This document shows, one piece after another, positions 1 through 60,399 of a DNA stretch of 60,399 bases (the stretch's first letter is position 1; each line of letters starts with the position of its first letter). The position numbers and the translations under genes were made by a program. The notes under the pieces are model-generated. The model ran no database searches. It saw nothing but the letters and a program-made list of their open reading frames with translations, and had not been told where the DNA came from. The stretch is from Bacteroidales bacterium. GTDB taxonomy: Bacteria > Bacteroidota > Bacteroidia > Bacteroidales > F082. Location: contig JAZKYG010000020.1 in the NCBI GenBank assembly GCA_045612025.1, positions 1 through 60,399 on the forward strand. The letters run 5' to 3'.

Positions 1-1
1 C

Positions 2-1411
2 AAAGCAGAACAAGAACGTCTTGCAAAAGAGAAAGAACTACAAGAACAACTGGCACTTCTCGGCAACGACAGAATAGCAGATCCTAATATGTCGAGCCCA
101 ATGTCGCCAGGCGCAACAGCATCGTGGTATTTCTACAACCAGACATCTCTCACCCGCGGTGCAGCAGAATTTAGAAACAAATGGGGCAACAGAAATCTTG
201 AAGACTTCTGGTTCATCAGCAACAAAAGAAGCATGATGACAGAAGAGGAATCTCTTGAAGAAGACCTCCTTGAATATTTCTCAGAAGAAGAATTATCGAC
301 ACTTTCAGAAGAAGAAATCGAGAAACTTTTGGAAGAACGCAAAAACCAACCTGCCGATACAGCACAATACCAACCAACAGAAATTGGTTACTATCTGCAG
401 CAGTTGCCATTCTCAGAAAAACAAAAGAAAGAAGCTAACACACAGATTCTCAAAGCGTTAAACAACATTGGCTTCATCTATTACGACAATCTGAAAGACT
501 ATAACAACTCAATAGAGTCGTTCACAGAACTTAACGAACGTTATCCAGGAAACGAATATGAATTGTCGTCATGGTATTACCTCTATAAGATGCATAGCGC
601 ACAGAAGAATAACAGCGACGCCAATATTTACAAAGACAAGATACTTGCTAAATATCCAGATTCAAATCAGGCGAAGATCATCATCGACCCAGAATATTTC
701 GTAAAGGAAAAAGAAAAAGGACAAGAGTCATCGAATCTTTATGCCGAGACTTACGAAGCATATGAAAAAGGTCAGTATCAGAAAGTAAGATCCAATGTCA
801 TCAAGGCACGCACCATATGTCCTGAAGATACATTGCTGATGCCACGTTTTGAATTCCTCAACTCTATAGCTGTCGGCAAGATATATGTCGTTGACTCAAT
901 GGCATATTCATTATACCGTCTCGTACAAAAATATCCAACAAGCAGCATCAAGCCACATGCTTTGGATATTCTCTTGAAAGCAAACGAAATGTACAATCTC
1001 GGTCTTCCTATCGAAAGTGCACGTCAGAAAGAAAAAGAACCAGAAAAAGAATATCCATACACATATGACCCTAACGACAAATATTACGTGATGATCATAT
1101 GTAACACCAAGAATGTGAGAGTCAATCCATTGAAGGTTCGTCTCAACGACTTCAACAAGGATAGTTTCAGAATGATGCAACTTAACGTCAAGAACGTGAT
1201 GTTAGGCAAGCAAGAGGCTGTCATAACCATCGAAGAGTTTGACAATGAAGCAAAAGCAAACGACTATAAGACAGCGATGTTCTTGACAGATTATCTTTTC
1301 GGTGGAATGAAACAAGAACATTACAAGGTGCTTCTGATTTCGAAGAGCAATTATCCGATATTCTTCAACCACAAGAATGTCGATGAGTATATAGAATTCT
1401 TAAATAAATAA
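2..1411 (+). CDS. TPR-repeat protein, C-terminal part. The frame is open to the window edge, so it is 5' partial. Possibly a PorW/SprE-like T9SS lipoprotein.
   Basis: The frame of ORF 89..1411 has no stop back to nt 2 (KAEQERLAKEKELQEQ...). It has an acidic EEE-rich linker and TPR-like helices (YYDNLKDYNNSIESFTELNERYPGNEYELSSWYYLYKM). The PorW/SprE assignment is only a guess. Confidence 0.7.
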   Translation, partial: KAEQERLAKEKELQEQLALLGNDRIADPNMSSPMSPGATASWYFYNQTSLTRGAAEFRNKWGNRNLEDFWFISNKRSMMTEEESLEEDLLEYFSEEELSTLSEEEIEKLLEERKNQPADTAQYQPTEIGYYLQQLPFSEKQKKEANTQILKALNNIGFIYYDNLKDYNNSIESFTELNERYPGNEYELSSWYYLYKMHSAQKNNSDANIYKDKILAKYPDSNQAKIIIDPEYFVKEKEKGQESSNLYAETYEAYEKGQYQKVRSNVIKARTICPEDTLLMPRFEFLNSIAVGKIYVVDSMAYSLYRLVQKYPTSSIKPHALDILLKANEMYNLGLPIESARQKEKEPEKEYPYTYDPNDKYYVMIICNTKNVRVNPLKVRLNDFNKDSFRMMQLNVKNVMLGKQEAVITIEEFDNEAKANDYKTAMFLTDYLFGGMKQEHYKVLLISKSNYPIFFNHKNVDEYIEFLNK

Positions 1412-1413
1412 CA

Positions 1414-1791
1414 ATGATAAAAAACAATAGTATGAATAATGAAAGTCCAGCCAGAAACATTATAGGCAACGGAACTATAATAAAAGGTGAGATAGAATCC
1501 AATGGCGACATCAGAATTGATGGAAAAGTTTTAGGCATTTTAAAATCTACAGGCAAGATTGTCTTGGGACAAAATGGCATCATAGAAGGCGACATCTTCT
1601 GCAAACAAGCAGATTTGTCAGGCCAAGTGAAAGGAAAACTTATCGTCGACGAGTTAACATCTATGAAATCTACAGCACATTTCGAAGGTGAACTTAGCAC
1701 AAAACAACTTTACATTGAAATCGGCGCTAAGTTTATCGGCAGATGTGAAATGGGCAGCAACGAAGCTCCAAAAGTTGAGAACAAGAAATAA
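1414..1791 (+). CDS. Bactofilin (polymer-forming cytoskeletal protein)
   Basis: Typical bactofilin beta-helix repeats are present: IIGNGTIIKGEIESNGDIRIDGKVLGILKSTGKIVLGQNGIIEGDIFC. The start lies 2 nt after the upstream stop. Confidence 0.85.
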   Translation: MIKNNSMNNESPARNIIGNGTIIKGEIESNGDIRIDGKVLGILKSTGKIVLGQNGIIEGDIFCKQADLSGQVKGKLIVDELTSMKSTAHFEGELSTKQLYIEIGAKFIGRCEMGSNEAPKVENKK

Positions 1792-2168
1792 TGAAATCCA
1801 GACATACGATATTCTTTATTTCATTATTCAGTATTGTTGTTTTTACAATAGCACTGTCATTTGCTCTTAAAAATATCGCACCACAGATGATTTCGTCCTT
1901 GTGGCCATTTATGATACTGTTTTTCACTATAGAAAACATCTTAATATATTTTATGACTATCAAAGTGAAAAACAAAAATGACATCAACAAGACGACTAAT
2001 TTTCACATGATTACAACAATAGCCAAATTGTTTGTATGCCTCGCCATCATTGCGACTTATGCAATTATGTTTTCAGAAGATGCCAAGGCTTTTATTGTGT
2101 CATTCTTAGTATATTATCTGTGTTTTACATTTTTCGAAACCTTTGTGAAGATAAAAATTAATAATTAG
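1791..2168 (+). CDS. Small multi-pass membrane protein, function unknown
   Basis: 125 aa with 3-4 hydrophobic helices. Its ATG overlaps the bactofilin stop (TAATG). Confidence 0.6.
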
Positions 2169-2170
2169 TG

Positions 2171-2782
2171 ATGAATAACGAGATTATTGGTTATGAAAGG
2201 ATTGACAAATTCAATCCTGAGAAGTTAGAGAAGTTACAAGAACATTATGCAGCGATTTTAGAATTGCTTGGCGAAGACATTACAAGAGAAGGTCTTGAGA
2301 AGACACCTTTGCGCGTCGCCAAATCGATGCAGTTTTTGACACAAGGCTATACGATGGATCCAAAGGAGATTTTGCTTTCTGCAAAATTCAAGGAAGACTA
2401 TCGTCAGATGGTTGTGGTGAAGGACATTGAATTGTTTTCTTTGTGCGAGCATCACATGATACCATTCATCGGCAAGGCTCACGTCGCTTATATACCAAAC
2501 GGTTACATCACAGGATTAAGCAAGATTGCACGTGTTGTCGAAGCTTACTCACGTCGTCTTCAAGTACAGGAGCGTCTCACCACACAGATCAAGGAAGCCA
2601 TCAACGATGCCTTGCATCCATTGGGAGTGGCAGTCGTTATTGAGGCACGCCATTTGTGTATGAGCATGCGCGGCGTACAGAAACAAAGCTCTGTCACCAC
2701 TACATCAGACTTCACCGGCGCTTTCGAGAGAAGCGAGACAAGAGCCGAGTTCTTGCAGCTTATCGGATCGAACTTGCATTGA
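2171..2782 (+). CDS. folE: GTP cyclohydrolase I
   Basis: Carries [22 protein letters not shown] and the SMRGV motif. I prefer ATG 2171 to GTG 2168, which overlaps the upstream stop. Confidence 0.95.
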
Positions 2783-2824
2783 TGACCCTTGAACTTTAAA
2801 CTTTAAACTATAAACTTTAAAAAT

Positions 2825-3556
2825 ATGTATCAATTCAACAACGACTACAACCAACAAGTGATGTCACAAGAGATGACAAAATCATTTGTTTCTAATGTAT
2901 TTTTATGGATGTTTGCAGCGCTCGGTTTGACAGCAGCTACTGCATTTTTATTCGGCACAAGCGAAAACCTGATGAGCATGCTGATTACAGTATCACCTGA
3001 AGGTTACGCTAAGACATCAATATTAGGCTGGATCGTGACATTCGCTCCTTTAATCATAGTGTTCACTATGTCAGCTGGCATCAATAGAATGTCAGTACAA
3101 AAGACAGTGTTATTATATGTCATCTATTCCATCTTGATGGGCATGAGCCTCAGCTTCATCTTCTGGGCTTACACAACAGCATCTATCTTCAAGACATTCA
3201 TCATTGCAGCTGGCATGTTCGGCGTGATGGCAGTATTAGGATACACAACAAGCACCGATTTGACAAAATTCGGTTCATTCCTTTTCATGGCTTTGATAGG
3301 CGTCATCATCGCTACATTAGTCAACTTCTTCATGCACAGCGCAAGATTAGACTATATCATCAGCATCGCTGGCGTGCTCATCTTCACAGGATTGACAGCC
3401 TTCGACGTACAGAAGATTAAACAAATAGGAAACGCAGGTATCAACGACGGCGATGTCATGGCAAAAATCACTATTCATGCAGCCTTGACACTCTACCTCG
3501 ACTTCTTGAACCTCTTCTTATATTTATTAAGATTCTTCGGCAACTCAAGAGATTGA
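2825..3556 (+). CDS. Bax inhibitor-1/YccA family membrane protein
   Basis: Seven hydrophobic helices and a C-terminal YLDFLNLFLYLLRFFG, which is typical of the BI-1/YccA family. Confidence 0.85.
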   Translation: MYQFNNDYNQQVMSQEMTKSFVSNVFLWMFAALGLTAATAFLFGTSENLMSMLITVSPEGYAKTSILGWIVTFAPLIIVFTMSAGINRMSVQKTVLLYVIYSILMGMSLSFIFWAYTTASIFKTFIIAAGMFGVMAVLGYTTSTDLTKFGSFLFMALIGVIIATLVNFFMHSARLDYIISIAGVLIFTGLTAFDVQKIKQIGNAGINDGDVMAKITIHAALTLYLDFLNLFLYLLRFFGNSRD

Positions 3557-3638
3557 TTCAATTCATAATTCATAATGCATAATTCATAATCAATTATACA
3601 TTGTGCATTGAATAAATATTAACTAAATTAAACTATAA

Positions 3639-4526
3639 ATGAAAGCTTACGTTTTTCCGGGACAAGGTGCCCAATTTGTTGGAATGGGAAAAGATCTTTA
3701 TGACAAATTCCCTAAGGCTAAGGATATGTTTAAAAAGGCTAACGACATCCTCGGATTCTCTATCACTGACATCATGTTCGAAGGAACAGCAGAGGACTTG
3801 AAACAGACAAAAGTCACACAGCCTGCTATCTTCCTTCATTCAGTTATTTTAGCCAAGATGTTAGGCGACACATTCAAACCTGACATGGTTGCTGGTCATT
3901 CTTTAGGTGAATTCTCAGCATTGGTTGCTAATAACACACTTCAGTTTGAAGACGGTTTGCGTCTTGTTGCAGCACGCGCCAACGCAATGCAGGCAGCTTG
4001 CGAAGAAAACCCTGGCACGATGGCAGCAGTTCTCGGTCTGGATAATGAGATAATAGAATCAATATGCGCTTCAATAAAAGACGAAGTAGTCATCGCTGCA
4101 AACTACAACTGTAACGGGCAAGTCGTTGTTTCAGGCAGCCTCAAAGGCGTTGAAAAAGCATGCGAACTGCTCAAAGAAGCAGGCGCAAAACGCGCACTTC
4201 CACTTCAAGTAGGCGGCGCATTCCACAGCCCTCTCATGGAACCAGCACGCGTCAAACTCGCAGAAGCAATCCAAAACACAAAATTCAGCCAAGGCATCTG
4301 CCCTATCTACCAAAACGTCACCGGTCAGGCTGTGACATCACCTGACATCATTAAAGCAAATCTCATCTCTCAGCTGACAGCTCCAGTACGCTGGACTCAG
4401 ACCATGGGTAATATGATTGCCAATGGCTTGACAGAGGTAGTTGAAGTAGGTCCTGGCACTGTATTACAAGGCTTATTCAAAAAAGCTGGTGTCGAACTTC
4501 AATTGTCAAGTGCAAATGTGGAATAA
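3639..4526 (+). CDS. fabD: Malonyl-CoA:ACP transacylase
   Basis: FPGQGAQ at the N-terminus, the GHSLGEFSAL active-site motif and GAFHSPLM. Confidence 0.95.
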   Translation: MKAYVFPGQGAQFVGMGKDLYDKFPKAKDMFKKANDILGFSITDIMFEGTAEDLKQTKVTQPAIFLHSVILAKMLGDTFKPDMVAGHSLGEFSALVANNTLQFEDGLRLVAARANAMQAACEENPGTMAAVLGLDNEIIESICASIKDEVVIAANYNCNGQVVVSGSLKGVEKACELLKEAGAKRALPLQVGGAFHSPLMEPARVKLAEAIQNTKFSQGICPIYQNVTGQAVTSPDIIKANLISQLTAPVRWTQTMGNMIANGLTEVVEVGPGTVLQGLFKKAGVELQLSSANVE

Positions 4527-4560
4527 AGAATGAACAATTGATAATGTTCAATCATTATAT

Positions 4561-4616
4561 AGAGGCGTATCCGTGATACATAACATAAACAAGCATCATT
4601 GATACGTCTCTTTTTT
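4561..4616 (+). terminator. Long-loop hairpin plus T-run downstream of fabD
   Basis: AGAGGCGTATCCGTGAT pairs with ATCATTGATACGTCTCT and is followed by TTTTTT. The right arm recurs at 43297..43313. Confidence 0.5.
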
Positions 4617-4639
4617 ATATCAACTACAAACTATAAGCT

Positions 4640-6232
4640 ATGAAAAAACAACCTCTGATGCCGTTAATATTTTCCATTATACTTGCTGTAGGCGTGATGT
4701 TCGGCATATATATAGCAAAATCTAATGGAATAGCCACTGCACCCAAAAACAGTGACGATCTTTCATATATCAACGATGTATTTTCTTTGATAGACAAAGA
4801 ATATGTCGATACTATAAACATCAAAGACCTTCAGATAAAAGCCGTCACTCATGTCCTTGAGTCGATGGATCCTCATAGCGAATATATCAAGCCTGAGGTA
4901 CTTGAAGAAGTCAACGACAACCTTCATGGCAGTTTCCACGGCATCGGAGTTTCATTCAGAATAGAGAAAGACACAATCACTATCATCAATACCATCAAAG
5001 GCGGTCCTTCTGAAAAAGTGGGAATACTCGCCGGCGACAGAATAGTGTATGTTGGTGACACCCTCGTCGCAGGAACGAAAGTCACAAACAAAGATGCGAT
5101 GCGTCTCCTCAAAGGTCCTAAGAAGACAAAGGTTGACGTCAAGATAAAACGTCGTGGCATTGATGAGCTGCTCGACTTCACCATCATCAGAGACGTGATA
5201 CCGACTCACAGCGTCGACGTGGCTTATATGATTGACGATAACATCGGTTTCATCAAGATGACAAAATTCTCTGCCACCACGCATAAGGAATTCGTCGAGG
5301 CAGTGAGAAAGCTTAAGTCGGAAGGCATGACACAGCTCATCCTAGACCTGAGAGACAACACCGGAGGTTATCTGGGAGAAGCAGTAGGCGTCGTTGATGA
5401 GATACTCACCGACAACAACTTAATCGTATATACCGAAGGTGAACATCGTGAGAGATCATATCTATTCTCACGTCACAGAGGCTTATGGGAAGACAAAGAT
5501 GTAGTCGTCCTCATCAATGAAGGTTCAGCCAGCGCAAGCGAGATCGTGGCAGGTGCTCTCCAAGATAACGACAGAGGCACCATCATCGGACGCCGTTCCT
5601 TCGGCAAAGGCCTAGTCCAAGAACAATTCGACCTTGGAGAAAACGGAGCATTACGTCTGACAGTAGCGCGCTACTACACCCCAACAGGTCGCTGCATACA
5701 AAAACCTTTCTCAGGTAATAAAGAAGAATATATGCTTGAAGAATACACACGTTATGCGACTGGTGAGATGTTTAATATCGACAGCATACACTTCGCCGAT
5801 TCGTTGAAATATATAACTCCTAAAGGTAAAGTAGTCTATGGCGGCGGTGGCATCATGCCTGACATTTATGTGCCTCTGGAAAACGACAGCACTCATTATT
5901 TCTTCAATAAGATGGCAAACAGCGGAATCTTGTTCCAATATGCTTTCGACTATGCCGACTCACACCGCAAGGAGATATTAAGTTATGGCAATGTTGAAAC
6001 ATTCAACGACAATTTCATCTTCACAGATGCTATGTTCAATGAATTGATGCGTCGTACAGAAGAAAAGAAAATCATCGGAAATGATGCCGATAAGGCTAAA
6101 GCCAGAGAACTCTCAGAACCATTGTTCAAGACATACGTGGCAAGAGACGTCTTCGGCGATGAAGCGTTTTATGTTCTTTACGAACCAATGGATGAGATAC
6201 TTCAGAAAGCCATTGAGGTGTTACAAGATTAA
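4640..6232 (+). CDS. Carboxy-terminal processing peptidase, family S41, with a PDZ domain
   Basis: N-terminal membrane anchor, a PDZ-like segment (GGPSEKVGILAGDRIVYVGD), and LDLRDNTGGY and GSASASEI motifs. Confidence 0.9.
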   Translation: MKKQPLMPLIFSIILAVGVMFGIYIAKSNGIATAPKNSDDLSYINDVFSLIDKEYVDTINIKDLQIKAVTHVLESMDPHSEYIKPEVLEEVNDNLHGSFHGIGVSFRIEKDTITIINTIKGGPSEKVGILAGDRIVYVGDTLVAGTKVTNKDAMRLLKGPKKTKVDVKIKRRGIDELLDFTIIRDVIPTHSVDVAYMIDDNIGFIKMTKFSATTHKEFVEAVRKLKSEGMTQLILDLRDNTGGYLGEAVGVVDEILTDNNLIVYTEGEHRERSYLFSRHRGLWEDKDVVVLINEGSASASEIVAGALQDNDRGTIIGRRSFGKGLVQEQFDLGENGALRLTVARYYTPTGRCIQKPFSGNKEEYMLEEYTRYATGEMFNIDSIHFADSLKYITPKGKVVYGGGGIMPDIYVPLENDSTHYFFNKMANSGILFQYAFDYADSHRKEILSYGNVETFNDNFIFTDAMFNELMRRTEEKKIIGNDADKAKARELSEPLFKTYVARDVFGDEAFYVLYEPMDEILQKAIEVLQD

Positions 6233-6315
6233 AATCTCAGAATCTCAGAACCTCAAAATCTCAGAAACTAGAATTTTGAGATTTTGAGGTTCTGAATTTT
6301 TGAATTCTAAAAAAA
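6233..6315. repeat. 8-nt period tandem array (AATCTCAG / AACCTCAA) followed by its inverted copy
   Basis: AATCTCAGAATCTCAGAACCTCAAAATCTCAGAAA is followed by the complementary array. The element fills the gap between the convergent protease and atpG genes. Confidence 0.9.
6245..6295. terminator. Bidirectional hairpin between convergent genes
   Basis: A perfect 19-bp stem (6245..6263 pairs with 6277..6295) with a 13-nt loop and A/T-rich flanks on both sides. Confidence 0.6.
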
Positions 6316-7197
6316 CTAAGATTCTTTCAAAGCATTCGCTCCGCTGATAATCTCAACGAGTTCGTTGGTGATAGCAGACTGACGTGCTTTGTTATACGAT
6401 ATATTAAGCTCTTTCAAGAGTTCTGTCGCATTGTCTGTCGCCTGTGTCATTGAAATCATACGAGCGCCTTGTTCTGAAGCGAAGCTATCCAACAATATCT
6501 TATAAACCTGTAGTTTAAGCGACTTCGGAATCATAACACTCAACAGTTCTTCCTTATTCGGTTGGTAAATATAATCAACCTCAGACTCGGACTGTTGTCT
6601 GTTGTCTGTTATCTGTTGACCAACAATTGGCAAAAACTGCTCCTTCACCAGCACCTGTGTCGCGGCGTTTTTAAACTGATTATATACAAATACTATCTTA
6701 TCGTATTTATTCTCATCGAAGTCTTTCATCAGACGCTCAGCAAAAGCAGCAGCGTTCTCGTATGTCAAGTCATCCAGCAAGACATTCTCGTTGCCGATGA
6801 CAGGATATTTCCTAAACTTAAGAGCATCTTCAACCTTAGAGCCGACACATAAAATGTCAACGCAATTATTATCAAATAATGTCTGATATTCGTCTTTGAT
6901 AAGGCTTATCGTCTCACGGATGACATTGGCGTTGAACGTACCACACAATCCCTTATTAGAAGATATCGAGACAATGAGAACCTTATTGGCCTTTGTCTGT
7001 TGTCTGTTGTCTGTTGTCTGTTGACCGTTTATCCTTTCAAGAATCTCGCTGAACTTCTCGGCATACGGGCGTAATGCCATGATGGCATTCTGCGACTTAC
7101 GCAGTTTGGATGCTGCCACCATCTTCATGGCACTCGTAATCTGCTTCGTCGAGTTGACAGATTCTATCCTCGTCCTGACTTCTTTTAAGTTGGCCAT
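6316..7197 (-). CDS. atpG: F-type ATP synthase gamma subunit
   Basis: MANLKEVRTRIESVNSTKQITSAMKMVAASKLRK, and NKARQSAITNELVEIISGA at the C-terminus. Confidence 0.95.
   Translation of the reverse strand: MANLKEVRTRIESVNSTKQITSAMKMVAASKLRKSQNAIMALRPYAEKFSEILERINGQQTTDNRQQTKANKVLIVSISSNKGLCGTFNANVIRETISLIKDEYQTLFDNNCVDILCVGSKVEDALKFRKYPVIGNENVLLDDLTYENAAAFAERLMKDFDENKYDKIVFVYNQFKNAATQVLVKEQFLPIVGQQITDNRQQSESEVDYIYQPNKEELLSVMIPKSLKLQVYKILLDSFASEQGARMISMTQATDNATELLKELNISYNKARQSAITNELVEIISGANALKES
6591..6620 (-). repeat. Heptamer tandem repeat (CAACAGA x4, degenerate) in frame inside atpG
   Basis: The coding strand GTCAACAGATAACAGACAACAGACAACAGT encodes GQQITDNRQQS. Confidence 0.9.
6994..7025 (-). 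repeat. Heptamer tandem repeat (CAACAGA x4.5) in frame inside atpG
   Basis: The coding strand GGTCAACAGACAACAGACAACAGACAACAGACA encodes GQQTTDNRQQT. Confidence 0.9.
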
Positions 7198-7202
7198 AAC
7201 TC

Positions 7203-8789
7203 TTAATTCTTCATTACGCTATCACATACTTCAGCAGCTACTTTTTTCAAGACCGCTACTATATCATCATCGAGCTGACCTTGTTTTATCCTGTTCATCA
7301 GGTCGGCATGACTGCTGTTGAGCGCTGAGATATAACTCTTTTCGAAATCTGCTATCTTATCTAAAGGCAGGCTTCTCATGAGGTTATTGACGCCACAGAA
7401 TATCATCGCCACTTCTTCTTCCACCTTCATCGGTGATGACTGAGGCTGGATGAGCATCTGTACGTTACGGCGGCCTTTATCCAATATCGCCTGTGTAGCA
7501 GCATCAAGGTCAGAACCGAATTTCGAGAAGGCCTCGAGTTCGCGGAACTGAGCCTGGTCTATCTTGAGAGTACCTGACACCTTCTTCATAGATTTTATCT
7601 GAGCCTTGCCGCCGACACGTGACACTGAGATACCCACGTTGATAGCAGGGCGTATACCAGCATTGAAGAGGTTAGTCTCAAGGAATATCTGACCGTCGGT
7701 GATAGAAATCACATTGGTTGGGATATATGCCGAGACGTCGCCAGCCTGTGTCTCGATGATAGGAAGAGCGGTGAGTGATCCGCCGCCTTTCACCTTGTCT
7801 TTAAGACATTCTGGAAGGTCGTTCATATTCTTAGCGATGTCGTCGTTAGCGACTATCTTCGCTGCGCGTTCAAGCAATCTTGAGTGGAGATAGAAGACGT
7901 CGCCAGGATAAGCCTCGCGTCCAGGTGGACGACGGAGAAGCAATGACACTTCGCGATATGCCACAGCCTGTTTGGAGAGGTCATCGTAGACCACCAAGGC
8001 AGGACGGCCGGTGTCGCGGAAGTATTCGCCTATGGCAGCTCCAGCGAAAGGTGCGTAATACTGCATAGCGGCAGTGTCGGATGCTGTAGCGGCGACAACG
8101 ACAGTATATGGGAGCGCGCCCTTGTCTTCCAAGGTCTGCACTATGTTAGCAATGGTTGAGCCTTTCTGTCCTACAGCGACATATATACAATAGACAGGTT
8201 CTCCCCTGTCGTAAAATTCTTTCTGATTTAAGATGGCATCGATGGCAATGGCAGTCTTGCCTGTCTGACGGTCTCCGATGATAAGCTCACGCTGACCACG
8301 TCCGATTGGAATCATGGCGTCGACAGCTTTGATACCTGTCTGAAGAGGTTCGCTCACAGGCTGACGGAAGATGACACCAGGAGCCTTACGTTCCAAAGGC
8401 ATCTCCAGAGTCTCGCCTTTGATGGCGCCCTTGCCGTCGATAGGATGACCAAGAGTGTTGACAACGCGACCTAACATACCTTCACCGACTTGTATAGAAG
8501 CGATACGATGTGTACATTTCACCACATCACCTTCCTTTATATCTGAAGCGTCATTCAAAAGAACGACACCGACATTATCTTGCTCAAGGTTCAAGACGAT
8601 GCCCATGGCACCTGTCTTCTCGAACTCGACCAACTCGCCTGACTCGGCATCGTTCATGCCATAAACACGAGCAACACCGTCGCCAATCTGAAGGACAGAG
8701 CCTTTAGTATCCAACTCGCCCTTGGTGTCGAAACCTGTCAGTTCCTGAAGCAAAATAGCTGATATCTCAGCAGGTTTTATATTTTCCAT
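7203..8789 (-). CDS. atpA: F-type ATP synthase alpha subunit
   Basis: Walker A motif GDRQTGKT, then [29 protein letters not shown]. Confidence 0.97.
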
Positions 8790-8812
8790 CGTATGTAGTT
8801 TTATTTCTTTTC

Positions 8813-9376
8813 TTAAAATCCTTTAACAAATAAATTCTCCTCAAAGACAGAATGCAGACGTTTCAAAGTACTTACCACACTAGCATCATATTCATAATCC
8901 ATATAATTGACTTTAAAACCTCCAATGATATTCTTGTCTATGACCTTCTCGACCTGAATAGCATCCTTATTGACAATCTTATGTCTCATGATATTGACGA
9001 TTCTGCCGATAGTATTCTCATCAAGATCAATGGCGGAAGTCACTGTCACGACAGCGATTTTCTTATATTCAAGATACATCTCATGATATTCATCATAGAT
9101 GTCATCGATGATCTCTTCGCGATTTTTTTCTATCAGAAGATTAACGAGATTCAATGTTATTACATCGACTCTGTCTTTGAATATCTTAGTTATGATATTA
9201 GTCTTATGAACCTTTGAGACAAAAGGCTGATGCACTAACAGATCCAGTTCCTTATTCTCTTTTAAGGTAGTCTTAACGAGAAGAAGGTCATCAAGGACCT
9301 TGTCGACGACATCATTCTGTATCGCCAACTCAAGGAAAGCCTTTGTATATCTATGTACTAAGATGTTAGGTTTCAT
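8813..9376 (-). CDS. atpH: F-type ATP synthase delta (OSCP) subunit
   Basis: Its position between atpF and atpA, its 187 aa size, and the N-terminal [10 protein letters not shown] and C-terminal GGFKV...YDASV pattern. Confidence 0.85.
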
Positions 9377-9379
9377 AGC

Positions 9380-9886
9380 TTAATGTTTTTGGTCTCTATC
9401 TTCTATTTCCTGAAGCAGACGGTTGATATAATCCAACTGTTCTTTGTCGGACTCCAGAGCCTTGCCGATTATCTTCTCTGCCACTTTGATAGAGATGTCT
9501 GCTATCTGGTTTTTGATTTCCGTTGTAGCAGCCATTCTCTCATTTTCTATTATCTCTTTGGCATTTTCTATGATACGGTCTTTCTCTTCGTCGGCCTTAA
9601 TCTTAGCTTCTTCTATAAACTTATCTGATATCTGTTTAGCTTCATTAAGTATTTTATCACGTTCTTCGCGAGCCTGTTGAAGGAGAGCCTCGTTATCAAC
9701 TTGAAGCTGTTCCATCTCTTTATGAGTACGCTCTGCCAGTTCAAGGGCATTGGTGATTTCCTCTTCGCGTTTCTTCAACATTCCGTTTATGACAGGGAAC
9801 GCGAACTTCGCCAAGATAAAAAACACTATTCCGAATGCCAACGTCATCCAGAACAACAGACCAAAATCAGGAGTGATGAGTTCCAT
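9380..9886 (-). CDS. atpF: F-type ATP synthase subunit b
   Basis: A single N-terminal transmembrane helix (LLFWMTLAFGIVFFILAKFAF) followed by a long charged coiled coil. Confidence 0.9.
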   Translation of the reverse strand: MELITPDFGLLFWMTLAFGIVFFILAKFAFPVINGMLKKREEEITNALELAERTHKEMEQLQVDNEALLQQAREERDKILNEAKQISDKFIEEAKIKADEEKDRIIENAKEIIENERMAATTEIKNQIADISIKVAEKIIGKALESDKEQLDYINRLLQEIEDRDQKH

Positions 9887-10008
9887 ATTCTAAAGTTTAA
9901 AGTGTAGTGTTTAAAGTTTAAAGTAGTTTAAAGTGTATAAGTTTAGAGTCGAGAGTGTAGATTTTTAAATCCAACAACTCTACACTCTAAACCTTCCACT
10001 ATAAACTC
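9887..10008. repeat. Repeat-laden 122-nt spacer inside the atp operon (AGTTTAA-type heptamers plus a hairpin)
   Basis: TAAAGTTTAAAGTGTAGTGTTTAAAGTTTAAAGTAGTTTAAAGTG... is followed by a hairpin in which AGAGTGTAG pairs with CTACACTCT. Confidence 0.85.
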
Positions 10009-10275
10009 TTAAAGAGCTATCAGCAAGCAGACAACTAATGCGAAGAATGAAACACCTTCAACCAAAGCTGCAGAGATGATCATGCTTGTCTGTGCGTTAC
10101 CTGCTATCTCAGGCTGACGAGCTGTGGCTTCCAAAGCAGAACTACCGATTCTGCTGATACCTAAAGCTGCACCAATTGTAACGATACTTGCTGCTAAAGC
10201 TGCACCTAACTGTGCTAATGGAGCCAAGTCAACAACTGCCTGAACTACTTCTTGTAATAAAACCAATAATGTCAT
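10009..10275 (-). CDS. atpE: F-type ATP synthase subunit c
   Basis: A two-helix proteolipid with GAALGISRIGSSALEATARQPE and the conserved acidic residue in SAALVEGVSFFALVV. Confidence 0.9.
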   Translation of the reverse strand: MTLLVLLQEVVQAVVDLAPLAQLGAALAASIVTIGAALGISRIGSSALEATARQPEIAGNAQTSMIISAALVEGVSFFALVVCLLIAL

Positions 10276-10308
10276 AACTTATAATTTTATAAAGTTTATA
10301 TTTCTTAT

Positions 10309-10340
10309 GTCAACGGACTACAGACCACAGTCAACAGTCC
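10309..10340. repeat. Intergenic copy of the TCAACRG/ACAACAG heptamer family
   Basis: GTCAACGGACTACAGACCACAGTCAACAGTCC, located between atpE and atpB. Confidence 0.8.
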
Positions 10341-10343
10341 TAA

Positions 10344-11459
10344 TTAACCATGTTTCGCTGCCATTCCAAAATATATTGAAGACAACAGAGTAAACACGTA
10401 TGCCTGTATGAATGCCACCAGCACCTCAAGGCAGTCGGCAAAGACCGCGAGCAACAATGACAGCACCGACATTCCCGCACCTGCCATAGCGCTCATCTCT
10501 CCCAAGATAAATATCATACAGATGAAACCTAGCACCACGATATGACCAGCTGTGATATTAGCAAAGAGACGTACCGCCAAGACGAACGGCTTGATAAAAC
10601 AACCGACGACTTCAATGATAGGCATCAATGGCAAAGGGAACTTCAACCACCAAGGCACGCCAGGTGTGTTGAATATATCTTCATAATAATGTTTCGAACC
10701 AGTGAAATTAGTAATGAGGAAGGTAAACAAGGCAAGCACTGCTGTCACCGCTATGTTTCCTGTGATGTTTGTTCCAAAAGGGAAGAACGGTATCAATCCC
10801 AAGAGGTTATTAAAAAATATAAAGAAAAATACAGTTAACAGATAAGGGAAATATCGTTCATAATGTTCGCCGATATTAGGTTTGGCGATGTCATCGCGCA
10901 CATAGAGTATGATTGGTTCCACGAGAGCCTGTATTCCTTTCGGGGCCTTCTCGCCTCTCTCACGATAGCCTTTAGCGACAAGAAGGAAAATCACGACAAG
11001 AAGAGTGCATGAGATAAACAATCCGCATACGGTCTTAGTTATAGAGATATCCAATGGCTTTATATGCGTTCCATCATCCATCACTCTCACCACCTTGCCT
11101 TTATGGCTTCCTTCTTCAGGGATTTCAAAGACGACATCATCGCCGTGCTTGTCTTTGGTATGATACTGATGTTCATGATGTAAATGCTTAGATGAAAAAG
11201 TATAAAACTCGCCTTCGCTATAAACTATTATCGGCAGATAGACACTGATATGCTTTCCTTTCCAAGTACATATATGCCAGTCATAAGAATCCAAAATATG
11301 GTCGAAGATAAGTTCTCCAGCATCAAATTTCTCTTCTGCCTCATATTCACTATCGTTTGCAAAAACCCTAACAGGTGTTAAGATTGTAAAACTTATTACG
11401 AACAAACAAGTTATAAGATTGAATATATATTTTCTAACAAACGATACGTTGTTTTTCAT
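10344..11459 (-). CDS. atpB: F-type ATP synthase subunit a, with an N-terminal extension
   Basis: C-terminal LAVRLFANITAGH with the essential Arg. I chose ATG 11459 (MKNNVSFVRKY...), a signal/anchor-like start, over the longer ORF-track start at 11513. Confidence 0.9.
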   Translation of the reverse strand: MKNNVSFVRKYIFNLITCLFVISFTILTPVRVFANDSEYEAEEKFDAGELIFDHILDSYDWHICTWKGKHISVYLPIIVYSEGEFYTFSSKHLHHEHQYHTKDKHGDDVVFEIPEEGSHKGKVVRVMDDGTHIKPLDISITKTVCGLFISCTLLVVIFLLVAKGYRERGEKAPKGIQALVEPIILYVRDDIAKPNIGEHYERYFPYLLTVFFFIFFNNLLGLIPFFPFGTNITGNIAVTAVLALFTFLITNFTGSKHYYEDIFNTPGVPWWLKFPLPLMPIIEVVGCFIKPFVLAVRLFANITAGHIVVLGFICMIFILGEMSAMAGAGMSVLSLLLAVFADCLEVLVAFIQAYVFTLLSSIYFGMAAKHG

Positions 11460-11561
11460 TATATCTTTTACCAAATTAATTAAATGCAATTCTACAAAAA
11501 AAAACGATATCATTAAGTTTTTTTTATTTCATTTTTCAAAAAAAGATATGCTTTTCTTTGT

Positions 11562-11569
11562 TACTTTTG
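11562..11569 (+). promoter_or_regulatory. Bacteroidota -7 box TACTTTTG upstream of rnhA
   Basis: It matches TAnnTTTG and ends only 4 nt before ATG 11574, which implies a leaderless or near-leaderless mRNA. Confidence 0.45.
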
Positions 11570-11573
11570 CATT

Positions 11574-12218
11574 ATGGCAAAGAACAAATATTATGTGGTC
11601 TGGAACGGCAGACAGATAGGGATTTACAGCAATTGGGACTCTTGCAGAATGCAGATCGAGGGTTTCAAAGGCGCGCAATATAAATCATTCCCGGACAGGG
11701 CAAGTGCAGAGCAGGCCTTCAAAGACGGTTACGCCGCTTCATGTCAGCAGTCAACAGACAACGGACAGCAGACAACGGCTAAGTCTTATGAAAGTCTTCC
11801 AGAAAATCAGAGACCTATAGGTCAAAGCATCGCCGTCGATGCTGCTTGTTCCGGCAATCCAGGCAAGATGGAGTTTCAAGGTGTTTTTGTAGAGACAAGC
11901 ACTCACCTCTTCAAGAGTCCTGTCTACGAACAAGGCACCAACAATATCGGAGAGTTCCTCGCCATAGTTTATTGCCTGGCATGGCAGAAGAAAAACAAGC
12001 TCAACTATCCCATCTACTCCGACTCCGTCAATGCGCAGAAATGGGTAAGAGAAGGTGCGTGCAAGACAAAGATTACAGAAAACGAACACAACAAAGCTCT
12101 CTTTGAAGTCATACGATGGGCAGAGAAATGGCTGCATACAAACAGCTTCAGAGTTCCTATCTACAAATGGAGGACAGAGATTTGGGGAGAAATACCTGCT
12201 GACTTCGGAAGAAAATAA
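11574..12218 (+). CDS. rnhA: Ribonuclease H1-type enzyme with an N-terminal hybrid-binding (viroplasmin-like) domain
   Basis: N-terminal KYYVVWNGRQIGIYSNWDSCRMQIEGFKGAQYKSF. The RNase H core has AVDAACSGNPG, GTNNIGEFLAI and IYSDSVNA. Confidence 0.9.
   Translation: MAKNKYYVVWNGRQIGIYSNWDSCRMQIEGFKGAQYKSFPDRASAEQAFKDGYAASCQQSTDNGQQTTAKSYESLPENQRPIGQSIAVDAACSGNPGKMEFQGVFVETSTHLFKSPVYEQGTNNIGEFLAIVYCLAWQKKNKLNYPIYSDSVNAQKWVREGACKTKITENEHNKALFEVIRWAEKWLHTNSFRVPIYKWRTEIWGEIPADFGRK
11745..11780 (+). repeat. Heptamer-family repeat in frame in the rnhA inter-domain linker
   Basis: CAGCAGTCAACAGACAACGGACAGCAGACAACGGCT encodes QQSTDNGQQTTA. Confidence 0.85.
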
Positions 12219-12226
12219 TATATTTG
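12219..12226 (+). promoter_or_regulatory. -7 box TATATTTG
   Basis: It matches TAnnTTTG and lies 15 nt upstream of ATG 12242. Confidence 0.45.
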
Positions 12227-12241
12227 CAAAAAATAACACCC

Positions 12242-13000
12242 ATGATAAAATTCGACACTTTTTATATACAATGTCCTAGATGCAAAAGCTGGATGGAAGG
12301 TCATCTCCTCATCTCATCGATGGTCAACCAGTCGATTTTATATTCTGACGGAAAGATTCTGAACGACGGATATATGACTGAAAACCAGAAGATGATAGTA
12401 TGCCCAGCCTGCAGTCACTGGTCATGGGTAGAGAAATACGAAGAACCATATATCATCAAGAAGAAACCTAAGGACACCTCCTACACATGGAACAGCTGGC
12501 GTTTCTACGGCGCACATTCCACGAGCAACAAAGGCAAGATGGCTCTAGTGAACCATTACAGAAGTTTTTTGAACAACGGCAATTATAATATCGACCAAGA
12601 GATTTACTTCCGTCGTCTTATGTGGTGGGCCTTCAATGACTTCGTAAGAAACAGACACCAGATTAACATTGAAACGTTCACATCTAAAGAGATGAGTTTC
12701 AAGGTATGGTACAGAAACAGAAAGAAAATCCTGGAAGGCATTGAGTTATTCCAAAAATGCCGTGAGCATTTCAACGAAAACCTCAGAGCTTTAATAGAAT
12801 TATACAAGCTACGCTACACTCCTGATGACGAGGAATATGAATCAGTGAATCTGGAAATAATAGAGATATATCGTCAGCTCGGCGATTTCGAAAACGCGCA
12901 GATTCTGCTCGACCAGAACACCCGACGCACACACTTCATCTCGACCATCGAGAAAAAAGTAGAAGAAAGAGACGATCTGGTGTTTGTGGTTTCAGGGTGA
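12242..13000 (+). CDS. Hypothetical protein with a CxxC...CxxC zinc-ribbon-like N-terminus
   Basis: CPRCKSW and CPACSHW pairs are followed by a helical C-terminal half. The ORF-track start 12224 is a TTG that overlaps the -7 box, so I prefer ATG 12242. Confidence 0.6.
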   Translation: MIKFDTFYIQCPRCKSWMEGHLLISSMVNQSILYSDGKILNDGYMTENQKMIVCPACSHWSWVEKYEEPYIIKKKPKDTSYTWNSWRFYGAHSTSNKGKMALVNHYRSFLNNGNYNIDQEIYFRRLMWWAFNDFVRNRHQINIETFTSKEMSFKVWYRNRKKILEGIELFQKCREHFNENLRALIELYKLRYTPDDEEYESVNLEIIEIYRQLGDFENAQILLDQNTRRTHFISTIEKKVEERDDLVFVVSG

Positions 13001-13081
13001 GGTTGAGCTGTTGAGTTACTAAGTTACTGAGTTGCTAAGTTGGTGAGATAGGTCATAGAAACTTAGTAACTCAGCAACTTA
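13001..13081. repeat. 8-nt period array (GTTACTAA/GTTACTGA/GTTGCTAA) with an inverted copy
   Basis: Hairpin arms 13020..13041 and 13060..13081 match at about 20 of 22 positions. The right arm overlaps the tcdA stop codon. Confidence 0.85.
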
Positions 13082-13792
13082 GTGTCTTAATATAGAATTT
13101 ATCACATGTGATGCACAGAAGCATCCGAATATTGCTGGCATATATGATATTGTGCCGACAGTCGCAATCTTGTTTTCTGTGGCTTCTTCTATCGATACTG
13201 CACTTTCCGCGACTTTCTCAGGCGAGAATACTACAGTGATGCCTTCGCGTATTCCAAGTCGGTGCAATCGTTTTCTTATATAAAATGCCAGACGACAGTT
13301 ATGTGATTTTGAGATGTCGTCAATCTCTATCTTTGTAGGGTCGAACTTACCGCCCGCGCCCATGCAGCTGATGATGTTCTGTTTGTTTTGGACTGCATAA
13401 TATAAAAGGAACACCTTAGGCGCCAGTGTGTCGATAGCATCGACGACGAAGTCGAATTTCTGCTCCATCAAGTCGATGATTGGCTGATCTTTAAGATATT
13501 GGTTTATGGCAACGACTTCGACGTCAGGGTTGATGTCGCGTATACGTTCTGCCATCACCTCTACTTTAGGACGACCGAGTGTGCTGTCAAGAGCCAGCAG
13601 CTGTCTGTTTTTGTTAGTCACATTAACTATGTCGCAGTCGACGATGGTGAGTTTTCCTATTCCAGCACGCGCAAGCTGTTCAGCAGCATACGCGCCAACG
13701 CCACCAAGTCCCACGACGAGGACATGGCTATTCGCTAACTTCTTAACGCCTTCTTCTCCAACTAACAACTGTGTTCTTGAATTCCAATTCAT
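13079..13792 (-). CDS. tcdA: tRNA threonylcarbamoyladenosine dehydratase (ThiF/E1-like family)
   Basis: Rossmann motif VLVVGLGGVGAYAAEQLARAGIGKLTIVDCD. Confidence 0.85.
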   Translation of the reverse strand: MNWNSRTQLLVGEEGVKKLANSHVLVVGLGGVGAYAAEQLARAGIGKLTIVDCDIVNVTNKNRQLLALDSTLGRPKVEVMAERIRDINPDVEVVAINQYLKDQPIIDLMEQKFDFVVDAIDTLAPKVFLLYYAVQNKQNIISCMGAGGKFDPTKIEIDDISKSHNCRLAFYIRKRLHRLGIREGITVVFSPEKVAESAVSIEEATENKIATVGTISYMPAIFGCFCASHVINSILRH

Positions 13793-14472
13793 ATCTGTCC
13801 AAAAATTTTTACAAAGTTATTAAAAATATCGTTGCGCAGTTTATCCATTTCGATGCCGGATAAAAGGGCTGCTTTCTCATAGACGTCGGTAATCTTTCTC
13901 TCCGCGACATCGGTCTCAAGGAACAGTTTATCTGTCGGGATGAGTTTCAGCAGCTGTTTCGCTCTAGCCTCATTCTTAAACAAGATATCGCCTAAGGAAA
14001 GGCAGATATCATATTTCAGCAGCTGCCCTGCCGACTGCTCATTGCCTTGGAAACCATGGATTATCCAGGCCTGCTTCGCCTTTGTTTCCTTCCTTATAGA
14101 GATGATATCAGGATACGTTCTCACCGCATGAATTATCAGAGGTTTCGCAGTTTGTTCTGACAACTCTATCTGTTTTATGAAAACCTCCTTCTGGATTTCA
14201 AAGTCAACGCCACAAACCCTGTCAAGTCCGCATTCACCTATAGCGAGAAAATTCAAATCACCAAGACACCGAGACACCAAATCTCCAAGTTCCTCAATTC
14301 CTGAGTTCCTCAATTCCTCAGATCCGACTTTCCACGGATGTACTCCAATGCTATAAAAATGAGAAACATCGACATTGACGATATTGTCAACATCGATGTT
14401 TTGTATCTCAACAAACTCATTATTATCAATATGATTGTTAAAATGAGTATGAATATTTACGAAAGGACTCAT
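13789..14472 (-). CDS. TatD-family metal-dependent hydrolase
   Basis: NIHTH at the N-terminus, AIGECGLD, IIHAVR and ETD. It overlaps tcdA by 4 nt. Confidence 0.85.
   Translation of the reverse strand: MSPFVNIHTHFNNHIDNNEFVEIQNIDVDNIVNVDVSHFYSIGVHPWKVGSEELRNSGIEELGDLVSRCLGDLNFLAIGECGLDRVCGVDFEIQKEVFIKQIELSEQTAKPLIIHAVRTYPDIISIRKETKAKQAWIIHGFQGNEQSAGQLLKYDICLSLGDILFKNEARAKQLLKLIPTDKLFLETDVAERKITDVYEKAALLSGIEMDKLRNDIFNNFVKIFGQI
14285..14322 (-). repeat. GAGGAAYT-type short tandem repeat inside the TatD-family CDS
   Basis: The coding strand GAGGAATTGAGGAACTCAGGAATTGAGGAACTTGG encodes EELRNSGIEELG. It resembles the GGAGTTAGGAATTAGG array at 48889..48918. Confidence 0.7.
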
Positions 14473-14483
14473 TCCTGATCAAG

Positions 14484-15182
14484 TTAGAAATCGATATTAT
14501 GCTGAGCGACTATCTCTTTAGTATCGATATTATAAGCCAGCAAGTTACCGAATCCGTCTTTGTTTTTGTAATATATGCCATTGTCGAGTGACAAGAAGTC
14601 GTAGTCATTATTTTTGAACAGATCTATCATTGACATCTCGACAGGGACGTGACCATGTATCACTTTCTTTCCGCCAGTCTTATTTTTGTCGACTTTAAAA
14701 TCTCTGGACCACATCATGCTGAAGACATCCTCAAAAGGATTATCTATTTTGAAGTTAAGTCCAGCGTGGACGAGTATGCAGTCATCAAGTTCAATAAAGT
14801 ATTTGGTGCTTTTCATCCAGTCGATATAGAACTTGTTTATCTCGCGAGGACGTTTAGCGCCGAAGCTCAACAATGTTCTAGTAGCGCCGTTTTTTCTCCA
14901 GTCCTTTTCTATTTTGCTGCGGAACAAAAACCTTTTCTGGTCAGCCTCCCAGGCCCTTATACAATAATCCTCATGGTTGCCTCTAATGCAATGAACGTCA
15001 TAACCTGCTTCTTGCAGACTTATGATAAAATCGATGACTCCTTTGCTGTCATTTCCGCGATCGATATAATCACCGAGGAAATATACCGAGTCTTCTTTTG
15101 ACAGATTTATAACATTCTCTATCAAAGACTTCAAGGTATTAAAATGACCATGAATATCAGGTATGACCCAGCGGTTTTTCAT
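14484..15182 (-). CDS. Metallophosphoesterase (PrpE/ApaH-like Ser/Thr phosphatase family)
   Basis: DIHGH, GDYIDRG and GNHE motifs in the canonical order. Confidence 0.85.
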   Translation of the reverse strand: MKNRWVIPDIHGHFNTLKSLIENVINLSKEDSVYFLGDYIDRGNDSKGVIDFIISLQEAGYDVHCIRGNHEDYCIRAWEADQKRFLFRSKIEKDWRKNGATRTLLSFGAKRPREINKFYIDWMKSTKYFIELDDCILVHAGLNFKIDNPFEDVFSMMWSRDFKVDKNKTGGKKVIHGHVPVEMSMIDLFKNNDYDFLSLDNGIYYKNKDGFGNLLAYNIDTKEIVAQHNIDF

Positions 15183-15929
15183 TTATTTAGCTTTACCTTG
15201 GTTAGCTACGCTTTCCATTTTACGTTTGATTTCTTCTTGGTCGCCGAGGAAGAAATGATTTTGTAAATTCATATTGTCATCGAATTCGAATACGTAAGGA
15301 ACAGCTGTTGGGATATTGAACTTGATGATTTCTTCGTTTGTCATGCCGCGAAGTTCCTTAACGATACCTCTCAATGAGTTGCCGTGAGCAACAACCATAA
15401 CTTGATCGTGATTTTCGAAAGCCTTGAGGATAACGTCGTTATAGTAAGGCATAAGACGTTCGATAGTATCTTTCAATGACTCTGTCAAAGGAATTTGTTC
15501 GTCTGTAAGTTCAGCGTAACGAGCATCCATTCTTGGGCTCTTTGGATCGTTCATTTCCAATGCAGGTGGTTGAACGTCAAAAGAACGACGCCATACTAAA
15601 ACTTGCTCATCGCCATATTTAGCAGCTGTGTCAGCTTTGTTCAAACCTTGGATTGCGCCGTAGCTCTTTTCATTCAATCTCCAGCTCTTTTGAACAGGAA
15701 GCCAGTCCATATCCATAGCATCGAGAACATTATTTAAAGTCTTGACAGCTCTTTTAAGATATGAGGTGAAACACAATTCTGGTTTATAGTTTTCTTGTTT
15801 CAAAAGTTTACCAGCTTCAAAAGCTTCTTCCAAGCCTTTAGGGCTTAAATCAACGTCTGTCCAACCTGTGAAGAGGTTCAATTTATTCCATTCACTTTCT
15901 CCGTGACGAATTAAAATAAGTTTTTTCAT
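15183..15929 (-). CDS. gpmA: 2,3-bisphosphoglycerate-dependent phosphoglycerate mutase
   Basis: LIRHGESEWN, the FTGWTDVDLS motif and HGNSLR. Confidence 0.95.
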   Translation of the reverse strand: MKKLILIRHGESEWNKLNLFTGWTDVDLSPKGLEEAFEAGKLLKQENYKPELCFTSYLKRAVKTLNNVLDAMDMDWLPVQKSWRLNEKSYGAIQGLNKADTAAKYGDEQVLVWRRSFDVQPPALEMNDPKSPRMDARYAELTDEQIPLTESLKDTIERLMPYYNDVILKAFENHDQVMVVAHGNSLRGIVKELRGMTNEEIIKFNIPTAVPYVFEFDDNMNLQNHFFLGDQEEIKRKMESVANQGKAK

Positions 15930-16052
15930 CTTAGTATTTATTTATGATTTTAAATTTTTCGCATTGCAAAAATAATGCTTTTTATTCTTATTACCTAGTG
16001 ATTTTTTGTTAACAATTATTCACATATCTTAATTTTTTTTAACAATTCTTTT

Positions 16053-16060
16053 TAACTTTG
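16053..16060 (+). promoter_or_regulatory. -7 box TAACTTTG
   Basis: It matches TAnnTTTG and lies 12 nt upstream of ATG 16073. Confidence 0.45.
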
Positions 16061-16072
16061 TAAAAAAAAGTC

Positions 16073-16852
16073 ATGAAGAGAATATCCTTAATTTTATCCT
16101 ACCTTTCAATAGGTCTTTTATTGTGTCTATCATCATGTTTGGCTCAGAATATCAATTTAGAAAACATTGAAATTCCAACCATCACTGAAGAAAGAAGCGA
16201 CAGAGTCATAACTCATAAAGGATATACTGTTTCATATAATTACGACTGGAAAATACCTAATTGGGTCGCTTATGAACTCACCCGTCATGAAGTCCAAGGC
16301 GAGGTGCCTCGTTACGACAAATTCAAGCCAGACCCAATGGTGCCTCAAGGTGAGACTGCAACAACTGACGACTATAAATATTCAGGCTACGACAGAGGCC
16401 ACATGGCGCCGGCAGCCGACATGAAATGGGACGAACAAGTGATGAGAGAGTCGTTCTATCTTTCAAACATCTGTCCTCAAAATCCTAATCTCAACGGCGG
16501 CGTATGGAAAGCGCTGGAGGAACAAGTCCGCGACTTGGCATTGCAGAAAGGAAAGATTTTCGTAGTATGCGGACCTATAGTCAACGACACATCAACAACC
16601 ATAGGAGAAAATAAAGTCGTTGTTCCTCAAGCCTTTTATAAAGTATTATTACAAGAAGACAACGGAGTGTTTCATACTATAGGATTCGTTTACGAAAACA
16701 AAAGCGGCAAGAGACCAATGTCAACATACGCAATGACAGTCGATGAGGTAGAAGAATTAACCAAGATTGACTTCTTCCCTTCTCTGCCAGACCAGGTCGA
16801 AAATACAGTCGAGTCGGAAGTGGATTTTTCCCAATGGACTATCTCATACTGA
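16073..16852 (+). CDS. Secreted DNA/RNA non-specific endonuclease (NucA/EndoG family)
   Basis: A signal peptide, the DRGHMAP active-site motif and SNICPQ. Confidence 0.9.
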   Translation: MKRISLILSYLSIGLLLCLSSCLAQNINLENIEIPTITEERSDRVITHKGYTVSYNYDWKIPNWVAYELTRHEVQGEVPRYDKFKPDPMVPQGETATTDDYKYSGYDRGHMAPAADMKWDEQVMRESFYLSNICPQNPNLNGGVWKALEEQVRDLALQKGKIFVVCGPIVNDTSTTIGENKVVVPQAFYKVLLQEDNGVFHTIGFVYENKSGKRPMSTYAMTVDEVEELTKIDFFPSLPDQVENTVESEVDFSQWTISY

Positions 16853-16912
16853 AATATAGGCATCCAATAAAATAAAACGAGTTTATATCAGTTATACATT
16901 AAAATTAAAACT

Positions 16913-19210
16913 ATGAATATCAAGAAATATATAACTCTATTTTGCTTAATATTTTTTAGCATTATATCATACGCACAAAAAACCATTCATGAATGGACTA
17001 CTCACGTCCCTGGTTCTAAAGTCATTAACGTTGAGAAAGTCAATGATATAATATATGCCGCAACGCCATACGAGATTTTCTATTACAACACTGGCGACAA
17101 CTCCATAAACAAACTCACTAAAGTCAACGGCTTATCCGATTTCGGCATCAACGTGATGCGCTATAATCCTCATACTGATATGATTTTCATTGGATATTCC
17201 AACGCAAACATCGACATCATCGATAAAGACGGAAACATCATTAACATCAGTGATATCAAAAATAAAAATATCTTAGTTGACAAAAACATCAATGACGTCT
17301 ATTTCATTGAAGACAAAGCCTATCTCAGCTGCGGCTTCGGCATCGTACTTGTCGACCTTAACAGAATGGAGATAAAAGAGACTTACATTATCGGCGGGAA
17401 CGGTTCTTATCTAAATATCAACGACATAACTTTATATAACGGCAAATTATATGCTGCAACAAGCAATGGCATCTATTATGCCGACTACGACAATGACAAC
17501 CTCGTAGATTTTTCTCAATGGACACACGACAAGACCGTCATCCATAAAAACTTAAATTATTCTGAAATTGAGACCTTTAACAATCTATTGATTACAAACT
17601 ACTCAAGAAACGAATACAACACCGACACATTATTCGTATATGATGGAGAGAAATGGGATTATCACCAATACTCACCGCCTTCTATAAAAAGAAGCATCAG
17701 AGCATATGATGACAGACTTGTGCTTTCCAACAACTACTCAATCGTCGCGTTGGATGTAAACAACGATTTAATTGCACAATCATATAACAGCAACATCGAG
17801 CCTTTCGACTGTATCTATGATGAAAGCGACGATGCATATTGGATTGCAAACAAAACCAACAGCATATACAAACTAATCCCTACAGTTTCTTGCAATCCTA
17901 TAATTTTCAACGGACCATACAGCAATTACGTCTTTGAATTAAAGGCAAGCGGCGATCAGTTGTGGGTTGCACCTGGAGGATATTCCAGCGTATGGGCTAA
18001 GAACTGGATGAAAGATGGCGTGTTTTATTATGTAAATAACAAATGGCATAATATAAATCGCACTAATACAGAAGCCTTTGACACTATATCAGATATCGTT
18101 TCCATCGCCATAGATCCTATAAACAACTCAAAAGTATATGTCGGTTCATTCCACAAAGGCATACTTGAATTCGAGGATTTTGAGTTAAAAAACATTTACG
18201 ATACAAAGAACAGCAGCCTTGGAGAATTGAGCGGCTACGGTTACGTATATATCACCGGCATGGACTTCGACAGCAAGAACAACTTATGGATTGCAAACAG
18301 CAGCACCGAAAACATGCTGTCGGTCAAGACAACCAAAAACGAATGGTACTCATTTAACATAGGTTCTACCAACGTCAGCAAGATATTGGTTGACAACAAC
18401 AATTACAAATGGATTTTAAATCGTGATGGAAATCTGATCGTTTACAACGACAAAAACACTATTTCTAATTCCTACGATGACGAATACAAAATCATCAGCA
18501 CTACAAAAGGACAAGGCGGACTTCCAGAAGCTGCAAACTGCATGGCAATAGATAAAGACGGAACCGTATGGATTGGCACTAACGATGGTCTGGCACAGTT
18601 CTACTCAACATCAAAGATATTCAGACAAGGCACAAACTACGACGCATCAAGAATACTAGTTCCAAGAAACGATGGCTCCGGACAAGCCGACTATCTTCTC
18701 TCAGGAGAATCTGTACTTTCAATTTGCGTTGATGACGCCAATAACTTATGGGTTGGAACAAGAAACGGCGCTTTCTATATCTCCAACAACGGACTCACTG
18801 AATATCACCATTTCACACAAGACAACAGCCCTTTGCTCTCAAATACCATCAACGACATTGCTATCAACAAAGACGGCGACATTTTCTTTGGCACCGACAA
18901 AGGCATCATCTCGTTAAGAGGCAGAGCCACAGAGGGCAAGACAACGAACTCCGATGTGATAGTATATCCAAATCCTGTAAGACAAAATTATTCTGGTCTT
19001 GTCGGTATCAAGAACCTTGTCGCCAACTCATTGGTAAAGATTACTACCGTTGACGGTTCTTTCGTGACGCACCTCCGCTCTGAAGGAGGACAGGCCGTTT
19101 GGGATTGCACTACCATCAATGGCGATAAAGTCGCACCTGGCATATATCTCATCTTCGTCACTGACGAAAACGGCAAAGAGACATTCGCTACAAAAATACT
19201 TATAATGTAA
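16913..19210 (+). CDS. Double beta-propeller protein with a T9SS C-terminal domain; PorZ-like
   Basis: A signal peptide, repeated Reg_prop-like blades (NGLSD..., WIGT.DGL, WVGTRNG), and the C-terminal sorting domain VYPNPV...GIYLIFV. The PorZ identification is tentative. Confidence 0.75.
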   Translation: MNIKKYITLFCLIFFSIISYAQKTIHEWTTHVPGSKVINVEKVNDIIYAATPYEIFYYNTGDNSINKLTKVNGLSDFGINVMRYNPHTDMIFIGYSNANIDIIDKDGNIINISDIKNKNILVDKNINDVYFIEDKAYLSCGFGIVLVDLNRMEIKETYIIGGNGSYLNINDITLYNGKLYAATSNGIYYADYDNDNLVDFSQWTHDKTVIHKNLNYSEIETFNNLLITNYSRNEYNTDTLFVYDGEKWDYHQYSPPSIKRSIRAYDDRLVLSNNYSIVALDVNNDLIAQSYNSNIEPFDCIYDESDDAYWIANKTNSIYKLIPTVSCNPIIFNGPYSNYVFELKASGDQLWVAPGGYSSVWAKNWMKDGVFYYVNNKWHNINRTNTEAFDTISDIVSIAIDPINNSKVYVGSFHKGILEFEDFELKNIYDTKNSSLGELSGYGYVYITGMDFDSKNNLWIANSSTENMLSVKTTKNEWYSFNIGSTNVSKILVDNNNYKWILNRDGNLIVYNDKNTISNSYDDEYKIISTTKGQGGLPEAANCMAIDKDGTVWIGTNDGLAQFYSTSKIFRQGTNYDASRILVPRNDGSGQADYLLSGESVLSICVDDANNLWVGTRNGAFYISNNGLTEYHHFTQDNSPLLSNTINDIAINKDGDIFFGTDKGIISLRGRATEGKTTNSDVIVYPNPVRQNYSGLVGIKNLVANSLVKITTVDGSFVTHLRSEGGQAVWDCTTINGDKVAPGIYLIFVTDENGKETFATKILIM

Positions 19211-19944
19211 TGGCGAAAACAACAAGCAAAACGAGAGCCATTGTACTTCAATCCATAAAATATGGAGATAGCAGCCTTGTTGTCAAGATGTTGACAGAAG
19301 AGCTAGGCATTCAGTCGTATATGGTGAAAGGAGTCTTCGGCAAGAAGTCGAAGATGAAAGCTGCTCTTTTTCAGAATATGACATTACTTGAGATTGTGGC
19401 TGACACCAGCAGTAACAGCCTCGGTTTTATCAGAGAGATATCCTTATCACATTATTACCAAAGCATCGCCACCGACATAAAGAAGTCGACCATCATAATA
19501 TTCGTCAGCGAGTTATTATCCAAAGCCATCAGCGAAAGTGAGAGTGATACGGAACTCTTCAATTTCATTTACGACTCTATGTTATGGCTCGATGAAGCCA
19601 CTTCTGATTACGCAAACTTTCCTATAGCCTTCGCACTGAGGTTAAGCAGATACTTAGGATTCTTTCCTAACATCAACACTTATACAGATGGTTCCTGTTT
19701 TGATTTGTTAGACGGAAATTTCAAGATGACGCAGAACGACATCCATCAGATCGATGAAGAAATAAGCAGACATTTCTATGAACTCTGCAAAGCGTCAATG
19801 AAATCCCACCAACAGAATTTGGCAATCAACAATAACATCCGACGTAAATTATTGGACGCTATTGTAACGTATTACAAGTTCCATGCTGACAACGTTAAAG
19901 ATATCAAATCGTATGAGATTTTAAGGACACTCCTTGATGCATAG
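19210..19944 (+). CDS. recO: DNA repair protein RecO
   Basis: The N-terminal OB fold TRAIVLQSIKYGDSSLVVKMLTEELGIQSYMVKG. Its ATG overlaps the upstream stop (TAATG). Confidence 0.85.
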   Translation: MAKTTSKTRAIVLQSIKYGDSSLVVKMLTEELGIQSYMVKGVFGKKSKMKAALFQNMTLLEIVADTSSNSLGFIREISLSHYYQSIATDIKKSTIIIFVSELLSKAISESESDTELFNFIYDSMLWLDEATSDYANFPIAFALRLSRYLGFFPNINTYTDGSCFDLLDGNFKMTQNDIHQIDEEISRHFYELCKASMKSHQQNLAINNNIRRKLLDAIVTYYKFHADNVKDIKSYEILRTLLDA

Positions 19945-19955
19945 TTTTTTAGGGA

Positions 19956-19988
19956 CTCAGAAATTCAGAATCTCAGAATCTCAAAAAT
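19956..19988. repeat. 8-nt period TCAGAAWT/TCTCAGAA array
   Basis: CTCAGAAATTCAGAATCTCAGAATCTCAAAAAT belongs to the same family as 6233..6315 and 41397..41466. Confidence 0.8.
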
Positions 19989-20048
19989 AATTCGTGGACA
20001 AAAAACACTAAAAATTTAGTGTCTATTAGCATTCATTCGTGGATAAAA

Positions 20049-20078
20049 AAAGACGCCATTTTAAAATGACGTCTTTTT
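20049..20078. terminator. Bidirectional hairpin between recO and rluB
   Basis: AAAGACGCCATTTTAAAATGACGTCTTTTT. The stem sequence is shared with 35306..35327. Confidence 0.55.
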
Positions 20079-20087
20079 CATAAGATT

Positions 20088-21338
20088 TTATTTTATTCTT
20101 TTAAGGATACTGATTTCTGATGGTGTGAGGAATCTCCAGTGACCACGTGGGAGGTTTTGTTTTGTGAGTCCAGCGAACATCACTCTATCAAGTTTCACCA
20201 CTTCGTATCCGAGGCTTTCGAAGATACGACGGACGATATGGTTACGACCTGAGTGGATTTCAATACCTACTTCACGTTTTGTTGGATCATCAACAACCCA
20301 GTCAATAGCATCTACTTCAATAGGGCCATCTTCAAGGACAAGACCTTCTCTGATCTTCATCAAGTCGTTTTTAGTGAGAGGCTTATCGAGTGTTGCATGA
20401 TAAAGTTTCTTCACTTCGTGACTTGGATGTGTGAGAGTCTTAGCGAGGTCACCATCATTTGTAAGGAGAAGGAGACCTATTGTATTTCTATCTAAACGAC
20501 CGACAGGATAGATGCGTTCTTGGCAAGCGCCTTCTACGAGTTCCATAACAGTGTGACGTTCGTATGGATCGTCAGATGTTGTGATAACGCCTTTAGGTTT
20601 GTTAAGGAGCACATAGCGAAGTTTTTCGCGGTTAAGAGTTTCGCCACCGTAAACAACCTTGTCGGTAGTATTGACTTTTGTACCCAATTCTGTTACGACT
20701 ACACCGTTTACTGATACTGCGCCAGCGAGGATGAGGTCATCAGCTTCACGACGTGAGCAGATGCCAGAGTCGGCGAGGTATTTGTTAAGACGGATCTGTC
20801 CAGTTGCTCTTGGTCTGTCGTAGAGTGGATCTTTTTCTCTTCTTTTGAAGCCACCGCCACCACGACGTTCTGTACCTTTTTGTTCAAATCCTTTACGTTC
20901 TGGTCTGTCATCGCGACGACCTTTGTTTTCGAAGCTGCGCTCGTTACGAGCTGCGCCTCTAGCGTTACGGCGGTTGCCGTATTGATTGTCATTGTCACGA
21001 CCTTCGCCGAATCCTCTCTTAGGACGGTCTTCACCAAATCCTCTCTTAGGACGACGTTCGTCTTGACCTCTGAAGCTGCGATTCTCATCGCGTTCATCTC
21101 TTCTTTCTCTAACAGGTCTGTCGCCAAATTTCTTGCCTCTGCCACCGAAGCCTGACTCTTTTCTGTCGTCATCTCTTCTTGGTCTGAAACTCTTTCTTGG
21201 TCTTTCATTATCGCCATCGCGGCGAGAAGCCTGTTCTCTTTCGAACTGCTCTAATCTTTCTTCACTGAATCTGCGTACACCGGCAGTCTTTCTTGTGGCA
21301 ATGCGAGTGCGTTTGCCCTTGTTACCTTCGTTGTTCAT
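20088..21338 (-). CDS. rluB: Pseudouridine synthase (RluB/RsuA family) with a long Arg/Gly/Asp-rich N-terminal tail
   Basis: S4 domain IRLNKYLADSGICSRREADDLI and catalytic PVGRLDRNTIGLLLLTNDG. I chose ATG 21338 (MNNEGNKGKRTR) because a TATCTTTG box lies upstream of it. Confidence 0.9.
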   Translation of the reverse strand: MNNEGNKGKRTRIATRKTAGVRRFSEERLEQFEREQASRRDGDNERPRKSFRPRRDDDRKESGFGGRGKKFGDRPVRERRDERDENRSFRGQDERRPKRGFGEDRPKRGFGEGRDNDNQYGNRRNARGAARNERSFENKGRRDDRPERKGFEQKGTERRGGGGFKRREKDPLYDRPRATGQIRLNKYLADSGICSRREADDLILAGAVSVNGVVVTELGTKVNTTDKVVYGGETLNREKLRYVLLNKPKGVITTSDDPYERHTVMELVEGACQERIYPVGRLDRNTIGLLLLTNDGDLAKTLTHPSHEVKKLYHATLDKPLTKNDLMKIREGLVLEDGPIEVDAIDWVVDDPTKREVGIEIHSGRNHIVRRIFESLGYEVVKLDRVMFAGLTKQNLPRGHWRFLTPSEISILKRIK

Positions 21339-21497
21339 GTTAATGTGAAAAATTGTATTTTTTGAGTCGGCAAAGATACGAATTATTTTTGAACCTTTAA
21401 CGATGAAACCTTGACTACAAAAGTTTTTTTTAAACCCACATAATTTCCTCATCAATGGTCAATAACCAAAGTATGGTCAATAGTCAGAATCAAAGAA

Positions 21498-23444
21498 TCA
21501 CTTTGCTATAACTATACCTAATTCTTGATTGATTTTAATTCTCAAATCGTCAAGTTTTTTCTTCTTGATCAGAAGAGCGAATTGATCTTCAACATTCTGA
21601 GTCTCCATGATTTGTCGCGTCAGTTCGTTTCTCTTTTCATCAAGCACCATATCTTTAAATCTCAACACAGATGTCACAACCAATTTTGACAAGACATCTT
21701 CTTCTGTCTTTACCTTTATTTCTTTTCTATTCCAGTCATCGAGTTTATATGGAGAACTTAACAATGTCGCTGCGAGTTCTGATATCTTTGAGTTTTCATG
21801 CGACACAAAATACTGATCTTTAGGAAGAACATCTTCATCCAAGGCTCTGTCAAAAATATCGAAAATCATTCTATGTGTCTCATCCTTAAACAACAGATCA
21901 TCATTTTTCAAGTCATCGACAATCAATGATGCCACACTGACCTTATATACCATTGGGTTATTGTTCTCATCAAAACCATCTATGTCGACTACTGTATCTC
22001 CATACATCAGCAGAAGTTTCACTAGTTCCTGTTCCTGATAGAATCCGACTGGAGTAGTGTTGACATTCAGGATTTGAGGTTCAGCTTTTACCTCTTCTAT
22101 AATTACATCTTGTTCTCCCTGTATAGGATTATTCTTTCTTATCTTCGCACGAAGCTGTTTGTTAAGCTCGTTCATCAAAGATTGCTCCGACATATCCATC
22201 AGACGACTACACTCTTTGATATATGTAGCACGATAGATAGCGTCAGGAATCACAGATATAGTATTGACAATATCTTTTACAACCTCCGCCTTTTTTATAG
22301 GATTATTTACAGCATCTTTAAGCAGAAGCTGTGTCTTGAAACTTATAAAGTCTTTCGCATTATTCTCTATATAAGTTCTAACCTCTTCAATAGGATGATG
22401 TTGTACGAATGAATCAGGATCTTCATCAGGTGGCAGCAACACTATTCTGACATTCATTCCCTCTTCAAGAATCATGTCTGTTCCACGTAAGGCAGCATGA
22501 ATGCCAGCATTGTCACCATCATATAGTATTGTGATATTCTTAGTATAACGACTGATAAGGCGTATCTGTTCAACTGTCAGTGATGTTCCTGAACTTGCCA
22601 CAGTATTCTCAATACCCGCTTGGTGCATACTCAAAACATCGGCATAACCCTCTACTAATATACACTCATCAAGACGACTTATCTCATTCTTGGCAAAGTA
22701 GATACCATAAAGAGTTTGACTCTTGTTATAAATTTCAGATTCTGGTGAGTTAAGATACTTTGCCTTTGTCTTATCGCCACTGAGAATACGAGCTCCGAAA
22801 CCAATTACTTTTCCTGTAAGGTTATGTATTGGGAATATGACACGACCTTGATATTTGTCATACATCCTTTCCTCATTGCCAGAAGCAAGACCTATCTTTA
22901 GAAGCAGATCTTTAGAATAACCATTTTTTATGGCATATTGTATAAAGGCATCGCGCTGATTGAGGCAGTAACCAAGTTGAAACTTCTCTATAATCGCATC
23001 ACGGAATCCACGTTCTCTGAAGTATGACATACCAACGGCTTGGCCTTCATCATCATTTTTCATTGTATTCGAGAAATACTGCTGAGCGAATGTATTGATA
23101 TTAAACATCTTCTCTCGCTCATTCTGGGCCATCAGTTCTTCTGGAGTCTGTTCTTTTTCTTCTATTACGATACCATATTTATTAGCCAGATAGCGCAATG
23201 CTTCCGGATATGAGTAATGCTCATGCTCCATGATAAAGCGGACGGAATCACCGGCTTTACCGCAGCCGAAACATTTGAAGATTCCTTTAGCCGGCGACAC
23301 AATAAACGATGGCGTCTTCTCCTTATGAAAAGGGCAAACACCAATAAGGTTAGCGCCTCTTTTTTTAAGGCTGACAAAATCAGAGACAACTTCTTCTATA
23401 CGAACCGTGTCTATGATGCTCATTATTGTATCTTGTGGTATCAT
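21498..23444 (-). CDS. dnaG: DNA primase
   Basis: Zinc finger CPFHKEKTPSF...CFGCG and the TOPRIM motif LVEGYADV...YDGDNAG. Confidence 0.95.
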   Translation of the reverse strand: MIPQDTIMSIIDTVRIEEVVSDFVSLKKRGANLIGVCPFHKEKTPSFIVSPAKGIFKCFGCGKAGDSVRFIMEHEHYSYPEALRYLANKYGIVIEEKEQTPEELMAQNEREKMFNINTFAQQYFSNTMKNDDEGQAVGMSYFRERGFRDAIIEKFQLGYCLNQRDAFIQYAIKNGYSKDLLLKIGLASGNEERMYDKYQGRVIFPIHNLTGKVIGFGARILSGDKTKAKYLNSPESEIYNKSQTLYGIYFAKNEISRLDECILVEGYADVLSMHQAGIENTVASSGTSLTVEQIRLISRYTKNITILYDGDNAGIHAALRGTDMILEEGMNVRIVLLPPDEDPDSFVQHHPIEEVRTYIENNAKDFISFKTQLLLKDAVNNPIKKAEVVKDIVNTISVIPDAIYRATYIKECSRLMDMSEQSLMNELNKQLRAKIRKNNPIQGEQDVIIEEVKAEPQILNVNTTPVGFYQEQELVKLLLMYGDTVVDIDGFDENNNPMVYKVSVASLIVDDLKNDDLLFKDETHRMIFDIFDRALDEDVLPKDQYFVSHENSKISELAATLLSSPYKLDDWNRKEIKVKTEEDVLSKLVVTSVLRFKDMVLDEKRNELTRQIMETQNVEDQFALLIKKKKLDDLRIKINQELGIVIAK

Positions 23445-23467
23445 CGAAAACTATTTAATTATAAAAA

Positions 23468-24061
23468 TCAGAAACAGATGCCTAAACGAATACTGAAGCT
23501 CAAAGCTATGTTAGCATTCTCTGTATTGAAATAATGCCACAGTTCAAAACCATGGTGGTAATATGTCTCAGCAGGAGTACCCGCAGCATAACCGCCGCCT
23601 ACCCAAAAATCAGCCAAGAAACGCTTATGTACATACTGATAACCGAATGTTCCAAGAAAAGCGGTGTTATTAGCAAGAGTTCGAGCTCCGTCTATACTGC
23701 TATTGTAATAGTAATGTGAATACACTATTTCAGGTCTCATATAAAATCCCATCAAAGATTGTTTTTGGTTGTCTTTAAGGAAGAACTTATGACCATAACG
23801 CATCGTATAGCCTTTAGGATCATTTTGATATTTATCACGACCTGCGCCTATGACACTGGCACACCACTCGCCACTCTGACGTATATTAGGAAAGGATCTT
23901 TCATACGAAAGTTTAGTACTGCCCGAAATCCATGACAAAAATGTTATCTTAAATGAGTTGCGATAATCCTTTTGAGAATACGGAACAGGAGGCTGATTGG
24001 CCTGTAACATATTGCTTGTCATAAACAACAATAACATAATGAAACACACTTTCCTTTTCAT
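23468..24061 (-). CDS. Hypothetical outer-membrane beta-barrel-like protein
   Basis: A signal peptide (MKRKVCFIMLLLFMTSNMLQA), an alternating aromatic/Gly-rich composition, and a C-terminal Phe. Confidence 0.6.
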   Translation of the reverse strand: MKRKVCFIMLLLFMTSNMLQANQPPVPYSQKDYRNSFKITFLSWISGSTKLSYERSFPNIRQSGEWCASVIGAGRDKYQNDPKGYTMRYGHKFFLKDNQKQSLMGFYMRPEIVYSHYYYNSSIDGARTLANNTAFLGTFGYQYVHKRFLADFWVGGGYAAGTPAETYYHHGFELWHYFNTENANIALSFSIRLGICF

Positions 24062-24521
24062 ACTAAACACATTATTTTGTTATACATCACTAAACGAAAC
24101 GAATAGGCAATAGTATAAATTTTAAACAAAAGACAAAATTAACATTTTTTACAATTGTTTAAAAAACATCGGCAGATAATTCTAGAATAAAGAATATGTA
24201 GAAATATTAGATATGTTGTAAAAAACCCCTCACTTGAATCGAGTCAAGTGATGACCTTATATTTTTTTCCTCGTTTTTAATATGAAAATACCACTTTTCG
24301 CTCAAGGAGAAGTAAATCCTACTTCTAAAAAGATACTCAAGCATCTATTTCGAAGCAACTCCAATATAAAATCATTCGGGGTGTTTTATAGTTGCAAAAA
24401 TACAATTAGTTTTAGATAATCAAATAAAAAAATTACATTTCTTAAAAATTATATCACATTCACATTTCCTCTTTCTTCTTTTATATCAATATACTACGAG
24501 ATTTATCTACAATAACACATC

Positions 24522-25442
24522 TTATTTATCCAACAAATATTTCTCTACATTTCTGACAACGATGCCGAGTCTCAAATCAAATGCCTCTTCTGTCGCGAAG
24601 CCGATATGTGGCAAAAGCATTGTGTTTGGCGCCGACAACAAAGGGTTGTCTTCTGCAATAGGATGTTCCGTATCATACACGTCTATGGCTGCACCCGCCA
24701 CCTTTCCCTTTTTCAAAGCATCTGCAAGATCATCTGCATTCACTACAGGACCTCTTGCTGCATTTATGATTATCGCTGATTCCTTCATCAGACCTATTTC
24801 CTTGGCAGTAACGAAATCACGAGTTTCGTTGTTAAGCGCTATATGCAATGTCACTATATCTGATTCTTTAAACAACGTTTCTTTATCAACCAAAGTAACG
24901 CCCTCTACATCTTTAGATGTCCTATTCCATGCAATCACCTTGCATCCAAATGCCTGCGCCAATTTCGCCGTTCTCTGGCCTATCGCACCAAGACCGACTA
25001 CACCCACTGTTTTACCAGCGATTTCTCTACCTGGAGACATTGGTATTCCTTTACGACTTCTTGTTATCTTATCATTCTCTATAACGTGACGATATAATCC
25101 TATCATCATACATATCGCTTCTTCCGCTACAGCTTCTGTAGAATATCCCGCCGCATTATTAACTAATATTCCCCTCCTTTCACATTCTTCCAAATCAATA
25201 TGGTCCAAACCAGTAAATGCTATAGACAACATTTTAACATTAGGACACGCGTCAAAGAAGTCCTTGCGTAATGGCATATTGCTTTCAACAACGATGTCTG
25301 CATCCTTTGCTCTTTCTATATTTTTCTCAGGACATCTGTCGCCATATATCACAACTTCATGACCTTGTCTTCTTAAATTATCGCATTCGCATTCTATCTT
25401 TTCAACAGAAAGTCCTAATGGTTCCAAAAACACTATCTTCAT
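24522..25442 (-). CDS. D-isomer-specific 2-hydroxyacid dehydrogenase family protein
   Basis: NAD fold GKTVGVVGLGAIGQRTAKLA, followed by INAARG and PH(I/V)G motifs. Confidence 0.85.
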   Translation of the reverse strand: MKIVFLEPLGLSVEKIECECDNLRRQGHEVVIYGDRCPEKNIERAKDADIVVESNMPLRKDFFDACPNVKMLSIAFTGLDHIDLEECERRGILVNNAAGYSTEAVAEEAICMMIGLYRHVIENDKITRSRKGIPMSPGREIAGKTVGVVGLGAIGQRTAKLAQAFGCKVIAWNRTSKDVEGVTLVDKETLFKESDIVTLHIALNNETRDFVTAKEIGLMKESAIIINAARGPVVNADDLADALKKGKVAGAAIDVYDTEHPIAEDNPLLSAPNTMLLPHIGFATEEAFDLRLGIVVRNVEKYLLDK

Positions 25443-25612
25443 AACTATAAATTTTAACCTTTAAGTTTACAAAGGTAATGTTTTTTTACCATCGGCATAA
25501 GATGCCTCTTTAAAAATAAGCACTCAAAAAAAACACTCACAATAAAGAGGCCTTACACCTACAAAAAACCAAATTTTATGAATATAACTTAATAGAAGTT
25601 CTTTCTGAAAAA

Positions 25613-25975
25613 CTACGAGTCAACAGATTGATCTTGCTCATCATTACTTGAATGATCTATCAACAAGAACTCATTCATAGTAATCTCTGTAAAGTAATTC
25701 TTTTTGCCATCTTTCTCATAGACTCTTGTCTTCAGCCGACCTTCGAGCGCGATTCGCCTGCCTTTCTTGATATACTTCTCAGCCTGCTCAGCAGTCTTTC
25801 CCCACGCCACTATGTTATGCCAAGACGTAGTTCGTTCCAACTCATGATTCTCATTATATGTATAATCATTCGTCGCTAAAGAAAATCTGACATTCTTGCG
25901 ATTTCCTACATTCTTCACCTCAGGATCCATCCCTGGACGTCCTATCAGTTGAACTGAATTTTCCAAAGTTCCCAT
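25613..25975 (-). CDS. ssb: Single-stranded DNA-binding protein
   Basis: OB fold NSVQLIGRPGMDPEV...RFSLATN...TSWHNIVAWGKTAE...GRRIALEGRL. I chose ATG 25975, which lies downstream of a TATCTTTG box. Confidence 0.8.
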   Translation of the reverse strand: MGTLENSVQLIGRPGMDPEVKNVGNRKNVRFSLATNDYTYNENHELERTTSWHNIVAWGKTAEQAEKYIKKGRRIALEGRLKTRVYEKDGKKNYFTEITMNEFLLIDHSSNDEQDQSVDS

Positions 25976-26161
25976 ATCTTTTAATTTATCGGTTTTACAA
26001 TGCAAAGATATTATGGGAGCTAATGATTAGTCGTATGAAAAACGGATAACTTTTTTATCGCTCGCAACTAACTGTAAATTAAAAATTTACATACATACGA
26101 TGTCAAATCGAAATCTTATATTTTATTAACATTTGAATTCAAATGCGTGACCTACAGGCAT

Positions 26162-26728
26162 TTAGTTAACGAATGACACGGAAAGCCATATATCACCTAT
26201 TTTATACGAATCCACTGTTACATTATTATTGAGAACATTCTTGATGTCTTTCGTTATCCCGCTGCCAAGCATCTTAAACGCTGCTTCTTTACGAGTCCAC
26301 AACTTGTAAAAGTCATCCGCTTGATTATCACTATTATGCAACAGCGTCAACTCTTCCTCATTGCAGACATAAGCAGCCAGACTTTCTTTATATTCTCTTA
26401 TTTCTTCAACATCGACACCAACTTCCTTACGCGAAAGGACACAGCATACTGCATTCTTACAATGACTGAAATTAAAATGCCAGTCGGGATAATTCTTCAA
26501 ATATGGTTTATTATGTTCGCCATAACAAAACTCTGGCATCTCTTTAAAAACGCCCTCCTCACGCAGGGCATGTATCAATAACAAATATGCCAATGCACAT
26601 TGTATCTTTCCTTTTAAAAATTTATAATTCAACATCTTATCCTTTCTCCATTTTGGAAAGAATGACAAGCATGTCTCGACAAGACTTTCATCGAAAGCAT
26701 CAATTCCGTTGATAAAATAAATTTTCAT
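26162..26728 (-). CDS. 4'-phosphopantetheinyl transferase (Sfp type)
   Basis: FNFSH, GVDVEEI and WTRKEAAFK motifs. Confidence 0.85.
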   Translation of the reverse strand: MKIYFINGIDAFDESLVETCLSFFPKWRKDKMLNYKFLKGKIQCALAYLLLIHALREEGVFKEMPEFCYGEHNKPYLKNYPDWHFNFSHCKNAVCCVLSRKEVGVDVEEIREYKESLAAYVCNEEELTLLHNSDNQADDFYKLWTRKEAAFKMLGSGITKDIKNVLNNNVTVDSYKIGDIWLSVSFVN

Positions 26729-26732
26729 ATTG

Positions 26733-26740
26733 CAAAGATA
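26733..26740 (-). promoter_or_regulatory. -7 box TATCTTTG (minus strand)
   Basis: It ends 4 nt before ATG 26728, which implies a leaderless or near-leaderless transcript. Confidence 0.45.
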
Positions 26741-26819
26741 TGCTTTTTTGATTGTCAACAAAACAACTGCTCTCGAACAATTATTAACATTTTTTTGTTA
26801 GGTCAAAAAAACAACAACT

Positions 26820-27395
26820 ATGATAAAATTACCTCAATTACCGTACAAAAGAGATGCCTTAGAGCCACACATCTCACAGAAAACCATCGACTTTCACTAC
26901 GGACAACATCATGCTGGCTATGTAAAAAACCTCAACAACCTAATAGAAGGTTCACAGTTTGAGGACATGAATCTCGAAGAAATCATCAAGAACAGTCAGG
27001 GTTCCATTTTCAATAATGCAGCACAAGTCTGGAATCACACATTCTACTGGCATTGCATGACACCCGAGGCCAATACAACTCCGCCAGTACGACTCCTCAA
27101 TGCCATCGAACGCGATTTCGGCAGTTTCGAAAACTTCAAGCAACTATTCATCAAACAAGCTGCTACCTTGTTCGGCTCCGGCTGGCTTTGGCTAGTAGAA
27201 GACAAAGAAGGCAGACTATCATTACTGCAGACAAGCAACGCAGAAACGCCTCTCACTCATGAAGGTCTGAAACCACTTCTCACCTGCGACGTCTGGGAAC
27301 ACGCTTATTATCTCGACCAACAAAATCTGAGATTAGCGTACCTAAACGAATTCTGGCAGCTTATCAACTGGCAGTTCGTAGAGAAAAATATGTAA
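26820..27395 (+). CDS. sodB: Fe/Mn superoxide dismutase
   Basis: LPYKRDALEPHIS, FNNAAQVWNHTFYW and DVWEHAYYLD. Confidence 0.95.
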   Translation: MIKLPQLPYKRDALEPHISQKTIDFHYGQHHAGYVKNLNNLIEGSQFEDMNLEEIIKNSQGSIFNNAAQVWNHTFYWHCMTPEANTTPPVRLLNAIERDFGSFENFKQLFIKQAATLFGSGWLWLVEDKEGRLSLLQTSNAETPLTHEGLKPLLTCDVWEHAYYLDQQNLRLAYLNEFWQLINWQFVEKNM

Positions 27396-27481
27396 ACGAT
27401 AAAGAATGTTTAAAATAATTGCCGTTTCAAATTATTTTCATTTCAACGCAAAAAATATCTCTTTTCTTTAGAAAAAAATAT

Positions 27482-27489
27482 TACCTTTG
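27482..27489 (+). promoter_or_regulatory. -7 box TACCTTTG
   Basis: It matches TAnnTTTG and lies about 90 nt upstream of ATG 27580. Confidence 0.4.
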
Positions 27490-27579
27490 CCATTCGTATT
27501 GAATTATCGTTCAACAATTTGTAAACGAGCAAAAATGATTCAATAATCATTTAATTATTTTTAAACATTCTTTATTATT

Positions 27580-29520
27580 ATGAGAAAATCTTTACAATTA
27601 GTGCTATTTTCTGCACTATTATTCTGCGGCCTCAATTTAAGAGCTCAAAACACAACTACACCTGAGGTAAAAGTTGACAGAAGCGAGAACTTTACACTTG
27701 TCAAAGTCCTCAACAGTTACAACTGGCCTTATGACATTTCAAATAACAAAAAACACGTTGTCATCCAAGGTTTCGGCGCCGTTGACGGTTACTACTGGTC
27801 AGAAGAAACAGGCGTCATTTCATTGACAGGATATCCTTATGCAGTATCTGACGACGGTATCGTTGCGGGTTCTTATATGAATGGCATCGGTATGAACGTT
27901 GCAGGTTTATGGACTGCCGAAACAAAACAATGGGAATTCTTAGGCATGAACCCAGCTTTGCCTGAATTTTCAACTGTTGAAGGTGACACAGACTACAATG
28001 GCGCATGGTCAATGACAAACGACGGCAGCATTGTCGGTGTTATGCAGGTATATCCAGACTGGAGCACAACATCATACCTTTGGTCAAGAGAAAAAGGTTA
28101 CACAGTGATCGAAAACGGCGTTTCTGCACAAACAAGACCTAACGCAATCAGTGATGATGGAAAAGTTGTAGCAGGTTTAGCAGCACACGAAACAAAAGGC
28201 GAATGGACTCCTTGCTATTGGGTTGACGGAAAAATCAACAGATTCCCTCACCTCTTCGGTGAAGCATTAAACGTTTCACATAATGGCAATTACATCTGTG
28301 GTTATTTATTAAACGGACAAGGTTTCGTTTACGATATCGCAAATGACAAAATGGTTACAATTGACAACACTCTCGAAGAAGGATTCCAATTATCAGCAAC
28401 ATGTGTAACAGACAACGGCATTATCTTCGGTCATTCTGACGGCGGTTCACCTCAAGACAGAGACGGCATCGTTTATATTGGCGGCGACTTGATGTACTTC
28501 AAAGAATATTTAACAATAAAAGGCGTTGAAGAAGCTGCAAACTGGACTATTTACAGCATAACAAATGTTACACCTGATGGCAACACATTCATCGGCGGCG
28601 GCGTTATCGACGGCAATGAATGTTCTTTCATTTTAACATTAGAACCTACATGTGAAGCTCCTAAAAACTTAACCTACGAAATAGGACCTAACCATAACGA
28701 CATTACACTCAATTGGGAAGCTCCAGAAAATGCAGAAAACGTCACATACAACATTTACCTCAACTATAAAGGTGCTCCATTTGCAGAAAGCATCACAGAA
28801 ACAACATTCTCTTTTGACGGCATGGAACCAGGTGAATATCAATTCTTGGTAAGAGCCAACTACAATAATGGAGAATGCCTCTCTGACATATCAAATACGG
28901 TAAGACCTACTATCTATCCTTGCCCAGAAAACCACAAATGCGAACTCACAATCGTTGCAAACGACATGTATGGTGACGGTTGGGACTTCGGTTACATCAG
29001 CATCAAAGGCGCATTGAGCGATTTGGAATATAAAGTTGAATTGACAGACGGCGGCGGTGAAGAAAACCCTGAAATCATAACTCTTGATTTATGCCCAGAC
29101 ACTTACCAATTCACATGGGTTCCTGGCAACTGGGACGAAGAAAACGGATTCATCATCAATTTCCAAGATGAAGAAATCTATAGAGCAAACATCGGTGACA
29201 TCGATTCAACATTCAAGAAAAAACCTATGTTCTTAGAATATGAATTGGCTTGCGAACCAAGCGATGGAATTGACAATCCAACAATTTCAGAATCATCACT
29301 CAACATCTATCCTAACCCTGTAAACAACAGACTCTTCATCACAGCAGACGAAAAAATCGAGTCTGTAAGCATCTACACAATCACAGGCGTGATGATTTGC
29401 AACGAACAATGCTCAATGAACAATGTACAATTGGATGTTACAAGCCTCAACAGCGGCATTTATTTCGTAAAAATCAATACAAAAGAAGGCGAAATAACAG
29501 AACGCTTCGTTAAAGAATAA
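27580..29520 (+). CDS. Secreted repeat protein with an FN3-like domain and a T9SS C-terminal sorting domain
   Basis: A signal peptide, HAF-like repeats (SDDGIVAG, TNDGSIVGV, SDDGKVVAG, TDNGIIFGH), and the C-terminal LNIYPNPVNNRLFI...GIYFVKI. Confidence 0.85.
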   Translation: MRKSLQLVLFSALLFCGLNLRAQNTTTPEVKVDRSENFTLVKVLNSYNWPYDISNNKKHVVIQGFGAVDGYYWSEETGVISLTGYPYAVSDDGIVAGSYMNGIGMNVAGLWTAETKQWEFLGMNPALPEFSTVEGDTDYNGAWSMTNDGSIVGVMQVYPDWSTTSYLWSREKGYTVIENGVSAQTRPNAISDDGKVVAGLAAHETKGEWTPCYWVDGKINRFPHLFGEALNVSHNGNYICGYLLNGQGFVYDIANDKMVTIDNTLEEGFQLSATCVTDNGIIFGHSDGGSPQDRDGIVYIGGDLMYFKEYLTIKGVEEAANWTIYSITNVTPDGNTFIGGGVIDGNECSFILTLEPTCEAPKNLTYEIGPNHNDITLNWEAPENAENVTYNIYLNYKGAPFAESITETTFSFDGMEPGEYQFLVRANYNNGECLSDISNTVRPTIYPCPENHKCELTIVANDMYGDGWDFGYISIKGALSDLEYKVELTDGGGEENPEIITLDLCPDTYQFTWVPGNWDEENGFIINFQDEEIYRANIGDIDSTFKKKPMFLEYELACEPSDGIDNPTISESSLNIYPNPVNNRLFITADEKIESVSIYTITGVMICNEQCSMNNVQLDVTSLNSGIYFVKINTKEGEITERFVKE

Positions 29521-29550
29521 TGCACAATGCATAATTCATAATGCATAATT
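29521..29550. repeat. CATAATK heptamer array
   Basis: TGCACAATGCATAATTCATAATGCATAATT. Confidence 0.85.
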
Positions 29551-29556
29551 GAGAAG

Positions 29557-29588
29557 GTCGCTGCGAGAAAAATCGTAGCGACTTTTTT
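29557..29588 (+). terminator. Rho-independent terminator
   Basis: GTCGCTGCGAgaaaaaTCGTAGCGAC followed by TTTTTT. Confidence 0.7.
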
Positions 29589-29636
29589 ATAATAAAAAGT
29601 CTTACGACATAAGCACATGACTCCAAATAAAATCAC

Positions 29637-29644
29637 TATCTTTG
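29637..29644 (+). promoter_or_regulatory. -7 box TATCTTTG, probably for the 29669..35301 operon
   Basis: It matches TAnnTTTG and lies 24 nt upstream of ATG 29669. Confidence 0.45.
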
Positions 29645-29668
29645 CATATTATCAATATCTTCATTCAA

Positions 29669-30406
29669 ATGCGAAAATTCATATTAACAATAATATCCAT
29701 CATCTGCATCATTTGCGTCTCGTGCCAAAAACAAACTAACGATTTTCAAAGAGATTATAAGAAAATCTGGTTACATCGCGCCAACACTATCGAAAAAGCC
29801 CAATATTTTCAAGACAAATATGCAGGTCTGGAAATCGACATAACATACTTGGATTCTTTACATACATTTATTGTTTTTCATGGCGGAGGATTATCCGAAC
29901 CAGAACCTGTCACTTTAGAACAGTGGTTTGATGAAGTGGGAAATGCAAATAAACTAAAGCTTTGGCTTGATTTCAAAAATCTCAGCAACGACAACCAAAT
30001 GCCAGCGCTTAAAGAACTTAACCGCCTGTGTGAAAAATACAATATCCGCAAAAACAATATTATCGTTGAAAACTGGAATGCAAAATATCTGTCATCATTT
30101 CAAGAAAACGACTATCAAACAAGTTATTATATTCCAGATTTCAACCCGCAGAAAGCATCAAACTATGACATACAAAAACATACATATAAAATTCGTAAAG
30201 CAATATCTTCCTACAATATAACAACTATTTCAGGCTATCATTACCAATATCAATTCATGAGAGATTCTTTCCCAGAGCAGAACGTTTTGATTTGGTATAT
30301 CAATAACGACAAGAAAGTTCAAGAGGAATATATTCAATTGGTCAACCAAGATGACAAGGTAAAGGTTCTGCTCATCGCAGATGAAATTCCAGAAAACAAA
30401 AAATAA
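29669..30406 (+). CDS. Lipoprotein, PLC-like/glycerophosphodiester-phosphodiesterase-like (tentative); paralog of 35334..36065
   Basis: Lipobox IICVSC, then WLHRAN...GLEIDITY (the H-R ... E-x-D pattern of PLC-like phosphodiesterases). It shares WLDFKNLS.DN and DSFPEQN with the paralog. Confidence 0.75.
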   Translation: MRKFILTIISIICIICVSCQKQTNDFQRDYKKIWLHRANTIEKAQYFQDKYAGLEIDITYLDSLHTFIVFHGGGLSEPEPVTLEQWFDEVGNANKLKLWLDFKNLSNDNQMPALKELNRLCEKYNIRKNNIIVENWNAKYLSSFQENDYQTSYYIPDFNPQKASNYDIQKHTYKIRKAISSYNITTISGYHYQYQFMRDSFPEQNVLIWYINNDKKVQEEYIQLVNQDDKVKVLLIADEIPENKK

Positions 30407-30422
30407 TCATAACAATAACGAT

Positions 30423-32876
30423 ATGATAAATAATATCAAAGACAGCATAAAACAATGGATTCATCTCAACATTTTATTGTTGATGATGATGTTTGTTATC
30501 AGAATCATATTTTTCATTGAAGTAACGACACGTATCAACATTGATGCATCTCAATTTTCAAACATCATTCTAGGCATAAAATATGATCTGCTTCTTGCAG
30601 GCCACCTTATCGCATGGCTTGCTCCTATCTTCTTGTTTTTCCATCATTTCTTTCCAAAAACAACAAATAATATTTACAAAGCCTTAATTTTCATTTACGC
30701 AATAATATCTACATCTTTAACAGAATATTTCTGCAATTTGATGATGCCTTTAGACCACGTCATCTTTGCATATTCCGTTGAAGGACTGAAAGGCGCAGTC
30801 GAGTCATCGACATCATTTTCAATAGTTCCAATATTATATTTCGCAATTTCTTTAGCACTTTGCATTTTAATTTCCAGACTATGGAAAAGAGTAAAGGTTG
30901 GAAATATTTTCTCATACGTCATTCTTATAGCGTCTTTAGGCGTCGCTATTGCATTCAACTACAGCAACATTATAAGAAAAGAACGTTATTGCAACAATCA
31001 CCAGGACTTTATATTAGCGACAAATCAACCTTCATATTCACTAATTAAGATAAGTGATTACCTGAGAAAGGACGATACACAAGACGAAAGCGAAATTGAG
31101 ATAATTTACAAAACATGCGAAAGCTATCATAAGTCAAACAATCAGTTTTCATATCCTTACAAAGATTATCCATTTTACAGAAAAGCTGATTATCAGGATG
31201 TCTTAGGTTCTTTATTGAAAAAGACCTCAAACGGAGAAAAACCTAATTTCGTCTTTGTCATTATTGAAGGCTTCGGACAATGTCTGACTGGCGCTGAAAC
31301 ACCTACGATTTCATTCACCCCTCTCATCGACAGTATGAAAAACGAAAGCCTTTATTGGAAAAACTGCCTGTCGGCAACAGAAAGGACATTCGGCGTACTT
31401 CCAACAATTTTTGCATCCACGCCTCATGGCAAAAAAGGATTCGGGCATCGTTACGAATTAATGCCGCTGCATAACTCTTTGTTAAAAGACTTTAAGAAAA
31501 ACGATTACGACATATCATATTATTATGGCTGTTACCGCGACATTGACAGATATGACAATTTCCTTAAAGCCAACGACATAGAAAATATATTCATTCCTAC
31601 ACAAGGTTCCGTTGATGATGAAGCATACAAGTTGATGCAAGAAAACAACAGATGGGGCATCGATGATGAAGAATTATTTAACATCGTCATAAACGATAAA
31701 AAATCAAACGATAGCGACAAACCTTTCGTTGATATCATAATGACACTTAGCACACATGAGCCTTTTATCATTCTTGAAGGACAGGAAAAATACGAGCAAA
31801 AAGTAATGCAGATTCTTGAAAGCAACGAGGGCGTAAGTGCAAAAGAAAAGAATATCATCACCAAGAATCCAAATGTCTTTGCATGCTATCTATATATGGA
31901 TGAATGCGTCAAGAACCTCATCGATTCTTATAAGGAAATAGGCAAATACGATAACACCATTTTCGTCATCACTGGCGACCATAGAATTGGAATGATGACA
32001 ACAGGCAATGTTCTACGCTCCTTCAATGTGCCTCTTCTCATCCATTCGCCTTTACTTAAAGAAAACAGACAGATGGACGCTGTCGTCTCTCACTACGACA
32101 TAACTCCAACAATAAACGCTTATCTATCAAACAACTTTGATTATCAAGTTGACAACTACTGCCATTGGCTCGGAACTTCTTTAGATACCGTTAAGGAATT
32201 CAGAAGCAATATAAAACAAGCATTCATGCTCAACAACAGAGATGTCATCGACTATCTGCATGACGAATATTTCTTGTGCAGGAGCAAACTTTACAAGATT
32301 GACAGCAATTTAAAATTGATATCTATAGACGACCCTGGATTATATCAAGAACTTAAAAAAGAACTTGACGATTACAACCTCTTAAGCGCCTATGCACTGG
32401 GGTCCAATTTCTTAAGCAGAGACATCGACGAGAATTTTATAGATATAGGCGAATATCATTTCGACATCGACAACACAACAAACAAGATTTTCAACAATTT
32501 AACAGTCGACTCTCTTGAAAATAAATTCGTCTATTTTGATGAAAACAAGGAATATATATCGTTGTATCCTTATCTGGAAGTCGAAGATGATTTCACCAAG
32601 TTCATTGTTTCTGTTTCTTTTGATTTACAATCATATACAGAAAACAAACTTCCTCTTTTGATATATACAATAGGTGATTTTTATCAAGCCGTGCCATTGG
32701 TTTCATTGCAAAATGAAAGTCTTAACACTGGAGATGTGGAGCATTTTGTCAATAGAATCATGATTTCAAAAAACAAGAGTTATAAAGGTGAAAAGTTAAA
32801 AATATATTTAAGAAACTCATCAAAAGACAGGATGATGATCGACAATATCAAGGTTCTTATAAAAGCAAGCAAATAA
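30423..32876 (+). CDS. LtaS-like membrane phosphotransferase (sulfatase/alkaline-phosphatase superfamily) with an extra C-terminal domain of about 200 aa
   Basis: About 5 N-terminal transmembrane helices, then FVFVIIEGFGQ, CLSATERTFGVLP and VITGDHRIG. I prefer ATG 30423 because it does not overlap the upstream gene. Confidence 0.85.
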   Translation: MINNIKDSIKQWIHLNILLLMMMFVIRIIFFIEVTTRINIDASQFSNIILGIKYDLLLAGHLIAWLAPIFLFFHHFFPKTTNNIYKALIFIYAIISTSLTEYFCNLMMPLDHVIFAYSVEGLKGAVESSTSFSIVPILYFAISLALCILISRLWKRVKVGNIFSYVILIASLGVAIAFNYSNIIRKERYCNNHQDFILATNQPSYSLIKISDYLRKDDTQDESEIEIIYKTCESYHKSNNQFSYPYKDYPFYRKADYQDVLGSLLKKTSNGEKPNFVFVIIEGFGQCLTGAETPTISFTPLIDSMKNESLYWKNCLSATERTFGVLPTIFASTPHGKKGFGHRYELMPLHNSLLKDFKKNDYDISYYYGCYRDIDRYDNFLKANDIENIFIPTQGSVDDEAYKLMQENNRWGIDDEELFNIVINDKKSNDSDKPFVDIIMTLSTHEPFIILEGQEKYEQKVMQILESNEGVSAKEKNIITKNPNVFACYLYMDECVKNLIDSYKEIGKYDNTIFVITGDHRIGMMTTGNVLRSFNVPLLIHSPLLKENRQMDAVVSHYDITPTINAYLSNNFDYQVDNYCHWLGTSLDTVKEFRSNIKQAFMLNNRDVIDYLHDEYFLCRSKLYKIDSNLKLISIDDPGLYQELKKELDDYNLLSAYALGSNFLSRDIDENFIDIGEYHFDIDNTTNKIFNNLTVDSLENKFVYFDENKEYISLYPYLEVEDDFTKFIVSVSFDLQSYTENKLPLLIYTIGDFYQAVPLVSLQNESLNTGDVEHFVNRIMISKNKSYKGEKLKIYLRNSSKDRMMIDNIKVLIKASK

Positions 32877-32883
32877 TAATATC

Positions 32884-35301
32884 ATGAGAAAATATATAGA
32901 ATATATAAAACCATTTTTCACTTTAACAATCTGTTTTACAATTGTTTTACTCTGCATTAAAAGTCTTGAGATATTTTCATCAGACTCTGTAAAACTAGAT
33001 TTTATCGCAGAAATGATTTATAGTAATCTCATCGCTTCTTTGTTAATGAGTTTTTGCGTCTTTATTATTTTTAACATATTTTCCCTCTTTTCAAAAAAAG
33101 CAGCATTCTATATCGGTTCTATTCTATTTTCCATAATCATCATTTCAGAAACAGGTCTGATTTTTTATTATAGAACGACTGGACTTATGATGGGTAATGA
33201 ATTGATAGAACGACCTTTATGGGAAACTATCGCTACTGTAAAAAGCACCTTGAATTTCTGGATGATTGCAGCTGCAATACTATTCATTATCGCATTTGCT
33301 TTCGTTAATTATAAAATTGTCAAAAGACAAAGCCTAACAAAAGTTAACAGTCAACAAGCAACAGCCAAGGTGACATTATTTCTAATGCTGATTTCCATTC
33401 CGTTATTTTTCGTCATAAAACCAAATCAAAATGATAATGCTGTAAACAAAATATGGTATTGTTTCCATTCCTGTTTTATGGATAAAGAAACACAAAATGC
33501 TGATATTGTTTTATCTAGATTAGCATTTGACGAAGAAAAAATCGAGAAATATAAGTCGATATTTCCAGAAAGAGAAATACTTGATGACACATATCCTTTA
33601 GAAAGAACCGACAATATTAATAATGTATTAGGGCCATATTTTAAAAAGTCAGAAGAAAAGCCGAATATTGTTTTTATTATCGTTGAATCCTTGGGCTCAG
33701 ATTTGTTTGGCGTGAACAAATACGGTTACATTTTCACTCCGTTTTTAGACTCATTATCAAGACATTCATTATTATGGACTAACTGTTTATCAACGACTCC
33801 ACGCAGTTTCGGTGCTGTTCCTGCCATCACAGGTTCCGTTCCTCACGGACTAAAAGGATTTCAGTTCGGTGATATTCCAGAATATAATTCTTTGTTTAGC
33901 GTATTGAAAGATAATGATTATGAGACAAATGCATTTTATGCTGGAGAATATTCCTTCGATAAAGTCTATGATTATTTGGTATCTCAAAAGATAGATTTCA
34001 TGGCTCCGCTTTTTGAGGATCATAAAAAGAAAGAAAACAAACATCTAGATTTTACGTATTGGGGATACCAAGACATGCCAATGTTTGACAAAAGCATAGA
34101 TATCATCAAGAAACGTAAGGAAAACAAACCATACTTTGACTTATTCATAACGATATCCCAACACGATAACAGATTAAAACTCAACGACAAAGACAAAACA
34201 GACAAATATTATGAAAAGGTTTCTGAAATCATAGCGACATTGCCAGAAAGCGAGCATAGCAATATGAATGACATTTCAGGATACCTCGCTGCGACTTTAT
34301 ATGGCGACGATGCAATAAAACATTTTGTTAAAAAATATTCAGAATATTACAAAGAAGGAAATTATATCTTCGTCATCACTGGAGACCATAGTCTTAACAT
34401 AAATTCAGAAAATCCATTAAACGGATTTCATGTGCCTTTGATTATCTGGTCGCCGATGTTGGAAAAGACAGACCGTTTTAATTCTGTCGTTTCGCATAAT
34501 GACATTATTCCTACTTTAAATGCTTTATTAAGAGATAACTACAATTTCAAAACACCTGAAAAAATACACTGGGTCGGAGGAGAACTCGATACAATAAAAG
34601 ATTTCCATTGCGACTTGAAAACATGTTTCTTGAGATACACTAGAACTATCTTTGACGGTATCTATGAAAACTATTATTATGATTTCTCAAAATCGAAAAA
34701 GGCATATCTTATCGGTGAAAATCTTGAACTTACAGAGGTCGACGATGATGATGTAATTAACAATATTGACGAAAATTTCAAAGCATTGATATACGCCGAC
34801 AATTATTCATACACAAATAATAAAGTCTGCAAAGACCCTATATTCCCTCAAAATAAATTCAAAGTTATTGACGAATATCACATTGATTCTGTATATTGTT
34901 CATCATTGGCAAAAAAACCTAGCGTTAAAAAGCCTAAAGAAGTTGATATAATTTCTGATGAGATCAAGTCTATTTATAGCGAAATAAAGATTGTTATGAC
35001 TGCCGATGTCATATACACTGGCGAAGTTTGGCAGGATCAATTTATCAATCTAGGTGTAGATTTAAGTTATGACAAAGGCCAGAAGATAAATGCTTCCGAT
35101 AATATATCCAAGAGTTTTGTCAAAAGAGAATATCATCCAAACGAAATGACAAAATTGGAATTCACTAAAGTCTTCAATGTCAAAAATTTCAAGGATATTG
35201 GTTTTGAGATATATCTGAAATCTACGGAAAAAGACTATCTATGGAATCCTGAACACAGCGTTATGTTAAAAAATGTTAACATTAAGATATTAGGATCATA
35301 A
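32884..35301 (+). CDS. LtaS-like membrane phosphotransferase, paralog of 30423..32876
   Basis: It has the same architecture: IVFIIVESLGSD, CLSTTPRSFGAVPAI and VITGDHSLN. The gap to the upstream gene is 7 nt. Confidence 0.85.
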   Translation: MRKYIEYIKPFFTLTICFTIVLLCIKSLEIFSSDSVKLDFIAEMIYSNLIASLLMSFCVFIIFNIFSLFSKKAAFYIGSILFSIIIISETGLIFYYRTTGLMMGNELIERPLWETIATVKSTLNFWMIAAAILFIIAFAFVNYKIVKRQSLTKVNSQQATAKVTLFLMLISIPLFFVIKPNQNDNAVNKIWYCFHSCFMDKETQNADIVLSRLAFDEEKIEKYKSIFPEREILDDTYPLERTDNINNVLGPYFKKSEEKPNIVFIIVESLGSDLFGVNKYGYIFTPFLDSLSRHSLLWTNCLSTTPRSFGAVPAITGSVPHGLKGFQFGDIPEYNSLFSVLKDNDYETNAFYAGEYSFDKVYDYLVSQKIDFMAPLFEDHKKKENKHLDFTYWGYQDMPMFDKSIDIIKKRKENKPYFDLFITISQHDNRLKLNDKDKTDKYYEKVSEIIATLPESEHSNMNDISGYLAATLYGDDAIKHFVKKYSEYYKEGNYIFVITGDHSLNINSENPLNGFHVPLIIWSPMLEKTDRFNSVVSHNDIIPTLNALLRDNYNFKTPEKIHWVGGELDTIKDFHCDLKTCFLRYTRTIFDGIYENYYYDFSKSKKAYLIGENLELTEVDDDDVINNIDENFKALIYADNYSYTNNKVCKDPIFPQNKFKVIDEYHIDSVYCSSLAKKPSVKKPKEVDIISDEIKSIYSEIKIVMTADVIYTGEVWQDQFINLGVDLSYDKGQKINASDNISKSFVKREYHPNEMTKLEFTKVFNVKNFKDIGFEIYLKSTEKDYLWNPEHSVMLKNVNIKILGS

Positions 35302-35305
35302 AAAT

Positions 35306-35327
35306 AAGACGCCACAAGTGACGTCTT
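35306..35327. terminator. Bidirectional hairpin between convergent genes
   Basis: AAGACGCCACAAGTGACGTCTT, with A/T runs on both sides. Confidence 0.55.
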
Positions 35328-35333
35328 TATTTA

Positions 35334-36065
35334 TCAATCAAAAATATCTGGTGTCGGATAATCTACCAGCACCACTTTCACGCTTTCTTCACGGCAGAGT
35401 CTTTTGGTAAACTCAACATTCTCTGGCGTATAATCCTTTGGCGTATCCCAGAAGTGAATATTCTGTTCCGGGAAGCTGTCACATAAAAGAGGATACATTC
35501 TATATTCACAGCTTATCGCATCAGGATGAAGGTCTTCAATCTGAGAACGTATTTTATTTACTACAGAAGCCGTATCCTTCTTATTCCAATAATAAAGATT
35601 ATCAACCCAAAGCATAATATGATAATCTTTTTTTCTTGCAACTTTAAGAGCCTTTATATCTTGACTTTCAATAAAGAACCTATCTTCAATATTATATTTC
35701 TCAACAAGTTCATCGAATACAGCCAAGGCATTTTCCGCATTATCTGCAGAAAGATTTTTGAAATCAATCCAATAACATATCTTGTTTGGTTCTTTCAACA
35801 TTGCCAACCATTCATCCAAAGGCAAGTTTTTCGATGTGTCGGCAACAACTCTTCCAACATAAATATCATTTTTCTCTGGAGAATAAATCACATCGACCTC
35901 AAGGCCATCAAACACATCTTCCAGATTTTGAGCGTCATATTTAGAATAAACTCCGTGCTTCCAGACTTTTGAATCCGGATAGTTGAAAGATTTAAGTATC
36001 ACTGGATTTTTATCACATGAGATAAACAATGATATTACAAAGATAGATAGGATGATTTTTTTCAT
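35334..36065 (-). CDS. Lipoprotein, PLC-like/GDPD-like (tentative); paralog of 29669..30406
   Basis: Lipobox LFISC, plus WKHG...GLEVDVIY, WIDFKNLSADN and DSFPEQN. Confidence 0.75.
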   Translation of the reverse strand: MKKIILSIFVISLFISCDKNPVILKSFNYPDSKVWKHGVYSKYDAQNLEDVFDGLEVDVIYSPEKNDIYVGRVVADTSKNLPLDEWLAMLKEPNKICYWIDFKNLSADNAENALAVFDELVEKYNIEDRFFIESQDIKALKVARKKDYHIMLWVDNLYYWNKKDTASVVNKIRSQIEDLHPDAISCEYRMYPLLCDSFPEQNIHFWDTPKDYTPENVEFTKRLCREESVKVVLVDYPTPDIFD

Positions 36066-36087
36066 TTAGAATAAAACTTGAACGTTG

Positions 36088-36095
36088 CAAAGATA
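36088..36095 (-). promoter_or_regulatory. -7 box TATCTTTG (minus strand) for 35334..36065
   Basis: It is the divergent partner of the TACCTTTG box at 36116..36123. Confidence 0.45.
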
Positions 36096-36115
36096 ATTTT
36101 TTCCAATAAAAAACA

Positions 36116-36123
36116 TACCTTTG
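36116..36123 (+). promoter_or_regulatory. -7 box TACCTTTG for the prolyl oligopeptidase gene
   Basis: It matches TAnnTTTG and lies 21 nt upstream of ATG 36145. Confidence 0.45.
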
Positions 36124-36144
36124 CAAAAAGAAAAAAATCTCACT

Positions 36145-38283
36145 ATGAATACAAAAGCTAAATTCATCGTCATGGGAAGCATGATCACATTATTCGGTTG
36201 CAGCCAGCCTGCTAAATATTCTGTAAAAGAATATCCTGAAACAAGAAAAGACCTCACTGTCGTTGACGAATATTTTGGAACAAAAGTCGCCGACCCTTAT
36301 CGTTGGCTAGAAAACGACACCACAGCTGAAACAGCACAATGGGTTGATGCTCAACGTGCAGTTACAGAAGATTATCTCTCACATATTCCTTTCCGTGAAA
36401 ATATCAAAAACCGTCTCACCGACTTAGTCAACTACGAGCGTTACAGTCTTCCTTCAAAACGCTTCGGTCGTTATATCTTCTCAAAGAACGACGGCCTCCA
36501 AAACCAGAATGTCATTTACATCCAAAACGCCTTAGATGAAGAGCCATCTGTCCTCCTCGACCCTAACACCTTGTCAGACGACGGCACTGTTGCTTTGAGC
36601 GGAACATTCCAATCCAACGACGGCAAGTATCTCGCCTACAGCATCCAACGCAGCGGTTCCGACTGGGTAGAAATTTACGTCATGGACATCGCTACTCGCG
36701 AACTTCTCACAGACCACATCCAATGGGCTAAGTTCACAGGCGCTTCTTGGTATAAAGACGGTTTCTTCTATGGAGCATACGACCGTCCTGAAGAAGGCAA
36801 GGAATTCAGCAACGTAAATGAAAACCATAAGATTTATTATCATAAGCTCGGCACTCCTCAAGAAGAAGACGTCTTGTTCTACGAAAACCCAGAACAGCCA
36901 CGCTACTTCCATACAGTGTCACTCACCGATGATGAGAAATATATGTTTATGTTCGAAAGCGGTCAAGGCGCAGGACATACTTTGTGGATAAGAGACATGC
37001 AAAATCCTAAAGGCAAATTCGAACAGATCGGATTCGACATGAATTATGGTTATAGCCCAATCGATGTCATTGACGGAACATTATACATCTCAACAAATTA
37101 CAACGCACCTAAAGGCAAGATATGTAAGGTCGATGTGAATAACCCTAAGATGGAAAACTGGGTTGAGATTATTCCTGAAAATGAAAACGTCATCGCCGGC
37201 ATCAACCTCGCTGACGGCAAGATGATTGTCACCTACGACCAAGACGCCTCACATCATTCTTACGTCTACACTATGGACGGCGAGATGTTACACGAGATTG
37301 CATTGCCAACATACGGCGCTATCGGCATCAGCAGCGACTATAAGGAAAAAGAAATATTCTACGCATTCACCTCTTTCGCTTTCCCAACAACAATCTACAG
37401 CTATAACATCGACGACAACACTTCGGAAGTATTCCGCGCTCCTGCCATCGACTTCAAATCAGAAGATTACGTCACAGAACAAGTCTTCGTCACCTCAAAA
37501 GACGGCACTAAGGTTCCTATGTTCTTGACATACAGAAAAGACCTTAAGAAAGACGGCAACAACCCAGCATTGCTTTACGGTTACGGCGGTTTCAACATTA
37601 CCTTAAACCCAAGTTTCTCAACATCACGTCTTCCATTCATTGAAAACGGCGGCATCTACGCACAGATGAACCTTCGTGGCGGCAATGAATACGGAGAAGA
37701 ATGGCATATCGCAGGAACTAAGTTACAGAAACAAAATGTCTTCGACGACTGTATAGCATGTGCTGAATATCTCATCGACAACGGATACAGCTCACCGAAA
37801 TATCTAGCAGTCAACGGCGGTTCTAACGGCGGTCTGTTAGTCGGAGCTGTGGTTAACCAACGTCCTGACTTATTCGCAGCAGCAGTGCCACAAGTAGGCG
37901 TGATGGATATGTTACGTTATCATTTGTTCACAATCGGCTGGAACTGGGCCAGCGACTACGGCACCAGCGACGAAAGCAAGGAGATGTTTGAAGCACTTTA
38001 TGCATATTCACCATTACATACAATCCAAAACGGAGAGGATGTCAACTACCCTGCTATTATGGTGACTACAGCAGATCACGACGACCGCGTTGTTCCTGCT
38101 CACTCATTCAAATACGCAGCTGCATTACAAGACGCACAGACAGGCGACAATGTCAAAATCATCAGAATCGACAGCAAAGCAGGTCACGGTGCAGGCAAAC
38201 CAATATCTAAGGTCATTGAAGAACAAGCCGATATCTACTCATTTATTTTATATAACATGGGATTGGAATATAATGTAAAATGA
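36145..38283 (+). CDS. Prolyl oligopeptidase (S9A) lipoprotein
   Basis: Lipobox TLFGCS, DPYRWLEN, the catalytic GGSNGGLL motif, and DDRV...H near the C-terminus. Confidence 0.92.
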   Translation: MNTKAKFIVMGSMITLFGCSQPAKYSVKEYPETRKDLTVVDEYFGTKVADPYRWLENDTTAETAQWVDAQRAVTEDYLSHIPFRENIKNRLTDLVNYERYSLPSKRFGRYIFSKNDGLQNQNVIYIQNALDEEPSVLLDPNTLSDDGTVALSGTFQSNDGKYLAYSIQRSGSDWVEIYVMDIATRELLTDHIQWAKFTGASWYKDGFFYGAYDRPEEGKEFSNVNENHKIYYHKLGTPQEEDVLFYENPEQPRYFHTVSLTDDEKYMFMFESGQGAGHTLWIRDMQNPKGKFEQIGFDMNYGYSPIDVIDGTLYISTNYNAPKGKICKVDVNNPKMENWVEIIPENENVIAGINLADGKMIVTYDQDASHHSYVYTMDGEMLHEIALPTYGAIGISSDYKEKEIFYAFTSFAFPTTIYSYNIDDNTSEVFRAPAIDFKSEDYVTEQVFVTSKDGTKVPMFLTYRKDLKKDGNNPALLYGYGGFNITLNPSFSTSRLPFIENGGIYAQMNLRGGNEYGEEWHIAGTKLQKQNVFDDCIACAEYLIDNGYSSPKYLAVNGGSNGGLLVGAVVNQRPDLFAAAVPQVGVMDMLRYHLFTIGWNWASDYGTSDESKEMFEALYAYSPLHTIQNGEDVNYPAIMVTTADHDDRVVPAHSFKYAAALQDAQTGDNVKIIRIDSKAGHGAGKPISKVIEEQADIYSFILYNMGLEYNVK

Positions 38284-38287
38284 ACTT

Positions 38288-39127
38288 ATGATAAAAATAA
38301 CAGATAAATCTGGATTGATACTCGAAGGTGGAGGCATGAGAGGTGTCTTCACCTCCGGAGTATTGGACTGTTTCATGGACAATGGGATACGTTTCCCTTA
38401 CACAATAGGCGTCAGCGCCGGCGCATGCAACGGTCTGTCTTACATCTCAAACCAAAGAGGCAGAGCCAAGTTCAGCAACATCGATTTGCTGGAACAATAT
38501 AATTACATCGGAATAAAACACCTCTTGAAGAAAGGCAATATCATGGATTTTGACTTGCTGTTCCACACCTTCCCTAACGAAATCATTCCATACGACTACG
38601 AACGATTGGCAAATTATGAAGGTCATTACGAGATGGTTACAACGAGTTGTAAGACCGGCAAAGCCTGTTATTTTGAAGAAAAGAAAAATCCTGAGAGAGT
38701 CATTGACATTGTGAAGGCCTCAAGCAGCCTTCCTTTCGTATGCCCTATATCATACGTCGACGGCGAACCAATGTTAGACGGCGGCATCGCCAGTTCCATT
38801 CCAATCATGCGGGCAAGAGAGTTGGGCTACGACAACAACGTCGTGGTTCTCACTCGCAACAGAGGATATCGCAAGACAGAGAAAGACATGAAGTACGTTT
38901 CTCTGTTCTACAAGAAATATCCTGCGATGCAAGAAGCTATCAGAAATCGCAACAGAATATACAATGAAGAAATAAGTCTAATTGAAAGGCTGGAAGACGC
39001 TGGAGAAATCATCGTCATCCGCCCTCAGAAACCAATAGAAGTCGACAGAATGGAACGCGACAGCAAGAAACTGATCGCACTATACGAAGAAGGATATAAT
39101 CTGGCAATGAGAACTTTAGAATTTTAG
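38288..39127 (+). CDS. Patatin-like phospholipase
   Basis: GGGMRG oxyanion motif, GVSAGA nucleophile elbow, and DGG. Confidence 0.88.
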   Translation: MIKITDKSGLILEGGGMRGVFTSGVLDCFMDNGIRFPYTIGVSAGACNGLSYISNQRGRAKFSNIDLLEQYNYIGIKHLLKKGNIMDFDLLFHTFPNEIIPYDYERLANYEGHYEMVTTSCKTGKACYFEEKKNPERVIDIVKASSSLPFVCPISYVDGEPMLDGGIASSIPIMRARELGYDNNVVVLTRNRGYRKTEKDMKYVSLFYKKYPAMQEAIRNRNRIYNEEISLIERLEDAGEIIVIRPQKPIEVDRMERDSKKLIALYEEGYNLAMRTLEF

Positions 39128-39185
39128 AACTTTAGAACTTTAAAACTTTAGAATTCTAGAGTTTTAGAGTTTTAGAGTTCTAAAA
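39110..39185. repeat. 8-nt period AGAACTTT/AGAGTTTT arrays in inverted orientation around GAATTC
   Basis: The left array begins inside the patatin CDS and encodes its last residues, RTLEF*. The two arms match at about 28 of 33 positions and could form a long hairpin spanning 39124..39185. Confidence 0.9.
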
Positions 39186-39674
39186 TCAAACTGTCACCAA
39201 CAGCATCGCCTCGATATCTTTTTCAAGACGACTCGGTTTGACAGTAGGCGCATAACGTTTTATCTTTCTGCCATCTGGAGAGATGAGAAACTTGGTAAAG
39301 TTCCATTTGATGTCATCGCCCAAGATGTTTTTCGTCTTTTCTTTTAAAAACGTATATATAGGCGAAGCATTCTCGCCATTCACGTCAATCTTCTTCATCA
39401 TCTGAAATGTCACGCCATAGTTGACCTGGCAGAAATTACTTATCTCCTCATCGCTCCATGGATCCTGTTGTGCAAACTGATTGCAAGGAAATCCCAAGAT
39501 GACGAGACCTTTATCTCTATACTTTTTATTCAACTCTTCGAGACCAGCGAACTGAGGTGTGAAGCCACACTTGCTTGCGGTATTAACAATCAACAAAACC
39601 TTGCCTCTGAATTGATTGAAATCCAACTCTTTTCCGTTTGAAGTCAGGGCCTTAAAGTCATATATCGTACTCAT
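39186..39674 (-). CDS. Glutathione peroxidase (Cys type)
   Basis: NTASKCGFTPQ and LGFPCNQF motifs. Confidence 0.92.
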   Translation of the reverse strand: MSTIYDFKALTSNGKELDFNQFRGKVLLIVNTASKCGFTPQFAGLEELNKKYRDKGLVILGFPCNQFAQQDPWSDEEISNFCQVNYGVTFQMMKKIDVNGENASPIYTFLKEKTKNILGDDIKWNFTKFLISPDGRKIKRYAPTVKPSRLEKDIEAMLLVTV

Positions 39675-39761
39675 AGCTAGCAAAATTTATTTTTATTAAT
39701 AAACCATTGTTTATTTGAAATGTTCAGGTTTAAATAGTAAATTTGCTCATAATTTTCAAAT

Positions 39762-41396
39762 ATGGATAAGTCAGTATTTCAAGTAAGCGGACAAATCGTC
39801 GATGTGATAAATTCCCGTATTTTCAAAGGAACTGTATTTGTTGAAAACGGTAAGATTGTCGATATTATAGAAAAAGATAATGACAGCAATCAGATCATAA
39901 TGCCAGGTCTTGTCGATTCTCATATCCACATCGAAAGCTCGTTACTTGTACCAACCGAGTTTGCCCGACTCGCCTCCGTCCATGGCACTGTCGCTACTGT
40001 CAGCGACCCTCACGAGATAGCCAATGTCTTAGGAATCGAAGGCGTGAAATACATGATAGAGACAGGAAAGAAATCCCCTATGAAATTCTACTTCGGAGCT
40101 CCGAGCTGCGTGCCTGCCACATCATTCGAGACATCAGGCGCTGTCTTGGATTCCAAGGCTGTCGACGAACTTCTTTCCATAGACGACATAAAATATCTCG
40201 GCGAGATGATGAATTATCCTGGCGTCATCTTCGAGGATGAAGAAGTCATCAAAAAGATAGAGTCAGCGAAACGACATAACAAACCTATCGACGGACACGC
40301 TCCGCTTCTAAGCGGCAACGATTTGATAAAATATTGCAGCACAGGAATAACGACAGACCACGAATGCTCTAACATTCAAGAAGCTCGTGAGAAAATAGCT
40401 CTAGGAATGAGAATACAGATTCGTGAGGGCAGCGCTGCAAAAAACTTCAACGCTCTCATTCCTTTAATAAAAGAACGTCCTGATAAGATTATGTTCTGTT
40501 CTGATGATATGCATCCTCACGAATTTATCAACGGTCATATCGACAGACTCATAACAAAAGCCATATCATTAGGTTATGACACCTTAGATGTCATAAAAGC
40601 CGCTACATTGAATCCAGTAAGGCATTATAATCTCGAAGTCGGACTATTACAGAAAAACGATCCAGCCGACTTTATCATTATCGACAACTTCAAAGATTTC
40701 AATGTCTTAAAGACTTATATCGACGGAAATTTAGTGGCTGAAAATTACAAGTCGCTGATACCAGTTCACGAAGTTGAGAACACAAATAACTTCGCTGCAG
40801 AGAAAGTCCTGATTAAAGATTTCAGAATTGCTGACGAAGGAAAAGACATCAAGATCATCAATGCTATAAGCGGAGAGATTCTGACAGAAAGACTCATCGG
40901 CAGAGCAAAAAGCGTCAATAACAACCTGGTGAGCGATGTTGATAACGACATACTTAAGATAGCCGTCATAAACCGTTATGAGAAAAAGAAAATCGCTTTA
41001 GGCTTCATCAAGAATTTTGGTTTGAAGAAAGGAGCGATTGCTTCAAGTGTAGCACACGACAGCCATAACATCGTTGTTATCGGATGCAGCGATGAGGAAT
41101 TGACAAGAGCTGCTAATATGATTATCAAATCGAAAGGAGGACTGGTAACATGGAGCTACGATCAACACAAATGCATTCCGCTTCCTATCGCAGGTCTTAT
41201 GACAAATCAAAACGGATATAAGATTGCCGGCGACTACCGTATGCTCGTCGCCTTGGCACATGAGTTCGGTTCGACACTCAACGACCCATTCATGACGATG
41301 GGATTCATGTCATTGCTCGTGATACCAAAACTGAAACTCAGCGACAAAGGACTCTTCGACTGCGAGAAATTCGAACTCACAACACTATTTGAATAA
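39762..41396 (+). CDS. ade: Adenine deaminase
   Basis: PGLVDSHIHIESS, an amidohydrolase fold, and a size of 544 aa. Confidence 0.88.
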   Translation: MDKSVFQVSGQIVDVINSRIFKGTVFVENGKIVDIIEKDNDSNQIIMPGLVDSHIHIESSLLVPTEFARLASVHGTVATVSDPHEIANVLGIEGVKYMIETGKKSPMKFYFGAPSCVPATSFETSGAVLDSKAVDELLSIDDIKYLGEMMNYPGVIFEDEEVIKKIESAKRHNKPIDGHAPLLSGNDLIKYCSTGITTDHECSNIQEAREKIALGMRIQIREGSAAKNFNALIPLIKERPDKIMFCSDDMHPHEFINGHIDRLITKAISLGYDTLDVIKAATLNPVRHYNLEVGLLQKNDPADFIIIDNFKDFNVLKTYIDGNLVAENYKSLIPVHEVENTNNFAAEKVLIKDFRIADEGKDIKIINAISGEILTERLIGRAKSVNNNLVSDVDNDILKIAVINRYEKKKIALGFIKNFGLKKGAIASSVAHDSHNIVVIGCSDEELTRAANMIIKSKGGLVTWSYDQHKCIPLPIAGLMTNQNGYKIAGDYRMLVALAHEFGSTLNDPFMTMGFMSLLVIPKLKLSDKGLFDCEKFELTTLFE

Positions 41397-41466
41397 AATT
41401 CAAAACCTCAGAAATTCAAAACCTCAGAATATTTTGAGTTTTTGAATTTTTGAATTTCTAAAATAA
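41397..41466. repeat. AATTCAAAACCTCAGA arrays with an inverted copy
   Basis: AAATTCAAAACCTCAGAAATTCAAAACCTCAGAAT is followed by ATTTTGAGTTTTTGAATTTTTGAATTTCT. The element lies between convergent genes. Confidence 0.85.
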
Positions 41467-41467
41467 C

Positions 41468-43192
41468 TCAAAACTTCCAGCTCTCTTCCAAATCGATGTC
41501 CCAGTTTGCCTTGACATCGAAGACATCTTTATGGAAATATACAGGCTCCGGCAAGAGTTTCTTTCCGTAGTCTCCTGATGACCATCTGCCGTTACCGTCT
41601 TTATCAAGTATAGCCTTAAGCTTATATTTCTTTGGGGAGAGATATCTGAATTCAATCTTCTTTGTTTCGTCAACTATCTGTCTCGCAACAAATTTATCCT
41701 TGTCGTCAAGAAGCTCCACTATGATCTGAGGCACGTTTTCTGGAACTTCCACCGTGACGAAAATATTTCCATATTGAGCAAGTTCAGGGACCTTGAAAGC
41801 AAACTCCGTCGTGTCGTTAGTCACGCCTTTAAAACTATAAAACACCGAATCAGGAACGATTATCTTATACGATTTTTCAGGAATAAAAGTCTTGTCAAGT
41901 TTATATTTCAGTCCGAAAGAATCAAGTCTAACAAAATTCAAGTCATTGATTATTGTATCTTTATCAACGATATACCAAGTAGTGTCACGCATCATGACAT
42001 CAGTGACAGGTTCTTTGAAAGTCAAGATCAAATCTTGTTCAGGATTCAACCTGCCAGATATTATATTTGTCCTTATCTCCAACGATTTTGCGACTGTCTC
42101 TGTCTTGGTCTTTCTTCCTCCGGATTTACGAGGTTTCAGACTTAAAAGAGTAGTGTCGTTGATTAAAGTATCGTAATTGACGGCAAATAAAAGACTATCT
42201 TTATTTGGAGTGAAATACCAGTTGATAGTATCGTAATTTGCTGAATATGTTTTTAATATATTGAAGGTATCAGGCAATGATTCCAAGACTTCCATCTTGA
42301 CATCCTGCGCTGGGCGATTGAAGACAAAACGAAGAAGTCCTTCTTCCACGATTTCTTTCTTAAGCAGTTTTTGAATAGTGTCTTCTTCTAAGAATGAATA
42401 TAAAACAAGAGGTTCTATTTTATTAACTTCCTGTTTAACAGAATCATTTGACAAAGAGTCATTATGAATTATGAATTGTGCATTCTGAACTGGTCTTACA
42501 AGACTATCCAAAAATGCGATACCTTCGTTCGGCAAATCGAATCTCATATTTGAGTTTTCATCCTTCAAGGCAAAGATGAGATAATCACCTTCTTTCAAGC
42601 CAGAGAATTTGAAATTACCCTCTTTATCACTTTTTGCTGCATAATAAGGTTTAATGAAATAAGGAAGAGAGTCAATGCTAAGTGTGTCATTAACATCAGA
42701 ATAAAGCATCACAAAATAATCGGCTGAAGGCTTATGATCGACAGCCTGGAGCAGCTTTCCTTCTAATGTTAGAGTGTCGATATTATCGCCTGTAGAAAAG
42801 ACAAAGGAATAATTTTTAAACACATTGCCCTCATGAAGATCTTTGATGGCTTCTCCAAAATTTATTGAATAGGTAACATCAGACTTCAACGCTTCCTTAA
42901 ATCTAATTATCAACGACTTGCCGCTAAGCTTATATTCCGGATTATTCTCCAAGGGAGGCGAGATAAAAATATTGCTGTTTGGATTATTGAGAGTCACATA
43001 TTCATCAAATGTGATATGTATTTCCTTATCGTGAAAGTTAACCGACTGGTTTTCAGGAAGAGAATGTAATACTACAGGTGGTATTTTATCTTTCGGACCG
43101 CCCGATGGCGAAACGACATTAGCGCATCGCATGAAACTCAACATCAAAATGAATGCGAGACAGCTAAATATATATTGAGAGATTTTTTTCAT
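41468..43192 (-). CDS. Ig-like-domain lipoprotein
   Basis: Lipobox LSFMRC, followed by the SPSGGPKDKIPPVV motif common in Bacteroidota Ig-like lipoproteins. Confidence 0.75.
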   Translation of the reverse strand: MKKISQYIFSCLAFILMLSFMRCANVVSPSGGPKDKIPPVVLHSLPENQSVNFHDKEIHITFDEYVTLNNPNSNIFISPPLENNPEYKLSGKSLIIRFKEALKSDVTYSINFGEAIKDLHEGNVFKNYSFVFSTGDNIDTLTLEGKLLQAVDHKPSADYFVMLYSDVNDTLSIDSLPYFIKPYYAAKSDKEGNFKFSGLKEGDYLIFALKDENSNMRFDLPNEGIAFLDSLVRPVQNAQFIIHNDSLSNDSVKQEVNKIEPLVLYSFLEEDTIQKLLKKEIVEEGLLRFVFNRPAQDVKMEVLESLPDTFNILKTYSANYDTINWYFTPNKDSLLFAVNYDTLINDTTLLSLKPRKSGGRKTKTETVAKSLEIRTNIISGRLNPEQDLILTFKEPVTDVMMRDTTWYIVDKDTIINDLNFVRLDSFGLKYKLDKTFIPEKSYKIIVPDSVFYSFKGVTNDTTEFAFKVPELAQYGNIFVTVEVPENVPQIIVELLDDKDKFVARQIVDETKKIEFRYLSPKKYKLKAILDKDGNGRWSSGDYGKKLLPEPVYFHKDVFDVKANWDIDLEESWKF

Positions 43193-43205
43193 AATTGCAA
43201 AGATA

Positions 43206-43239
43206 GAAAAAGGCAAAAGGCAAAAGGCAAAAGACAAAA
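43206..43239. repeat. AGGCAAA heptamer array
   Basis: AAAAAGGCAAAAGGCAAAAGGCAAAAGACAAAAG. A related tract lies at 46476..46505. Confidence 0.85.
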
Positions 43240-43312
43240 GATTTTTTTGCCAACGCCTAATTAATGAGACGCATCAATGTTTGTTTATTTTTATCGTATC
43301 ATTGATACGTCT

Positions 43313-44026
43313 CTACAAATCATTCCTTACTCCTAATTTATCAAAAGTAAATCCTCTTTCCACATAATATTCAAGGACTTTTGTAAGTGCTGGAATCATA
43401 TTGTTTACTGCTTTTTCGCTGTCGTGAAAGACGATGATACTTCCGTCGTCGGCATTTTTTATCACATTATTAAAACAATCCTCCTGACTTAAAGACTTAT
43501 CCCAATCGTAAGATATCACAGTCCAAGCCACTATTTTAAATTCTGGAATTCTAGAACTCTCGAACTTTAGAAGTTCAGATTTATCTTTAATTTCTAAACT
43601 TCTGAGGTTCTGAGATTTTGAATTTCTGAGCTTTTTAATCAATCTGATTTGTGATGATTTGATCCTTCCATGAGGCGGACGGAAAAGAGGCGATTGTATC
43701 AAAGCGTCGGCTTGTTCTACGGAATTTATGTAATCTTTGGTTTTTGTCTTCCATCCTCTTTCGTGATTGAAAGTATGATTTCCGACGGCATGACCTTCAT
43801 TCTTAATCAGTTCGAAAGTATCTTTATATTTATTAACATTATTGCCGATGCAGAAGAAAGTCGCTTTAGCGTTAAATTTCTTTAAGATTTCAAGAACCTG
43901 CGGAGTTATAGTTGGATGCGGACCGTCATCGAAAGTGAGGTAAAGTTTTTTCTCACCCTTAGGCATTTCCCAAAGAAATGAAGGATAGAACAGTCTTAAT
44001 ATTTTCGGAGTCGTGATGAGGCGCAT
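43313..44026 (-). CDS. Polysaccharide deacetylase (NodB/CE4 family) carrying an in-frame repeat insertion
   Basis: TFDDGP, HAVGNHTFNH and LFRPPHG motifs. Its ATG lies 2 nt after the stop of the upstream kinase gene. Confidence 0.88.
   Translation of the reverse strand: MRLITTPKILRLFYPSFLWEMPKGEKKLYLTFDDGPHPTITPQVLEILKKFNAKATFFCIGNNVNKYKDTFELIKNEGHAVGNHTFNHERGWKTKTKDYINSVEQADALIQSPLFRPPHGRIKSSQIRLIKKLRNSKSQNLRSLEIKDKSELLKFESSRIPEFKIVAWTVISYDWDKSLSQEDCFNNVIKNADDGSIIVFHDSEKAVNNMIPALTKVLEYYVERGFTFDKLGVRNDL
43538..43627 (-). repeat. Intergenic-type repeat (TTCTGAG/GAACTTTAG/TCTAGAAC families) embedded in frame in the NodB CDS
   Basis: The plus strand reads ...TTCTAGAACTCTCGAACTTTAGAAGTTCAG...TTCTGAGGTTCTGAGATTTTGAATTTCTGAG. 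It encodes RNSKSQNLRSLEIKDKSELLKFESSRIPEF, between the RPPHG motif and the VAW..DW motif. Confidence 0.85.
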
Positions 44027-44028
44027 AA

Positions 44029-44967
44029 TCAGTTCAATAAATTTAACCTATTTGTGATAATGTCTTTATATGCAATTTTCATTTCATCTGGTAAGAAAGA
44101 AATATCTATAAAGTCGAACCATTTATCTTTTACTTTCAAGAATTTATTAAAAATATTTCCAATAACTTTTTCTTCTAATTCCGACGCCCGCATTGAAATT
44201 TCAAAATCCGATTTTCTAATTTTACGCTTCTTTCCATTCAATGTAAGAGCAAGTTCCTCAATGTCTTCAGGCATAACCAAAGCCGTTGACAACATATCAT
44301 AAGCCGGTGTAAGATTATATAGATGATCGACTTTACTATACAAAGAAAAATTTTTCAGATGCATATCTGCATTACCTGTTATCCATGAAAAAACAACTTG
44401 TTCCCAATAGTTTACTAAATCCAATTTGGGAACAGATGAATATTTTTGTATGACTTTTGCAATTTGTTCATACGAGCCTTTGTACTTATGTTCCGTCAAA
44501 CGTTCTGTAAGCTGACACATATCTTCCATTGCCAATTTTTCACCATTTTCAGTACGATCTATACGTCGTGTTATATAACAAAGTTCACCATCTGAAAACC
44601 GAATCAAACTATGAGGAACAACTTGGATTTTCGCTATTTCAGCTAAATGCATAGTTAAATCCTCTAATTCAGGAAGATTTGCAAAACGTTCCGTCTGAGG
44701 TTTTAGAATATACCTTCCCCACAAACCAACAATTGTGAATCTCTCTGCCTCATTACGACCGCTTTTTTTTATATCCAAAGACAATTTTGCTTGTACGCCT
44801 GTTAATGTCGTTTGGCTACGCACAACCTGTCTTGCAAGTTCGGTAAGATTGTCTCGAGTATAAGGCAACTCTGGAGCTGTTGTTGCACCGAATATTTTTC
44901 TCGAACAAGAACTATGAAAATCTATCTCATTATCAGCAAGCTCTTTATAACAAAACAAACATTTCAT
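44029..44967 (-). CDS. HipA-family Ser/Thr kinase core (HipT-like toxin) with an N-terminal CxxC zinc-ribbon-like segment
   Basis: CLFCYKELADNEIDFHSSC, the Gly-rich loop TLTGVQAKLSL, the catalytic motif GNADMHLKNFS, and TPAYDMLS. Confidence 0.85.
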   Translation of the reverse strand: MKCLFCYKELADNEIDFHSSCSRKIFGATTAPELPYTRDNLTELARQVVRSQTTLTGVQAKLSLDIKKSGRNEAERFTIVGLWGRYILKPQTERFANLPELEDLTMHLAEIAKIQVVPHSLIRFSDGELCYITRRIDRTENGEKLAMEDMCQLTERLTEHKYKGSYEQIAKVIQKYSSVPKLDLVNYWEQVVFSWITGNADMHLKNFSLYSKVDHLYNLTPAYDMLSTALVMPEDIEELALTLNGKKRKIRKSDFEISMRASELEEKVIGNIFNKFLKVKDKWFDFIDISFLPDEMKIAYKDIITNRLNLLN

Positions 44968-44968
44968 A

Positions 44969-45298
44969 CTACTTCTCCTCATTATTTATAAGTTCAACAC
45001 CAACAGCACCAATACAATCTTTACAACATGCCACTAACAACGACATTCTATCACGAGCATCTATTTTCCAATTATTTTCAGCTATATCCAACAACCAGCC
45101 TTCTGGAATAAGTCCGTCAAAAAAGGGGAAAAGAACTTTTTCATTATACGGTTTTTCCGTCAATGGCAATGTTAAACTTATAGCTTCAGCTTTAGTTGAA
45201 TAAAGAAAATTCAAATCATACTGAAATGTATACCCATTCTCATCCTCGGTAAGAATTCCAGCTTTTTCACCTCGTAAAAAAACGGTAGCTTGTTTCAT
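44969..45298 (-). CDS. HipA N-terminal-subdomain-like protein (HipS-like)
   Basis: 109 aa, with VFLRGEKAGILTEDENGYTFQYD...PFFDGLIPEGW, which resembles the N-terminal subdomain of full-length HipA. Its stop lies 1 nt from the kinase ATG. Confidence 0.75.
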   Translation of the reverse strand: MKQATVFLRGEKAGILTEDENGYTFQYDLNFLYSTKAEAISLTLPLTEKPYNEKVLFPFFDGLIPEGWLLDIAENNWKIDARDRMSLLVACCKDCIGAVGVELINNEEK

Positions 45299-45513
45299 AA
45301 TTCAATATCTTTTTCAATCTTAACAACACCCACTTCACATCCGAATAAATTCAAAATCTGATTGACTTTATCTAAACGAAGAGTCTGTTTGCCTTGTTCA
45401 AGTTCTCTAACAAAACGAAGACCGACACCTGATTTCTCAGACAAGTCAATTTGCGTGAGATTATACTGCTTACGCATTATTTTTACATATTTTGATAAAC
45501 TGCTTTGTTCCAT
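45295..45513 (-). CDS. XRE-family helix-turn-helix regulator (HipB-like)
   Basis: MRKQYNLTQIDLSEKSGVGLRFVRELEQGKQTLRLDKVNQIL. It overlaps the next ORF by 4 nt. I chose ATG 45513, which lies downstream of a TATATTTG box. Confidence 0.8.
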   Translation of the reverse strand: MEQSSLSKYVKIMRKQYNLTQIDLSEKSGVGLRFVRELEQGKQTLRLDKVNQILNLFGCEVGVVKIEKDIEL

Positions 45514-45516
45514 AAT

Positions 45517-45532
45517 TATACCCTTTAGGGTG
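45517..45532. promoter_or_regulatory. Operator-like palindrome 1 (TATACCCTTTAGGGTG)
   Basis: ACCCT-N2-AGGGT inverted repeat between the -7 box and ATG 45513. Confidence 0.5.
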
Positions 45533-45540
45533 CAAATATA
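45533..45540 (-). promoter_or_regulatory. -7 box TATATTTG (minus strand) for the three-gene Hip-like operon
   Basis: It matches TAnnTTTG and lies 19 nt upstream of ATG 45513. Confidence 0.5.
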
Positions 45541-45560
45541 ATTAAAATATTTTATTTTAC

Positions 45561-45575
45561 ACCTTTTCGGGTATA
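45561..45575. promoter_or_regulatory. Operator-like half-site (ACCTTTTCGGGTATA)
   Basis: It contains the GGGTATA half-site shared with the two palindromes. Confidence 0.35.
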
Positions 45576-45598
45576 AAAACACAAGCAAAAGATAATAT

Positions 45599-45616
45599 TA
45601 TACCTTAAAGGGTATA
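45599..45616. promoter_or_regulatory. Operator-like palindrome 2 (TATACCTTAAAGGGTATA)
   Basis: TATACC-N6-GGTATA with perfect 6-bp arms. Confidence 0.5.
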
Positions 45617-45892
45617 ATCAACCAAAGACAAAAGACAAATGGTTAAAGTAGTGAAGTTTAAGTTTAGAGACTATTGTGATATTTTTTGTTAAAATTTTAT
45701 TGTAAATAACGAATGTTTTATATGAAAACAATCATACTATAGGTACAGATATGATTATAATAATTTAACAATCAATGTATTACCCCCCCGATTTTTATTA
45801 AAAAAACTCCATTAACACTTGTTTTTATAAAAAATAAATACAATATTTGTGGTGGAAAATTAATTAAAAGTATAACTTAAAAACTTACAGCC

Positions 45893-46312
45893 ATGAAAAG
45901 ATTATTAGTCATTTTATTTTTAGCATTCTCTTATATAGGAATCGCTCAAAACGATTATGTTATTGTTGACAAGCAAAATTCAGGTGAGACAAGCGAACTA
46001 CAAAGCACTCCAAAATTAGGCTACGACAAATTAGCGGCTGAATACGAAGCCACGAGCATGCAATTAGCAAAGACAAACTATTATCTAGACAAATATGCAC
46101 GTCAAGCATTGTCGGGTGATATTTTGATTATAGCTGGCAGTGTTTTTACAAGTATGGCTGCATTTTGCGGATCTGTTGACACAGCACTTTTATGCACAGT
46201 AGTAGGACTTGGAGCTGGCATCACAGGATATGTCATGAAACTTTCAGCGTACAATCACATACAATCCAACAGATTAAAATACGACGGATTCAAAGTGAGT
46301 TATAAGTTATAA
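45893..46312 (+). CDS. Hypothetical small secreted/membrane protein
   Basis: A signal peptide (MKRLLVILFLAFSYIGIAQ) and two Gly/Ala-rich hydrophobic helices near the C-terminus. Confidence 0.6.
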   Translation: MKRLLVILFLAFSYIGIAQNDYVIVDKQNSGETSELQSTPKLGYDKLAAEYEATSMQLAKTNYYLDKYARQALSGDILIIAGSVFTSMAAFCGSVDTALLCTVVGLGAGITGYVMKLSAYNHIQSNRLKYDGFKVSYKL

Positions 46313-46320
46313 CGGAAAAA

Positions 46321-46344
46321 GGCTGCTAATCAGCAGCCTTTTTT
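46321..46344. terminator. Bidirectional Rho-independent terminator
   Basis: GGCTGCTaatcAGCAGCC is flanked by AAAAA on one side and TTTTTT on the other. It can serve both the + strand gene and the - strand tRNA. Confidence 0.7.
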
Positions 46345-46351
46345 GTTTTTG

Positions 46352-46423
46352 TACCCCCACCGGGAATCGAACCCAGATTTAAAGTTTAGGAAACTTTCGT
46401 TCTATCCGTTGAACTATAGGGGC
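46352..46423 (-). tRNA. tRNA-Arg (anticodon CCU)
   Basis: I folded the reverse complement GCCCCTATAGTTCAACGGATAGAACGAAAGTTTCCTAAACTTTAAATCTGGGTTCGATTCCCGGTGGGGGTA by hand into a cloverleaf. The anticodon stem is AAAGT/ACTTT, the loop is TTCCTAA, the T-loop is TTCGATT, and no CCA is encoded. Confidence 0.85.
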
Positions 46424-46430
46424 ATTTTTA

Positions 46431-46505
46431 ATTCATAATTCATAATGCATAATGCATAATTGAAATGAATAATTACCTTTAGACTTTGGACTTTTGCCTT
46501 TAGCC
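46431..46505. repeat. CATAATK heptamer array followed by an AGGCAAA-family tract
   Basis: ATTCATAATTCATAATGCATAATGCATAATTG, then CCTTTAGACTTTGGACTTTTGCCTTTAGCC. Confidence 0.8.
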
Positions 46506-46582
46506 AATTCTGTGTGCAAAAATAGTGATTTTTTGTCAATAATTAATTTTTCATTTTACATTTATTATTTTGCCAAAATAAT

Positions 46583-46590
46583 TACCTTTG
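46583..46590 (+). promoter_or_regulatory. -7 box TACCTTTG for panCD
   Basis: It matches TAnnTTTG and lies 38 nt upstream of ATG 46629. Confidence 0.45.
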
Positions 46591-46628
46591 TGTGATTTTT
46601 GTAATTTACAATAAAGAATTTTCACAAG

Positions 46629-47471
46629 ATGAAGGTTTTTAATTTTATCGTTGATATTCAACGTTTTGTAGAAGAAAAACATAATTCAGGACTTAAAGTC
46701 GGTTTCGTTCCTACAATGGGAGCGCTTCACGAAGGTCATATTTCTTTGATAAATCGTGCTAAAAAAGAAAACGACATTGTTGTCAGCAGCGTTTTTGTCA
46801 ACCCAATTCAATTCAACAATCCTACAGATTTGGAGAAATATCCTCGCACTCCAGAACTCGACATCGAGAAACTTCAAAACGCAGGATGCGATGCAGTCTT
46901 CATGCCTTCTGTCGAGGAGATGTATCCTGAAAAAGTTGAAGAACATTACGACTTCGGCGATTTAGAACGCGTCATGGAAGGTGCTTGCCGCCCTGGCCAC
47001 TTCAACGGCGTCGCCATCGTTGTTCGTAAATTGTTCGAGATAGTAAATCCTGACAGAGCTTATTTCGGAGAAAAAGACTTCCAACAACTCGCAATCATAA
47101 AGAAAATGGTCAACAATCTCAATATGAACCTCGAGATTGTCCCATGTCCTATCATAAGAGAAAACGACGGCCTCGCAATGAGTTCACGCAACGTACGTCT
47201 CAACGAGACAGAACGCGCTATAGCACCAAAAATCTTCGCTACACTCAATGACGCCGTTTCTAAAAAAGATTCAATGTCACCTGCAGAGATGAGAGAATAC
47301 GCTCTCGCTAAATACGCAGAAATAAAAGAGTTTGACGTGGAATACGTCGAAATCACAGACGAAATAAATCTTAAATCCATTGAAAACTGGAACGAATGCG
47401 AACACGCTCGTATCTTCGTGGCTCTTCAACTCGGTCCAGTCCGTTTAATTGATAACGTTAGAATATTTTAA
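46629..47471 (+). CDS. panC: Pantoate--beta-alanine ligase
   Basis: [16 protein letters not shown] and GEKDFQQ motifs. Confidence 0.95.
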
Positions 47472-47472
47472 T

Positions 47473-47817
47473 ATGAATATCGAAGTTCTTAAATCAAAAA
47501 TCCACCGCGCTACAGTAACTCAAGCCGACCTTAACTATATCGGCAGCATTACTATTGACGAAGACTTGTTAGATGCAGCTAACATCATTGAAAACGAACG
47601 TGTTGACATCTACAACATCACTAATGGAGAACGTCTCTGCACATACGCTATCAAAGGCGAACGCGGATCAGGCGTCATCGGAATCAACGGAGCAGCAGCT
47701 CATAAAGTAAACGTCGGCGACCTCGTCATCATCGTTTCTTACTGCTCAATGGATTTCGAAGAAGCTAAGAAACACAAGCCTTCTATCGTATTCCCTAACG
47801 AAAATAATAAGATATAA
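47473..47817 (+). CDS. panD: Aspartate 1-decarboxylase
   Basis: [23 protein letters not shown], including the G-S self-cleavage site. I prefer ATG 47473. Confidence 0.93.
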
Positions 47818-47820
47818 ATA

Positions 47821-47838
47821 GTCAACGGACAACAGACT
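47821..47838. repeat. Intergenic copy of the heptamer family
   Basis: GTCAACGGACAACAGACT. Confidence 0.7.
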
Positions 47839-48912
47839 TTGTGCATAGCGCATAAGTTAAAATATAGAAAAACAAAAGCATTGAAAAAGAAGATTTCCAA
47901 TATTTTAACATATATTGTTTTCCTCTTATTGGGAATACTTCTTCTATGGCTTTGCTTTAGAAAAATAAATTTCTCAGAAGTCTTGGATTATGTCAAGACT
48001 GCAAAATATTCCTGGATGTTGCTAAGTCTGGCATGTCTGGGAATATCTTTATTTTTCAGGGCCTTACGCTGGAATATCTTGATAGAATCTCTTGGATATA
48101 AAACAAGAGTGTCAACAACTTACGAATCAGTTCTGATAGCATATTTCGCCAACACGGTCTTCCCACGACTAGGCGAAGTGACACGCTGCGGAACACTCAC
48201 AAAAAAAGAAAACATACCTTTCGACAAGTCATTCGGAACCGTCATCTCCGAACGCGTCCTCGACCTGGCCATTTTATTTGCAATGGCGATATTAGTCGTT
48301 GTATGTCAATGGAATCTGCTTGGAAGTCTCATCACCTCTTGGCTTAATCCTTTGATAGAAACCTTAAAAAACAATATCGTCTTAGGCGTGATATCAATTT
48401 CCGCAATAGTTGCAGTTTTTGCTGCTATCGTATTCATCTTCAGAAAGAAAAAAGATATTATAGCAGAAAATAAGATATACAGAAAAATAGCTTCTATCTG
48501 CAATGGTTTCCTCGATGGCATCAAGACAATCTTCACCATGGAGAAGAAAGGTTTGTTCATACTTTACACCTTGTTAATCTGGGGATTTTATGTCGTAATG
48601 ACTTGGTTGCCATTCTATATGCTTCCTGAGACATCACATCTAGGATTAACAGAAGCCATCACTTTATTAGGGCTAGCGACCTTAGGCGTAGTAGCACCAG
48701 TACCAGGAGGGATGGGCGTTTATCACTTCATCGGCATACTTTTATTAAACGGATTCTACGGCATCTCAGAAGCAGCAGCCGTGTCATTCGTTACGATAAA
48801 CCATACAAGTCAGATGATTTTCTATCTCGTAACAGGCGTTATTTCTTACGTCACTATGTTCTTTATTGACAGACGGAAACCGATTAATGAGGAGTTAGGA
48901 GTTAGGAATTAG
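47839..48912 (+). CDS. UPF0104 / MprF-type flippase-like transmembrane domain protein
   Basis: Eight or more transmembrane helices, with a [28 protein letters not shown] start region. There is no ATG near the 5' end, so the start is either TTG 47839 or TTG 47881. Confidence 0.75.
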
Positions 48913-48918
48913 GAATTG
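48889..48918. repeat. GGAGTTA/GGAATTA heptamer array overlapping the CDS end
   Basis: GAGGAGTTAGGAGTTAGGAATTAGGAATTG encodes the last residues, EELGVRN*. Confidence 0.85.
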
Positions 48919-48943
48919 TATTATCTTATTAAAGATTGTCAAT

Positions 48944-49432
48944 ATGAAACATTTAGAAAAGATTTACGATAAGATTTTAAACAAGGAATCTATTGAAGAG
49001 AAGTTGAATTTGTGGCGTAAGGAAGGAAAAACGATAGTCTTTTCAAACGGATGCTTCGATATTTTGCATCGCGGTCATGTTGAATATCTTTCTAAAGCAG
49101 CAGACCTTGGCGATGTGTTGATAATCGGTTTAAACACAGATGCTTCAGTAAAAAGAATCAAAGGTCCATCACGACCAGTCAATGATGAAAAAGCACGCGC
49201 TGTAGTGCTGGCAGCACTTGAATTTGTCGATGCAATAATGTTTTTTGAGGAAGACACTCCTTATGATTTAATCAAATACGTACAACCTGACATACTTGTC
49301 AAAGGCAAAGATTACAAAGCAGAAGACATCGTCGGTTACGACATCGTTACTAACAAAGGTGGAAAAGTAGAGACAATAGAATTAGTTGAAGGGTTTTCTA
49401 CGACGAAAACGATTGAGAAAATGAAATGGTAA
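48944..49432 (+). CDS. D-glycero-beta-D-manno-heptose-1-phosphate adenylyltransferase-like cytidylyltransferase (RfaE domain II type)
   Basis: [32 protein letters not shown] and ILVKGKDY. Confidence 0.85.
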
Positions 49433-49497
49433 TGTTGACAAAAATAGTTGGTAATTGAGAAACAAAAAGACCTCATTTTTAAAGATTACAACAGTAT

Positions 49498-49717
49498 TAG
49501 TCCCGTTAGGGACGATAGTTTCCAGGCAGGTATGAAGAGCGTAGCTCGGAATGCCTGCATAAAGATCGGATTTGATAAGAGTGCCGAAGGTACGACAGAA
49601 AAATCAAACTCAATTCTGTCGCACCTTCGGCGCTTTGATTAATTTTTAAACCTGTTTGCAGGGATTTCGCGCTTTGCGCTTCATCACCTGCCTATGAACT
49701 GCCGCTCCTACGGAGCT
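49498..49717 (+). ncRNA. Candidate structured RNA or long imperfect palindrome with 6S-like architecture; identity unproven
   Basis: A GC-richer tract. The terminal stem (49580..49597 with 49615..49632) has 16 Watson-Crick pairs and 1 G.U. An internal A/U-rich bubble follows, and then outer arms at 49524..49558 and 49656..49691, and 49498..49513 and 49700..49717. The G.U asymmetry favours the + strand. Confidence 0.3.
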
Positions 49718-49757
49718 GATTTGAGTATTCCTTTATCTCCTTATTTTTTGACATAAA

Positions 49758-49793
49758 AAATAACTTTGACGAAAACATTTTCATCAAAGTTAT
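49758..49793 (+). terminator. Hairpin followed by a T-rich tract
   Basis: AATAACTTTGA pairs with TCAAAGTTATT (11-bp stem), followed by ATATTGTTTT. Confidence 0.4.
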
Positions 49794-49861
49794 TATATTG
49801 TTTTATATATTAGTTAGTTACAGAGGTTTTACCAAGCATTTTGGGCAATTGCCCCCAAAAT

Positions 49862-49889
49862 TAAGGTGACTTCTATTTAGAAATCACCT
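49862..49889 (-). terminator. Hairpin immediately downstream of the beta-helix gene stop
   Basis: AAGGTGACTTCTATTTAGAAATCACCTT, followed by AATTTTGGGGG on the minus strand. Confidence 0.45.
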
Positions 49890-49896
49890 TTTATTA

Positions 49897-50463
49897 TTAT
49901 ACTAATATTCCTTGCATGCTTCCCGAGCCCTGGACTTGCAGCCCTTTTGCTGAAACGCCTCTTAGCATGGCGGAGCCGCCAATTCGGCAGTCTTCCAGGT
50001 CCGAGTCCATAATTTTGGCCCAGTCCGATATTATAGACTCTCCGTGTACGTCCGTTTGGCCTTCTATCTCCGGCCGTCCGAATGCTTTAGAGTGCTCGCG
50101 CACTTTCGCGAAGCCCTTTATCTGAGCTACGCCACCTATTGTCGCGTTATCCATGACCTGGGCGTTTCCGAATATCGTCGCTTCGCAAGCTATTGTCGCC
50201 TTCCCGCGTACTATCGCGTTCCCGTATACCGCCGCAGAGTCGTACACCGTCGCGTTATCCAGGACCCTCGCGTTATCCAGGACCCTCGCGTTCCCATATA
50301 CCGCAGCTTCTCCGCCTACCCAGCAGCCGCCTTCGTGGGACAGATTGCTCTCGTTCTCAATGTAGCCGCCAAGTTCATTTGTTGACGTGCTTTTTATTCT
50401 GTAGACCTTAGTCTTGAATAGTCCCACCTCTTTAAAGTCTTCTTTTATTATCTCGTATTTCAT
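49897..50463 (-). CDS. Beta-helix (hexapeptide-like) repeat protein of unknown function; probably acquired horizontally
   Basis: Repeats VYGNARVLDNARVLDNATVYDSAAVYGNAIVRGKATI...FGNAQVMDNATIGGVAQI. A strong AGGAGG site (50474..50479) lies 10 nt before ATG 50463. The gene is visibly GC-richer than its neighbours. Confidence 0.65.
   Translation of the reverse strand: MKYEIIKEDFKEVGLFKTKVYRIKSTSTNELGGYIENESNLSHEGGCWVGGEAAVYGNARVLDNARVLDNATVYDSAAVYGNAIVRGKATIACEATIFGNAQVMDNATIGGVAQIKGFAKVREHSKAFGRPEIEGQTDVHGESIISDWAKIMDSDLEDCRIGGSAMLRGVSAKGLQVQGSGSMQGILV
50251..50286 (-). repeat. Perfect 18-bp tandem duplication inside the beta-helix CDS
   Basis: CGCGTTATCCAGGACCCT occurs twice, duplicating one NARVLD hexapeptide turn. 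Confidence 0.95.
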
Positions 50464-50485
50464 TGTGCTATTTCCTCCTTTTATT

Positions 50486-51685
50486 TTAATCAATCTTCAG
50501 CACCAATCCTTTAAGGTATGCGCCTTCTGGATGATATATGTTTACAGGATGATCATCTGGCTGGTCAAGTTGGAATATTATCTGAGCCTTGCGTCCTGCT
50601 TCGATAGCGGCTGCCATCACGATGCTTTGGAACTGAGCCTTATCGACGGCTTGGGAACAACTGAAAGTGAATAAGAGACCGCCTTCTTTTATCTTCTTCA
50701 TCGCTTCAAGATTGATGAATTTGTAACCTTGCAATCCTCTGTGTAATGACTTATGATTCTTAGCGAATGCTGGAGGGTCAAGGATGATAAGGTCGAACTC
50801 GCCTTTTTTCATATTTTGAAGGAAGAGCTTTGCATCTTCAGCGACGCTAGGATTTTCCTTGATATCGAAACCGTTGAGAGCGATGTTCTTTTCACAAGCG
50901 GCGATAGCTTTCTTTGAGCAGTCGACAGAAACGACTTTATTTGCACCGCCTTTAAGAGCTGTTACAGAGAAACCGCCAGTGTAGCAGAATGTATTGAGGA
51001 CATTCTTTCCCTTAGCGAGCTGACGGACTAAATCGCGATTGAATCTTTGGTCGAGGAAGAAACCTGTCTTCTGACCGCCTTCCCAATCGACAAAGAACTT
51101 GGAATCATTTTCCAGTACAAACTCATCAGAATTTTCACCTATGAGATAACCGTCTTCAACAGCATCCTTACCCATTCTTTGCATCGCCTCAGAACTCTTG
51201 TTATAAACCGAAGTGATATTGAGACCTTCTATTGTCATCAGCGCGTCAGCGATAGCTTTCACGTTGAGAGCCATGCCTTCGGTCTGAGCCTGAACGACAG
51301 CAGTTTTATTATAAATATCGATTATCAAACCTGGGAGGTTATCACCTTCAGAATGAACGAGACGATAACAGTTAGTATGTTCATTATCTGTCAATCCCAT
51401 CAATTGGCGAAGTTCGAAAGCTTTAGCAAGACGTTCTTTCCAGAAGAACTTGTCGATTTTTCTGTTCTCGAAAGCCAATATCTTAACTGCGATGTTACCA
51501 GCTTCAGCGAAACCCGTACCGAGGATATTATTTTTAGAATCCACGACAGTGACGATGTCGCCTGCCTGAAGATCAGGAGCTGCTGTTTCGATAGCGCCTG
51601 AGAAAATCCATGGATGGTAACGTTTTACAGCTTCGTCTTTACCTCTGCGAAGTTTTATTATTGGGTATAAAGGTGATGAGTTCAT
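50486..51685 (-). CDS. rlmI: Class I SAM-dependent 23S rRNA (cytosine-C5) methyltransferase
   Basis: A PUA-like N-terminus (KRYHPWIFSGAI), the SAM fold VLNTFCYTGGFSV and ILDPPAF. Confidence 0.88.
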   Translation of the reverse strand: MNSSPLYPIIKLRRGKDEAVKRYHPWIFSGAIETAAPDLQAGDIVTVVDSKNNILGTGFAEAGNIAVKILAFENRKIDKFFWKERLAKAFELRQLMGLTDNEHTNCYRLVHSEGDNLPGLIIDIYNKTAVVQAQTEGMALNVKAIADALMTIEGLNITSVYNKSSEAMQRMGKDAVEDGYLIGENSDEFVLENDSKFFVDWEGGQKTGFFLDQRFNRDLVRQLAKGKNVLNTFCYTGGFSVTALKGGANKVVSVDCSKKAIAACEKNIALNGFDIKENPSVAEDAKLFLQNMKKGEFDLIILDPPAFAKNHKSLHRGLQGYKFINLEAMKKIKEGGLLFTFSCSQAVDKAQFQSIVMAAAIEAGRKAQIIFQLDQPDDHPVNIYHPEGAYLKGLVLKID

Positions 51686-51701
51686 AAGGTTTTATTTGTC
51701 G

Positions 51702-51709
51702 CAAAGATA
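51702..51709 (-). promoter_or_regulatory. -7 box TATCTTTG (minus strand) for rlmI
   Basis: It lies 16 nt upstream of ATG 51685 and is back-to-back with the box at 51723..51730. Confidence 0.45.
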
Positions 51710-51722
51710 AAAAGTTTTTTCC

Positions 51723-51730
51723 TACCTTTG
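51723..51730 (+). promoter_or_regulatory. -7 box TACCTTTG for licD-like gene
   Basis: It matches TAnnTTTG and lies 31 nt upstream of ATG 51762. Confidence 0.45.
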
Positions 51731-51761
51731 TACCCATATTTTCGCAATTAGACAATAATTC

Positions 51762-52562
51762 ATGGAAGACTATTCAAGATATAACGGAGAAGGCACCATG
51801 CTTAGAAAAGCACAGATGCGTGAAGTAGAGATACTTGTTGAAGTTGACAAGATTTGTCGCAAACACGATATAAAATATTGGATCGATTTCGGTTCTTTAC
51901 TTGGTGCGGTGCGTCACAAAGGATTCATTCCATGGGACGACGACCTCGACATCTCCATGCTCAGCGAAGACTATAAAAGATTTCTTGAAATAGCACCTAA
52001 AGAATTGCCAGAATGGCTTTTCTTACAGGACCAAAACACAGACCCTACCTACAGACGTTCTATCTGCAAAATAAGAGACCTTAATTCTTTCTTTGTCGAA
52101 CAATATGACGACTTCTCTGCTCCATATAAAAAAGGCATCTTCATCGACATTTTCGAGATAATAGAATATCCTAAAGTATCTCTAAAGACGTTACGATTTT
52201 TATCAAAATGGTCTATCAAAACAAGCCAATTCTTTGATATAAAACAATATATAAATCTTAAAAACATCGTAGCCGGAATAACATTTCCTTTCATAAAATT
52301 ATTCTTAAAGATATTCTGGAAATGTCTGTATATCAGAAAATCTGACAACATAATAGGTTGTCATCTTATACACAATCATCCTTACAAATCATTGATAAGC
52401 AAAGATTATATCTTTCCTCTTTCTGAAATAGAATTTGAAGGCAAGAAATTCATGGCACCAAATAACACTGACGCTTGTTTGAAAGCTCTATATAACGACT
52501 ATATGAGCATTCCGAAAGAAGAAGACAGATGGATTCACTCTAAGTTTATATCTGTCAATTAG
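51762..52562 (+). CDS. licD: LicD-family phosphotransferase (phosphocholine/phospho-alditol transferase family)
   Basis: LRKAQMREVEIL...ICRKHDIKYWIDFGSLLGAVRHKGFIPWDDDLDISM. Confidence 0.88.
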   Translation: MEDYSRYNGEGTMLRKAQMREVEILVEVDKICRKHDIKYWIDFGSLLGAVRHKGFIPWDDDLDISMLSEDYKRFLEIAPKELPEWLFLQDQNTDPTYRRSICKIRDLNSFFVEQYDDFSAPYKKGIFIDIFEIIEYPKVSLKTLRFLSKWSIKTSQFFDIKQYINLKNIVAGITFPFIKLFLKIFWKCLYIRKSDNIIGCHLIHNHPYKSLISKDYIFPLSEIEFEGKKFMAPNNTDACLKALYNDYMSIPKEEDRWIHSKFISVN

Positions 52563-53697
52563 TTCCTTTTAATACCTTATCGTATTGTCTTATTATCTCT
52601 TTTGCAATGCTTTGAGGAGAAAATCTCTCGTGACATTCCTGGCTTATTTTTGCTGATTGATATTTATCAATATTTAAGCGCATACGTGTCAATGCATCTG
52701 CTAAGAAATCAATGTCATTTACAGGAATCAGGATACCATTATCATCATTAACGAAATCTTCCGGACCGCCACAACGTGTTGCAATGACAGGCTTGCCACT
52801 TGCCATCGCTTCTATATACACGACGCCAAAAGTCTCACTCGTAGAAGCCAAAACAAAAGCATCAGCATCAGTCATCAAAGCTGACAGCTCATGACGTGGC
52901 TTTTGTCCTAACAACTTTATATTTTCACCAATATCATATTGATTTATAACACCTTGTAGATTATCCCTTTCTAAACCTTCTCCTACTATATACAAAAAGA
53001 CATCTTTCTCATTTGAGAAAGCTTTATGAAAAGCCTTTATCAAAACATCAAAGCCTTTAAGCGGTATCAGGTTTCCTACCGATAAAAAAACAAAACCTTG
53101 GTTATTAGCATGTTCCACATACTGATAAGTTGTCACATCAACAATATCATGCACTATAGAACTATCGAATCCAAAATTATTTTTAATGTTTTGTGATAAA
53201 GACTTTGAAACTGCAATAATAGAATCAGCATCAGAATACGCTTTGACAGCCAAGCGTCTATCCAACTCACTAATAAGGCTAGCGTCCTTATTTAATTTAC
53301 TGCTATGTTCTGTGATGAAGAATGGCACTTTAGCTTTTTTCTTAATTATCGAAGCGATTGCAGCTATTGAATAGAAATGTGCGTGTACTACATCAGGTTT
53401 CCCGACTTTCTTAACGGCTTTTTTATATAAAAACCAAAGCAGTCTTTGCAATATTGGCAAGGCTCTTCGATAGACACCTAATGGCAAAGAAAGTTCAAAT
53501 ACTTTCACACCATCTCTTTCGTATGAGAAGAACCCATATTTTCTTTTATAAGCCATTGATCTGAAATCCATTACAAGCATTGAAGCATCGACTCCACTTT
53601 CAGCCAAGGCTTTAGCTTGGTCGAATTCAAATATCCCATATAAAGGATACTCCTTAGAAGGGATTCCTCTTGATATTATAAAAGATTTCATAATCAA
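52555..53697 (-). CDS. Glycosyltransferase, GT4-like (GT-B fold)
   Basis: SETFGVVYIEAMASGKPVIATRCGGPEDFV (an E-x7-E type motif). Its 3' end overlaps licD by 8 nt in convergent orientation. Confidence 0.88.
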   Translation of the reverse strand: MIMKSFIISRGIPSKEYPLYGIFEFDQAKALAESGVDASMLVMDFRSMAYKRKYGFFSYERDGVKVFELSLPLGVYRRALPILQRLLWFLYKKAVKKVGKPDVVHAHFYSIAAIASIIKKKAKVPFFITEHSSKLNKDASLISELDRRLAVKAYSDADSIIAVSKSLSQNIKNNFGFDSSIVHDIVDVTTYQYVEHANNQGFVFLSVGNLIPLKGFDVLIKAFHKAFSNEKDVFLYIVGEGLERDNLQGVINQYDIGENIKLLGQKPRHELSALMTDADAFVLASTSETFGVVYIEAMASGKPVIATRCGGPEDFVNDDNGILIPVNDIDFLADALTRMRLNIDKYQSAKISQECHERFSPQSIAKEIIRQYDKVLKGTN

Positions 53698-53701
53698 TAA
53701 T

Positions 53702-55000
53702 TTATAGAGAGTTTAACAAAGTCACATAATCAGCTGCCAGATTCTTTCTAGAATATCTTTCCACATTTTTCTGACAGGTCGCTGACGATTCTTTATTGCG
53801 ATATTTAAGGAACAATCGTTTTAATTCTGTCTTCATTTGCTCTTTATCATCAAAATCGACATTAACACCTGTTTCGGTCTCACGCAATATCATAGCCGTA
53901 TCGCCATCAGAAGGTCCGATTGACAATATCGGACGACCTGAAGCCATATATTCGAATAACTTTCCTGTCAGAATACCTTTTGCATTAGGAGTGTTATTAA
54001 CGAAAAGCAAAAGCACATGTGACTCAGTCTGTTTTTCAAGTACTTCTGAATGTGGGATATATGGAATTATCTCGACATATTTTTCTATGCCATTAGCTTT
54101 AATGGAATCTATTACACTTTTGTCGACCTGACCTATCAGTCTAATGTCAAGAGCATTAGCGAATTCATCATCTTTAACAAGATCCGCTATAGATTCCCAC
54201 AACATGACAGGATTTCTATTTGCGCCAATGATGCCGATATGAGAAAGGGTAAATTTTTCTGTCAGTTTGTTATCATTTTTTAACATATTGATGTCAAAAT
54301 CATAACCATTACAGATTACTTTAACATCCCTTCCGCAGATATTTTTCAACCCTTGCGCGCAGTTATTTCCTACAGTAACTATTTCATTAGCAGACATCAG
54401 CACCGATTTTTCCAATCTATGATGTTTTCTGTCGGCCCATTTTGTCAATCTTAAATCCTTATAGAAATCTATGTCAGTCCAAGGATCGCGGAAGTCGGCA
54501 ATCCAAGGAATGTTAAATTTCTTATGCAATTCTTTTGCTATGAGATGCATAGAATGCGGAGGACCCGTTGAGATAATTGCATCTACAGGATGATTTTTCA
54601 AATATCTTTTAAGAAATCTCACAGAAGGTCTTATCCACCAGCAACGAGCGTCTGGAATAAAGAAATTACCTCTTATCCATACACTTATATTCTCTTTCCA
54701 AGTAGATTTCTTTTTTCCTTCATTGATAAAACCGGCCTTAATCTTCTCATCTTTCTTTATTCCCAATACCTTCTTGTAAAAAGAATAAGGTTCAAAGATT
54801 CTACGTTTTATCACCTCTGCTTCTGGAGCGACATCCTTTTCCAACGACAAATCTTCGACTGGATATTCCGCATCATCGGCAGTATAAATCACAGGTTGCC
54901 AGCCATTTTCAGGAAGATATTTAGACATCTTCAACCAACGCTGAACACCAGAACCGCCTGATGGAGGCCAATAATACGTTATAATTAGGACGCGTTTCAT
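53702..55000 (-). CDS. Glycosyltransferase (GT-B fold, GT4-like)
   Basis: MKRVLIITYYWPPSGGSGVQRW at the N-terminus, and GKLFEYMASGRPIL near the C-terminus. Confidence 0.8.
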   Translation of the reverse strand: MKRVLIITYYWPPSGGSGVQRWLKMSKYLPENGWQPVIYTADDAEYPVEDLSLEKDVAPEAEVIKRRIFEPYSFYKKVLGIKKDEKIKAGFINEGKKKSTWKENISVWIRGNFFIPDARCWWIRPSVRFLKRYLKNHPVDAIISTGPPHSMHLIAKELHKKFNIPWIADFRDPWTDIDFYKDLRLTKWADRKHHRLEKSVLMSANEIVTVGNNCAQGLKNICGRDVKVICNGYDFDINMLKNDNKLTEKFTLSHIGIIGANRNPVMLWESIADLVKDDEFANALDIRLIGQVDKSVIDSIKANGIEKYVEIIPYIPHSEVLEKQTESHVLLLFVNNTPNAKGILTGKLFEYMASGRPILSIGPSDGDTAMILRETETGVNVDFDDKEQMKTELKRLFLKYRNKESSATCQKNVERYSRKNLAADYVTLLNSL

Positions 55001-55001
55001 T

Positions 55002-55031
55002 TTAATTCATAATGCACAATGCATAATTATT
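55002..55031. repeat. CATAATK-family repeat between co-oriented genes
   Basis: TTAATTCATAATGCACAATGCATAATTATT. Confidence 0.8.
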
Positions 55032-57480
55032 GTTCTGTTGATTTTCTATATGTTACGAAGATTGCAGCAAATAATCCCAAGATTAAAATCAATGATGAAG
55101 TGAATTGAATTATGTTACCGACCTTCCAAATCTTAGGTTCGTAACGCATCATAATCTGATGATTGCCAGCTGGGATAACGGCTGCTCTCAAGATATAGTC
55201 TGCTCTGATCAAAGGACTTTCTTCTCCGTCAATCCACATGGTCCATCCTTTGCTTGTCCATATTTCAGAGAAGACAACCAATTCATCTTTTGAAGAACTA
55301 AAGCTGTAAATCAATTCGTTAGGTTTATATGAATCTAACTTTATCATTCCATTTCCTGAAGCAGGATTAAAGTCACCGATAACATTTTTAAATTCATCAT
55401 TAACGATAGCTGTGGTTCTGACGTCAGTATTTTCAATAGCGTCAATCTCTTCATTAGGCGTTGAAATCCAATCTATATTCGATACAATCCAAGCATTGCC
55501 AAAAGCATTAGGATTTCTCATCACACCTGCTCTATTATCACTTTGTGTATGAATAATGTATTTAGTGTTCAACATATTAAGCACATTCCAGAACGAATCG
55601 CTGCCAATCTTATTACCGCTCATATAATGATTTATAATATCTTGATAACGACGTAATTTCGCTCCATGATAACCACCTATGGATTTATGGTAATACGAGG
55701 TACTTGCATCGTTGAAAGTATTTTTAGTCAAATCCATAACTCTATAATTCAAGCTGTTATCCTGTAAAATCTGCTTATCTATTGCAGACATTGCAAAAGG
55801 CTTATCAAAGCGAGCCTTATCGATAAAGTCGCCATTATTGAGATAACGTTTGTTGATAGGGAACATATCTGCAACGACTAAGACAGCAAGTAATGCAAAC
55901 ATTACATTGTTTTTCAATTTTCCGTTAACATTTATTAACAAAATTATAGCTGCAGCTGTGATAAACAAGAAACTTCTGATTGCGTCTTTCTGGAATATTG
56001 CAATACGGACTTTTTCGAGTTCAGACATAAACATTTGATAAATGGCACCGTCTTTTCCAGCAGTTAACTGAGCGAATTGAGCAGCTTCGCCTTGACTGAG
56101 GAAGTTGAAGAATACATTAGGGGCGATGTAGAATAACAAACATAAACCTGCTGTCAATCCGAAAGATACATAAAGATAATACATATTTTTCTTTAAAACC
56201 TCTGGATTTCTCATCACCTCTGCGAGAGCAAGGAACGCGAGAATTGGCATACATACTTCCGCGATGACGAGTGTCATTGAGACTGCTCTGAACTTATTAT
56301 ACATTGGGAAATAATCGAGGAAGAAGTCGGTGAATCCCATGAAGTTCTTACCCCAACTCAATAATATTGAGAGTATTGTAGCAGCGAGCAACACCCACTT
56401 TATCTTTCCTTTCACGACAAACAAGCCAAGGACAAAGAGGAAACATACTATAGCGCCAACATAAACAGGACCGCTTGTTCCAGGTTGGTCGCCCCAATAA
56501 GCGTTGTTCTGAGCCACCATAGAACGCCAACGAGGTTCGGTCTTTGCCAAAGCAGGATTGTCATTTCCAATAAGATCCGTTGCACCGCCTTTCACATTTG
56601 GTATCATCAGACTCCAAGTCTCGCCAATGCCATAACTCCATTGTGTGACATAATCTCTGTCGAGTCCACGAGTCTGATTTCCACTGTTTTCAACCAAGAC
56701 AGGTTTTCCTCTCATCGTCTCTTTTCCAAATTCATAATTTGCATAAAGCGATGTCGTACTTGTCATTACAGCCAACAAACCAGCGAAGAGAAGAACACTG
56801 CTTGCTTTTACAAAATCTATATATTTCTTTGTTTTGATTACCTCAACAAATTCAGCTATGACCATAATCATCACTATCATGAAAAGATAGTAGGTTATCT
56901 GGATGTGACCTGCTCTGATTTCAAGTGCCAATGATATTGCAGTGAGGACTGCTCCCCAGAGATATTTTCCTTTGTAAGTCATTATGATACCTGCAATCAC
57001 AGGTGCCATATATGCCATTGCGACAGCCTTAGAGTTATGACCAGCACCAATTACAATAAACAGATACGAGGTAAAGCCATACGCCAGACCTGCCAGAAAA
57101 CTAATCCAAACATTAGCGCCTAACACCATCATCAAAACAAAGAACCCCAACATGCTAATAAAAACAGAACCAATAGGATGCGGCAAACCTATATTGAGCA
57201 CTTTATTGACATAATTCATCAAGTTAGAATATTGAAACACACCTATATTCCATGCGGGCATACCGCCAAACATAGAGTTGGTCCAAAGCGACTGCTCGCC
57301 GGTCTCGTTACGAAATTCTGTAATTTCCTGAGACATGCCTTTGTACATCTCAATATCGTGCTGTTTGATTCTCTTGCCTTCCAGGATTGGAGAAAAATAA
57401 ACCAATGTTATAGCCGCAAAAGCAATGATTGCGAATAATATACCTAAAAATTGTTTGTTTTTAAAGATGTTTTTTTCCAT
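55027..57480 (-). CDS. YfhO-family polytopic membrane protein (putative extracytoplasmic glycosyltransferase)
   Basis: 817 aa with about 13 or more transmembrane helices, followed by a C-terminal soluble domain and a terminal transmembrane helix. This is the architecture typical of YfhO. Confidence 0.75.
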   Translation of the reverse strand: MEKNIFKNKQFLGILFAIIAFAAITLVYFSPILEGKRIKQHDIEMYKGMSQEITEFRNETGEQSLWTNSMFGGMPAWNIGVFQYSNLMNYVNKVLNIGLPHPIGSVFISMLGFFVLMMVLGANVWISFLAGLAYGFTSYLFIVIGAGHNSKAVAMAYMAPVIAGIIMTYKGKYLWGAVLTAISLALEIRAGHIQITYYLFMIVMIMVIAEFVEVIKTKKYIDFVKASSVLLFAGLLAVMTSTTSLYANYEFGKETMRGKPVLVENSGNQTRGLDRDYVTQWSYGIGETWSLMIPNVKGGATDLIGNDNPALAKTEPRWRSMVAQNNAYWGDQPGTSGPVYVGAIVCFLFVLGLFVVKGKIKWVLLAATILSILLSWGKNFMGFTDFFLDYFPMYNKFRAVSMTLVIAEVCMPILAFLALAEVMRNPEVLKKNMYYLYVSFGLTAGLCLLFYIAPNVFFNFLSQGEAAQFAQLTAGKDGAIYQMFMSELEKVRIAIFQKDAIRSFLFITAAAIILLINVNGKLKNNVMFALLAVLVVADMFPINKRYLNNGDFIDKARFDKPFAMSAIDKQILQDNSLNYRVMDLTKNTFNDASTSYYHKSIGGYHGAKLRRYQDIINHYMSGNKIGSDSFWNVLNMLNTKYIIHTQSDNRAGVMRNPNAFGNAWIVSNIDWISTPNEEIDAIENTDVRTTAIVNDEFKNVIGDFNPASGNGMIKLDSYKPNELIYSFSSSKDELVVFSEIWTSKGWTMWIDGEESPLIRADYILRAAVIPAGNHQIMMRYEPKIWKVGNIIQFTSSLILILGLFAAIFVTYRKSTEQ

Positions 57481-57490
57481 GATTCTTAAC

Positions 57491-57525
57491 TTAATTCACA
57501 ATGCATATTTCATAATGCATAATTA
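57491..57525. repeat. CATAATK-family repeat
   Basis: TTAATTCACAATGCATATTTCATAATGCATAATTA. It overlaps the stop codon of the downstream beta-helix gene. Confidence 0.8.
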
Positions 57526-59136
57526 GTATACAAATTTAATATTTATTATTTCTTCCTTTGACTCAATGTTCAGAAAATATACATTATTTTTTTGCAGCGA
57601 TTCAATGAAATCAGACATACGAATTTCATTCATTCCAGATTCCATTTTCCCGTAATTCTTAACGAACATTAACGAAGCATTCTGATTATATATTTTAACA
57701 TTCACATCCGATGTCTCTTTCAGTTCAAACCGGCATATTGAATTATATGTCAGAGGATTAGGATAAATGTTAATATTTTTACAGTTAATTTCTTTTAAGG
57801 AAGTAGCTGTTGACTCATAGCAGCCCATATCGATTCTATTACCGACAATTCTCTGGTTGCCAGCCAAGTCTTTTTCAGGCAGTTTAAGTCCAGTAGTATC
57901 GAGGCTTCCGCTATTTATTGCCGGGCTTCCGTATTGAAGCTGGAAGTCGCGGTTTTGAACATCCACAAACATCGGATCGCTGTCGAGCATTGTAGCGGTA
58001 TCGTAAACAGCGATACTTGAATTTCCATGCACTTCTTCATAACCGCCTTGCAGTATCGAGTTATAGAACTCAGGAGAGCAGTCGCTGCCCCAGACGAAAA
58101 TCTGCGAGCCGTCCGGAATTGACGCATGCTCAGCGTACCAGTCGTTGCCCCAGATGATGCAGTTCTTGAACACAGGACGCGCCTGACTATAAAACTGCAG
58201 CGCACCTCCACCAGCAGCCATGGTATAATTGTTTGTCATAGTGACATTCTGTATCAATGGAGATGAAGTTGCCATCGCCATCGCGCCGCCGTAATGATAT
58301 GCTATATTATTATCAAACAAACAATTCGAGATTCTAACCTCATAATCGTTGCTTCTCTGGATTCCCATTCCTGCAGCATTGACGGCGTAGTTATCTTCAA
58401 ATATCGCATTGTTGACATAGACGTAACAGCTGTCGAAATTGACACCGCCACCATAGCAATTTGTGCAATAATTATCATGGAAATACATATCCTCCATCTT
58501 CACTTCGCAGTTGTTAAACTGAAAACCCGCGCCATGCATATAGACGCCCTCTTCATTGAAACCGAAGTTTGAGTCGACTTCGCAATTCGAGATATTTACA
58601 GAAGAATGCTCAGCGTAAAGAGCACCGCCTTTTGAATTGGTGAGATTATGATAAAATGTCGTGTTTGTGATATTGACGGAAGAGTTGTAGATTCTTACTG
58701 CGCCACCGTAAGACGCCACTCTACCATTGTCCGTTGACTGTTGACTGTTGTCTTCTATCGCTTTTCCAAATGAGAAATGACAGTAATCCAATAATACAGT
58801 GTCTTTTACATTTTGAAGGATAAGTCCGTTCCAAGCGCCTTTTCCTTTTTTCCAATTGAAGAATCCCGTAGTGTCGCGGGAGGTAAAATAGATGGAATCG
58901 TCTTCGCATCCGACTGCCTTAAACGAACCATTTATCATGATGCTGAAATAATCATCGAAAATCACGTGCGTTCCTTCGGCAATTGTCAGCGACTTATCTT
59001 CCGGAACGATGACGTTATCTATAACAAATACAGTGTCGCAATCCCATAATCCTTCTTGAATACCAAATACTTCCATAGTCTGGGATTTCAGCACAAAAGG
59101 TAATAACAAAAATAACGACACTAATATTTTTTTCAT
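57523..59136 (-). CDS. Right-handed parallel beta-helix (pectin-lyase-fold-like) protein with a T9SS C-terminal sorting domain
   Basis: A signal peptide, repeated GGA(L/M/V).. turns (GGALYAEHSSVNISNC, GGGVNFDSCYV, GGAMAMATSS, GGGALQFYS) and a C-terminal IYPNPL... domain. Confidence 0.85.
   Translation of the reverse strand: MKKILVSLFLLLPFVLKSQTMEVFGIQEGLWDCDTVFVIDNVIVPEDKSLTIAEGTHVIFDDYFSIMINGSFKAVGCEDDSIYFTSRDTTGFFNWKKGKGAWNGLILQNVKDTVLLDYCHFSFGKAIEDNSQQSTDNGRVASYGGAVRIYNSSVNITNTTFYHNLTNSKGGALYAEHSSVNISNCEVDSNFGFNEEGVYMHGAGFQFNNCEVKMEDMYFHDNYCTNCYGGGVNFDSCYVYVNNAIFEDNYAVNAAGMGIQRSNDYEVRISNCLFDNNIAYHYGGAMAMATSSPLIQNVTMTNNYTMAAGGGALQFYSQARPVFKNCIIWGNDWYAEHASIPDGSQIFVWGSDCSPEFYNSILQGGYEEVHGNSSIAVYDTATMLDSDPMFVDVQNRDFQLQYGSPAINSGSLDTTGLKLPEKDLAGNQRIVGNRIDMGCYESTATSLKEINCKNINIYPNPLTYNSICRFELKETSDVNVKIYNQNASLMFVKNYGKMESGMNEIRMSDFIESLQKNNVYFLNIESKEEIINIKFVY
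58726..58755 (-). repeat. Heptamer-family repeat in frame in the beta-helix CDS
   Basis: The coding strand GACAACAGTCAACAGTCAACGGACAATGG encodes DNSQQSTDNG, the same peptide as in rnhA. Confidence 0.85.
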
Positions 59137-59237
59137 CAGAAAATTCAAATTGATTTTACAAAAATAATCATTTTTCAGCAATAAAAATTCACTTTATTAT
59201 TTATTAGGTATTTTGTTTGAAATAAAGATTTTTAACT

Positions 59238-59245
59238 TATTTTTG
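59238..59245 (+). promoter_or_regulatory. -7 box TATTTTTG
   Basis: It matches TAnnTTTG and lies 19 nt upstream of ATG 59265. Confidence 0.4.
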
Positions 59246-59264
59246 TAGAGAAATTAAAACATAA

Positions 59265-60053
59265 ATGTTTATGAAAAAATTACTCTTACTTTTAATTGTT
59301 TCTTTACCATTTTTATCATTTTCACAGGTGGGAAGAGACATCGACAGTGATTTTGACAATATGTTTCAAATCCTTGAAGACGAGATGGGTATTCAAGAGC
59401 AAGGTGTATTCACATTGCGTTTCGCAGATGCTGAAACTGATGAGGCAGTCCAAAATGCCACAGTCAATATTAAAAATATCGGAACATACACTACAGACGT
59501 TGAAGGTTTGGTAAGATTTCCTCTTCAAGCTGACGGCAAATATCAGTTCTCATTCAAGAAAGACGGTTATATCCCAGCAGACATGACTTTTGAAGTCGCT
59601 GCAGGCATGATTTATTTCAACCGTTTCTCAGTTTCAAAACTGATGGAGTTAGGCCAGATACGCATCGTCCTCGATTGGGGCAACAACCCTAACGACCTCG
59701 ACCTTCATCTTGAAAAAGTAGGACAATATCACATCGCTTATCATCACAAAAGAGTAGCTGACGACCGATCAGCACGACTCGACAGAGACGACGTCGACGG
59801 CAATGGTCCAGAGACAATCACAATAACAGATGTCGACGATGACGCTTCTTACAACTGTTACGTACATGACTTCACAAACCGTAACATTACAGATTCAGAA
59901 AAACTTTCTAAATCAAAAGCCAGAATATCAGTATATAATGACAACCAATTAGAGTTCATCCTCGACATTCCTACCGGCGTAGAAGGAACACGTTGGGATG
60001 TATTCCAATTAGACAAGAGTATCTTCAACAAATTAAATAGAATTGCAAATTAA
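59265..60053 (+). CDS. Secreted protein with a CarboxypepD_reg-like N-domain and a YfaP/DUF2135-like C-domain
   Basis: A signal peptide. IRIVLDWGNNPNDLDLHL...DRDDVDGNGPETITI...YNCYVHDF resembles the DUF2135 pattern. Confidence 0.65.
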   Translation: MFMKKLLLLLIVSLPFLSFSQVGRDIDSDFDNMFQILEDEMGIQEQGVFTLRFADAETDEAVQNATVNIKNIGTYTTDVEGLVRFPLQADGKYQFSFKKDGYIPADMTFEVAAGMIYFNRFSVSKLMELGQIRIVLDWGNNPNDLDLHLEKVGQYHIAYHHKRVADDRSARLDRDDVDGNGPETITITDVDDDASYNCYVHDFTNRNITDSEKLSKSKARISVYNDNQLEFILDIPTGVEGTRWDVFQLDKSIFNKLNRIAN

Positions 60054-60084
60054 GAATCATCAATAATTTTTTAACATAAAAGAT

Positions 60085-60399
60085 ATGAGTAACACTAAAA
60101 AACTTTTTGAAGAATTCCCACAGGTAAGCACTGAACAATGGGAAGCAGTGATTCAAAAAGACCTTAAAGGAGCTGATTACGACAAGAAACTTGTCTGGAA
60201 AACAGCTGAAGGTTTTTCGGTAAGACCTTATTACCGTGCTGAAAATCTCAATTCAATAACATGGAACAACGTGGAACCTAATCAGTTCCCATACGTTCGC
60301 GGCAACAAGACAAAAGGCAACGAATGGTTAATCTGCCAAGATATCAACGTTACCGACTGCAAAGCTGCCAACGAAAAAGCATTAGACGCACTCAGCAGA
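60085..60399 (+). CDS. Methylmalonyl-CoA mutase small-subunit-like protein, N-terminal part (3' partial at the window edge)
   Basis: ATG 60085 opens a frame that stays open to the window end: MSNTKKLFEEFPQVSTEQWEAVIQKDLKGADYDKKLVWKTAEGFSVRPYYRAEN. This is typical of MutA/MutB N-termini. Confidence 0.6.
   Translation, partial: MSNTKKLFEEFPQVSTEQWEAVIQKDLKGADYDKKLVWKTAEGFSVRPYYRAENLNSITWNNVEPNQFPYVRGNKTKGNEWLICQDINVTDCKAANEKALDALSR

Follow-up and report, generated by a model that had tools for sequence, protein, structure and literature searches.

Heptanucleotide repeat arrays in two loops of the ATP synthase gamma subunit of a gut Bacteroidales bacterium

Outside on/off switches, tandem repeats whose unit is not a multiple of three are usually deemed incompatible with conserved coding sequence. 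The atpG gene described here, which encodes the gamma subunit of F1 ATP synthase, carries two in-frame arrays of a single heptamer, CAACAGA. How can such a repeat persist in a housekeeping gene, and did the two arrays arrive as an element or grow in place? The gene lies on contig JAZKYG010000020.1 of assembly GCA_045612025.1, and the window is the whole stretch of DNA that was analysed (positions 1 to 60,399 of the forward strand, 60,399 nt). The host lineage is an uncultured Bacteroidales/Lentimicrobiaceae-like clade of herbivore guts with an unusually high array density. With a probability of roughly 60%, the atpG arrays are heptanucleotide SSRs that turn over by slippage in permissive loops of the gamma subunit, and not a transposed element.

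Arrays and loops in atpG

In the list of open reading frames, atpG is the final gene of the atpBEFHAG cluster (6316..11513). PF00231 is present in all homologues, and the protein matches PDB 2qe7_G, the gamma chain of Caldalkalibacillus and the best solved-structure match, with E = 7e-55. The features of the gene are as follows.

6316..7197, minus strand: atpG, F1 ATP synthase gamma subunit, 293 aa (ORF list, PF00231, PDB 2qe7_G match)
6993..7023, minus strand: array A, CAACAGA x4.4, perfect (sequence, Tandem Repeats Finder, repeat search)
6591..6618, minus strand: array B, CAACAGA TAACAGA CAACAGA CAACAGT (sequence, Tandem Repeats Finder, repeat search)

A preliminary description made from the sequence had reported two in-frame CAACAGA arrays in atpG, and the sequence itself, Tandem Repeats Finder and a repeat search all bear this out. 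On the coding strand, array A reads GGT(CAACAGA)x4 CAA (7026..6993) and encodes GQQTTDNRQQT, and Tandem Repeats Finder describes it as period 7 with 4.4 copies and 100% matches (6993..7023). Array B reads GGT CAACAGA TAACAGA CAACAGA CAACAGT (6621..6591) and encodes GQQITDNRQQS (period 7, 3.9 copies, 90% matches at 6592..6618). Both are in frame, at codons 58-68 and 193-202 and far from any start codon, and together they form a 30-nt direct repeat of 97% identity whose starts are 405 nt, or 135 codons, apart. Array A is flanked by degenerate units (AAACGGT at 7030..7024, CAAAGGC and CAATAAG at 6995..6982), and together they encode the entire loop (peptide NGQQTTDNRQQTKANK) that connects the N-terminal helix to strand 1. 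Array B lies in the loop that leads from the last strand of the globular domain to the C-terminal helix, which starts with Y-I-Y-Q-P. The 14-mer CAACAGACAACAGA, allowing one mismatch, matches the window eight times against 0.02 expected, and eight or more matches were reached in 0 of 100 shuffles. The repeat search detected no inverted repeats in or around either atpG array, so that the unit is a direct, non-palindromic repeat, and neither array contains a GTAG or CGTC tag on inspection of its sequence.

When the window protein was aligned with 17 orthologues (49-68% identity), the two array sites proved to be the sole gapped or poorly conserved blocks. Distant orthologues carry non-repetitive sequence of similar length at both sites, and at site A most of the 17 exceed the window protein by 2-4 residues. 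Array A aligns to the helix-to-strand-1 loop of 2qe7_G; relative to this chain, the window protein has 3 aa fewer at site A and 5 aa more at site B. An AlphaFold model from a shallow alignment, of low confidence (mean pLDDT 55) and used for its secondary-structure layout alone, places a helix at 2-57, a coil at 58-72, an alpha/beta domain, a coil at 189-214 and a helix at 215-291; its lowest pLDDT values are those of the two array-bearing coils, 58-72 and 189-214. By the 2qe7_G alignment and the model, the arrays occupy the two coil segments flanking the globular domain of gamma. They sit in two structurally permissive junction loops between this domain and the coiled coil.

These results agree with two earlier claims, namely that gamma subunits vary in length at both sites and that the repeats are retained as a surface loop, since the arrays are translated and lie in surface coils. 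A third claim, that both segments are lineage-specific insertions, survives in part. The arrays are indeed specific to the lineage, being absent at 62% identity and below and leaving at most a decayed trace at 69%. They are not net insertions: the loops of related proteins are non-repetitive and of about the same length at both sites, which is the very observation that the preliminary description had named as fatal to the idea. A net-insertion model is ruled out by the alignment of 17 orthologues together with the PDB gamma chains (2qe7_G).

The tolerance of a heptamer in frame can be understood from its composition. Since 7 and 3 have no common factor, every base of the unit comes to stand once in each codon position, and the three phases yield the same cyclic heptapeptide. 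Enumeration of the 2340 strand-specific heptamer classes gave 1608 that are stop-free, and those lacking both stops and F/L/I/M/V/W/Y/C are exactly the 312 T-free ones. CAACAGA encodes QQTTDNR and its complement SVVCCLL. Arrays of CAACAG(A/C) are tolerated in surface coils, with CAACAG on the coding strand, because a T-free unit introduces neither stops nor hydrophobic residues. Heptamer arrays last long here inside housekeeping proteins, and the T-free rule explains how.

Variation and history of the loop alleles

Across about 120 protein clusters of 80-94% identity (ENA, NCBI, JGI, Logan), nearly all sequences carry Q-rich heptad peptides at both sites, with 43 and 45 distinct loop strings at the two sites. 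Column entropy is 0.88 bits in loop A, 0.61 in loop B and only 0.16 in the remaining protein; the loop columns are the most variable of gamma. While short tandem repeats are prone to mis-assembly, the same sites with the same arrays recur in more than 100 independent assemblies from these four sources and vary coherently, and an assembly or sequencing artefact is hardly credible.

Allele lengths step by 7 aa, corresponding to 3 units (14, 21 and 28 at site A), and alleles longer or shorter by 7 aa occur at both sites (P0105, P0096, P0092 and P0106 compared with P0116). It had been stated that only a certain number of units would be tolerated in frame, and this is what the alleles display. Strains differ by whole units, as is expected of long SSRs (LSSRs), and do so in frame-preserving steps alone. 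No out-of-frame allele was found in 234 related protein clusters, all of them full length, in protein databases, which would under-report truncated products. JGI metagenome contigs were also searched with the flanks of site A; one pattern gave 0 matches and a second gave 7 chance matches unrelated to atpG.

A 7-nt unit within an ORF has the classical anatomy of a frameshift switch. The non-triplet repeats could therefore be proposed to make atpG a contingency locus, acting as a slippage switch (phase variation) or as a cis-acting RNA or DNA binding site. Arrays of about 4 units do persist across the clade, and the AT-rich heptamers that precede start codons elsewhere in the window resemble TAACTGA arrays, which are proposed regulator sites (PMC4679880). 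However, atpG encodes a housekeeping enzyme subunit inside a complex and not a surface antigen, all 234 clusters are full length and their loop lengths differ in frame only, the unit sequence varies between strains, and the arrays are far from start codons. Such a role is very unlikely.

Selection could instead act on the protein. Each end of the coiled coil of gamma, where the subunit meets the rotor, carries one of the two loops, and contacts with the c-ring and epsilon are known from gamma structures. Flexible Q/T/N/D-rich loops at the foot of the subunit might be selected for these contacts or for the regulation of coupling, the DNA periodicity being a by-product. The positions obtained from the 2qe7_G alignment and the model are consistent with this, as is the Q-Q start of site B, which is common to relatives down to about 70% identity. 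Against it, the peptides of close strains differ freely (QQTTDNR, QQPTANS, QQSMVNG, RHRDTETP, RDVTPVAS, TQTQTQ and SESKSV runs), the same CAACAGN units recur in the genes of unrelated proteins and between genes, and no columns of gamma are more variable than these loops. Adaptation at the protein level is accordingly improbable. What the arrays encode is probably a flexible loop of neutral effect; the repeat persists as DNA and not as amino-acid sequence.

The DNA of the relatives is informative about the history of both sites. In six relatives, the seventh base of the unit is uniform within each array, giving A, C or T/G types: CAACAGA in the window, L082 and L085, CAACAGC in L086, and CAACAGT/CAACGGT in L083 and L084. 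In a more distant syntenic relative, L330 (77% identity), site A consists of ACAACAGT CAACGGA CAACAGT CAACGGT followed by CTTTGCCGAAGTAAGGGAAGACGGGAAG, which encodes VFAEVREDGK, the second half of the consensus loop of distant orthologues. Unlike this short array next to an ancestral half, the array of the window clade spans the entire loop A. Orthologues at 55% identity or below have non-repeat loops. In L001 (69% identity), which lacks an array, the best match of the gene to (CAACAGA)n falls exactly at site B (18/28, top 0.2% of positions), and the match at site A is marginal; among more distant orthologues, a signal of a decayed array was found in this relative only, and at site B only.

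The sites also accommodate other repeats. In an octamer allele of site B (P0026 and others; L082), GAGACACC x4 encodes RHRDTETPRH and replaces the heptamers at the same length. L331 combines (ACACAG)n at site A, read as TQTQTQ, with six copies of the octamer GACAACAA at site B. The heptamer and hairpin alleles of site A (for the hairpin, see the next section) and the heptamer and octamer alleles of site B occur in all four pairings (P0002, P0026, P0025, P0057).

The preliminary description held that one short element had landed or expanded twice in the gene. Landing finds no support, and the short array of L330 beside its ancestral half points to growth in place. In the slippage reading, an array would have been seeded in the loop before the radiation of the clade and would have been turning over ever since. 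Replication slippage or unequal exchange would cause it to grow and to homogenise. Three kinds of selection would then shape the outcome: on frame, by which 3-unit (21-nt) steps or compensated changes would survive; on loop length, by which array growth would be offset by loss of ancestral loop sequence; and on the peptide, by which harmless ones would be kept.

Arrays and hairpins across the clade

An array finder (period 5-9, at least 3.3 copies, at least 80% identity) returned 12 arrays in the window, all of period 7 or 8, compared with a mean of 0.32 and a maximum of 2 in 100 order-3 Markov shuffles of the window. At 80 atp loci of other Bacteroidota the density was 2.8 arrays per 60 kb, mostly heptamers directly upstream of atpG, and the syntenic loci of the close relatives L082, L084, L085, L086 and L330 hold 9-13 arrays per 21 kb. 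A typical array of this population is about 30 nt long with units of 7-8 nt. The intergenic unit families are AACTTTA, TAATTCA/TAATGCA and ATAGTTT, and TCAGAATC-like octamers form terminator-like inverted repeats. CAACAGN is the family located inside genes; it is in frame in at least five other proteins, with CAACAG on the coding strand in every case examined. The following arrays of the window are relevant here.

11745..11779, plus strand: in-frame array CAGCAGT CAACAGA CAACGGA CAGCAGA CAACGGC, peptide CQQSTDNGQQTT, in the ORF 11574..12218
58723..58750, minus strand: in-frame array CAACAGT CAACAGT CAACGGA CAATGGT, peptide NSQQSTDNGR, in the ORF 57523..59181
47823..47836, plus strand: short intergenic copy CAACGGA CAACAGA, 6 nt past a stop codon
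14259..14320, minus strand: octamer arrays GAGGAATT/GAGGAACT and TTGGTGTC in a loop of the TatD-family protein 13789..14472
2792..2821, plus strand: AACTTTA x4.3, an AT-rich heptamer array that stops 3 nt short of the ATG at 2825
9891..9924, minus strand: AACTTTA unit in the same orientation before the ATG of atpF (at 9886)

The array at 11745..11779, which reads QQSTDNGQQTT, forms the linker between a Cauli_VI-type N-terminal domain and an RNase H domain (domains from the Pfam labels of orthologues), and orthologous arrays are found in L081 and L082. The product of ORF 57523..59181 is a secreted, beta-helix-like protein that has a sorting-type tail at its C-terminus. The TatD loop holds octamer arrays in the window, and in L084 and L085 it has CAACAGA heptamers in frame. 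Relatives also carry CAACAGN in frame in the C-terminal region of DnaX, where the unit is CAACAGC in both L082 and L086. A scan for (CAACAGA)x3.9, with one genome per species, found at least 120 loci, and the matches listed come from many phyla, mainly from herbivore-gut Bacteroidales MAGs. Among the 120 matches listed, 50 lie in long sense ORFs, 14 are antisense and 56 are in none; the in-ORF arrays mostly have 3-4 units and use all three reading phases, and the intergenic ones reach 20 units.

In sister strains, a GTAGAGACGTCACYCCTGTGGCGTCT hairpin stands in place of array A. The allele of L081 (P0013 and others), GGTAGAGACGTCACTCCTGTGGCGTCTGA, encodes GRDVTPVAS. The corresponding dispersed element, AGAGACGTCACYCCTGTGGCGTCT, is 24 nt long and is always preceded by GT, resulting in a GTAG head that is followed by an 8-bp stem and a 4-nt loop. 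Among the matches listed it occupies at least 119 loci, solely in about a dozen herbivore-gut Bacteroidales MAGs. In the fetched DNA, 171 copies were counted, 43 of them in long sense ORFs, where they read RDVTPVAS in about 25 and, in a second frame, VETSPLWRL in 13. Short-period arrays lie within 30 nt of 35 of the 171 copies, and some copies directly abut CAACAGN arrays inside ORFs (L089, L223). The element fits the GTAG/CGTC-tagged REP superfamily (PMC3733652). In the window it has 0 matches at up to three mismatches, and one distantly related GTAGAGACG-headed hairpin is present at 43254..43316. The parallel with Rickettsia palindromic elements that had been drawn for the arrays fails for them, as they have no palindrome, tag or termini, and holds for the hairpin allele RDVTPVAS of the sister strains.

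This alternation of repeats suggests another origin, in which arrays of preferred units and the 24-nt GTAG hairpin would be copied from genomic templates and written into permissive sites about length for length, by template switching, ectopic gene conversion or a single-strand HUH/RAYT-type enzyme. The recurrence of the CAACAGN family at many unrelated loci in many genomes is in its favour, and so are the alternative cassettes of similar length at one site (heptamer, octamer or hairpin in atpG, heptamer or octamer in TatD). The 171 hairpin copies, restricted to this group of MAGs and in 35 cases close to an array, and the four allele combinations of sites A and B could be read in the same way. 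However, ordinary homologous recombination between strains explains these combinations equally well, and the fact that hairpins and arrays both favour intergenic DNA confounds their proximity. The arrays themselves are devoid of termini, tags and target duplications, and the partial array of L330 beside ancestral sequence is expected from growth in place. DnaX has CAACAGC in both L082 and L086 while their atpG units differ, and there is thus no sign of genome-wide conversion. Genome-wide concerted evolution of the unit variants by ectopic conversion was likewise rejected, the variants being locus- or lineage-specific and not genome-specific. An origin by copying and overwriting is therefore judged unlikely. 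The same degree of doubt applies to the broader proposal that an active DNA-level process in this clade writes arrays of about 30 nt, with units of 7-8 nt, and 24-nt GTAG hairpins into permissive sites, among them the loops of housekeeping proteins, and overwrites the resident sequence with an equal length. If true, it would represent a bacterial 'tiny mobile repeat' system acting inside genes and making protein loops hypervariable.

Two observations, the partial array of L330 and unit variants that are specific to a locus, favour growth in place over copying. Slippage alone nevertheless leaves several features unexplained: the recurrence of CAACAGN at many unrelated coding sites, though 312 T-free units would serve; the replacement of the heptamer by an unrelated octamer (site B of L082, the TatD loop) or by a hairpin (site A of L081); the settling of array size at about 4-5 units; and the richness of this clade in arrays compared with other Bacteroidota. 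The slippage reading offers a way for conserved proteins to acquire hypervariable surface loops, with arrays progressively overwriting ancestral loops at constant length. The clade lends itself to two questions: what makes heptamer arrays of about 4 units accumulate in some bacteria, and whether they share a mechanism with REP-like hairpins. In addition, array-bearing loci are natural strain markers for uncultured gut Bacteroidales.

Comparison with known repeat systems

With the phase-variable contingency loci of Haemophilus and Neisseria, atpG shares a repeat inside an ORF whose unit is not a multiple of three. It differs from them in being a housekeeping gene with no out-of-frame alleles among the 234 protein clusters, with only 4 units and with a repeat sequence that is not conserved. 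As the gene of the ATP synthase gamma subunit, it also falls outside the surface and host-interaction genes that characterise such loci.

Within gamma itself, the regulatory insertion of chloroplasts and cyanobacteria and the mycobacterial loop are true insertions with conserved sequence and a known or proposed function. They occupy the same general variable regions, whereas the array-bearing loops are length-neutral and hypervariable. For Nostoc, Elhai is said to have described in 2008 near-identical dispersed repeats of 21-27 nt that are nested in tandem heptamers and vary by insertion or deletion between orthologous sites, for which length-for-length replacement was reportedly proposed. The 24-nt hairpin of the sister strains resembles the small dispersed repeats so described, and atpG of the window carries none.

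GTAG/CGTC-tagged REPs are known inside ORFs (Di Nocera et al. 2013, PMC3733652). Rickettsia palindromic elements and intragenic REPs resemble the atpG arrays in that repeated DNA is tolerated in frame in the loops of conserved proteins. However, they are palindromic, tagged, discrete and length-adding, whereas the CAACAGA arrays are non-palindromic tandem repeats without net insertion. Lacking a palindrome and a GTAG/CGTC tag, and with loop lengths within a few residues of the orthologues, the atpG arrays do not belong to either type.

Arrays of the heptamer TAACTGA, described as lying a few nt ahead of start codons, are found in Beggiatoaceae, cyanobacteria and five Bacteroidetes (MacGregor 2015, PMC4679880). 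The unit is 5/7 identical to that of atpG, TAACAGA occurs in array B, and the AACTTTA arrays of the window (2792..2821 and 9891..9924) likewise sit a few nt before start codons. Among the cyanobacterial STRR heptamers, reportedly described by Mazel in 1990, STRR3 is said to be CAACAGT, a unit that occurs in the relatives. Read forward, TAACTGA gives stops and cannot run through an ORF, whereas the arrays of atpG lie within the gene and have units that vary from strain to strain. Their positions, codons 58-68 and 193-202, set them apart from leader arrays of the TAACTGA or STRR type, which precede a start codon by a few nt in forward orientation.

In the literature, no description was found of a T-free heptamer family in frame in conserved housekeeping proteins across a clade, of a stepwise, length-neutral overwriting of ancestral loops by CAACAGN arrays, or of the alternation of CAACAGN arrays with octamer arrays and an intragenic REP-like hairpin at the same site. 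Among the closest known counterparts are the long SSRs with units of 5-11 nt, among which heptanucleotides are the commonest class in many bacteria according to Mrazek et al. (2007), as reported in PMC4679880. Heptanucleotide SSRs are over-represented in some bacteria, where about 4 units are preferred (PMC4679880, PMC4692102), and arrays of GGGNATC heptamers are found in Xanthomonas and Nostoc (PMC4692102). With head-to-tail units of 5-11 nt beyond chance, the atpG arrays have the anatomy of LSSRs. They share with these systems the head-to-tail heptamers, the lineage-specific over-representation, the preference for about four units and the many unit families per genome. The CAACAGA arrays have no G-quadruplex potential, and G-quadruplexes therefore cannot explain the four-unit preference. 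Finally, whereas the LSSR and GGGNATC arrays are reported to be mainly intergenic and under-represented in ORFs, T-free units of the atpG type stand in frame in housekeeping proteins throughout the clade.

GTAG-headed hairpins in relatives and a hairpin of the window

The 24–26-nt hairpin with a GTAG head, GTAGAGACGTCACYCCTGTGGCGTCT, which replaces the heptamers at site A of atpG in sister strains, is a dispersed, high-copy element with the appearance of a Bacteroidales REP family. It was counted in 171 copies at no fewer than 119 loci, and among the matches listed its hosts are exclusively herbivore-gut Bacteroidales MAGs. Open reading frames frequently hold it in frame, most commonly read as RDVTPVAS. 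In some cases, heptamer arrays directly adjoin the hairpin, and at some loci it recurs in tandem with fixed periods of 43, 50, 57 or 65 nt (L219, L239, L263, L250).

Copies of the GTAG-headed hairpin in fetched loci of other genomes
L081 10172-10199, sister strain, at site A of atpG
L085 12869-12888
L089 2912-2935
L169 3487-3510
L180 4394-4417
L207-L322, further loci

The window holds a single hairpin headed by GTAGAGACG, with arms GAGACGTATCAATG and CATTGATGCGTCTC and a loop of about 21 nt; a heptamer array adjoins it in the same intergenic region.

43254..43316, minus strand, GTAGAGACG-headed intergenic hairpin
43208..43241, AAAAGGC array, 4.9 copies

Repeat-encoded segments of atpG, TatD and DnaX

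The two atpG arrays (6591..7026) share the same codon phase at a spacing of 405 nt, or 135 codons. Recombination between them would delete the entire globular domain of the gamma subunit in frame; no gamma allele lacking this domain through such a deletion was found among the 234 protein clusters. In one sub-lineage (site B at L085 10635-10700; clusters P0103 and P0113-P0115), a hexamer run of about 10 CAGAGT/CAAAGT copies comes after the heptamer array of site B. The run encodes SESKSV repeats and brings gamma to a greater length of 307-318 aa.

Other proteins also contain repeat-encoded segments. In a TatD-family protein, octamer arrays encode the loop that comes after the GIHPW motif, both in the window and in the relatives L082, L083 and L086; L084 and L085 use CAACAGA heptamers there. 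The whole protein is between 223 and 240 aa long across the window and L081-L086, and 279 aa long in L330, a relative whose atpG product is 77% identical. The C-terminal region of DnaX (tau/gamma) in L082 and L086 carries several CAACAGC/CAGCAGC heptamer arrays in succession together with an AACCTC hexamer array, all in frame; among close relatives, DnaX varies from 576 to 618 aa.

Window 14259..14320, minus strand, TatD-family loop with octamer arrays (gene 13789..14472)
L082 19933-20135, DnaX C-terminal repeat region
L086 19882-20066, DnaX C-terminal repeat region

Arrays flanking genes

Downstream of window genes, tandem octamers of the TCAGAATC, AGTTACTA and AGAACTTT types make up terminator-like inverted repeats, every arm of which is an array of 3-5 units.

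Octamer-built terminator-like inverted repeats of the window
6237..6303, directly after the atpG stop codon (arms 6237-6266 and 6274-6303, 87% complementary)
13014..13085
39110..39182
41396..41457
43539..43639

Judging from its GGGAATCGAACCC motif, the segment 46345..46425 (minus strand) looks like a tRNA gene; a hairpin terminator precedes this candidate and a TAATTCA/TAATGCA heptamer array (46429..46460) comes after it.

In the window, heptamer arrays also lie before start codons. Many Flavobacteriia (L044, L045, L055, L060, L063, L065) have heptamer arrays immediately in front of atpG.

2792..2821, plus strand, AACTTTA array, 4.3 copies, before the start codon of ORF 2825..3556
9891..9924, minus strand, AACTTTA array, about 4.9 copies, before the atpF start codon

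Both are alike in orientation and separated from the start codon by 3-6 nt, and they resemble the published TAACTGA leader arrays, which have been proposed as translational regulator sites (PMC4679880).

Follow-up and report, generated by a model that had tools for sequence, protein, structure and literature searches.

A Bacteroidales cassette that pairs LtaS-like membrane enzymes with predicted PLC/GDPD-like lipoproteins

The window analysed here, a stretch of 60,399 nucleotides from the genome of an uncultured gut Bacteroidales, contains a four-gene cassette in which two LtaS-like membrane enzymes are encoded together with two lipoproteins.

Layout of the cassette

The open reading frames place lipoA, ltaB and ltaC on the + strand, with lipoD convergent on the - strand.

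29637-29644, + strand: TATCTTTG, Bacteroidota-type -7 promoter box by position only, 25 nt before the lipoA ATG
29669-30406, + strand: lipoA, 245 aa counted from the ATG
30423-32876, + strand: ltaB, 817 aa
32884-35301, + strand: ltaC, 805 aa
35306-35327, no strand assigned: GC-rich hairpin between ltaC and lipoD, 9-pair stem, then a T-rich tail on the - strand
35334-36065, - strand: lipoD, 243 aa
36088-36095, - strand: second copy of TATCTTTG, preceding lipoD

The spacing is 16 nt between lipoA and ltaB and 7 nt between ltaB and ltaC. The mechanical reading frame of lipoA begins upstream of its ATG, at TTG 29642. An in-frame ATG at 30381 would extend ltaB to 831 aa, but the ltaB orthologues start aligning at residue 1 of the 817-aa form. 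The promoter box is assigned by position only because the window shows no enrichment of TANNTTTG (65 copies compared with 62.9 expected). A hairpin and T-run at approximately 29556-29589, read by eye and not called by the hairpin scan, lies just past the upstream T9SS-cargo gene and suggests that the cassette is a separate transcription unit, and the hairpin at 35306-35327 is likely a terminator between the convergent genes. The cassette has a GC content of 33.6% compared with 38.7% for the window and is its lowest-GC 6.4-kb stretch, a dip also found in relatives. The gene order, sizes, gaps, convergent lipoD and motifs described in the initial annotation were all reproduced, as were the promoter box at 29637 and the AT-richness of the block.

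There are no glycosyltransferase or acceptor-synthesis genes within the cassette and no SusC/SusD genes in the cassette or its annotated flanks. A membrane protein with a weak YfhO-like match is encoded 19 kb away in the window. Syntenic loci have a patatin-like lipase gene downstream of the cassette, beyond a prolyl-oligopeptidase gene, and this linkage is confined to the close synteny group.

The membrane enzymes and the lipoproteins

ltaB and ltaC share an architecture of an N-terminal membrane region, a domain matching Pfam Sulfatase (E = 1e-25 for ltaB and 2.7e-32 for ltaC) and a C-terminal domain.

ltaB, transmembrane region: residues ~1-184
ltaB, Sulfatase domain: residues 274-564 (~31242-32114)
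ltaB, C-terminal domain: residues ~618-817 (32274-32873)
ltaC, transmembrane region: residues 10-181
ltaC, Sulfatase domain: residues 260-548 (~33661-34527)
ltaC, helix and 8-strand β-sandwich: residues 600-805 (34681-35298)

By hydropathy, ltaC has five transmembrane-like segments and ltaB has four or five, and the architecture proposed for the pair in the initial annotation, with a C-terminal domain now seen as a β-sandwich, is borne out. The two enzymes share 35% identity across 390 residues (E = 5e-67), with their C-terminal domains related at the profile level only (hhalign probability 95%, E = 2.6e-8), and the ltaB orthologues across eight syntenic loci are 71-89% identical. The AF2 model of the ltaC C-terminal domain (pLDDT 87.8) shows weak fold matches to lectin/CBM-type jelly rolls (TM 0.3-0.5).

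A Glu/Thr/His/Asp-His site of the LtaS kind is present in both enzymes, with the motifs IIEGFG and CLSATERTFG in ltaB, IVESLG and CLSTTPRSFG in ltaC, and ITGDH in each. The Thr of STTPRS in ltaC aligns with that of ATGTRS in VP1736 (PDB code 3lxq), and the formylglycine motif of sulfatases, C/S-x-P-x-R, is missing from both, with Thr occupying the nucleophile position. The ltaC family profile matches VP1736 (6e-17) and then the Listeria LTA primase LtaP (2e-8) in the PDB, with true sulfatases lower, and no phosphoethanolamine transferase was found at E ≤ 1e-3 in the PDB search with the LtaS-like family profile. ltaB has weak NCBIfam LTA-synthase and YejM matches and matches 3lxq with E = 1e-10; relatives carry the NCBI label 'LTA synthase family protein'. 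ltaB and ltaC are LtaS-type enzymes, as first annotated, and not true sulfatases. They fall far under the NCBIfam LtaS equivalog cut-off (27.8 bits compared with 970), so glycerol-phosphate specificity is by analogy only.

Gram-negative bacteria have well-known membrane-anchored enzymes of the alkaline-phosphatase superfamily that move phospholipid head groups to other acceptors, so the anomaly that the initial annotation saw in such an enzyme in a diderm without teichoic acid was overstated. Diderm precedents are BcsG (bioRxiv 10.64898/2026.09.23.753746) and the decoration of E. coli periplasmic glucans with phosphoglycerol and phosphoethanolamine from membrane phospholipids (PMC3818809).

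A signal peptide and a lipobox Cys (VSC in lipoA, ISC in lipoD) mark both lipoproteins, which are 30% identical over their full length (E = 1e-27), with WLDFKNLSNDN/WIDFKNLSADN and DSFPEQN in common. The AF2 model of lipoA (pLDDT 91.8) is a TIM barrel for which the best 17 Foldseek matches in the PDB are all GDPDs (best E = 1.4e-8, TM 0.60), among them the Bacillus subtilis teichoicase GlpQ, the phage K GDPD domain and the Staphylococcus aureus lyso-PG phospholipase D (PDB code 8ghi). This agrees with the PLC-like/GDPD fold on which the initial annotation had made its proposal depend. lipoA has the WLHRAN and LEIDITY motifs and a complete catalytic set (H36-R37, E55-x-D57, H71, D101/K103 and E134). 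Conservation and the model together place the H, E-x-D, H, D/K and E residues, invariant or nearly so in the family, at the C-terminal ends of strands 1-5.

lipoA reaches no Pfam family and has no sequence-level PDB match, and neither lipoprotein matches Pfam GDPD. The sole Pfam family touched is Menorin (FAM151; PF10223), an animal PLC-like phosphodiesterase family, which is reached by 13 of 61 lipoprotein relatives (best E = 2e-6), with P0253 scoring 24.5 bits against a cut-off of 25 and lipoA and lipoD themselves having no match to the model. The lipoproteins have a PLC-like/GDPD fold and, by sequence, come nearest to Menorin/FAM151, in what would be a remote relationship. FAM151 is placed in the PLC-like superfamily and shares its active-site pattern with the lipoprotein family (PMC6965129).

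In lipoD the first His, E-x-D, WxDFKN and E134 are retained, with Gly replacing Arg-37 and the second catalytic His missing (YVGRV is at the site); six orthologues and P0102 carry the same substitutions. lipoD is a diverged copy whose catalytic set is incomplete; it is absent in two related loci (L002 and L007) and truncated in a third (L003). The duplicated, mirrored unit of the initial annotation stands in part. Two units have some support, as L009, L010 and L023 have the lipoA-ltaB pair by itself and L031 the convergent ltaC/lipoD pair by itself, but the symmetric mirror does not hold, with the duplication being old (30-35% identity) and lipoD being incomplete and sometimes lost.

Pairing in other genomes

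A search of 185,579 species genomes gave 13 loci, all with one to three LtaS-like genes within ~5 kb of the lipoprotein gene and 11 with the two adjacent. Five of the 13 have only 42-45% identity and different flanks, yet the LtaS-like gene is kept. In loci retrieved through the lipoprotein, a sulfatase-family transferase gene is nearby, mostly adjacent, in 25 of 30. The phosphodiesterase family comprises 1594 representatives at 50% identity, and among the best 150 of these eight have a Sulfatase domain followed by the phosphodiesterase domain in one polypeptide and one has an AT3 acyltransferase in the leading position. An 802-aa LtaS-like gene lies directly before an AT3-phosphodiesterase fusion in L035. 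The partners scanned, whether fused (P0253, P0346 and P0355) or adjacent and short (L017 and L019), are all CptA-like phosphoethanolamine transferases. The pairing is frequent and not obligatory, because no transferase lies within 10 kb of the lipoprotein homologue P0035 (L014/L015), and the LtaS-like locus L032 is without a phosphodiesterase. The relatives with the cassette are all uncultured MAGs.

The co-occurrence anticipated in the initial annotation goes far beyond shared synteny, and the transferase and phosphodiesterase form a conserved, uncharacterised pairing that recurs as neighbours and fusions in many bacteria. In relatives the clusters also contain polysaccharide O-acyltransferases of the MBOAT and AlgX-like kinds, as well as a lipoprotein bearing the GH16 motif EIDIE. 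None of these is present in the window, which holds a reduced form of this larger cluster. Many relatives have MBOAT and AlgX/DHHW genes linked to the cluster. The Pfam-annotated neighbours of these loci include no DltA/DltC-type and no OpgG/OpgH-type glucan synthesis genes, and there is no glycolipid-anchor synthase in the cluster.

Proposed activity and comparison with known systems

The folds, motifs, membrane topology, conserved neighbourhood and gene fusions are shown by the analysis. There is about an even chance that the cassette is a periplasmic activity pair that installs and then cleaves a phosphodiester-linked envelope decoration. What follows is inferred as regards the donor and acceptor, the direction in which cleavage runs and the side of the cell on which the lipoproteins lie, and also as regards the transfer of glycerol-phosphate and a trimming role for the lipoprotein. 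ltaB and ltaC would be inner-membrane enzymes of the LtaS/OpgB kind, each combining five transmembrane helices, a periplasmic, metal-dependent domain of the alkaline-phosphatase superfamily that carries the Thr nucleophile and a lectin-like β-sandwich. They would transfer a phospho-alcohol head group from a membrane phospholipid to a hydroxyl group on an envelope glycoconjugate. Phosphatidylglycerol is the likeliest donor, with glycerol-phosphate being transferred and diacylglycerol remaining. Candidate acceptors are the LPS core, a periplasmic or surface glycan and a glycolipid, and the β-sandwich probably holds the acceptor. The weak lectin/CBM-like jelly roll, the linked MBOAT/AlgX-like O-acyltransferases and the GH16-like lipoprotein favour a glycan-type acceptor; phosphoethanolamine and glycerol have been reported in the Porphyromonas gingivalis LPS core (PMC13086638). 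lipoA would be a periplasm-facing lipoprotein whose metal-dependent Menorin/GDPD-type barrel cleaves the phosphodiester made by ltaB and ltaC, either stripping the whole decoration as an eraser or trimmer, like GlpQ on teichoic acid, or removing the alcohol only and leaving the phosphate. lipoD may serve ltaC as a binding or low-activity partner.

It is unlikely that the product is instead a diderm teichoic-acid-like polymer, with ltaB and ltaC as primase and synthase (compare Listeria LtaP and LtaS) building poly-glycerol-phosphate on a glycolipid, on the outward-facing side of the inner membrane, lipoA as a GlpQ-like teichoicase trimming or recycling the chain and the MBOAT and AlgX/DHHW proteins of relatives esterifying it like DltB/DltD. 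LtaP as the closest characterised solved relative, the diverged tandem paralogues, GlpQ and phage teichoic-acid-degrading GDPD domains among the lipoA fold matches, the cluster-linked acyltransferase genes and the weak YfhO-like protein would suit such a polymer. However, many loci have one LtaS-like gene only (for example L009, L016 and L020), the DltA/DltC-type and glycolipid-anchor genes are missing as described above, and LtaS similarity is far under the equivalog level. The lectin-like domain and GH16-like partner point toward a pre-existing glycan acceptor, and the phosphodiesterase also partners CptA-like transferases, which add single groups and not polymers.

Equally improbable is a two-step periplasmic glycan phosphorylation, in which the transferase installs a phospho-alcohol and the Menorin-like enzyme, acting as a phospholipase-D type, removes glycerol or ethanolamine to leave a phosphomonoester or cyclic phosphate. 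The transferase-phosphodiesterase fusions suit consecutive steps better than opposing ones, and Menorin/FAM151 is reported to be closest to spider toxins of the sphingomyelinase-D/PLD type, enzymes that release the alcohol of the head group (PMC6965129). However, the structural neighbours found are GDPDs, which leave the phosphate on glycerol, and lipoD together with the phosphodiesterase-free L032 shows that the step is dispensable. If true, envelope glycans would be phosphorylated in a compartment without ATP.

Membrane-lipid remodelling, with the LtaS-like enzymes shifting head groups from one lipid to another (for instance, with a phospholipid as donor and ceramide or a glycolipid as acceptor) and the lipoprotein acting on products or by-products as a lysophospholipase-D or sphingomyelinase-D-like enzyme, is less probable still. 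Bacteroidales make phospho-sphingolipids, the S. aureus lyso-PG phospholipase D is among the fold matches and a patatin-like lipase gene lies downstream in syntenic loci, as would fit this scheme together with the relation of Menorin to the SMase D toxins. However, the patatin linkage is limited to the close synteny group, and the O-acyltransferases, GH16-like lipoprotein and lectin-like domain all indicate carbohydrate. Ordinary nutrient-scavenging hydrolases, neighbours by chance, are suggested by the Pfam name Sulfatase and the common use of GDPDs in scavenging glycerophosphodiesters but are very improbable given the missing formylglycine motif with Thr in its place, the approximately five N-terminal transmembrane segments, the lack of SusC/SusD in the cassette and annotated flanks, the linkage kept across divergent contexts and the fusions.

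The preferred reading, installation and cleavage of a decoration, has partial counterparts in several known systems. The Firmicutes LtaS/LtaP enzymes have the same five N-terminal transmembrane helices, extracytoplasmic alkaline-phosphatase-superfamily domain and Glu/Thr/His/Asp-His positions. ltaB and ltaC differ in their diderm Bacteroidales host, the additional C-terminal helix and β-sandwich of ~200 aa, the score far below the equivalog threshold and the lack of glycolipid-anchor genes. CptA/EptA belong to the same superfamily, with transmembrane helices, a periplasmic domain and a phospholipid head-group donor, but ltaB and ltaC match no CptA/EptA model and have TGDH in place of SDHG, being on the LtaS-like branch.

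The E. coli OpgB (phosphoglycerol), OpgE (phosphoethanolamine) and OpgC (succinyl) transferases add acyl groups and phospho-alcohols taken from phospholipids to a glycan in the periplasm (PMC3818809). The wider cluster similarly combines head-group transferases with AT3 or MBOAT membrane acyltransferases and a protein resembling glycoside hydrolases, the likeness to OpgB being by description, and differs in its Pfam-annotated neighbours, which lack OpgG/OpgH-type genes. To our knowledge, the OPG system lacks a phosphodiesterase partner of its own. The LtaS-like GacH/SccH enzymes of streptococcal rhamnopolysaccharides add single glycerol-phosphate units from phosphatidylglycerol onto a wall glycan, GacH modifying the rhamnan, which is the reaction type proposed here (bioRxiv 10.1101/337519). 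They are likened by description and differ in having a Gram-positive host, no paired phosphodiesterase and no C-terminal β-sandwich.

For the lipoproteins, Menorin/FAM151 is remotely alike in sequence, with animal membrane or secreted proteins in place of the bacterial lipoproteins found here. GlpQ-type enzymes cleave glycerol-phosphate off teichoic acid. B. subtilis GlpQ and the phage K/phi812 GDPD domains share with lipoA the TIM barrel and the H-R, E-x-D, H and E residues at the strand ends (E = 1e-8 to 1e-5, TM 0.55-0.62), whereas identity is only 11-16% and lipoA and lipoD are lipoproteins genetically tied to transferases.

Layout and composition of the cassette

The arrangement of the cassette shows three genes on the forward strand, lipoA, ltaB, and ltaC, facing a convergent fourth gene, lipoD, with lipoA and lipoD encoding paralogous lipoproteins of PLC/GDPD-like phosphodiesterase character and ltaB and ltaC encoding LtaS-like membrane proteins.

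Features of the cassette
29669-30406, +, lipoA, 245 amino acids
30423-32876, +, ltaB, 817 amino acids
32884-35301, +, ltaC, 805 amino acids
35306-35327, hairpin between the convergent genes ltaC and lipoD
35334-36065, -, lipoD, 243 amino acids

Reading of the open reading frames bears out the four gene positions and the gaps of 16 and 7 nt in the initial annotation, all the motifs it quoted are present in the cassette proteins, and the paralogy it claimed for each pair is real, though old. The lipoproteins share 30% identity over their full length (E 1e-27) and the membrane proteins 35% across the catalytic region (E 5e-67); in ltaB and ltaC the C-terminal domains show kinship at the profile level only (hhalign probability 95%, E 2.6e-8). 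The accompanying idea of a duplicated unit has some substance because two separable pair types can be recognized among related loci retrieved from other genomes and metagenomes (numbered L001 onward), lipoA with ltaB standing alone in L009, L010, and L023 and ltaC convergent with lipoD standing alone in L031, but the duplication is an old one. The proposed promoter box, TATCTTTG, is located 25 nt 5' of the lipoA start with a second copy 5' of lipoD, and this position makes the assignment plausible, but the box is not enriched, with 65 copies in the window versus 62.9 for shuffled sequence. The sigma-70-type promoter scan of the window uses a model unsuited to Bacteroidota, and Rfam and tRNA scans give no match within or beside the cassette.

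The AT-richness described previously is confirmed with a GC content of 33.6% compared with 38.7% for the window, making the cassette the lowest-GC 6.4-kb stretch present. The orthologous cassettes of relatives have the same dip of 3.4-6.6 points, so that it is a standing property with no sign of recent transfer, and recent horizontal transfer as the origin of the low GC is ruled out by relatives (56-95% protein identity) that are syntenic and equally AT-rich. At 45-46 kb of the window the GC content is just 29.6%.

The LtaS-like membrane proteins and the lipoproteins

Both ltaB (91.1 bits) and ltaC (112.8 bits) match the Pfam Sulfatase profile PF00884 of the alkaline-phosphatase superfamily above its gathering cut-off of 25, in the search suggested by the initial annotation. 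The formylglycine-sulfatase motif C/S-x-P-x-R is missing at the nucleophile position (SATERT in ltaB and STTPRS in ltaC), and the Thr found there lines up with that of ATGTRS in VP1736, a solved Vibrio protein (PDB code 3lxq). The NCBIfam sulfatase models score just 23-46 bits against cut-offs above 430. The missing motif, the Thr at the nucleophile position, and these sub-cut-off scores exclude a true sulfatase identity.

Hydropathy gives the topology of LtaS-type GroP transferases, with about five N-terminal helices followed by a predicted extracytoplasmic catalytic domain; the segments, taken from a Kyte-Doolittle scan only, number five in ltaC (10-33, 43-71, 73-95, 118-147, and 158-181) and four or five, likewise N-terminal, in ltaB. 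A residue set comprising Glu (IIEGFG in ltaB, IVESLG in ltaC), the above Thr, His (STHEP, SQHDN), and Asp-His (TGDH) is nearly invariant among 36 homologues and aligns to 3lxq and to LtaP, the lipoteichoic acid primase of Listeria. We take the Glu, the Thr, the Asp-His, and the substrate-pocket His to have the roles of the corresponding LtaS residues. The family profile searched against the PDB places VP1736 (6e-17) and LtaP (2e-8) ahead of real sulfatases and matches no phosphoethanolamine transferase at E ≤ 1e-3. The name given by NCBI to relatives of the two proteins is "LTA synthase family protein"; the LtaS equivalog model NF053595 gives ltaB 27.8 bits, where the cut-off is 970, and has no match to ltaC. 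From these comparisons we conclude that ltaB and ltaC are putative LtaS-like head-group transferases at the superfamily level and not LtaS orthologues.

The C-terminal ~200 residues of ltaC, a domain for which structure prediction had been recommended, are modeled confidently by AlphaFold (pLDDT 87.8) as a long helix and an eight-stranded β-sandwich. The fold matches are weak jelly rolls only (TM 0.3-0.5), comprising TNF-like lectins, a MAM domain, viral jelly rolls, and an alginate-binding module, so that no family can be assigned; a carbohydrate-binding role is plausible for the modeled sandwich.

The signal peptides of lipoA and lipoD have a lipobox, MRKFILTIISIICIICVS-C and MKKIILSIFVISLFIS-C, marking both as lipoproteins, and the lipobox Cys19 is at least 90% conserved. 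Neither protein matches a Pfam family at E ≤ 0.1 or any NCBIfam family. A word-indexed homology search returns 102 relatives, two with a Pfam Menorin match and none with a functional name. In the profile checks on the GDPD/PLC and FAM151 families proposed earlier, 13 of 61 aligned relatives touch Menorin PF10223 (best E 2e-6) and none Pfam GDPD at E ≤ 0.01; P0253, a homologous fusion protein, scores 24.5 bits against the Menorin cut-off of 25. Searches of the PDB by sequence, with lipoA alone and then as a profile, give nothing usable, leaving fold comparison as the sole informative route. The AlphaFold model of lipoA (pLDDT 91.8) has a (β/α)8-like order of elements, and every one of its 17 best Foldseek matches in the PDB is a GDPD (E 1.4e-8 to 1.5e-5, TM 0.55-0.62), among them GlpQ, the teichoicase of B. 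subtilis, and GDPD domains from staphylococcal phages, in agreement with the PLC-like fold predicted from the sequence. Conservation is complete or at least 90% at residues H36, R37, E55, D57, H71, and E134. The conserved sites H36-R37, E55-x-D57, H71, W99-x-D101-F-K-N, and E134 sit where consecutive strands reach their C-terminal ends, the catalytic-site strands of the model being 33-35, 53-61, 66-69, and 131-135, and this predicted arrangement is the GDPD/PLC pattern.

The complete PLC-type catalytic pattern of lipoA is not present in lipoD, which retains the first His, E-x-D, and E134 with Gly replacing Arg37 and has no His in YVGRV, the stretch where the second catalytic one would be expected, features conserved in its orthologues. 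The inverted gene described as a second PLC/GDPD-like lipoprotein is a paralogue of lipoA with an incomplete catalytic set. It is missing in L002 and L007 and truncated in L003, the closest relative (lipoA 95% identity), where the orthologue (L003:15677-16159, -) matches residues 70-222 only, its N terminus being gone, and is probably a pseudogene. By this comparison lipoD is a diverged, dispensable copy.

Linkage, fusions, and the larger cluster

A scan for the lipoprotein in one genome per species (185,579 species) identifies 13 loci, all from uncultured Bacteroidales of animal guts, and one to three LtaS-like genes are within ~5 kb of the lipoprotein gene in every one of them and adjacent to it in 11. 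Eight loci have the synteny of the window (SOD, T9SS cargo, cassette, prolyl oligopeptidase), and five (42-45% identity) have other flanks with the pairing kept. Co-occurrence of the two genes, which the initial annotation had proposed as a check, extends to a sulfatase-family neighbor in 25 of the 30 loci retrieved with the lipoprotein by the genome scan, contig look-ups, and a metagenome scan, including those with divergent flanks. Of the loci having no such neighbor, one is a real case (protein P0035, L014/L015), and three are short or lie at the end of a contig. Approached from ltaC homologues, L031 has a convergent lipoD-type gene, L033 repeats the layout of the window, and L032 has no phosphodiesterase at all. 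The wide 61-sequence lipoprotein alignment (A1) has no conserved peptide stretch, and the locus scans were run with a narrower one (A2) reaching close relatives only, so that the genome and metagenome scans undersample the lipoprotein family.

Searching 1.84 billion representative proteins with a profile gives 1594 members of the phosphodiesterase family at E ≤ 1e-3, with 421 at E ≤ 1e-30. Among the best 150 of the 1594, eight join a Sulfatase domain and, behind it, the phosphodiesterase domain in one chain (P0253, P0301, P0344, P0346, P0355, P0329, P0324, and P0291), and one, P0339, from a 17-member cluster, has an AT3 acyltransferase domain in first place. The fusions scanned, P0253, P0346, and P0355, are all CptA-like PEtN transferases, as are the short sulfatases beside distant lipoprotein homologues in L017 and L019 (E 1e-43 to 1e-112 for all five). 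At L035:2348-6558 an 802-aa LtaS-like gene is directly 5' of the AT3-phosphodiesterase fusion. Cluster look-ups of the distant members and fusions return "hypothetical protein" names only. Neighbors and fusions together tie the phosphodiesterase to two branches of head-group transferases and to membrane acyltransferases. The pairing of lipoprotein and transferase is real, and chance adjacency is ruled out by the co-occurrence and the fusions.

The pair is accompanied in 19 related loci by an MBOAT protein together with between one and four SGNH proteins of the AlgX/DHHW type, a set that constitutes extracytoplasmic O-acylation machinery of the AlgI/AlgJ/AlgX or DltB/DltD kind; a ~640-aa lipoprotein with a GH16-type EIDIE motif is present in 14 loci and AT3 proteins in three. 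The MBOAT and AlgX genes are exactly between lipoD (ltaC if there is no lipoD) and the prolyl oligopeptidase in L001, L002, L008, and L033, and similar genes are found in L009-L013, L016, L023, L025, L026, and L028-L032. No MBOAT/AlgX homologue is detected anywhere in the 60-kb window by tblastn, leaving it with no MBOAT + SGNH/AlgX acylation module, and the GH16-like gene is missing too, an absence shared by its closest relatives L003, L004, and L006; what the window has is therefore a modular envelope-modification cluster in reduced form. A 1204-aa Acyl_transf_3 + Sulfatase (LtaS-like) fusion is seen at L021:3683-7297 (-), 1 kb from a lipoprotein homologue.

Other features of the window
16913-19210, PorZ homologue, 10 kb upstream of the cassette
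27580-29520, T9SS cargo protein (fn3 + Por_Secre_tail), immediately upstream of the cassette
43313-44026, -, polysaccharide deacetylase gene, adjoining the next
44029-44982, -, HipA-like kinase C-terminal domain gene
46351-46423, -, tRNA-Arg(CCT)
47839-48912, +, LPG_synthase_TM (MprF-like transmembrane domain) protein gene
51762-52562, LicD-family phosphotransferase (E 3e-43)
52555-53697, -, GT4 glycosyltransferase
53702-55000, -, GT4 glycosyltransferase
55027-57480, -, 816-aa membrane protein, borderline YfhO C-terminal match (29.6 bits versus 28.5)
57523-59181, -, β-helix/PMP-repeat protein

The T9SS cargo gene is syntenic in 10 relatives, its link with the cassette being confined to the close synteny group. 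A glycan-type cluster occupies 51762-59181, ~16 kb downstream of the cassette. Enzymes of the YfhO type reportedly glycosylate lipoteichoic acid in Firmicutes, and a link between this cluster and the cassette is possible.

Proposed mechanism and relation to known systems

The best-supported scheme has four steps with a transferase acting before a phosphodiesterase. The ltaB and ltaC proteins would load the phospho-alcohol head group of a membrane phospholipid onto the Thr nucleophile and then pass it on to a hydroxyl group on a glycoconjugate of the envelope, possibly held by the β-sandwich, lipoA would cut that same phosphodiester, and in relatives acyltransferases would further tailor the same substrate. 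The enzyme classes, topology, linkage, and fusions of this system are established by the data; the donor group would be glycerol-phosphate by analogy with LtaS, OpgB, and GacH, and we infer which molecule is the acceptor, in which direction cleavage runs, and in which compartment the lipoproteins reside. Synthesis of a real poly-glycerol-phosphate polymer is one rival, suggested by the similarity to LtaP and the Dlt-like partners in relatives, but loci with a single LtaS-like copy, the CptA-type partners of the phosphodiesterase, and annotated neighbors that include no Dlt-type or anchor genes argue against it. Two-step periplasmic phosphorylation, with transferase and phosphodiesterase working in succession, would suit the fusions, but the GDPD-like fold speaks for glycerol-phosphate being released. 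Lipid remodeling by the cassette is a further rival, and plain scavenging hydrolases are rejected by the evidence.

Charge, resistance to antimicrobial peptides, and immune recognition are controlled by the phospho-alcohol groups that decorate LPS, glucans, and wall polymers, and to our knowledge the genes for such decorations in gut Bacteroidales are largely undescribed. CptA and EptA are diderm head-group transferases of this superfamily. OpgB and OpgE act on periplasmic glucans (PMC3818809), and BcsG and others are further diderm members (bioRxiv 10.64898/2026.09.23.753746). Because such transferases are common in diderms, an LtaS-like gene in Bacteroidales is unsurprising in itself, and the anomaly seen in the initial annotation falls away. 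The LPS core of P. gingivalis is reported with PEtN and glycerol (PMC13086638). FAM151/Menorin proteins, from animal genes required for retinal function and dendrite branching, are placed in the PLC-like superfamily and are orphans as to substrate (PMC6965129).

Full-text literature searches found no characterized system in Bacteroidota that unites an LtaS-like enzyme and a lipoprotein of the GDPD/Menorin-like kind, and no earlier description of a Menorin/GDPD-like phosphodiesterase paired with a head-group transferase. The bacterial phosphodiesterase family is large (~1600 representative clusters) and wholly unannotated, and its neighborhoods and fusions tie it to decoration-installing enzymes, suggesting active editing of the decorations. 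The main value is a testable link of the "writers" of phospho-alcohol marks to a candidate "editor"; in second place, the family may hint at the kind of substrate on which animal FAM151/Menorin acts.

A broader reading, which we offer tentatively and judge somewhat unlikely as a whole, is that Menorin-like phosphodiesterases are dedicated partners of these transferases across bacteria, that this Bacteroidales lineage makes a glycopolymer, and that FAM151 has a related substrate. Erasers or processors would then partner both LtaS-like GroP and CptA-like PEtN transferases in a general system writing and then editing phospho-alcohol marks on envelope glycoconjugates. The lineage, itself diderm, would with the MBOAT/AlgX and GH16-like partners of its relatives build or tailor a hitherto undescribed teichoic-acid-like glycopolymer bearing GroP and O-acyl groups. 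For the orphan animal proteins, the bacterial fusions would offer a first indication of the substrate, pointing to phospho-alcohol-substituted glycans such as the ethanolamine-phosphate on GPI anchors, which is put there by homologous transferases.

Follow-up and report, generated by a model that had tools for sequence, protein, structure and literature searches.

Phase-variable contingency loci driven by intragenic repeats occur in Haemophilus, Neisseria and Helicobacter. Rickettsia palindromic elements form discrete families of about 150 bp, present in many copies and conserved both in sequence and in the peptide they encode. These elements lie in frame in conserved metabolic genes, where the added peptide occupies a position compatible with the protein fold (PMC10969869). 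Long prokaryotic SSRs have units of 5-11 nt, and include the heptanucleotide arrays of cyanobacteria (STRR) and of Xanthomonas and the TAACTGA repeats (Mrazek 2007 via PMC4679880; PMC4692102). Such arrays are sometimes arranged as 'tandemly inverted repeats' (PMC4692102), and some Bacteroidetes carry heptamer arrays (PMC4679880).

The locus described here lies in a stretch of 60,399 nt from an uncultured Bacteroidales bacterium (contig JAZKYG010000020.1 of assembly GCA_045612025.1); the whole of this stretch is called the window. One of its genes, encoding a polysaccharide deacetylase of the CE4/NodB type, contains an insert that is likely to be a resident octanucleotide tandem array with a second, inverted array of that unit family behind it, and not a transposable element. 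Our literature search returned no account of 8-nt-unit hairpins or of in-frame 7-8-nt arrays in Bacteroidales.

An in-frame insertion in a CE4/NodB deacetylase

The host gene sits within a hipBA-deacetylase-Big_5 gene string, and its 237-aa product matches Pfam PF01522 (Polysacc_deac_1; E 4e-28) and CE4 proteins of the PDB (E down to 7e-28). The five motifs of CE4/NodB enzymes (of the types TFDDG, H(S/T)xxH, RPPxG, DxxDW and IVLxHD) are all found, as TFDDGP, HTFNH, RPPHG, YDWD and IVFHD, and are invariant in alignments A1 and A3. An earlier note on this DNA had placed a repeat in frame within a NodB gene at 43538-43627, and had named a disrupted gene as what would undo that reading; the repeat is indeed there, mapped to 43538-43630, and a pseudogene was rejected because the open reading frame is intact, with all five motifs kept. 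An assembly artefact was also rejected, as over 100 independent assemblies contain the insert.

The insert separates the RPPHG motif from the (I/V)AW...DWD motif, and the translation around it reads ...LFRPPHGRIKSSQIRLIKK-LRNSKSQNLRSLEIKDKSELLKFESSRIPEF-KIVAWTVISYDWD. In the 20 close orthologs that lack it the sequence is ...LKKDFQIVAW, and RPPHGR is 14 residues away from (I/V)(V/I)AW; distant Bacteroidota orthologs have LKKEFKIVMW at the same loop. Among the matches listed, the distant orthologs used as outgroups (identity <=48%) have a G-to-W distance of 17-24 residues in 78 of 80 cases, most often 18; in the window the distance is 47 residues. In the sequence alignment with PDB 5o6y, 5 residues stand opposite query residues 129-161 (33 residues). 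The spacing of roughly 15-20 residues that the earlier note had taken as normal is thus confirmed by close and distant orthologs; the ortholog alignment it had proposed as a check returned this canonical short loop; and its claim of an insertion is upheld by the 20 close and 80 distant orthologs and by 5o6y. The segment is a real in-frame insertion, forming a loop between the motif-3 helix and the motif-4 strand, and the ancestral state of the loop is judged from these alignments to be empty and of canonical length. The Pedobacter (L014) and Hufsiella (L020) orthologs have insertions in the same loop in which no repeats are visible.

The insertion site is an alpha-to-beta connection, running from the helix after CE4 motif 3 to the strand carrying motif 4. 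Two AlphaFold2 models from shallow alignments have a mean pLDDT of 53 and 62, and of 31-53 in 10-residue blocks over residues 121-176; because the models are of low confidence over the insert, exposure of the loop rests on the alignment with a solved CE4 structure and on the fold topology. We infer that the connection would point away from the catalytic face. Amino-acid diversity in the window-type allele is 5.2% for the insert and 3.9% for the core, a difference so weak that faster protein evolution of the insert was dropped as a proposition.

Repeat make-up, folding and related arrays

TRF finds head-to-tail period-8 arrays at 43539-43572 and 43600-43630 of the insert (4.2 and 3.9 copies), and the units and other features are listed in Table 1. 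Octamers in the sense orientation contain zero stop codons in all frames and encode a hydrophilic peptide of the LRNSESQN type. The inverted arm is open in one reading frame only: the single unit whose positions 3-5 are in frame has GAG there, while TGA, TAA and TAG, found in the remaining T-bearing units, are all out of frame. The arm avoids stops: GAG has replaced the one stop-prone triplet that lies in frame.

Table 1. Coordinates of the deacetylase gene, its insert and the intergenic octamer arrays, as positions in the window
Feature	Position	Strand	Remarks
CE4/NodB polysaccharide deacetylase gene hosting the insert	43313..44026	minus	intact ORF, 237 aa; Pfam PF01522
In-frame insert LRNSKSQNLRSLEIKDKSELLKFESSRIPEF	43538..43630	minus	93 nt; 29 residues longer than the empty allele
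mRNA-5' arm, five sense octamers CTCAGAAA TTCAAAAT CTCAGAAC CTCAGAAG TTTAGAAA	43590..43629	minus	unit mapping
Hairpin loop, about TTAAAGATAA on the mRNA strand	43580..43589	minus	folds
mRNA-3' arm, inverted octamers TCTGAACT TCTAAAGT TCGAGAGT TCTAGAAT TCCAGAAT	43538..43579	minus	unit mapping
Hairpin of AATCTCAG units	6231..6312		between convergent genes 4640..6232(+) and 6316..7197(-); -38.2 kcal/mol, z -7.6
Hairpin of AGTTACTA/AACTCAGC units	13006..13090		between convergent genes; -40.7 kcal/mol, z -6.8
Direct half-array, ACTCAGAA x4, no inverted arm	19955..19987		past the stop of gene 19210..19944; TRF
Hairpin of AACTTTAG units	39107..39186		between convergent Patatin and GSHPx genes; TRF, fold
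Hairpin of AAATTCAAAACCTCAG units	41396..41464		between convergent amidohydrolase and Big_5 genes; TRF, fold

The insert folds as a long imperfect hairpin, and the folds of both strands agree with the palindromic character that had been ascribed to it: -33.2 to -33.9 kcal/mol (z -3.5 to -5.6) on the plus strand and -23.1 to -26.5 kcal/mol (z -2.1 to -3.5) on the mRNA strand, so that the antisense strand folds more strongly than the mRNA strand. The mRNA strand of this coding hairpin has about -23 kcal/mol, against -21 to -41 kcal/mol for the intergenic hairpins, and more mismatches. An intrinsic terminator has a G+C-rich stem and then a U-tract; the stems here are AT-rich, and the sequence following the coding hairpin, UUUAAAAUAG, is without a U-tract. 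The earlier note had called the repeat terminator-type; the consensus terminator scan of 36-46 kb made no call at 39107-39186, 41396-41464 or 43538-43630, and an Rfam 15 scan of the window assigned no family to any hairpin. Its sole match, at 46352-46423, is to a tRNA. Terminators of Bacteroidales are poorly defined, and it is possible that the intergenic hairpins have a function at the convergent gene ends where they lie.

All five intergenic octamer loci (four hairpins and the half-array) are located between convergent genes. Three of the hairpins had been reported at 6233..6315, 39110..39185 and 41397..41466, and were recovered with slightly different ends (Table 1). Their sharing of 8-nt units with the insert, also claimed earlier, is reflected in 62 matches of insert 9-mers inside the five arrays, compared with a mean of 0.68 and a maximum of 12 for 4893 random segments of 105 nt. 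The total of 9-mer matches between insert and window is not unusual in AT-rich DNA (7.8% of random segments equal or exceed it), and hence only their concentration in the array loci is significant. The longest exact matches between the insert and the intergenic hairpins are about 15 nt, and AATCTCAG, present in the hairpin at 6231..6312, is also present in coding-sequence arrays of relatives.

The intergenic hairpins are themselves changeable. At the site orthologous to 39107-39186 there is one additional unit in L095, the units are wholly different in L006 and L096, and the hairpin is absent in L007; the site orthologous to 41396-41464 has been remodelled in L095, L006, L007 and L001, and still holds a hairpin in every one. 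Units at such sites turn over in concert, differing between strains with complementarity kept.

Short arrays are abundant in the lineage, with 13 period-7 arrays observed against 1.6 expected and 10 period-8/16/24 arrays against about 2.1; their density in the window is 3.5 per 10 kb, as compared with 0.69 in 846 kb of other Bacteroidota. The 7-8-nt arrays occur as hairpins at convergent gene ends, as direct arrays at promoters and as protein loops: two loops of ATP synthase gamma are encoded by (TTGTCTG)n and differ by 7-aa steps across orthologs, and RNase H has an in-frame variable loop derived from a 7-8-nt array. Upstream of Big_5 the array is (CTTTTGC)n in the window, and strains with a 94-97% identical deacetylase have (CTGTTGT)n in that position. 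Heptamer pairs colliding between loci number 8, against 0.16 expected. The array region of TatD (14259-14320) was rejected as a clean insertion, since it adds no length relative to solved homologs. Fast-changing short repeats are entering proteins of this lineage, where they are tolerated.

Allele series and origin of the insert

About 120 close alleles of the deacetylase carry 0, 3, 6, 9, 12 or 15 octanucleotide units, corresponding to loop segments of 14, 22, 30, 38, 46 and 54 aa, and a parallel series of 21/29 aa is found in the window's own clade. The arrays take different forms among alleles: direct only, both arms, or right arm only (L003, L091 and L092). Direct arrays of the sense unit family are found in L002, L005, L006 and L089, that of L002 being purely direct, with about 15-16 units, no inverted arm and runs of four perfect units; the mRNA-3' arm of the window recurs unchanged in L008 and L090. 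Rare frameshifted alleles are also present, with +56 nt (7 units) in L093 and +88 nt (11 units) in L094, both with an intact downstream frame reading KIVAWTVISYDWD..., and P0132 has an out-of-frame tail like theirs. Copy number is therefore polymorphic by whole units among close relatives, in and out of frame, which is how a simple sequence repeat behaves, and on the tree of flanking sequences the array lengths are interleaved among close relatives. The window-type allele has degenerate, diverged units and a single length in 13/13 members of its clade.

Under the resident-array explanation, the insert would belong to an abundant class of 7-8-nt repeats that also builds the gene-end hairpins, promoter-side arrays and variable loops, and its sense strand would consist of a CTCAGAAT-like octamer array and, behind it, an inverted array of that family. 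The first units at the site may have been a duplicated native octamer, TTCCAAAT, or a copy from another array. The alleles show that arrays at this site gain and lose whole units; slippage in 8-nt steps would be the means, with the reading frame filtering the outcome. Since 8 cannot be divided by 3, the frame is kept only by three-unit changes (24 nt, 8 aa), and such a filter leaves mostly 0/3/6/9/12/15-unit alleles and few frameshifted ones. Tolerance would be due to the stop-free hydrophilic sense units, the GAG-mended inverted arm and an alpha-to-beta site off the catalytic face. The window allele, with diverged units and a length fixed in the clade, is probably a stable, near-neutral extra loop, neither an active switch nor a terminator.

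The parallel with Rickettsia palindromic elements drawn in the earlier note implies a different origin, in which a pre-formed hairpin of about 90 nt and of the intergenic type (a Rickettsia palindromic element or MITE) was transposed whole and kept because it happened to be in frame. That parallel stands in so far as the insert is palindromic, in frame and in a conserved protein whose orthologs include a clean empty site, and hence a presence/absence polymorphism; in-frame palindromic insertion is documented for the Rickettsia elements (PMC10969869), the units are common to the insert and the intergenic hairpins, and the recurrence of unit classes between loci implies some spread. It does not extend to a discrete, mobile, multicopy element whose sequence and length are conserved. 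The insert was found only once in the sampled DNA, 990 kb of window and loci, to which this genome contributes about 60 kb and close relatives about 125 kb; exact matches elsewhere are <=15 nt, and the 34-nt right arm occurs in these 990 kb at this gene site only, the nearest other sequence matching at 28/34. This arm is identical across alleles of divergent backgrounds, which a single insertion spread by recombination fits as well as evolution in place does. Neither terminal inverted repeats nor a target-site duplication can be separated from the repeat structure: the L008 flanks (AAATTC...AAATTTC) and the native site, GATTTCCAAATC, both resemble repeat units, so that a duplication is inseparable from the array. 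Moreover, many alleles are direct arrays without a palindrome, lengths shift by whole 8-nt units, and the intergenic hairpins do not repeat a single sequence and vary between strains at orthologous sites. We regard transposition of a whole hairpin as unlikely.

It could also be proposed that the array is maintained as a phase-variable contingency locus, since gain or loss of a single unit would reversibly switch the deacetylase OFF and ON. A unit length that is not a multiple of 3, the undecayed coding sequence downstream of the 7- and 11-unit alleles and the runs of four perfect units in some relatives (L002) would suit such a locus. However, OFF alleles are rare, about 3 among some 120 N-terminal matches (consensus sequences of short-read metagenome assemblies), and an ORF-independent DNA-pattern scan of metagenomes found 4/4 contigs in frame, a number too small for an estimate of OFF frequency. 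The array is placed mid-gene in a conserved enzyme and not in a surface antigen, similar arrays occur in ATP synthase gamma, which would hardly benefit from a switch, and the window allele is diverged in its units and fixed in length; a maintained switch thus seems quite improbable.

Slippage alone is insufficient to explain identical unit classes at unrelated loci, and their recurrence requires either some copying from locus to locus or a strong sequence bias. As recurrent unit classes and paired inverted arrays exceed what slippage alone would give, we also considered an undescribed active process that would write a limited set of 7-8-nt units into unrelated coding and intergenic loci. Candidates would be templated repeat addition at both 3' ends of a DNA break, which could yield a (unit)n-(inverted unit)n hairpin, and ectopic copying of array seeds; the deacetylase insert, the gene-end hairpins and the ATP synthase gamma loops might then be footprints of one mechanism and not of slippage on chance duplications. 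We consider such a process distinctly doubtful.

Finally, a selected function, either as an adaptive protein loop (for example, an interaction surface) or as an mRNA hairpin for attenuation, stability or translation in the gene string, is very hard to credit: the hairpin-type allele is constant in length within its clade, its peptide is little more variable than the core and its fold is more stable than that of shuffled sequence, yet close relatives have no insert or unrelated lengths, the stronger fold is antisense, the mRNA hairpin is less stable than those between genes, lacks a U-tract and is unflagged by the terminator scan, and model confidence in the insert region is low.

Significance and comparison with known systems

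The deacetylase alleles provide an unusually clean natural series (0/3/6/9/12/15 units, with 7 and 11 out of frame) of non-triplet repeats that enter conserved enzymes and are frame-filtered into length-variable loops, and they expose a lineage whose gene ends, promoters and protein loops are all shaped by 7-8-nt arrays. Questions are raised as to the source and spread of the units, the role of repeat-built hairpins as bidirectional terminators and that of arrays as ON/OFF switches. In practice, work on metagenome-assembled Bacteroidales genomes will find its gene calls, ortholog length filters and strain typing confounded by the arrays.

Read as a resident array under a frame filter, the insert shares features with each of three known systems and departs from each. 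Like Rickettsia palindromic elements, it is palindromic, repeat-derived DNA in frame in a conserved metabolic gene, to which it adds a peptide; unlike them, it has no second copy in the sampled DNA, is made of 8-nt units that vary in number, and is non-palindromic in many alleles. With long SSRs it has in common the head-to-tail 7-8-nt units, the mostly intergenic location, the abundance in sporadic lineages and the variation in copy number, whereas the units here are AT-rich octamers and heptamers of many classes, form long hairpins systematically at convergent gene ends, and lie in frame inside conserved enzymes with alleles in three-unit steps. Contingency loci resemble it in having a non-triplet intragenic repeat in which a change of unit shifts the frame, and in out-of-frame alleles with an intact downstream sequence; the present array differs from them in its long 8-nt unit, its mid-gene position in a conserved and probably non-surface enzyme, the rarity of OFF alleles, and a window allele that is degenerate and stable.

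The deacetylase insert and its orthologs

The closest solved relatives of the CE4/NodB protein are peptidoglycan GlcNAc deacetylases, and the five CE4 motifs are invariant throughout its family in the alignments. The protein reads ...LFRPPHGRIKSSQIRLIKK-LRNSKSQNLRSLEIKDKSELLKFESSRIPEF-KIVAWTVISYDWD, of which LRNSKSQNLRSLEIKDKSELLKFESSRIPEF is the extra segment; its mapped position essentially matches the 43538-43627 of the earlier note. On the mRNA strand the insert consists of five octamers (CTCAGAAA TTCAAAAT CTCAGAAC CTCAGAAG TTTAGAAA), a loop of ~10 nt, and five inverted octamers (TCTGAACT TCTAAAGT TCGAGAGT TCTAGAAT TCCAGAAT), with a period-8 array found by TRF in each half. It folds as a long imperfect hairpin (-33.9 kcal/mol, z -3.5 on the plus strand; -26.5 kcal/mol, z -2.1 on the mRNA strand), and a further folding run gave similar values.

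Close relatives were sampled as the best 120 of thousands of protein matches (74-98% identical, from metagenome assemblies, some named 'Bacteroidales bacterium'), and their length variation is almost confined to the insert site. From RPPHGR to (I/V)(V/I)AW the segment is 14 residues in 20 alleles, reading ...IRNLKKDFQ. Among the distant Bacteroidota orthologs in the matches listed (38-49% identity; one reads LKKEFKIVMW), the G-to-W spacing is 17-24 residues in 78 of 80, with a mode of 18, whereas it is 47 in the window's deacetylase; in the PDB 5o6y alignment, the solved chain has five residues opposite query residues 129-161. The canonical, ancestral state is therefore the empty one, and the segment is an insertion between the helix after motif 3 and the motif-4 strand, so that the earlier proposal of an insertion kept as an extra loop was right. 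Of the structural check suggested with it, two AlphaFold2 models show the order helix, insert, strand, with low confidence over residues 121-176 (pLDDT 31-53 in 10-residue blocks); exposure of the loop is inferred from topology.

The hipBA-like module (HTH, Couple_hipA, HipA_C) lying directly upstream across a 2-nt gap is strain-variable, present in some strains and missing in others (L005, L093, L095 and L096 vs L003, L006 and L007 among the fetched loci), and integrase-bearing, phage-like islands adjoin it in L095 and L096. The deacetylase 3' end and downstream spacer also vary (window 43241-43312 vs L095, L002 and L005): a GAGACG...CGTCTC hairpin follows the gene in the window and L007, and other strains have (TAGGAGT)n or (GCTCACA)n arrays that extend into the C-terminal codons, hence the variable C-termini (KLGVRN, ELGVGG...).

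Allele series and coding tolerance

In one clade the segment measures 14, 22, 30, 38, 46 or 54 residues, corresponding to +0, 3, 6, 9, 12 or 15 octanucleotide units that encode LRISESQN-type repeats; in the window's own clade it measures 21, 29 or 43. Allele types were checked at the DNA level in nine fetched loci: L001 has no units; in L002 ~15-16 units (AATCTCAG/AACTCAGA) form a pure direct array without an inverted arm, and L004, L005 and L006 carry shorter direct arrays; L003 has the inverted arm only; L008, like the window, has both arms. Allele lengths are interleaved among close relatives in a tree from flanking protein sequence.

A query with the N-terminal 128 residues retrieved truncated deacetylases (P0127, ...KSSLGL; P0124, ...NHRLDCYFLRLG; P0132), whose tails are out-of-frame translation of the downstream gene. 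Their DNA carries +56 nt, or 7 units (L093), and +88 nt, or 11 units (L094), ahead of an intact frame reading KIVAWTVISYDWDKSL...; the array thus changes by single 8-nt units, and since 8 is no multiple of 3, selection keeps chiefly the three-unit steps, in which the frame stays open. Phase variation is possible in relatives with long, near-perfect arrays, but such OFF alleles are rare and the window allele is degenerate. Contigs collected with an ORF-independent DNA pattern were in frame in 4/4 cases, with three allele types within one metagenome. Within the window's clade insert length is constant (13/13), and amino-acid diversity is slightly higher in the insert than in the core (5.2% vs 3.9%).

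Read directly, the sense unit CTCAGAAT has no stop in any cyclic triplet, and therefore its three frames all give one hydrophilic 8-residue cycle. The inverted unit includes TGA, TAA or TAG, and a perfect inverted array of at least three units necessarily puts one of these in frame. The window's inverted arm has one open frame only: the single unit with positions 3-5 in frame has GAG there, and the remaining three units with T at position 3 (TGA, TAA, TAG) are all out of frame. This GAG-bearing arm is common to hairpin-type and right-arm-only alleles of other backgrounds, which points to a single origin.

Related arrays and hairpins

Repeat features of the window and the deacetylase surroundings
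Feature	Position	Strand	Setting	Units and product
Deacetylase ORF	43313..44026	minus		237 aa; Pfam PF01522, E 4e-28
Insert LRNSKSQNLRSLEIKDKSELLKFESSRIPEF	43538-43630	minus	inside deacetylase ORF	
Hairpin	6231-6312		between convergent genes	8-nt units
Hairpin	13006-13090		between convergent genes	8-nt units
One-armed array	19955-19987		between convergent genes	8-nt units
Hairpin	39107-39186		between convergent genes	8-nt units
Hairpin	41396-41464		between convergent genes	8-nt units
Direct array	43208-43240		upstream of Big_5	7-nt units
atpG (ATP synthase gamma) arrays	6592-6618, 6993-7023	minus	ORF 6316..7197	(TTGTCTG)n and rotation; QQTTDNRQQ, two loops
RNase H array	11748-11776	plus	gene 11574..12218	(CAGACAA)n, atpG unit class; linker QQSTDNGQQTT
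TatD-family octamer arrays	14259-14320	minus	gene 13789..14472	CACCAAGA; TTCCTCAA; encode SEELRNSGIEELGDLVSRCLGDL
TAATGCA/ATAATGC-class arrays	29517-29549, 57492-57523, 46429-46474		short gaps between co-directional genes	last mixed with TAATTCA units
Longer tandem repeat	50246-50292		in ORF	18 nt x2.6, 96% identity
Longer tandem repeat	21002-21053		in ORF	27 nt x1.9, 92% identity
G+C-richer inverted repeat	49572-49642		gap after ORF 48944..49432	29-nt arms, 83% complementary; 13-nt spacer
hipBA-like module	44029-45298 and upstream		upstream of deacetylase	

The three intergenic hairpins of the earlier note are real, and two further loci join them. Inside these five loci the insert has 62 9-mer matches, against 0.68 on average and at most 12 for random segments (4893 trials); its likeness to them is far beyond chance, which bears out the proposed common unit family. 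The raw total of insert 9-mer matches is unremarkable for AT-rich DNA. At the Big_5/amidohydrolase and GSHPx/Patatin junctions the hairpin units vary in sequence between relatives with complementarity kept; one relative has an extra unit and another has no hairpin. The inverted repeat at 49572-49642 is unlike these AT-rich hairpins.

Against third-order Markov simulations the window holds 13 period-7 arrays (1.6 expected) and 10 of period 8/16/24 (~2.1 expected), and 12/21 of the stronger arrays are intergenic. Array density is 3.5 per 10 kb, vs 0.69 per 10 kb over the 846 kb covered for 80 other Bacteroidota among the matches listed, a few of which are likewise array-rich. Both array-encoded loops of ATP synthase gamma vary in 120 close orthologs, largely in 7-residue steps (286/293/300/307 aa), with additional SKSESV-type repeats. 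The RNase H resembles NCBIfam NF046109, scoring below the family cutoff. In the TatD-family gene, where 16 nt are repeated perfectly, the array region brings no net length gain against solved TatD proteins, and the repeats seem to have taken the place of native helix sequence without lengthening it. In the flavobacterium Gelidibacter gilvus, the deacetylase ortholog (L069, 6001-6705) carries 7-nt arrays in frame, (TTCCAAA)n and (AATCGTA)n, which are inserted in another loop, right ahead of LFRPPYG. The longer in-ORF repeats have units that are multiples of three.

On its 3' side the Big_5 array directly adjoins a TAnnTTTG box of the Bacteroidetes type, TATCTTTGCA. L001-L007, L095 and L096 also have an array at this position, and its unit is CTTTTGC, CTGTTGT, CTTGTAGT or CTTTAGT by strain. 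The window has (CTTTTGC)n where strains with a 94-97% identical deacetylase have (CTGTTGT)n, a contrast that suggests rapid concerted turnover beside this putative promoter. Identical heptamer unit classes form 8 pairs at unrelated loci (0.16 expected, maximum 3 in 5000 simulations), a recurrence for which slippage alone is insufficient: units are either copied from one locus to another or reflect a strong sequence bias. A dedicated repeat-writing or repeat-spreading mechanism in the lineage has indirect support but seems improbable to us.

Nature of the segment and known systems

We conclude that the segment belongs to the lineage's short-tandem-repeat class: the description that fits it best is an octanucleotide repeat array resident at this site, which has an inverted arm and which the coding sequence tolerates as a loop in frame. 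A candidate seed of the array is the native octamer TTCCAAAT, which is itself unit-like and to which the terminal array units are nearest.

Long simple sequence repeats, with units of 5-11 nt and heptamers dominant, are abundant in scattered bacterial lineages (PMC4679880; PMC4692102). For example, cyanobacteria have heptamer arrays, Xanthomonas has GGGNATC arrays with 'tandemly inverted repeats', and TAACTGA arrays occur in Beggiatoaceae, cyanobacteria and a few Bacteroidetes. The TAATGCA-class arrays of the window, just upstream of start codons or beside tRNA, resemble in placement the TAACTGA arrays of other phyla, upstream of start codons (PMC4679880). In the literature we found neither hairpins built of octamers where convergent genes end nor 7-8-nt arrays lying in frame within Bacteroidales enzymes described.

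The earlier note saw a palindromic terminator-type element that had invaded the gene as in Rickettsia. The segment does fold as a hairpin, but 990 kb of fetched DNA held no second copy (the right, inverted arm's best other match is 28/34), and in the fetched ortholog loci the flanks of the segment resemble repeat units, so that any element ends merge with the array. Many alleles are non-palindromic, and terminator function drew no support from a consensus scan of 36-46 kb, which flagged none of the AT-rich stems at 39107-39186, 41396-41464 or the insert, or from Rfam, in which no family matched the hairpins. For these reasons the likeness to Rickettsia palindromic elements, the classic in-frame palindromic insertions into conserved genes (PMC10969869), is one of outcome only.

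Follow-up and report, generated by a model that had tools for sequence, protein, structure and literature searches.

Three closely spaced minus-strand genes on the chromosome of an uncultured gut Bacteroidales raise the question of whether they form a toxin–antitoxin (TA) module in which a HipA-type kinase is split over two proteins, and to which of the characterised systems such a module would belong. The original prediction, made on the 60,399-nt stretch of DNA analysed here (the window), had read them as a HipB-like helix-turn-helix (HTH) protein, a HipS-like protein and a HipT-like kinase in the manner of HipBST from Escherichia coli O127. Its coordinates and junctions for the three open reading frames agree with ours (Table 1): hipB and hipS overlap by 4 nt in the sequence ATGA, and the hipS stop codon TAG (44971..44969) is separated by one base from the hipT ATG at 44967. 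Gene callers often prefer an alternative hipT ATG at 44982, which gives a protein of 317 aa. The order hipB-hipS-hipT is found in all of the related genome loci that reach far enough upstream to be counted (80 of 80), and the three genes form a conserved, translationally coupled operon. A canonical HipBA system has a single HipA chain comprising both N-subdomain 1 and the kinase core; here the two parts lie in separate open reading frames with a stop codon between them, an arrangement that is kept in relatives.

Table 1. Features of the hipBST locus and its surroundings (positions in the window)
Feature	Coordinates	Strand	Evidence or remark
hipT, 312-aa HipA-core Ser/Thr kinase, presumed toxin	44029..44967	-	HipA_C 1.4e-46
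HipT catalytic motif G198-N-A-D201-M-H203-L-K205-N206	44350..44376	-	aligns with catalytic motifs of Legionella and E. coli HipT
HipT Gly-rich loop T54-L55-T56-G-V-Q-A-K61	44785..44808	-	alignments
HipT N-terminal Cys/His element (mini-domain, first ~50 residues)	44818..44967	-	conservation and AF2 model
hipS, 109-aa HipA N-subdomain 1 homologue, presumed antitoxin	44969..45298	-	Couple_hipA 7e-27; TIGR03071 3.5e-31
hipB, 72-aa Xre-type HTH regulator, ATG start	45295..45513	-	HTH_3 1.5e-9; couple_hipB 1.5e-22; Legionella HipB (8ezt) 2.9e-5
Operator-like palindrome O1	45517..45534	.	2 mismatches to TATACC-N6-GGTATA; 41 bp from O2; ends 3 nt before hipB ATG
-7-like element, TATATTTG	45533..45540	-	fits TAnnTTTG; overlaps edge of O1
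Operator-like palindrome O2	45558..45575	.	1 mismatch; 41 bp from O3
Operator-like palindrome O3, TATACCTTAAAGGGTATA	45599..45616	.	0 mismatches
tRNA-Arg(CCT), integration hot spot, unoccupied in the window	46351..46423	-	
2.3-kb segment (139-aa gene, promoter/operators and hipBST)	44027..46350	.	absent from related locus L092

Profile, sequence and fold comparisons all agree on the tripartite HipBST type. The profile searches that had been proposed place HipA_C on residues 54-282 of HipT, Couple_hipA on HipS, and both HTH_3 and NCBIfam couple_hipB (Y4mF family antitoxin, above its cut-off) on HipB, so that at gene level the original prediction was borne out, with a HipA_C kinase, a protein resembling HipA N-subdomain 1 and a HipB-type HTH protein. 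The motifs it had quoted are also present (PFFDGLIPEGW in HipS; T54-L55-T56-G-V-Q, G198-NADMHLKN and A222-YD in HipT). When searched against characterised proteins, HipT matched Legionella pneumophila HipT, hereafter HipT(Lp), at 6e-51, E. coli O127 HipT, hereafter HipT(Ec), at 6e-16 and HipA at 4e-8, while a profile built from 90 HipT relatives matched HipT(Lp) from end to end at 4e-95 compared with 2e-42 for HipT(Ec). The HipS matches run in the same order, from HipS(Lp) (9e-16) through HI_0666 (6e-14) and HipS(Ec) (4e-11) to residues 5-102 of HipA (1e-6), and between the two HipBST systems HipB matched HipB(Lp) alone. The suggested structure comparison points the same way. The AF2 model of HipT (pLDDT 95.1) gave Foldseek TM scores of 0.90 to 7wcf, which is HipT(Lp) with AMPPNP and the best fold match, 0.87 to 7ab4 and about 0.7 to HipA. 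The HipS model, built on a shallow alignment of database homologues with 77-94% identity and reaching a moderate pLDDT of 66, gave TM scores of 0.71-0.76 to HipS(Lp) and a TMq of 0.70 to the HipA N-domain, within an overall Foldseek range of 0.69-0.76.

All three proteins are thus nearer to Legionella than to E. coli O127 HipBST, and the likening to the latter holds for the tripartite type but not for the nearest characterised relative. The Legionella system (Lpg2368-Lpg2369-Lpg2370; PDB 7vkb, 7vkc, 7wcf, 8ezr, 8ezs and 8ezt) gives the strongest match to each protein in both sequence and fold and shares gene order, overlapping genes and protein sizes (HipB 72 aa, HipS 102 aa compared with 109 aa here, HipT 312 aa). 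It differs in that HipT(Lp) is also an effector translocated by the Dot/Icm system, which has no Bacteroidales counterpart. E. coli O127:H6 HipBST (PDB 7ab3, 7ab4 and 7ab5) has the tripartite architecture in common, HipS acting as the antitoxin and HipB as the repressor, but its HipT is far more distant (22-24% identity in the fold alignment) and its longer HipB has an N-terminal helix. E. coli K-12 HipBA shares the kinase core and catalytic motifs, and the present HipS is equivalent to N-subdomain 1 of its HipA; there, however, HipA is a single chain that has a short linker and lacks the mini-domain, and HipB, although likewise an HTH repressor acting on multiple palindromic operators, is the antitoxin through a C-terminal Trp that is missing from the present HipB (C-terminus ...KIEKDIEL). 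We conclude, with a probability of about 90%, that positions 44029-45616 hold a chromosomal accessory type II tripartite TA module of the HipBST family, Legionella-type subclade. By analogy with these systems, HipT would be the toxin, HipS the antitoxin and HipB the autoregulator. As a system the module is ordinary, an intact and typical example of HipBST; its Legionella-type subgroup is already known from gut Bacteroidales, and Lin et al. 2023 (PMC10653801) found it to be widespread among Bacteroidota.

[quoted passage not shown] Both are real differences from HipT(Ec), but neither is specific to the present copy, since HipT proteins with (S/T)-aliphatic-T loops have been described as a group (PMC10627512) and the CxxC...HxxC element is the norm in the clade. 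In the loop, T54 aligns with S54 of HipT(Lp) and S57 of HipT(Ec), and T56 with Q56 and S59, respectively, which places Thr at both known autophosphorylation positions (HipT(Lp) reads S-V-Q where the present loop reads T-L-T). Residues 54-56 have a pLDDT below 50, as would fit a mobile loop. A TLT or TVT loop is found in 64 of 80 related loci; in the wider family about 40% of members have Ala, Val or Gly at the first loop position, so control by autophosphorylation is not universal in the clade. The catalytic residues D201, H203, K205 and N206, together with the Mg-binding D224 in A222-Y-D, are conserved in 98-100% of an alignment of 90 diverse relatives, and by comparison of sequence and model HipT is an intact HipA-core Ser/Thr kinase.

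HipS, by the same kinds of comparison, is a detached HipA N-subdomain 1. It carries the invariant FPFFDGLIPEGW, whose PEGW contains E66 and W68. These residues align with E63 and W65 of E. coli HipS, a pair reported to be inhibitory (PMC10627512) and conserved here, while HipS(Lp) has Ile65/Met66 where the present HipS has Gly67/Trp68. With Ile/Met in the Legionella protein at the site of the Trp, inhibition here may in its details resemble that in E. coli more than that in Legionella. In the mechanism we propose, HipS would bind the N-lobe of the kinase, with Glu66 and Trp68 holding the Gly-rich loop ejected and unable to bind ATP, and autophosphorylation at Thr54 and/or Thr56 would modulate this inhibition. 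Free HipT would phosphorylate an essential cellular protein, probably one in the translation apparatus, and so cause growth arrest. The original prediction had expected an aminoacyl-tRNA synthetase as the target. That of E. coli O127 HipT is TrpS, which cannot be assumed for the Bacteroidales kinase, and the target of HipT(Lp) is neither TrpS nor GltX, neither of which rescues (PMC10653801). We therefore regard a synthetase as a weak expectation.

The first ~50 residues of HipT correspond to a mini-domain described in HipT(Ec) (aa 1-41) as ‘of unknown significance’. In the present protein this element contains C3, C6, H18 and C21, and we found all four in 89 of 90 diverse relatives, 112 of 118 representatives and 79 of 79 genome loci, which makes them as conserved as the catalytic residues; the C-x2-C...H-x2-C element occurs in about 95% of the clade. 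The rare exceptions drop three ligands together and keep the first Cys, and they include both HipT(Lp) (MKHCPITYEKISDQENYSQRGL) and HipT(Ec) (MANCRILLTPLNERDEQRGYSTQGL). The model of the element is of high confidence (pLDDT 97-98) and has a beta hairpin carrying the first pair (bridge between residues 2 and 9), followed by a helix (residues 19-26) with the second pair at its N-terminus. Zinc-knuckle and treble-clef folds classically pair a C-x2-C in a beta hairpin with an H-x2-C at the start of a helix. From conservation and model together, the published mini-domain is probably a zinc knuckle in most members of the family, in which the four residues would chelate a single zinc ion in a treble-clef-like site formed by the knuckle and the helix N-terminus, and the metal would rigidify the element that leads into the Gly-rich loop. 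A Pfam search with the N-terminal 53 residues returned no family at E values up to 10, and a limited search of the HipBST and HipA literature found nothing relevant on zinc or cysteine in HipT or HipA, although the feature may be described elsewhere.

The same four residues might instead be kept without zinc, for a disulfide or redox function, as iron-sulfur ligands or for protein-protein contact. Retention of the first Cys in variants without the other three ligands favours such a reading, as it implies a role independent of a four-ligand site. We nevertheless hold it to be quite unlikely, given the zinc-knuckle pattern itself, the all-or-none loss of the other three ligands, a spacer of variable length (8 to 24 residues) between ligand pairs that themselves stay fixed, and an anaerobic host whose reducing cytoplasm makes structural disulfides improbable. 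For the zinc knuckle that we prefer, a bolder form may be put forward as a speculation with long odds: the mini-domain was ancestrally a C2HC zinc knuckle and may act as a regulatory switch, not a passive brace, in most HipBST and fused HipA-like systems.

The element also links HipT to kinases in which the split has not occurred or has been reversed. Fused HipA-like kinases of ~440 aa, such as P0159, P0165 and P0196, are 41-44% identical to the full-length present HipT and share its CxxC...HxxC element; they differ in that a single chain unites a HipS-like domain, a linker, this Cys/His element and the kinase, and the N-terminal part of that chain holds the HipS motif PFFDGLIPEGWLL. Their presence in the same clade implies that splitting or fusion occurred within it, and they may correspond to the ‘HipBA_Bu’ group of Lin et al.

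Upstream of hipB, three 18-bp palindromes resembling TATACC-N6-GGTATA lie within 100 bp at a spacing of exactly 41 bp, and only four matches to this motif occur in the whole window. We rejected a longer hipB starting at TTG 45588 (97 aa), since it would cross the palindromes and the alignment with homologues begins at the ATG at 45513. In 72 related loci hipS is preceded by a gene whose product is 49-88% identical to the present HipB, and in 62 of these 72, across phyla, an array of the same palindromic motif lies upstream of that gene. On account of this recurrence, the three promoter palindromes are probably HipB operators. The motif with its ~41-bp phasing extends across Bacteroidota to Chlorobium, Ignavibacteriaceae, a Caenarcaniphilales MAG and gut methanogens (Methanimicrococcus). 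The HipBA operator consensus is TATCC-N8-GGATA, and the K-12 HipBA operators differ from the motif found here. Published HipBA operators have 5-nt inverted-repeat arms, whereas HipB of Legionella binds three operators of 18 nt whose inverted arms measure 6 nt (Lin et al., PMC10653801); these operators likewise lie upstream of hipB, although with gaps of 53 bp compared with 23 bp here (41 bp from start to start).

For the promoter, a sigma-70 scan was uninformative (14 sites compared with 14.9 expected), the Bacteroidetes promoter consensus being a different one. The Bacteroidetes -7 consensus is TAnnTTTG, and a fitting element overlaps the edge of O1 (Table 1); the same motif occurs no more than 120 nt upstream of hipB in 44 of 73 related loci, mostly at -17 to -46. 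By analogy with the characterised systems, a HipB dimer, alone or with HipS-HipT, would bind the three palindromes, which overlap the -7 element, and repress the operon.

The original prediction had placed the module about 1.4 kb from a tRNA-Arg gene and taken its AT-richness as a sign of accessory status. The distance is 1.38 kb when measured from the start of hipT but 0.84 kb from the start of hipB. The module is indeed lower in GC than the window (33.9% compared with 38.7%), but this places it only at the 9th percentile among windows of equal size, and the housekeeping genes on either side differ little from it at 36-37% GC, so we set base composition aside as evidence of an island. Accessory status is instead supported by presence and absence among relatives, using related loci gathered by a metagenome scan for the neighbouring deacetylase. 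In L092, a close relative, only 3 nt separate the tRNA-Arg 3' end from the deacetylase ATG, and the 2.3-kb segment is missing; L089 and L090 have hipBST deleted, with orphan operators left behind. In conspecific strains the tRNA-Arg gene is an integration hot spot, with at least two different integrase elements, and partial tRNA 3' copies (37, 14 and 12 nt) adjoin integrase-bearing elements in L001, L002/L006 and L003. One of the proteins encoded here is also found, unchanged, in NCBI MAG GCA_045612345.1.

This setting invites the view that the module is a selfish addiction remnant of an integrative element once present at tRNA-Arg, persisting by post-segregational killing and not by benefit to the host. 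The segment does start exactly at the tRNA-Arg 3' end, is missing from L092 and lies where conspecific strains carry those different integrase elements, and its GC is slightly below the window average. However, it lacks an integrase, its far border shows no duplication of the tRNA 3' end, and L089 and L090 lost all three genes cleanly and survived, showing that loss is possible and addiction at most weak; we therefore judge this explanation unlikely.

Another explanation keeps the biochemistry of the HipBST module as proposed above and sees anti-phage abortive infection as the selected role. Infection would release HipT, for instance because the phage shuts down host transcription and labile HipS or HipB runs out, and the freed kinase would stop translation before the phage cycle ends. 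Such a role has a precedent in HipAD / DS-6 (DefensePredictor, PMC13092281), a TA-like two-gene defence system validated against phage, in which the toxin is a HipA-family kinase and protection needs kinase activity; its partner, though, contains DUF3037/DUF1829 and is no relative of HipS or HipB, and its kinase was compared with the present HipT at family level. The profiles PDC-M03A/B of a PADLOC candidate defence system gave weak partial matches to HipT (aa 154-236, E 3.5e-4) and HipS (aa 13-61, E 3e-4), but these fall far below family level. The module is accessory and adjoins the integration hot spot, and relatives are present on 17 plasmid records and 24 IMG/VR contigs. Its neighbours, on the other hand, are housekeeping genes (panC/panD on one side; deacetylase, adenine deaminase, peroxidase, patatin and peptidase S9 on the other) with no defence island, and we found no paper showing HipBST defence against phage. 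On balance, we consider a defence role unlikely. Among 50,697 phage genomes in INPHARED we found no homologue, an absence that speaks neither for nor against defence.

As a TA system, the Bacteroidales module adds little to what is known, as Legionella-type HipBST is already recognised as common in Bacteroidota. Its interest lies in three other points. The TATACC-N6-GGTATA array upstream of hipB provides a predicted HipB regulon signature for the whole family. The related genomes in which hipBST is deleted or the whole segment absent are natural knock-outs for asking what the module does in gut Bacteroidales. Finally, the zinc knuckle is a concrete and cheap hypothesis, and as both HipT proteins with solved structures are rare forms lacking three of the four ligands, caution is advisable in generalising from them to the family; if the mini-domain did prove to be a switch, the mechanistic work on E. 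coli O127 and Legionella would have used rare derivatives without it.

In profile searches, the 312-aa HipT matches HipA_C (1.4e-46), the 109-aa HipS matches Couple_hipA (7e-27) and TIGR03071 (3.5e-31), and the 72-aa HipB matches HTH_3 (1.5e-9) and the NCBIfam model couple_hipB (1.5e-22), the latter above its cut-off. Among solved structures, all three proteins have Legionella pneumophila HipBST as their top match (HipT(Lp) 6e-51, HipS(Lp) 9e-16 and HipB(Lp) 2.9e-5), followed by E. coli O127 HipT (6e-16) and HipS (4e-11), with HipA ranking after these. HipT was modelled with AlphaFold2 from an alignment of 90 relatives; the model has a mean pLDDT of 95.1, falling below 50 only at residues 54-56 in the Gly-rich loop, and superimposes on AMPPNP-bound HipT(Lp), E. 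coli HipT and HipA with TM scores of 0.90, 0.87 and about 0.7. The HipS model, with a shallow alignment behind it, reaches a pLDDT of 66, and significant fold matches are limited to HipS(Lp) (TM 0.71-0.76), HipS(Ec), HI_0666 and HipA N-subdomain 1. Based on these profile, structure and fold matches, the original prediction of a tripartite split-HipA kinase module passes the in silico refutation tests attached to it (a HipA_C match for the kinase, fold and sequence similarity for HipS); the three coupled minus-strand ORFs lie as it described, including the ATGA overlap and the 1-base gap, and all the motifs it quoted are found in the proteins. An alternative in-frame hipT ATG at 44982, chosen by some gene callers, would give 317 aa, but we take 44967 as the start because most relatives begin 2-7 residues ahead of the first Cys. 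As a representative of the Legionella-type HipBST family, the module is typical and intact.

Features of the hipBST locus in the window and in related loci
Feature	Position	Strand	Details
hipB	45513..45295	-	72 aa
hipS	45298..44969	-	109 aa; ATGA overlap with hipB
hipT	44967..44029	-	312 aa; ATG 1 base past hipS stop TAG
Palindrome, distal	45599-45616		0 mismatches
Palindrome, middle	45558-45575		1 mismatch
Palindrome, proximal	45517-45534		2 mismatches; end 3 nt short of hipB ATG
-7 promoter match, TAnnTTTG	45533-45540		overlaps edge of proximal palindrome
139-aa ORF	45893-46312	+
Terminator-like hairpin	46315-46344		13-bp stem
tRNA-Arg(CCT)	46351..46423
Orphan promoter/operator arrays	L089:1-185, L090:1-177		vs window 45517-45720; two intact palindromes
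Partial tRNA copies	L001:8595-8631, L002:2552-2565, L003:166-177		vs window tRNA 46351-46423

Both the HipBST system and its occurrence in Bacteroidota are already known. Lin et al. 2023 (PMC10653801) reported homologues of HipBST(Lp) widely distributed across the Fibrobacterota-Chlorobiota-Bacteroidota group, so finding the system in a Bacteroidales genome is not new. HipT has more than 8000 database homologues and matches 5513 clusters at 50% identity (E up to 1e-3), with at least 589 relatives when each species is represented by one genome. The best 80 of these are mostly from Bacteroidota, with a few from Methanimicrococcus, Chlorobium, Ignavibacteriaceae and a Caenarcaniphilales MAG, and every locus with upstream DNA among them has the order hipB homologue, hipS homologue, hipT. 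Relatives also occur in 17 plasmid records and 24 IMG/VR contigs; none was found in isolated phage genomes. Three gut methanogen loci (L043, L045 and L058; Methanimicrococcus/Methanosarcinales) have the full hipB-hipS-hipT set, at 59-61% identity to that of the window and with the same upstream palindrome, which suggests transfer between Bacteroidota and archaea sharing their habitat. A second, distant (31% identity) tripartite HTH/HipA-N/HipA module adjoins a site-specific integrase on a Bacteroides thetaiotaomicron plasmid (NZ_CP103120.1, L116:1944-3484).

Two features had been singled out as peculiar to this copy, a Thr-containing Gly-rich loop and a Cys-rich kinase N-terminus; both are real, but neither is special to it. 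In the loop, T54-L55-T56 aligns with S54-V-Q56 of HipT(Lp) and S57-I-S59 of HipT(Ec), a true difference from the E. coli S-I-S. However, T-L-T is a known variant: an (S/T)-aliphatic-T loop defines a published HipT group (PMC10627512), and TLT or TVT is found in 64/80 genome loci, with Ser or Thr at the first loop position in just 49/90 sequences of the wider family. As for the N-terminus, C3 is invariant in the 90 full-length relatives aligned (35-82% identical), and for C6, H18 and C21 the count is 89 in each case, the level of catalytic residues.

This Cys/His element lies in the mini-domain, the first ~50 HipT residues leading into the Gly-rich loop. The motif C-x2-C-(8-24)-H-x2-C is present in 112 of 118 cluster representatives whose sequence covers the N-terminus and in all 79 HipTs of the genome loci. 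Among the six exceptions, joint loss of three ligands with retention of the first Cys (C...T/S...S/N...G/A) is seen in four, a fifth lacks the region through deletion, and the sixth is apparently truncated; we saw no partial ligand loss among the 118. Legionella HipT (MKHCPITYEKISDQENYSQRGL) and E. coli O127 HipT (MANCRILLTPLNERDEQRGYSTQGL), the two structurally solved kinases, fall into the degenerate class, as does the ligand-free mini-domain of the L116 plasmid HipT. In our HipT model, residues 1-30 have a pLDDT of 97-98, residues 2 and 9 form a beta bridge around C-x2-C, and H-x2-C sits on a helix starting at 19, which we take to be a zinc-knuckle-plus-helix (treble-clef-like) arrangement. 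From this predicted secondary structure and the conservation, we infer that in most of the family the mini-domain would bind a single zinc ion. The segment is not covered by any Pfam family, and the HipBST papers we consulted mention neither zinc nor cysteine. The resolved HipT chain spans 261-272 residues in Legionella HipS-HipT complexes versus 316-319 in the free kinase, and Bærentsen et al. remarked that the N-terminal minidomain, seen in the isolated toxin, is unresolved in the Legionella complex.

In relatives of about 440 aa, a Couple_hipA domain (with PFFDGLIPEGWLL) is joined through a linker to the same CxxC...HxxC element and then HipA_C, so the element sits precisely where the HipS-like part meets the kinase. 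These fused proteins occur among relatives just 37-44% identical to the window HipT, and splitting or fusion has occurred inside its clade. In P0248, P0266 and P0268, homologous proteins of 624-632 aa, the CCHC mini-domain and kinase are followed by a ~300-aa C-terminal extension without a Pfam match, whose conserved ...ECKRP... segment is reminiscent of a PD-(D/E)xK nuclease motif; the extension of P0270 (574 aa) is a different one.

By analogy with the two characterised systems, those of Legionella and E. coli O127, free HipT would be a Ser/Thr kinase arresting growth, HipS on its N-lobe would hold the Gly-rich loop ejected and block ATP binding, and HipB would repress the operon and could bring HipS-HipT onto DNA. 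Catalytic D201, H203, K205 and N206 and Mg-binding D224 of HipT are 98-100% conserved. The HipS segment FPFFDGLIPEGW is invariant among 72 relatives, and HipS E66 and W68 align with E. coli E63 and W65, the residues that reach into the active site and wedge themselves in the loop pocket (PMC10627512). HipB lacks a C-terminal Trp, making an antitoxin role unlikely for it. Growth of cells with HipT(Lp) was rescued by neither TrpS nor GltX (PMC10653801).

Upstream of hipB are three copies of the 18-bp palindrome TATACC-N6-GGTATA, spaced exactly 41 bp start to start, with a single further match (up to 2 mismatches) in the rest of the window and 1.2 expected per whole window. TAnnTTTG, matched at the proximal copy, is the Bacteroidetes -7 promoter consensus. 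The palindrome precedes hipB in 62/72 related loci, mostly in arrays of two to five copies, with a phasing of about 40-41 bp in bacterial loci and about 30 and 61 bp in archaeal ones, the three methanogen loci included. We read the three copies as putative HipB operators because Legionella HipB binds three operators of 18 nt each, evenly placed with gaps of 53 bp and carrying inverted arms of 6 nt (PMC10653801).

The neighbourhood is housekeeping, with panC and panD on one side and a polysaccharide deacetylase followed by genes for a Big_5 lipoprotein, adenine deaminase, peroxidase, patatin and peptidase S9 on the other; the module is nevertheless accessory. Its described AT-richness is mild (33.9% GC versus 38.7% for the window, 9th percentile) and partly shared by neighbours at 36-37% GC, and hipB starts 0.84 kb from tRNA-Arg(CCT), rather than about 1.4 kb. 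In L092, a related metagenomic contig (panC 96%, deacetylase 75%), the deacetylase ATG lies 3 nt past the tRNA-Arg 3' end; missing there is the 2.3-kb segment 44027..46350, which in the window holds hipBST, its promoter/operators and a 139-aa gene. Two other related loci, L089 and L090, keep the distal and middle palindromes and upstream DNA, directly abutting the deacetylase ATG, and have lost hipB, hipS and hipT, which shows secondary loss. This orphan array may now drive the deacetylase. In the window, the deacetylase ATG is 2 nt past the hipT stop (44026-44031), with no terminator between them (L092 counterpart 1397-1403); its transcription seems to depend on upstream sequence, and it may be co-repressed by HipB. 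An N-terminus resembling a signal peptide and a hydrophobic C-terminal half characterise the 139-aa ORF, whose single family match is a sub-threshold tRNA_anti-like one; the hairpin after it is shared with the tRNA side.

The tRNA-Arg is an integration hot spot: in conspecific strains with 100% identical HipT, its 3' end hosts tyrosine-integrase elements of at least two kinds, which leave partial tRNA copies (37, 14 or 12 nt) beside the 139-aa gene. The element in L001 has an SMC_N/AAA_15/AAA_23-type ATPase and a Peptidase_S24/HTH pair among its cargo. In the window the site is empty, and hipBST is placed just outside these elements, without an integrase or repeat of its own. A selfish remnant of an integrative element would fit the position beside a tRNA, but the clean natural deletions show that loss is tolerated. 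Phage defence is plausible in general, given a validated HipA-family kinase system with a different partner (PMC13092281); the pointers to it in this module are weak PADLOC matches and the accessory status. Worth carrying forward is the near-invariant CCHC element missing from both structurally solved HipT kinases, together with the operator motif shared family-wide and the natural deletion alleles.
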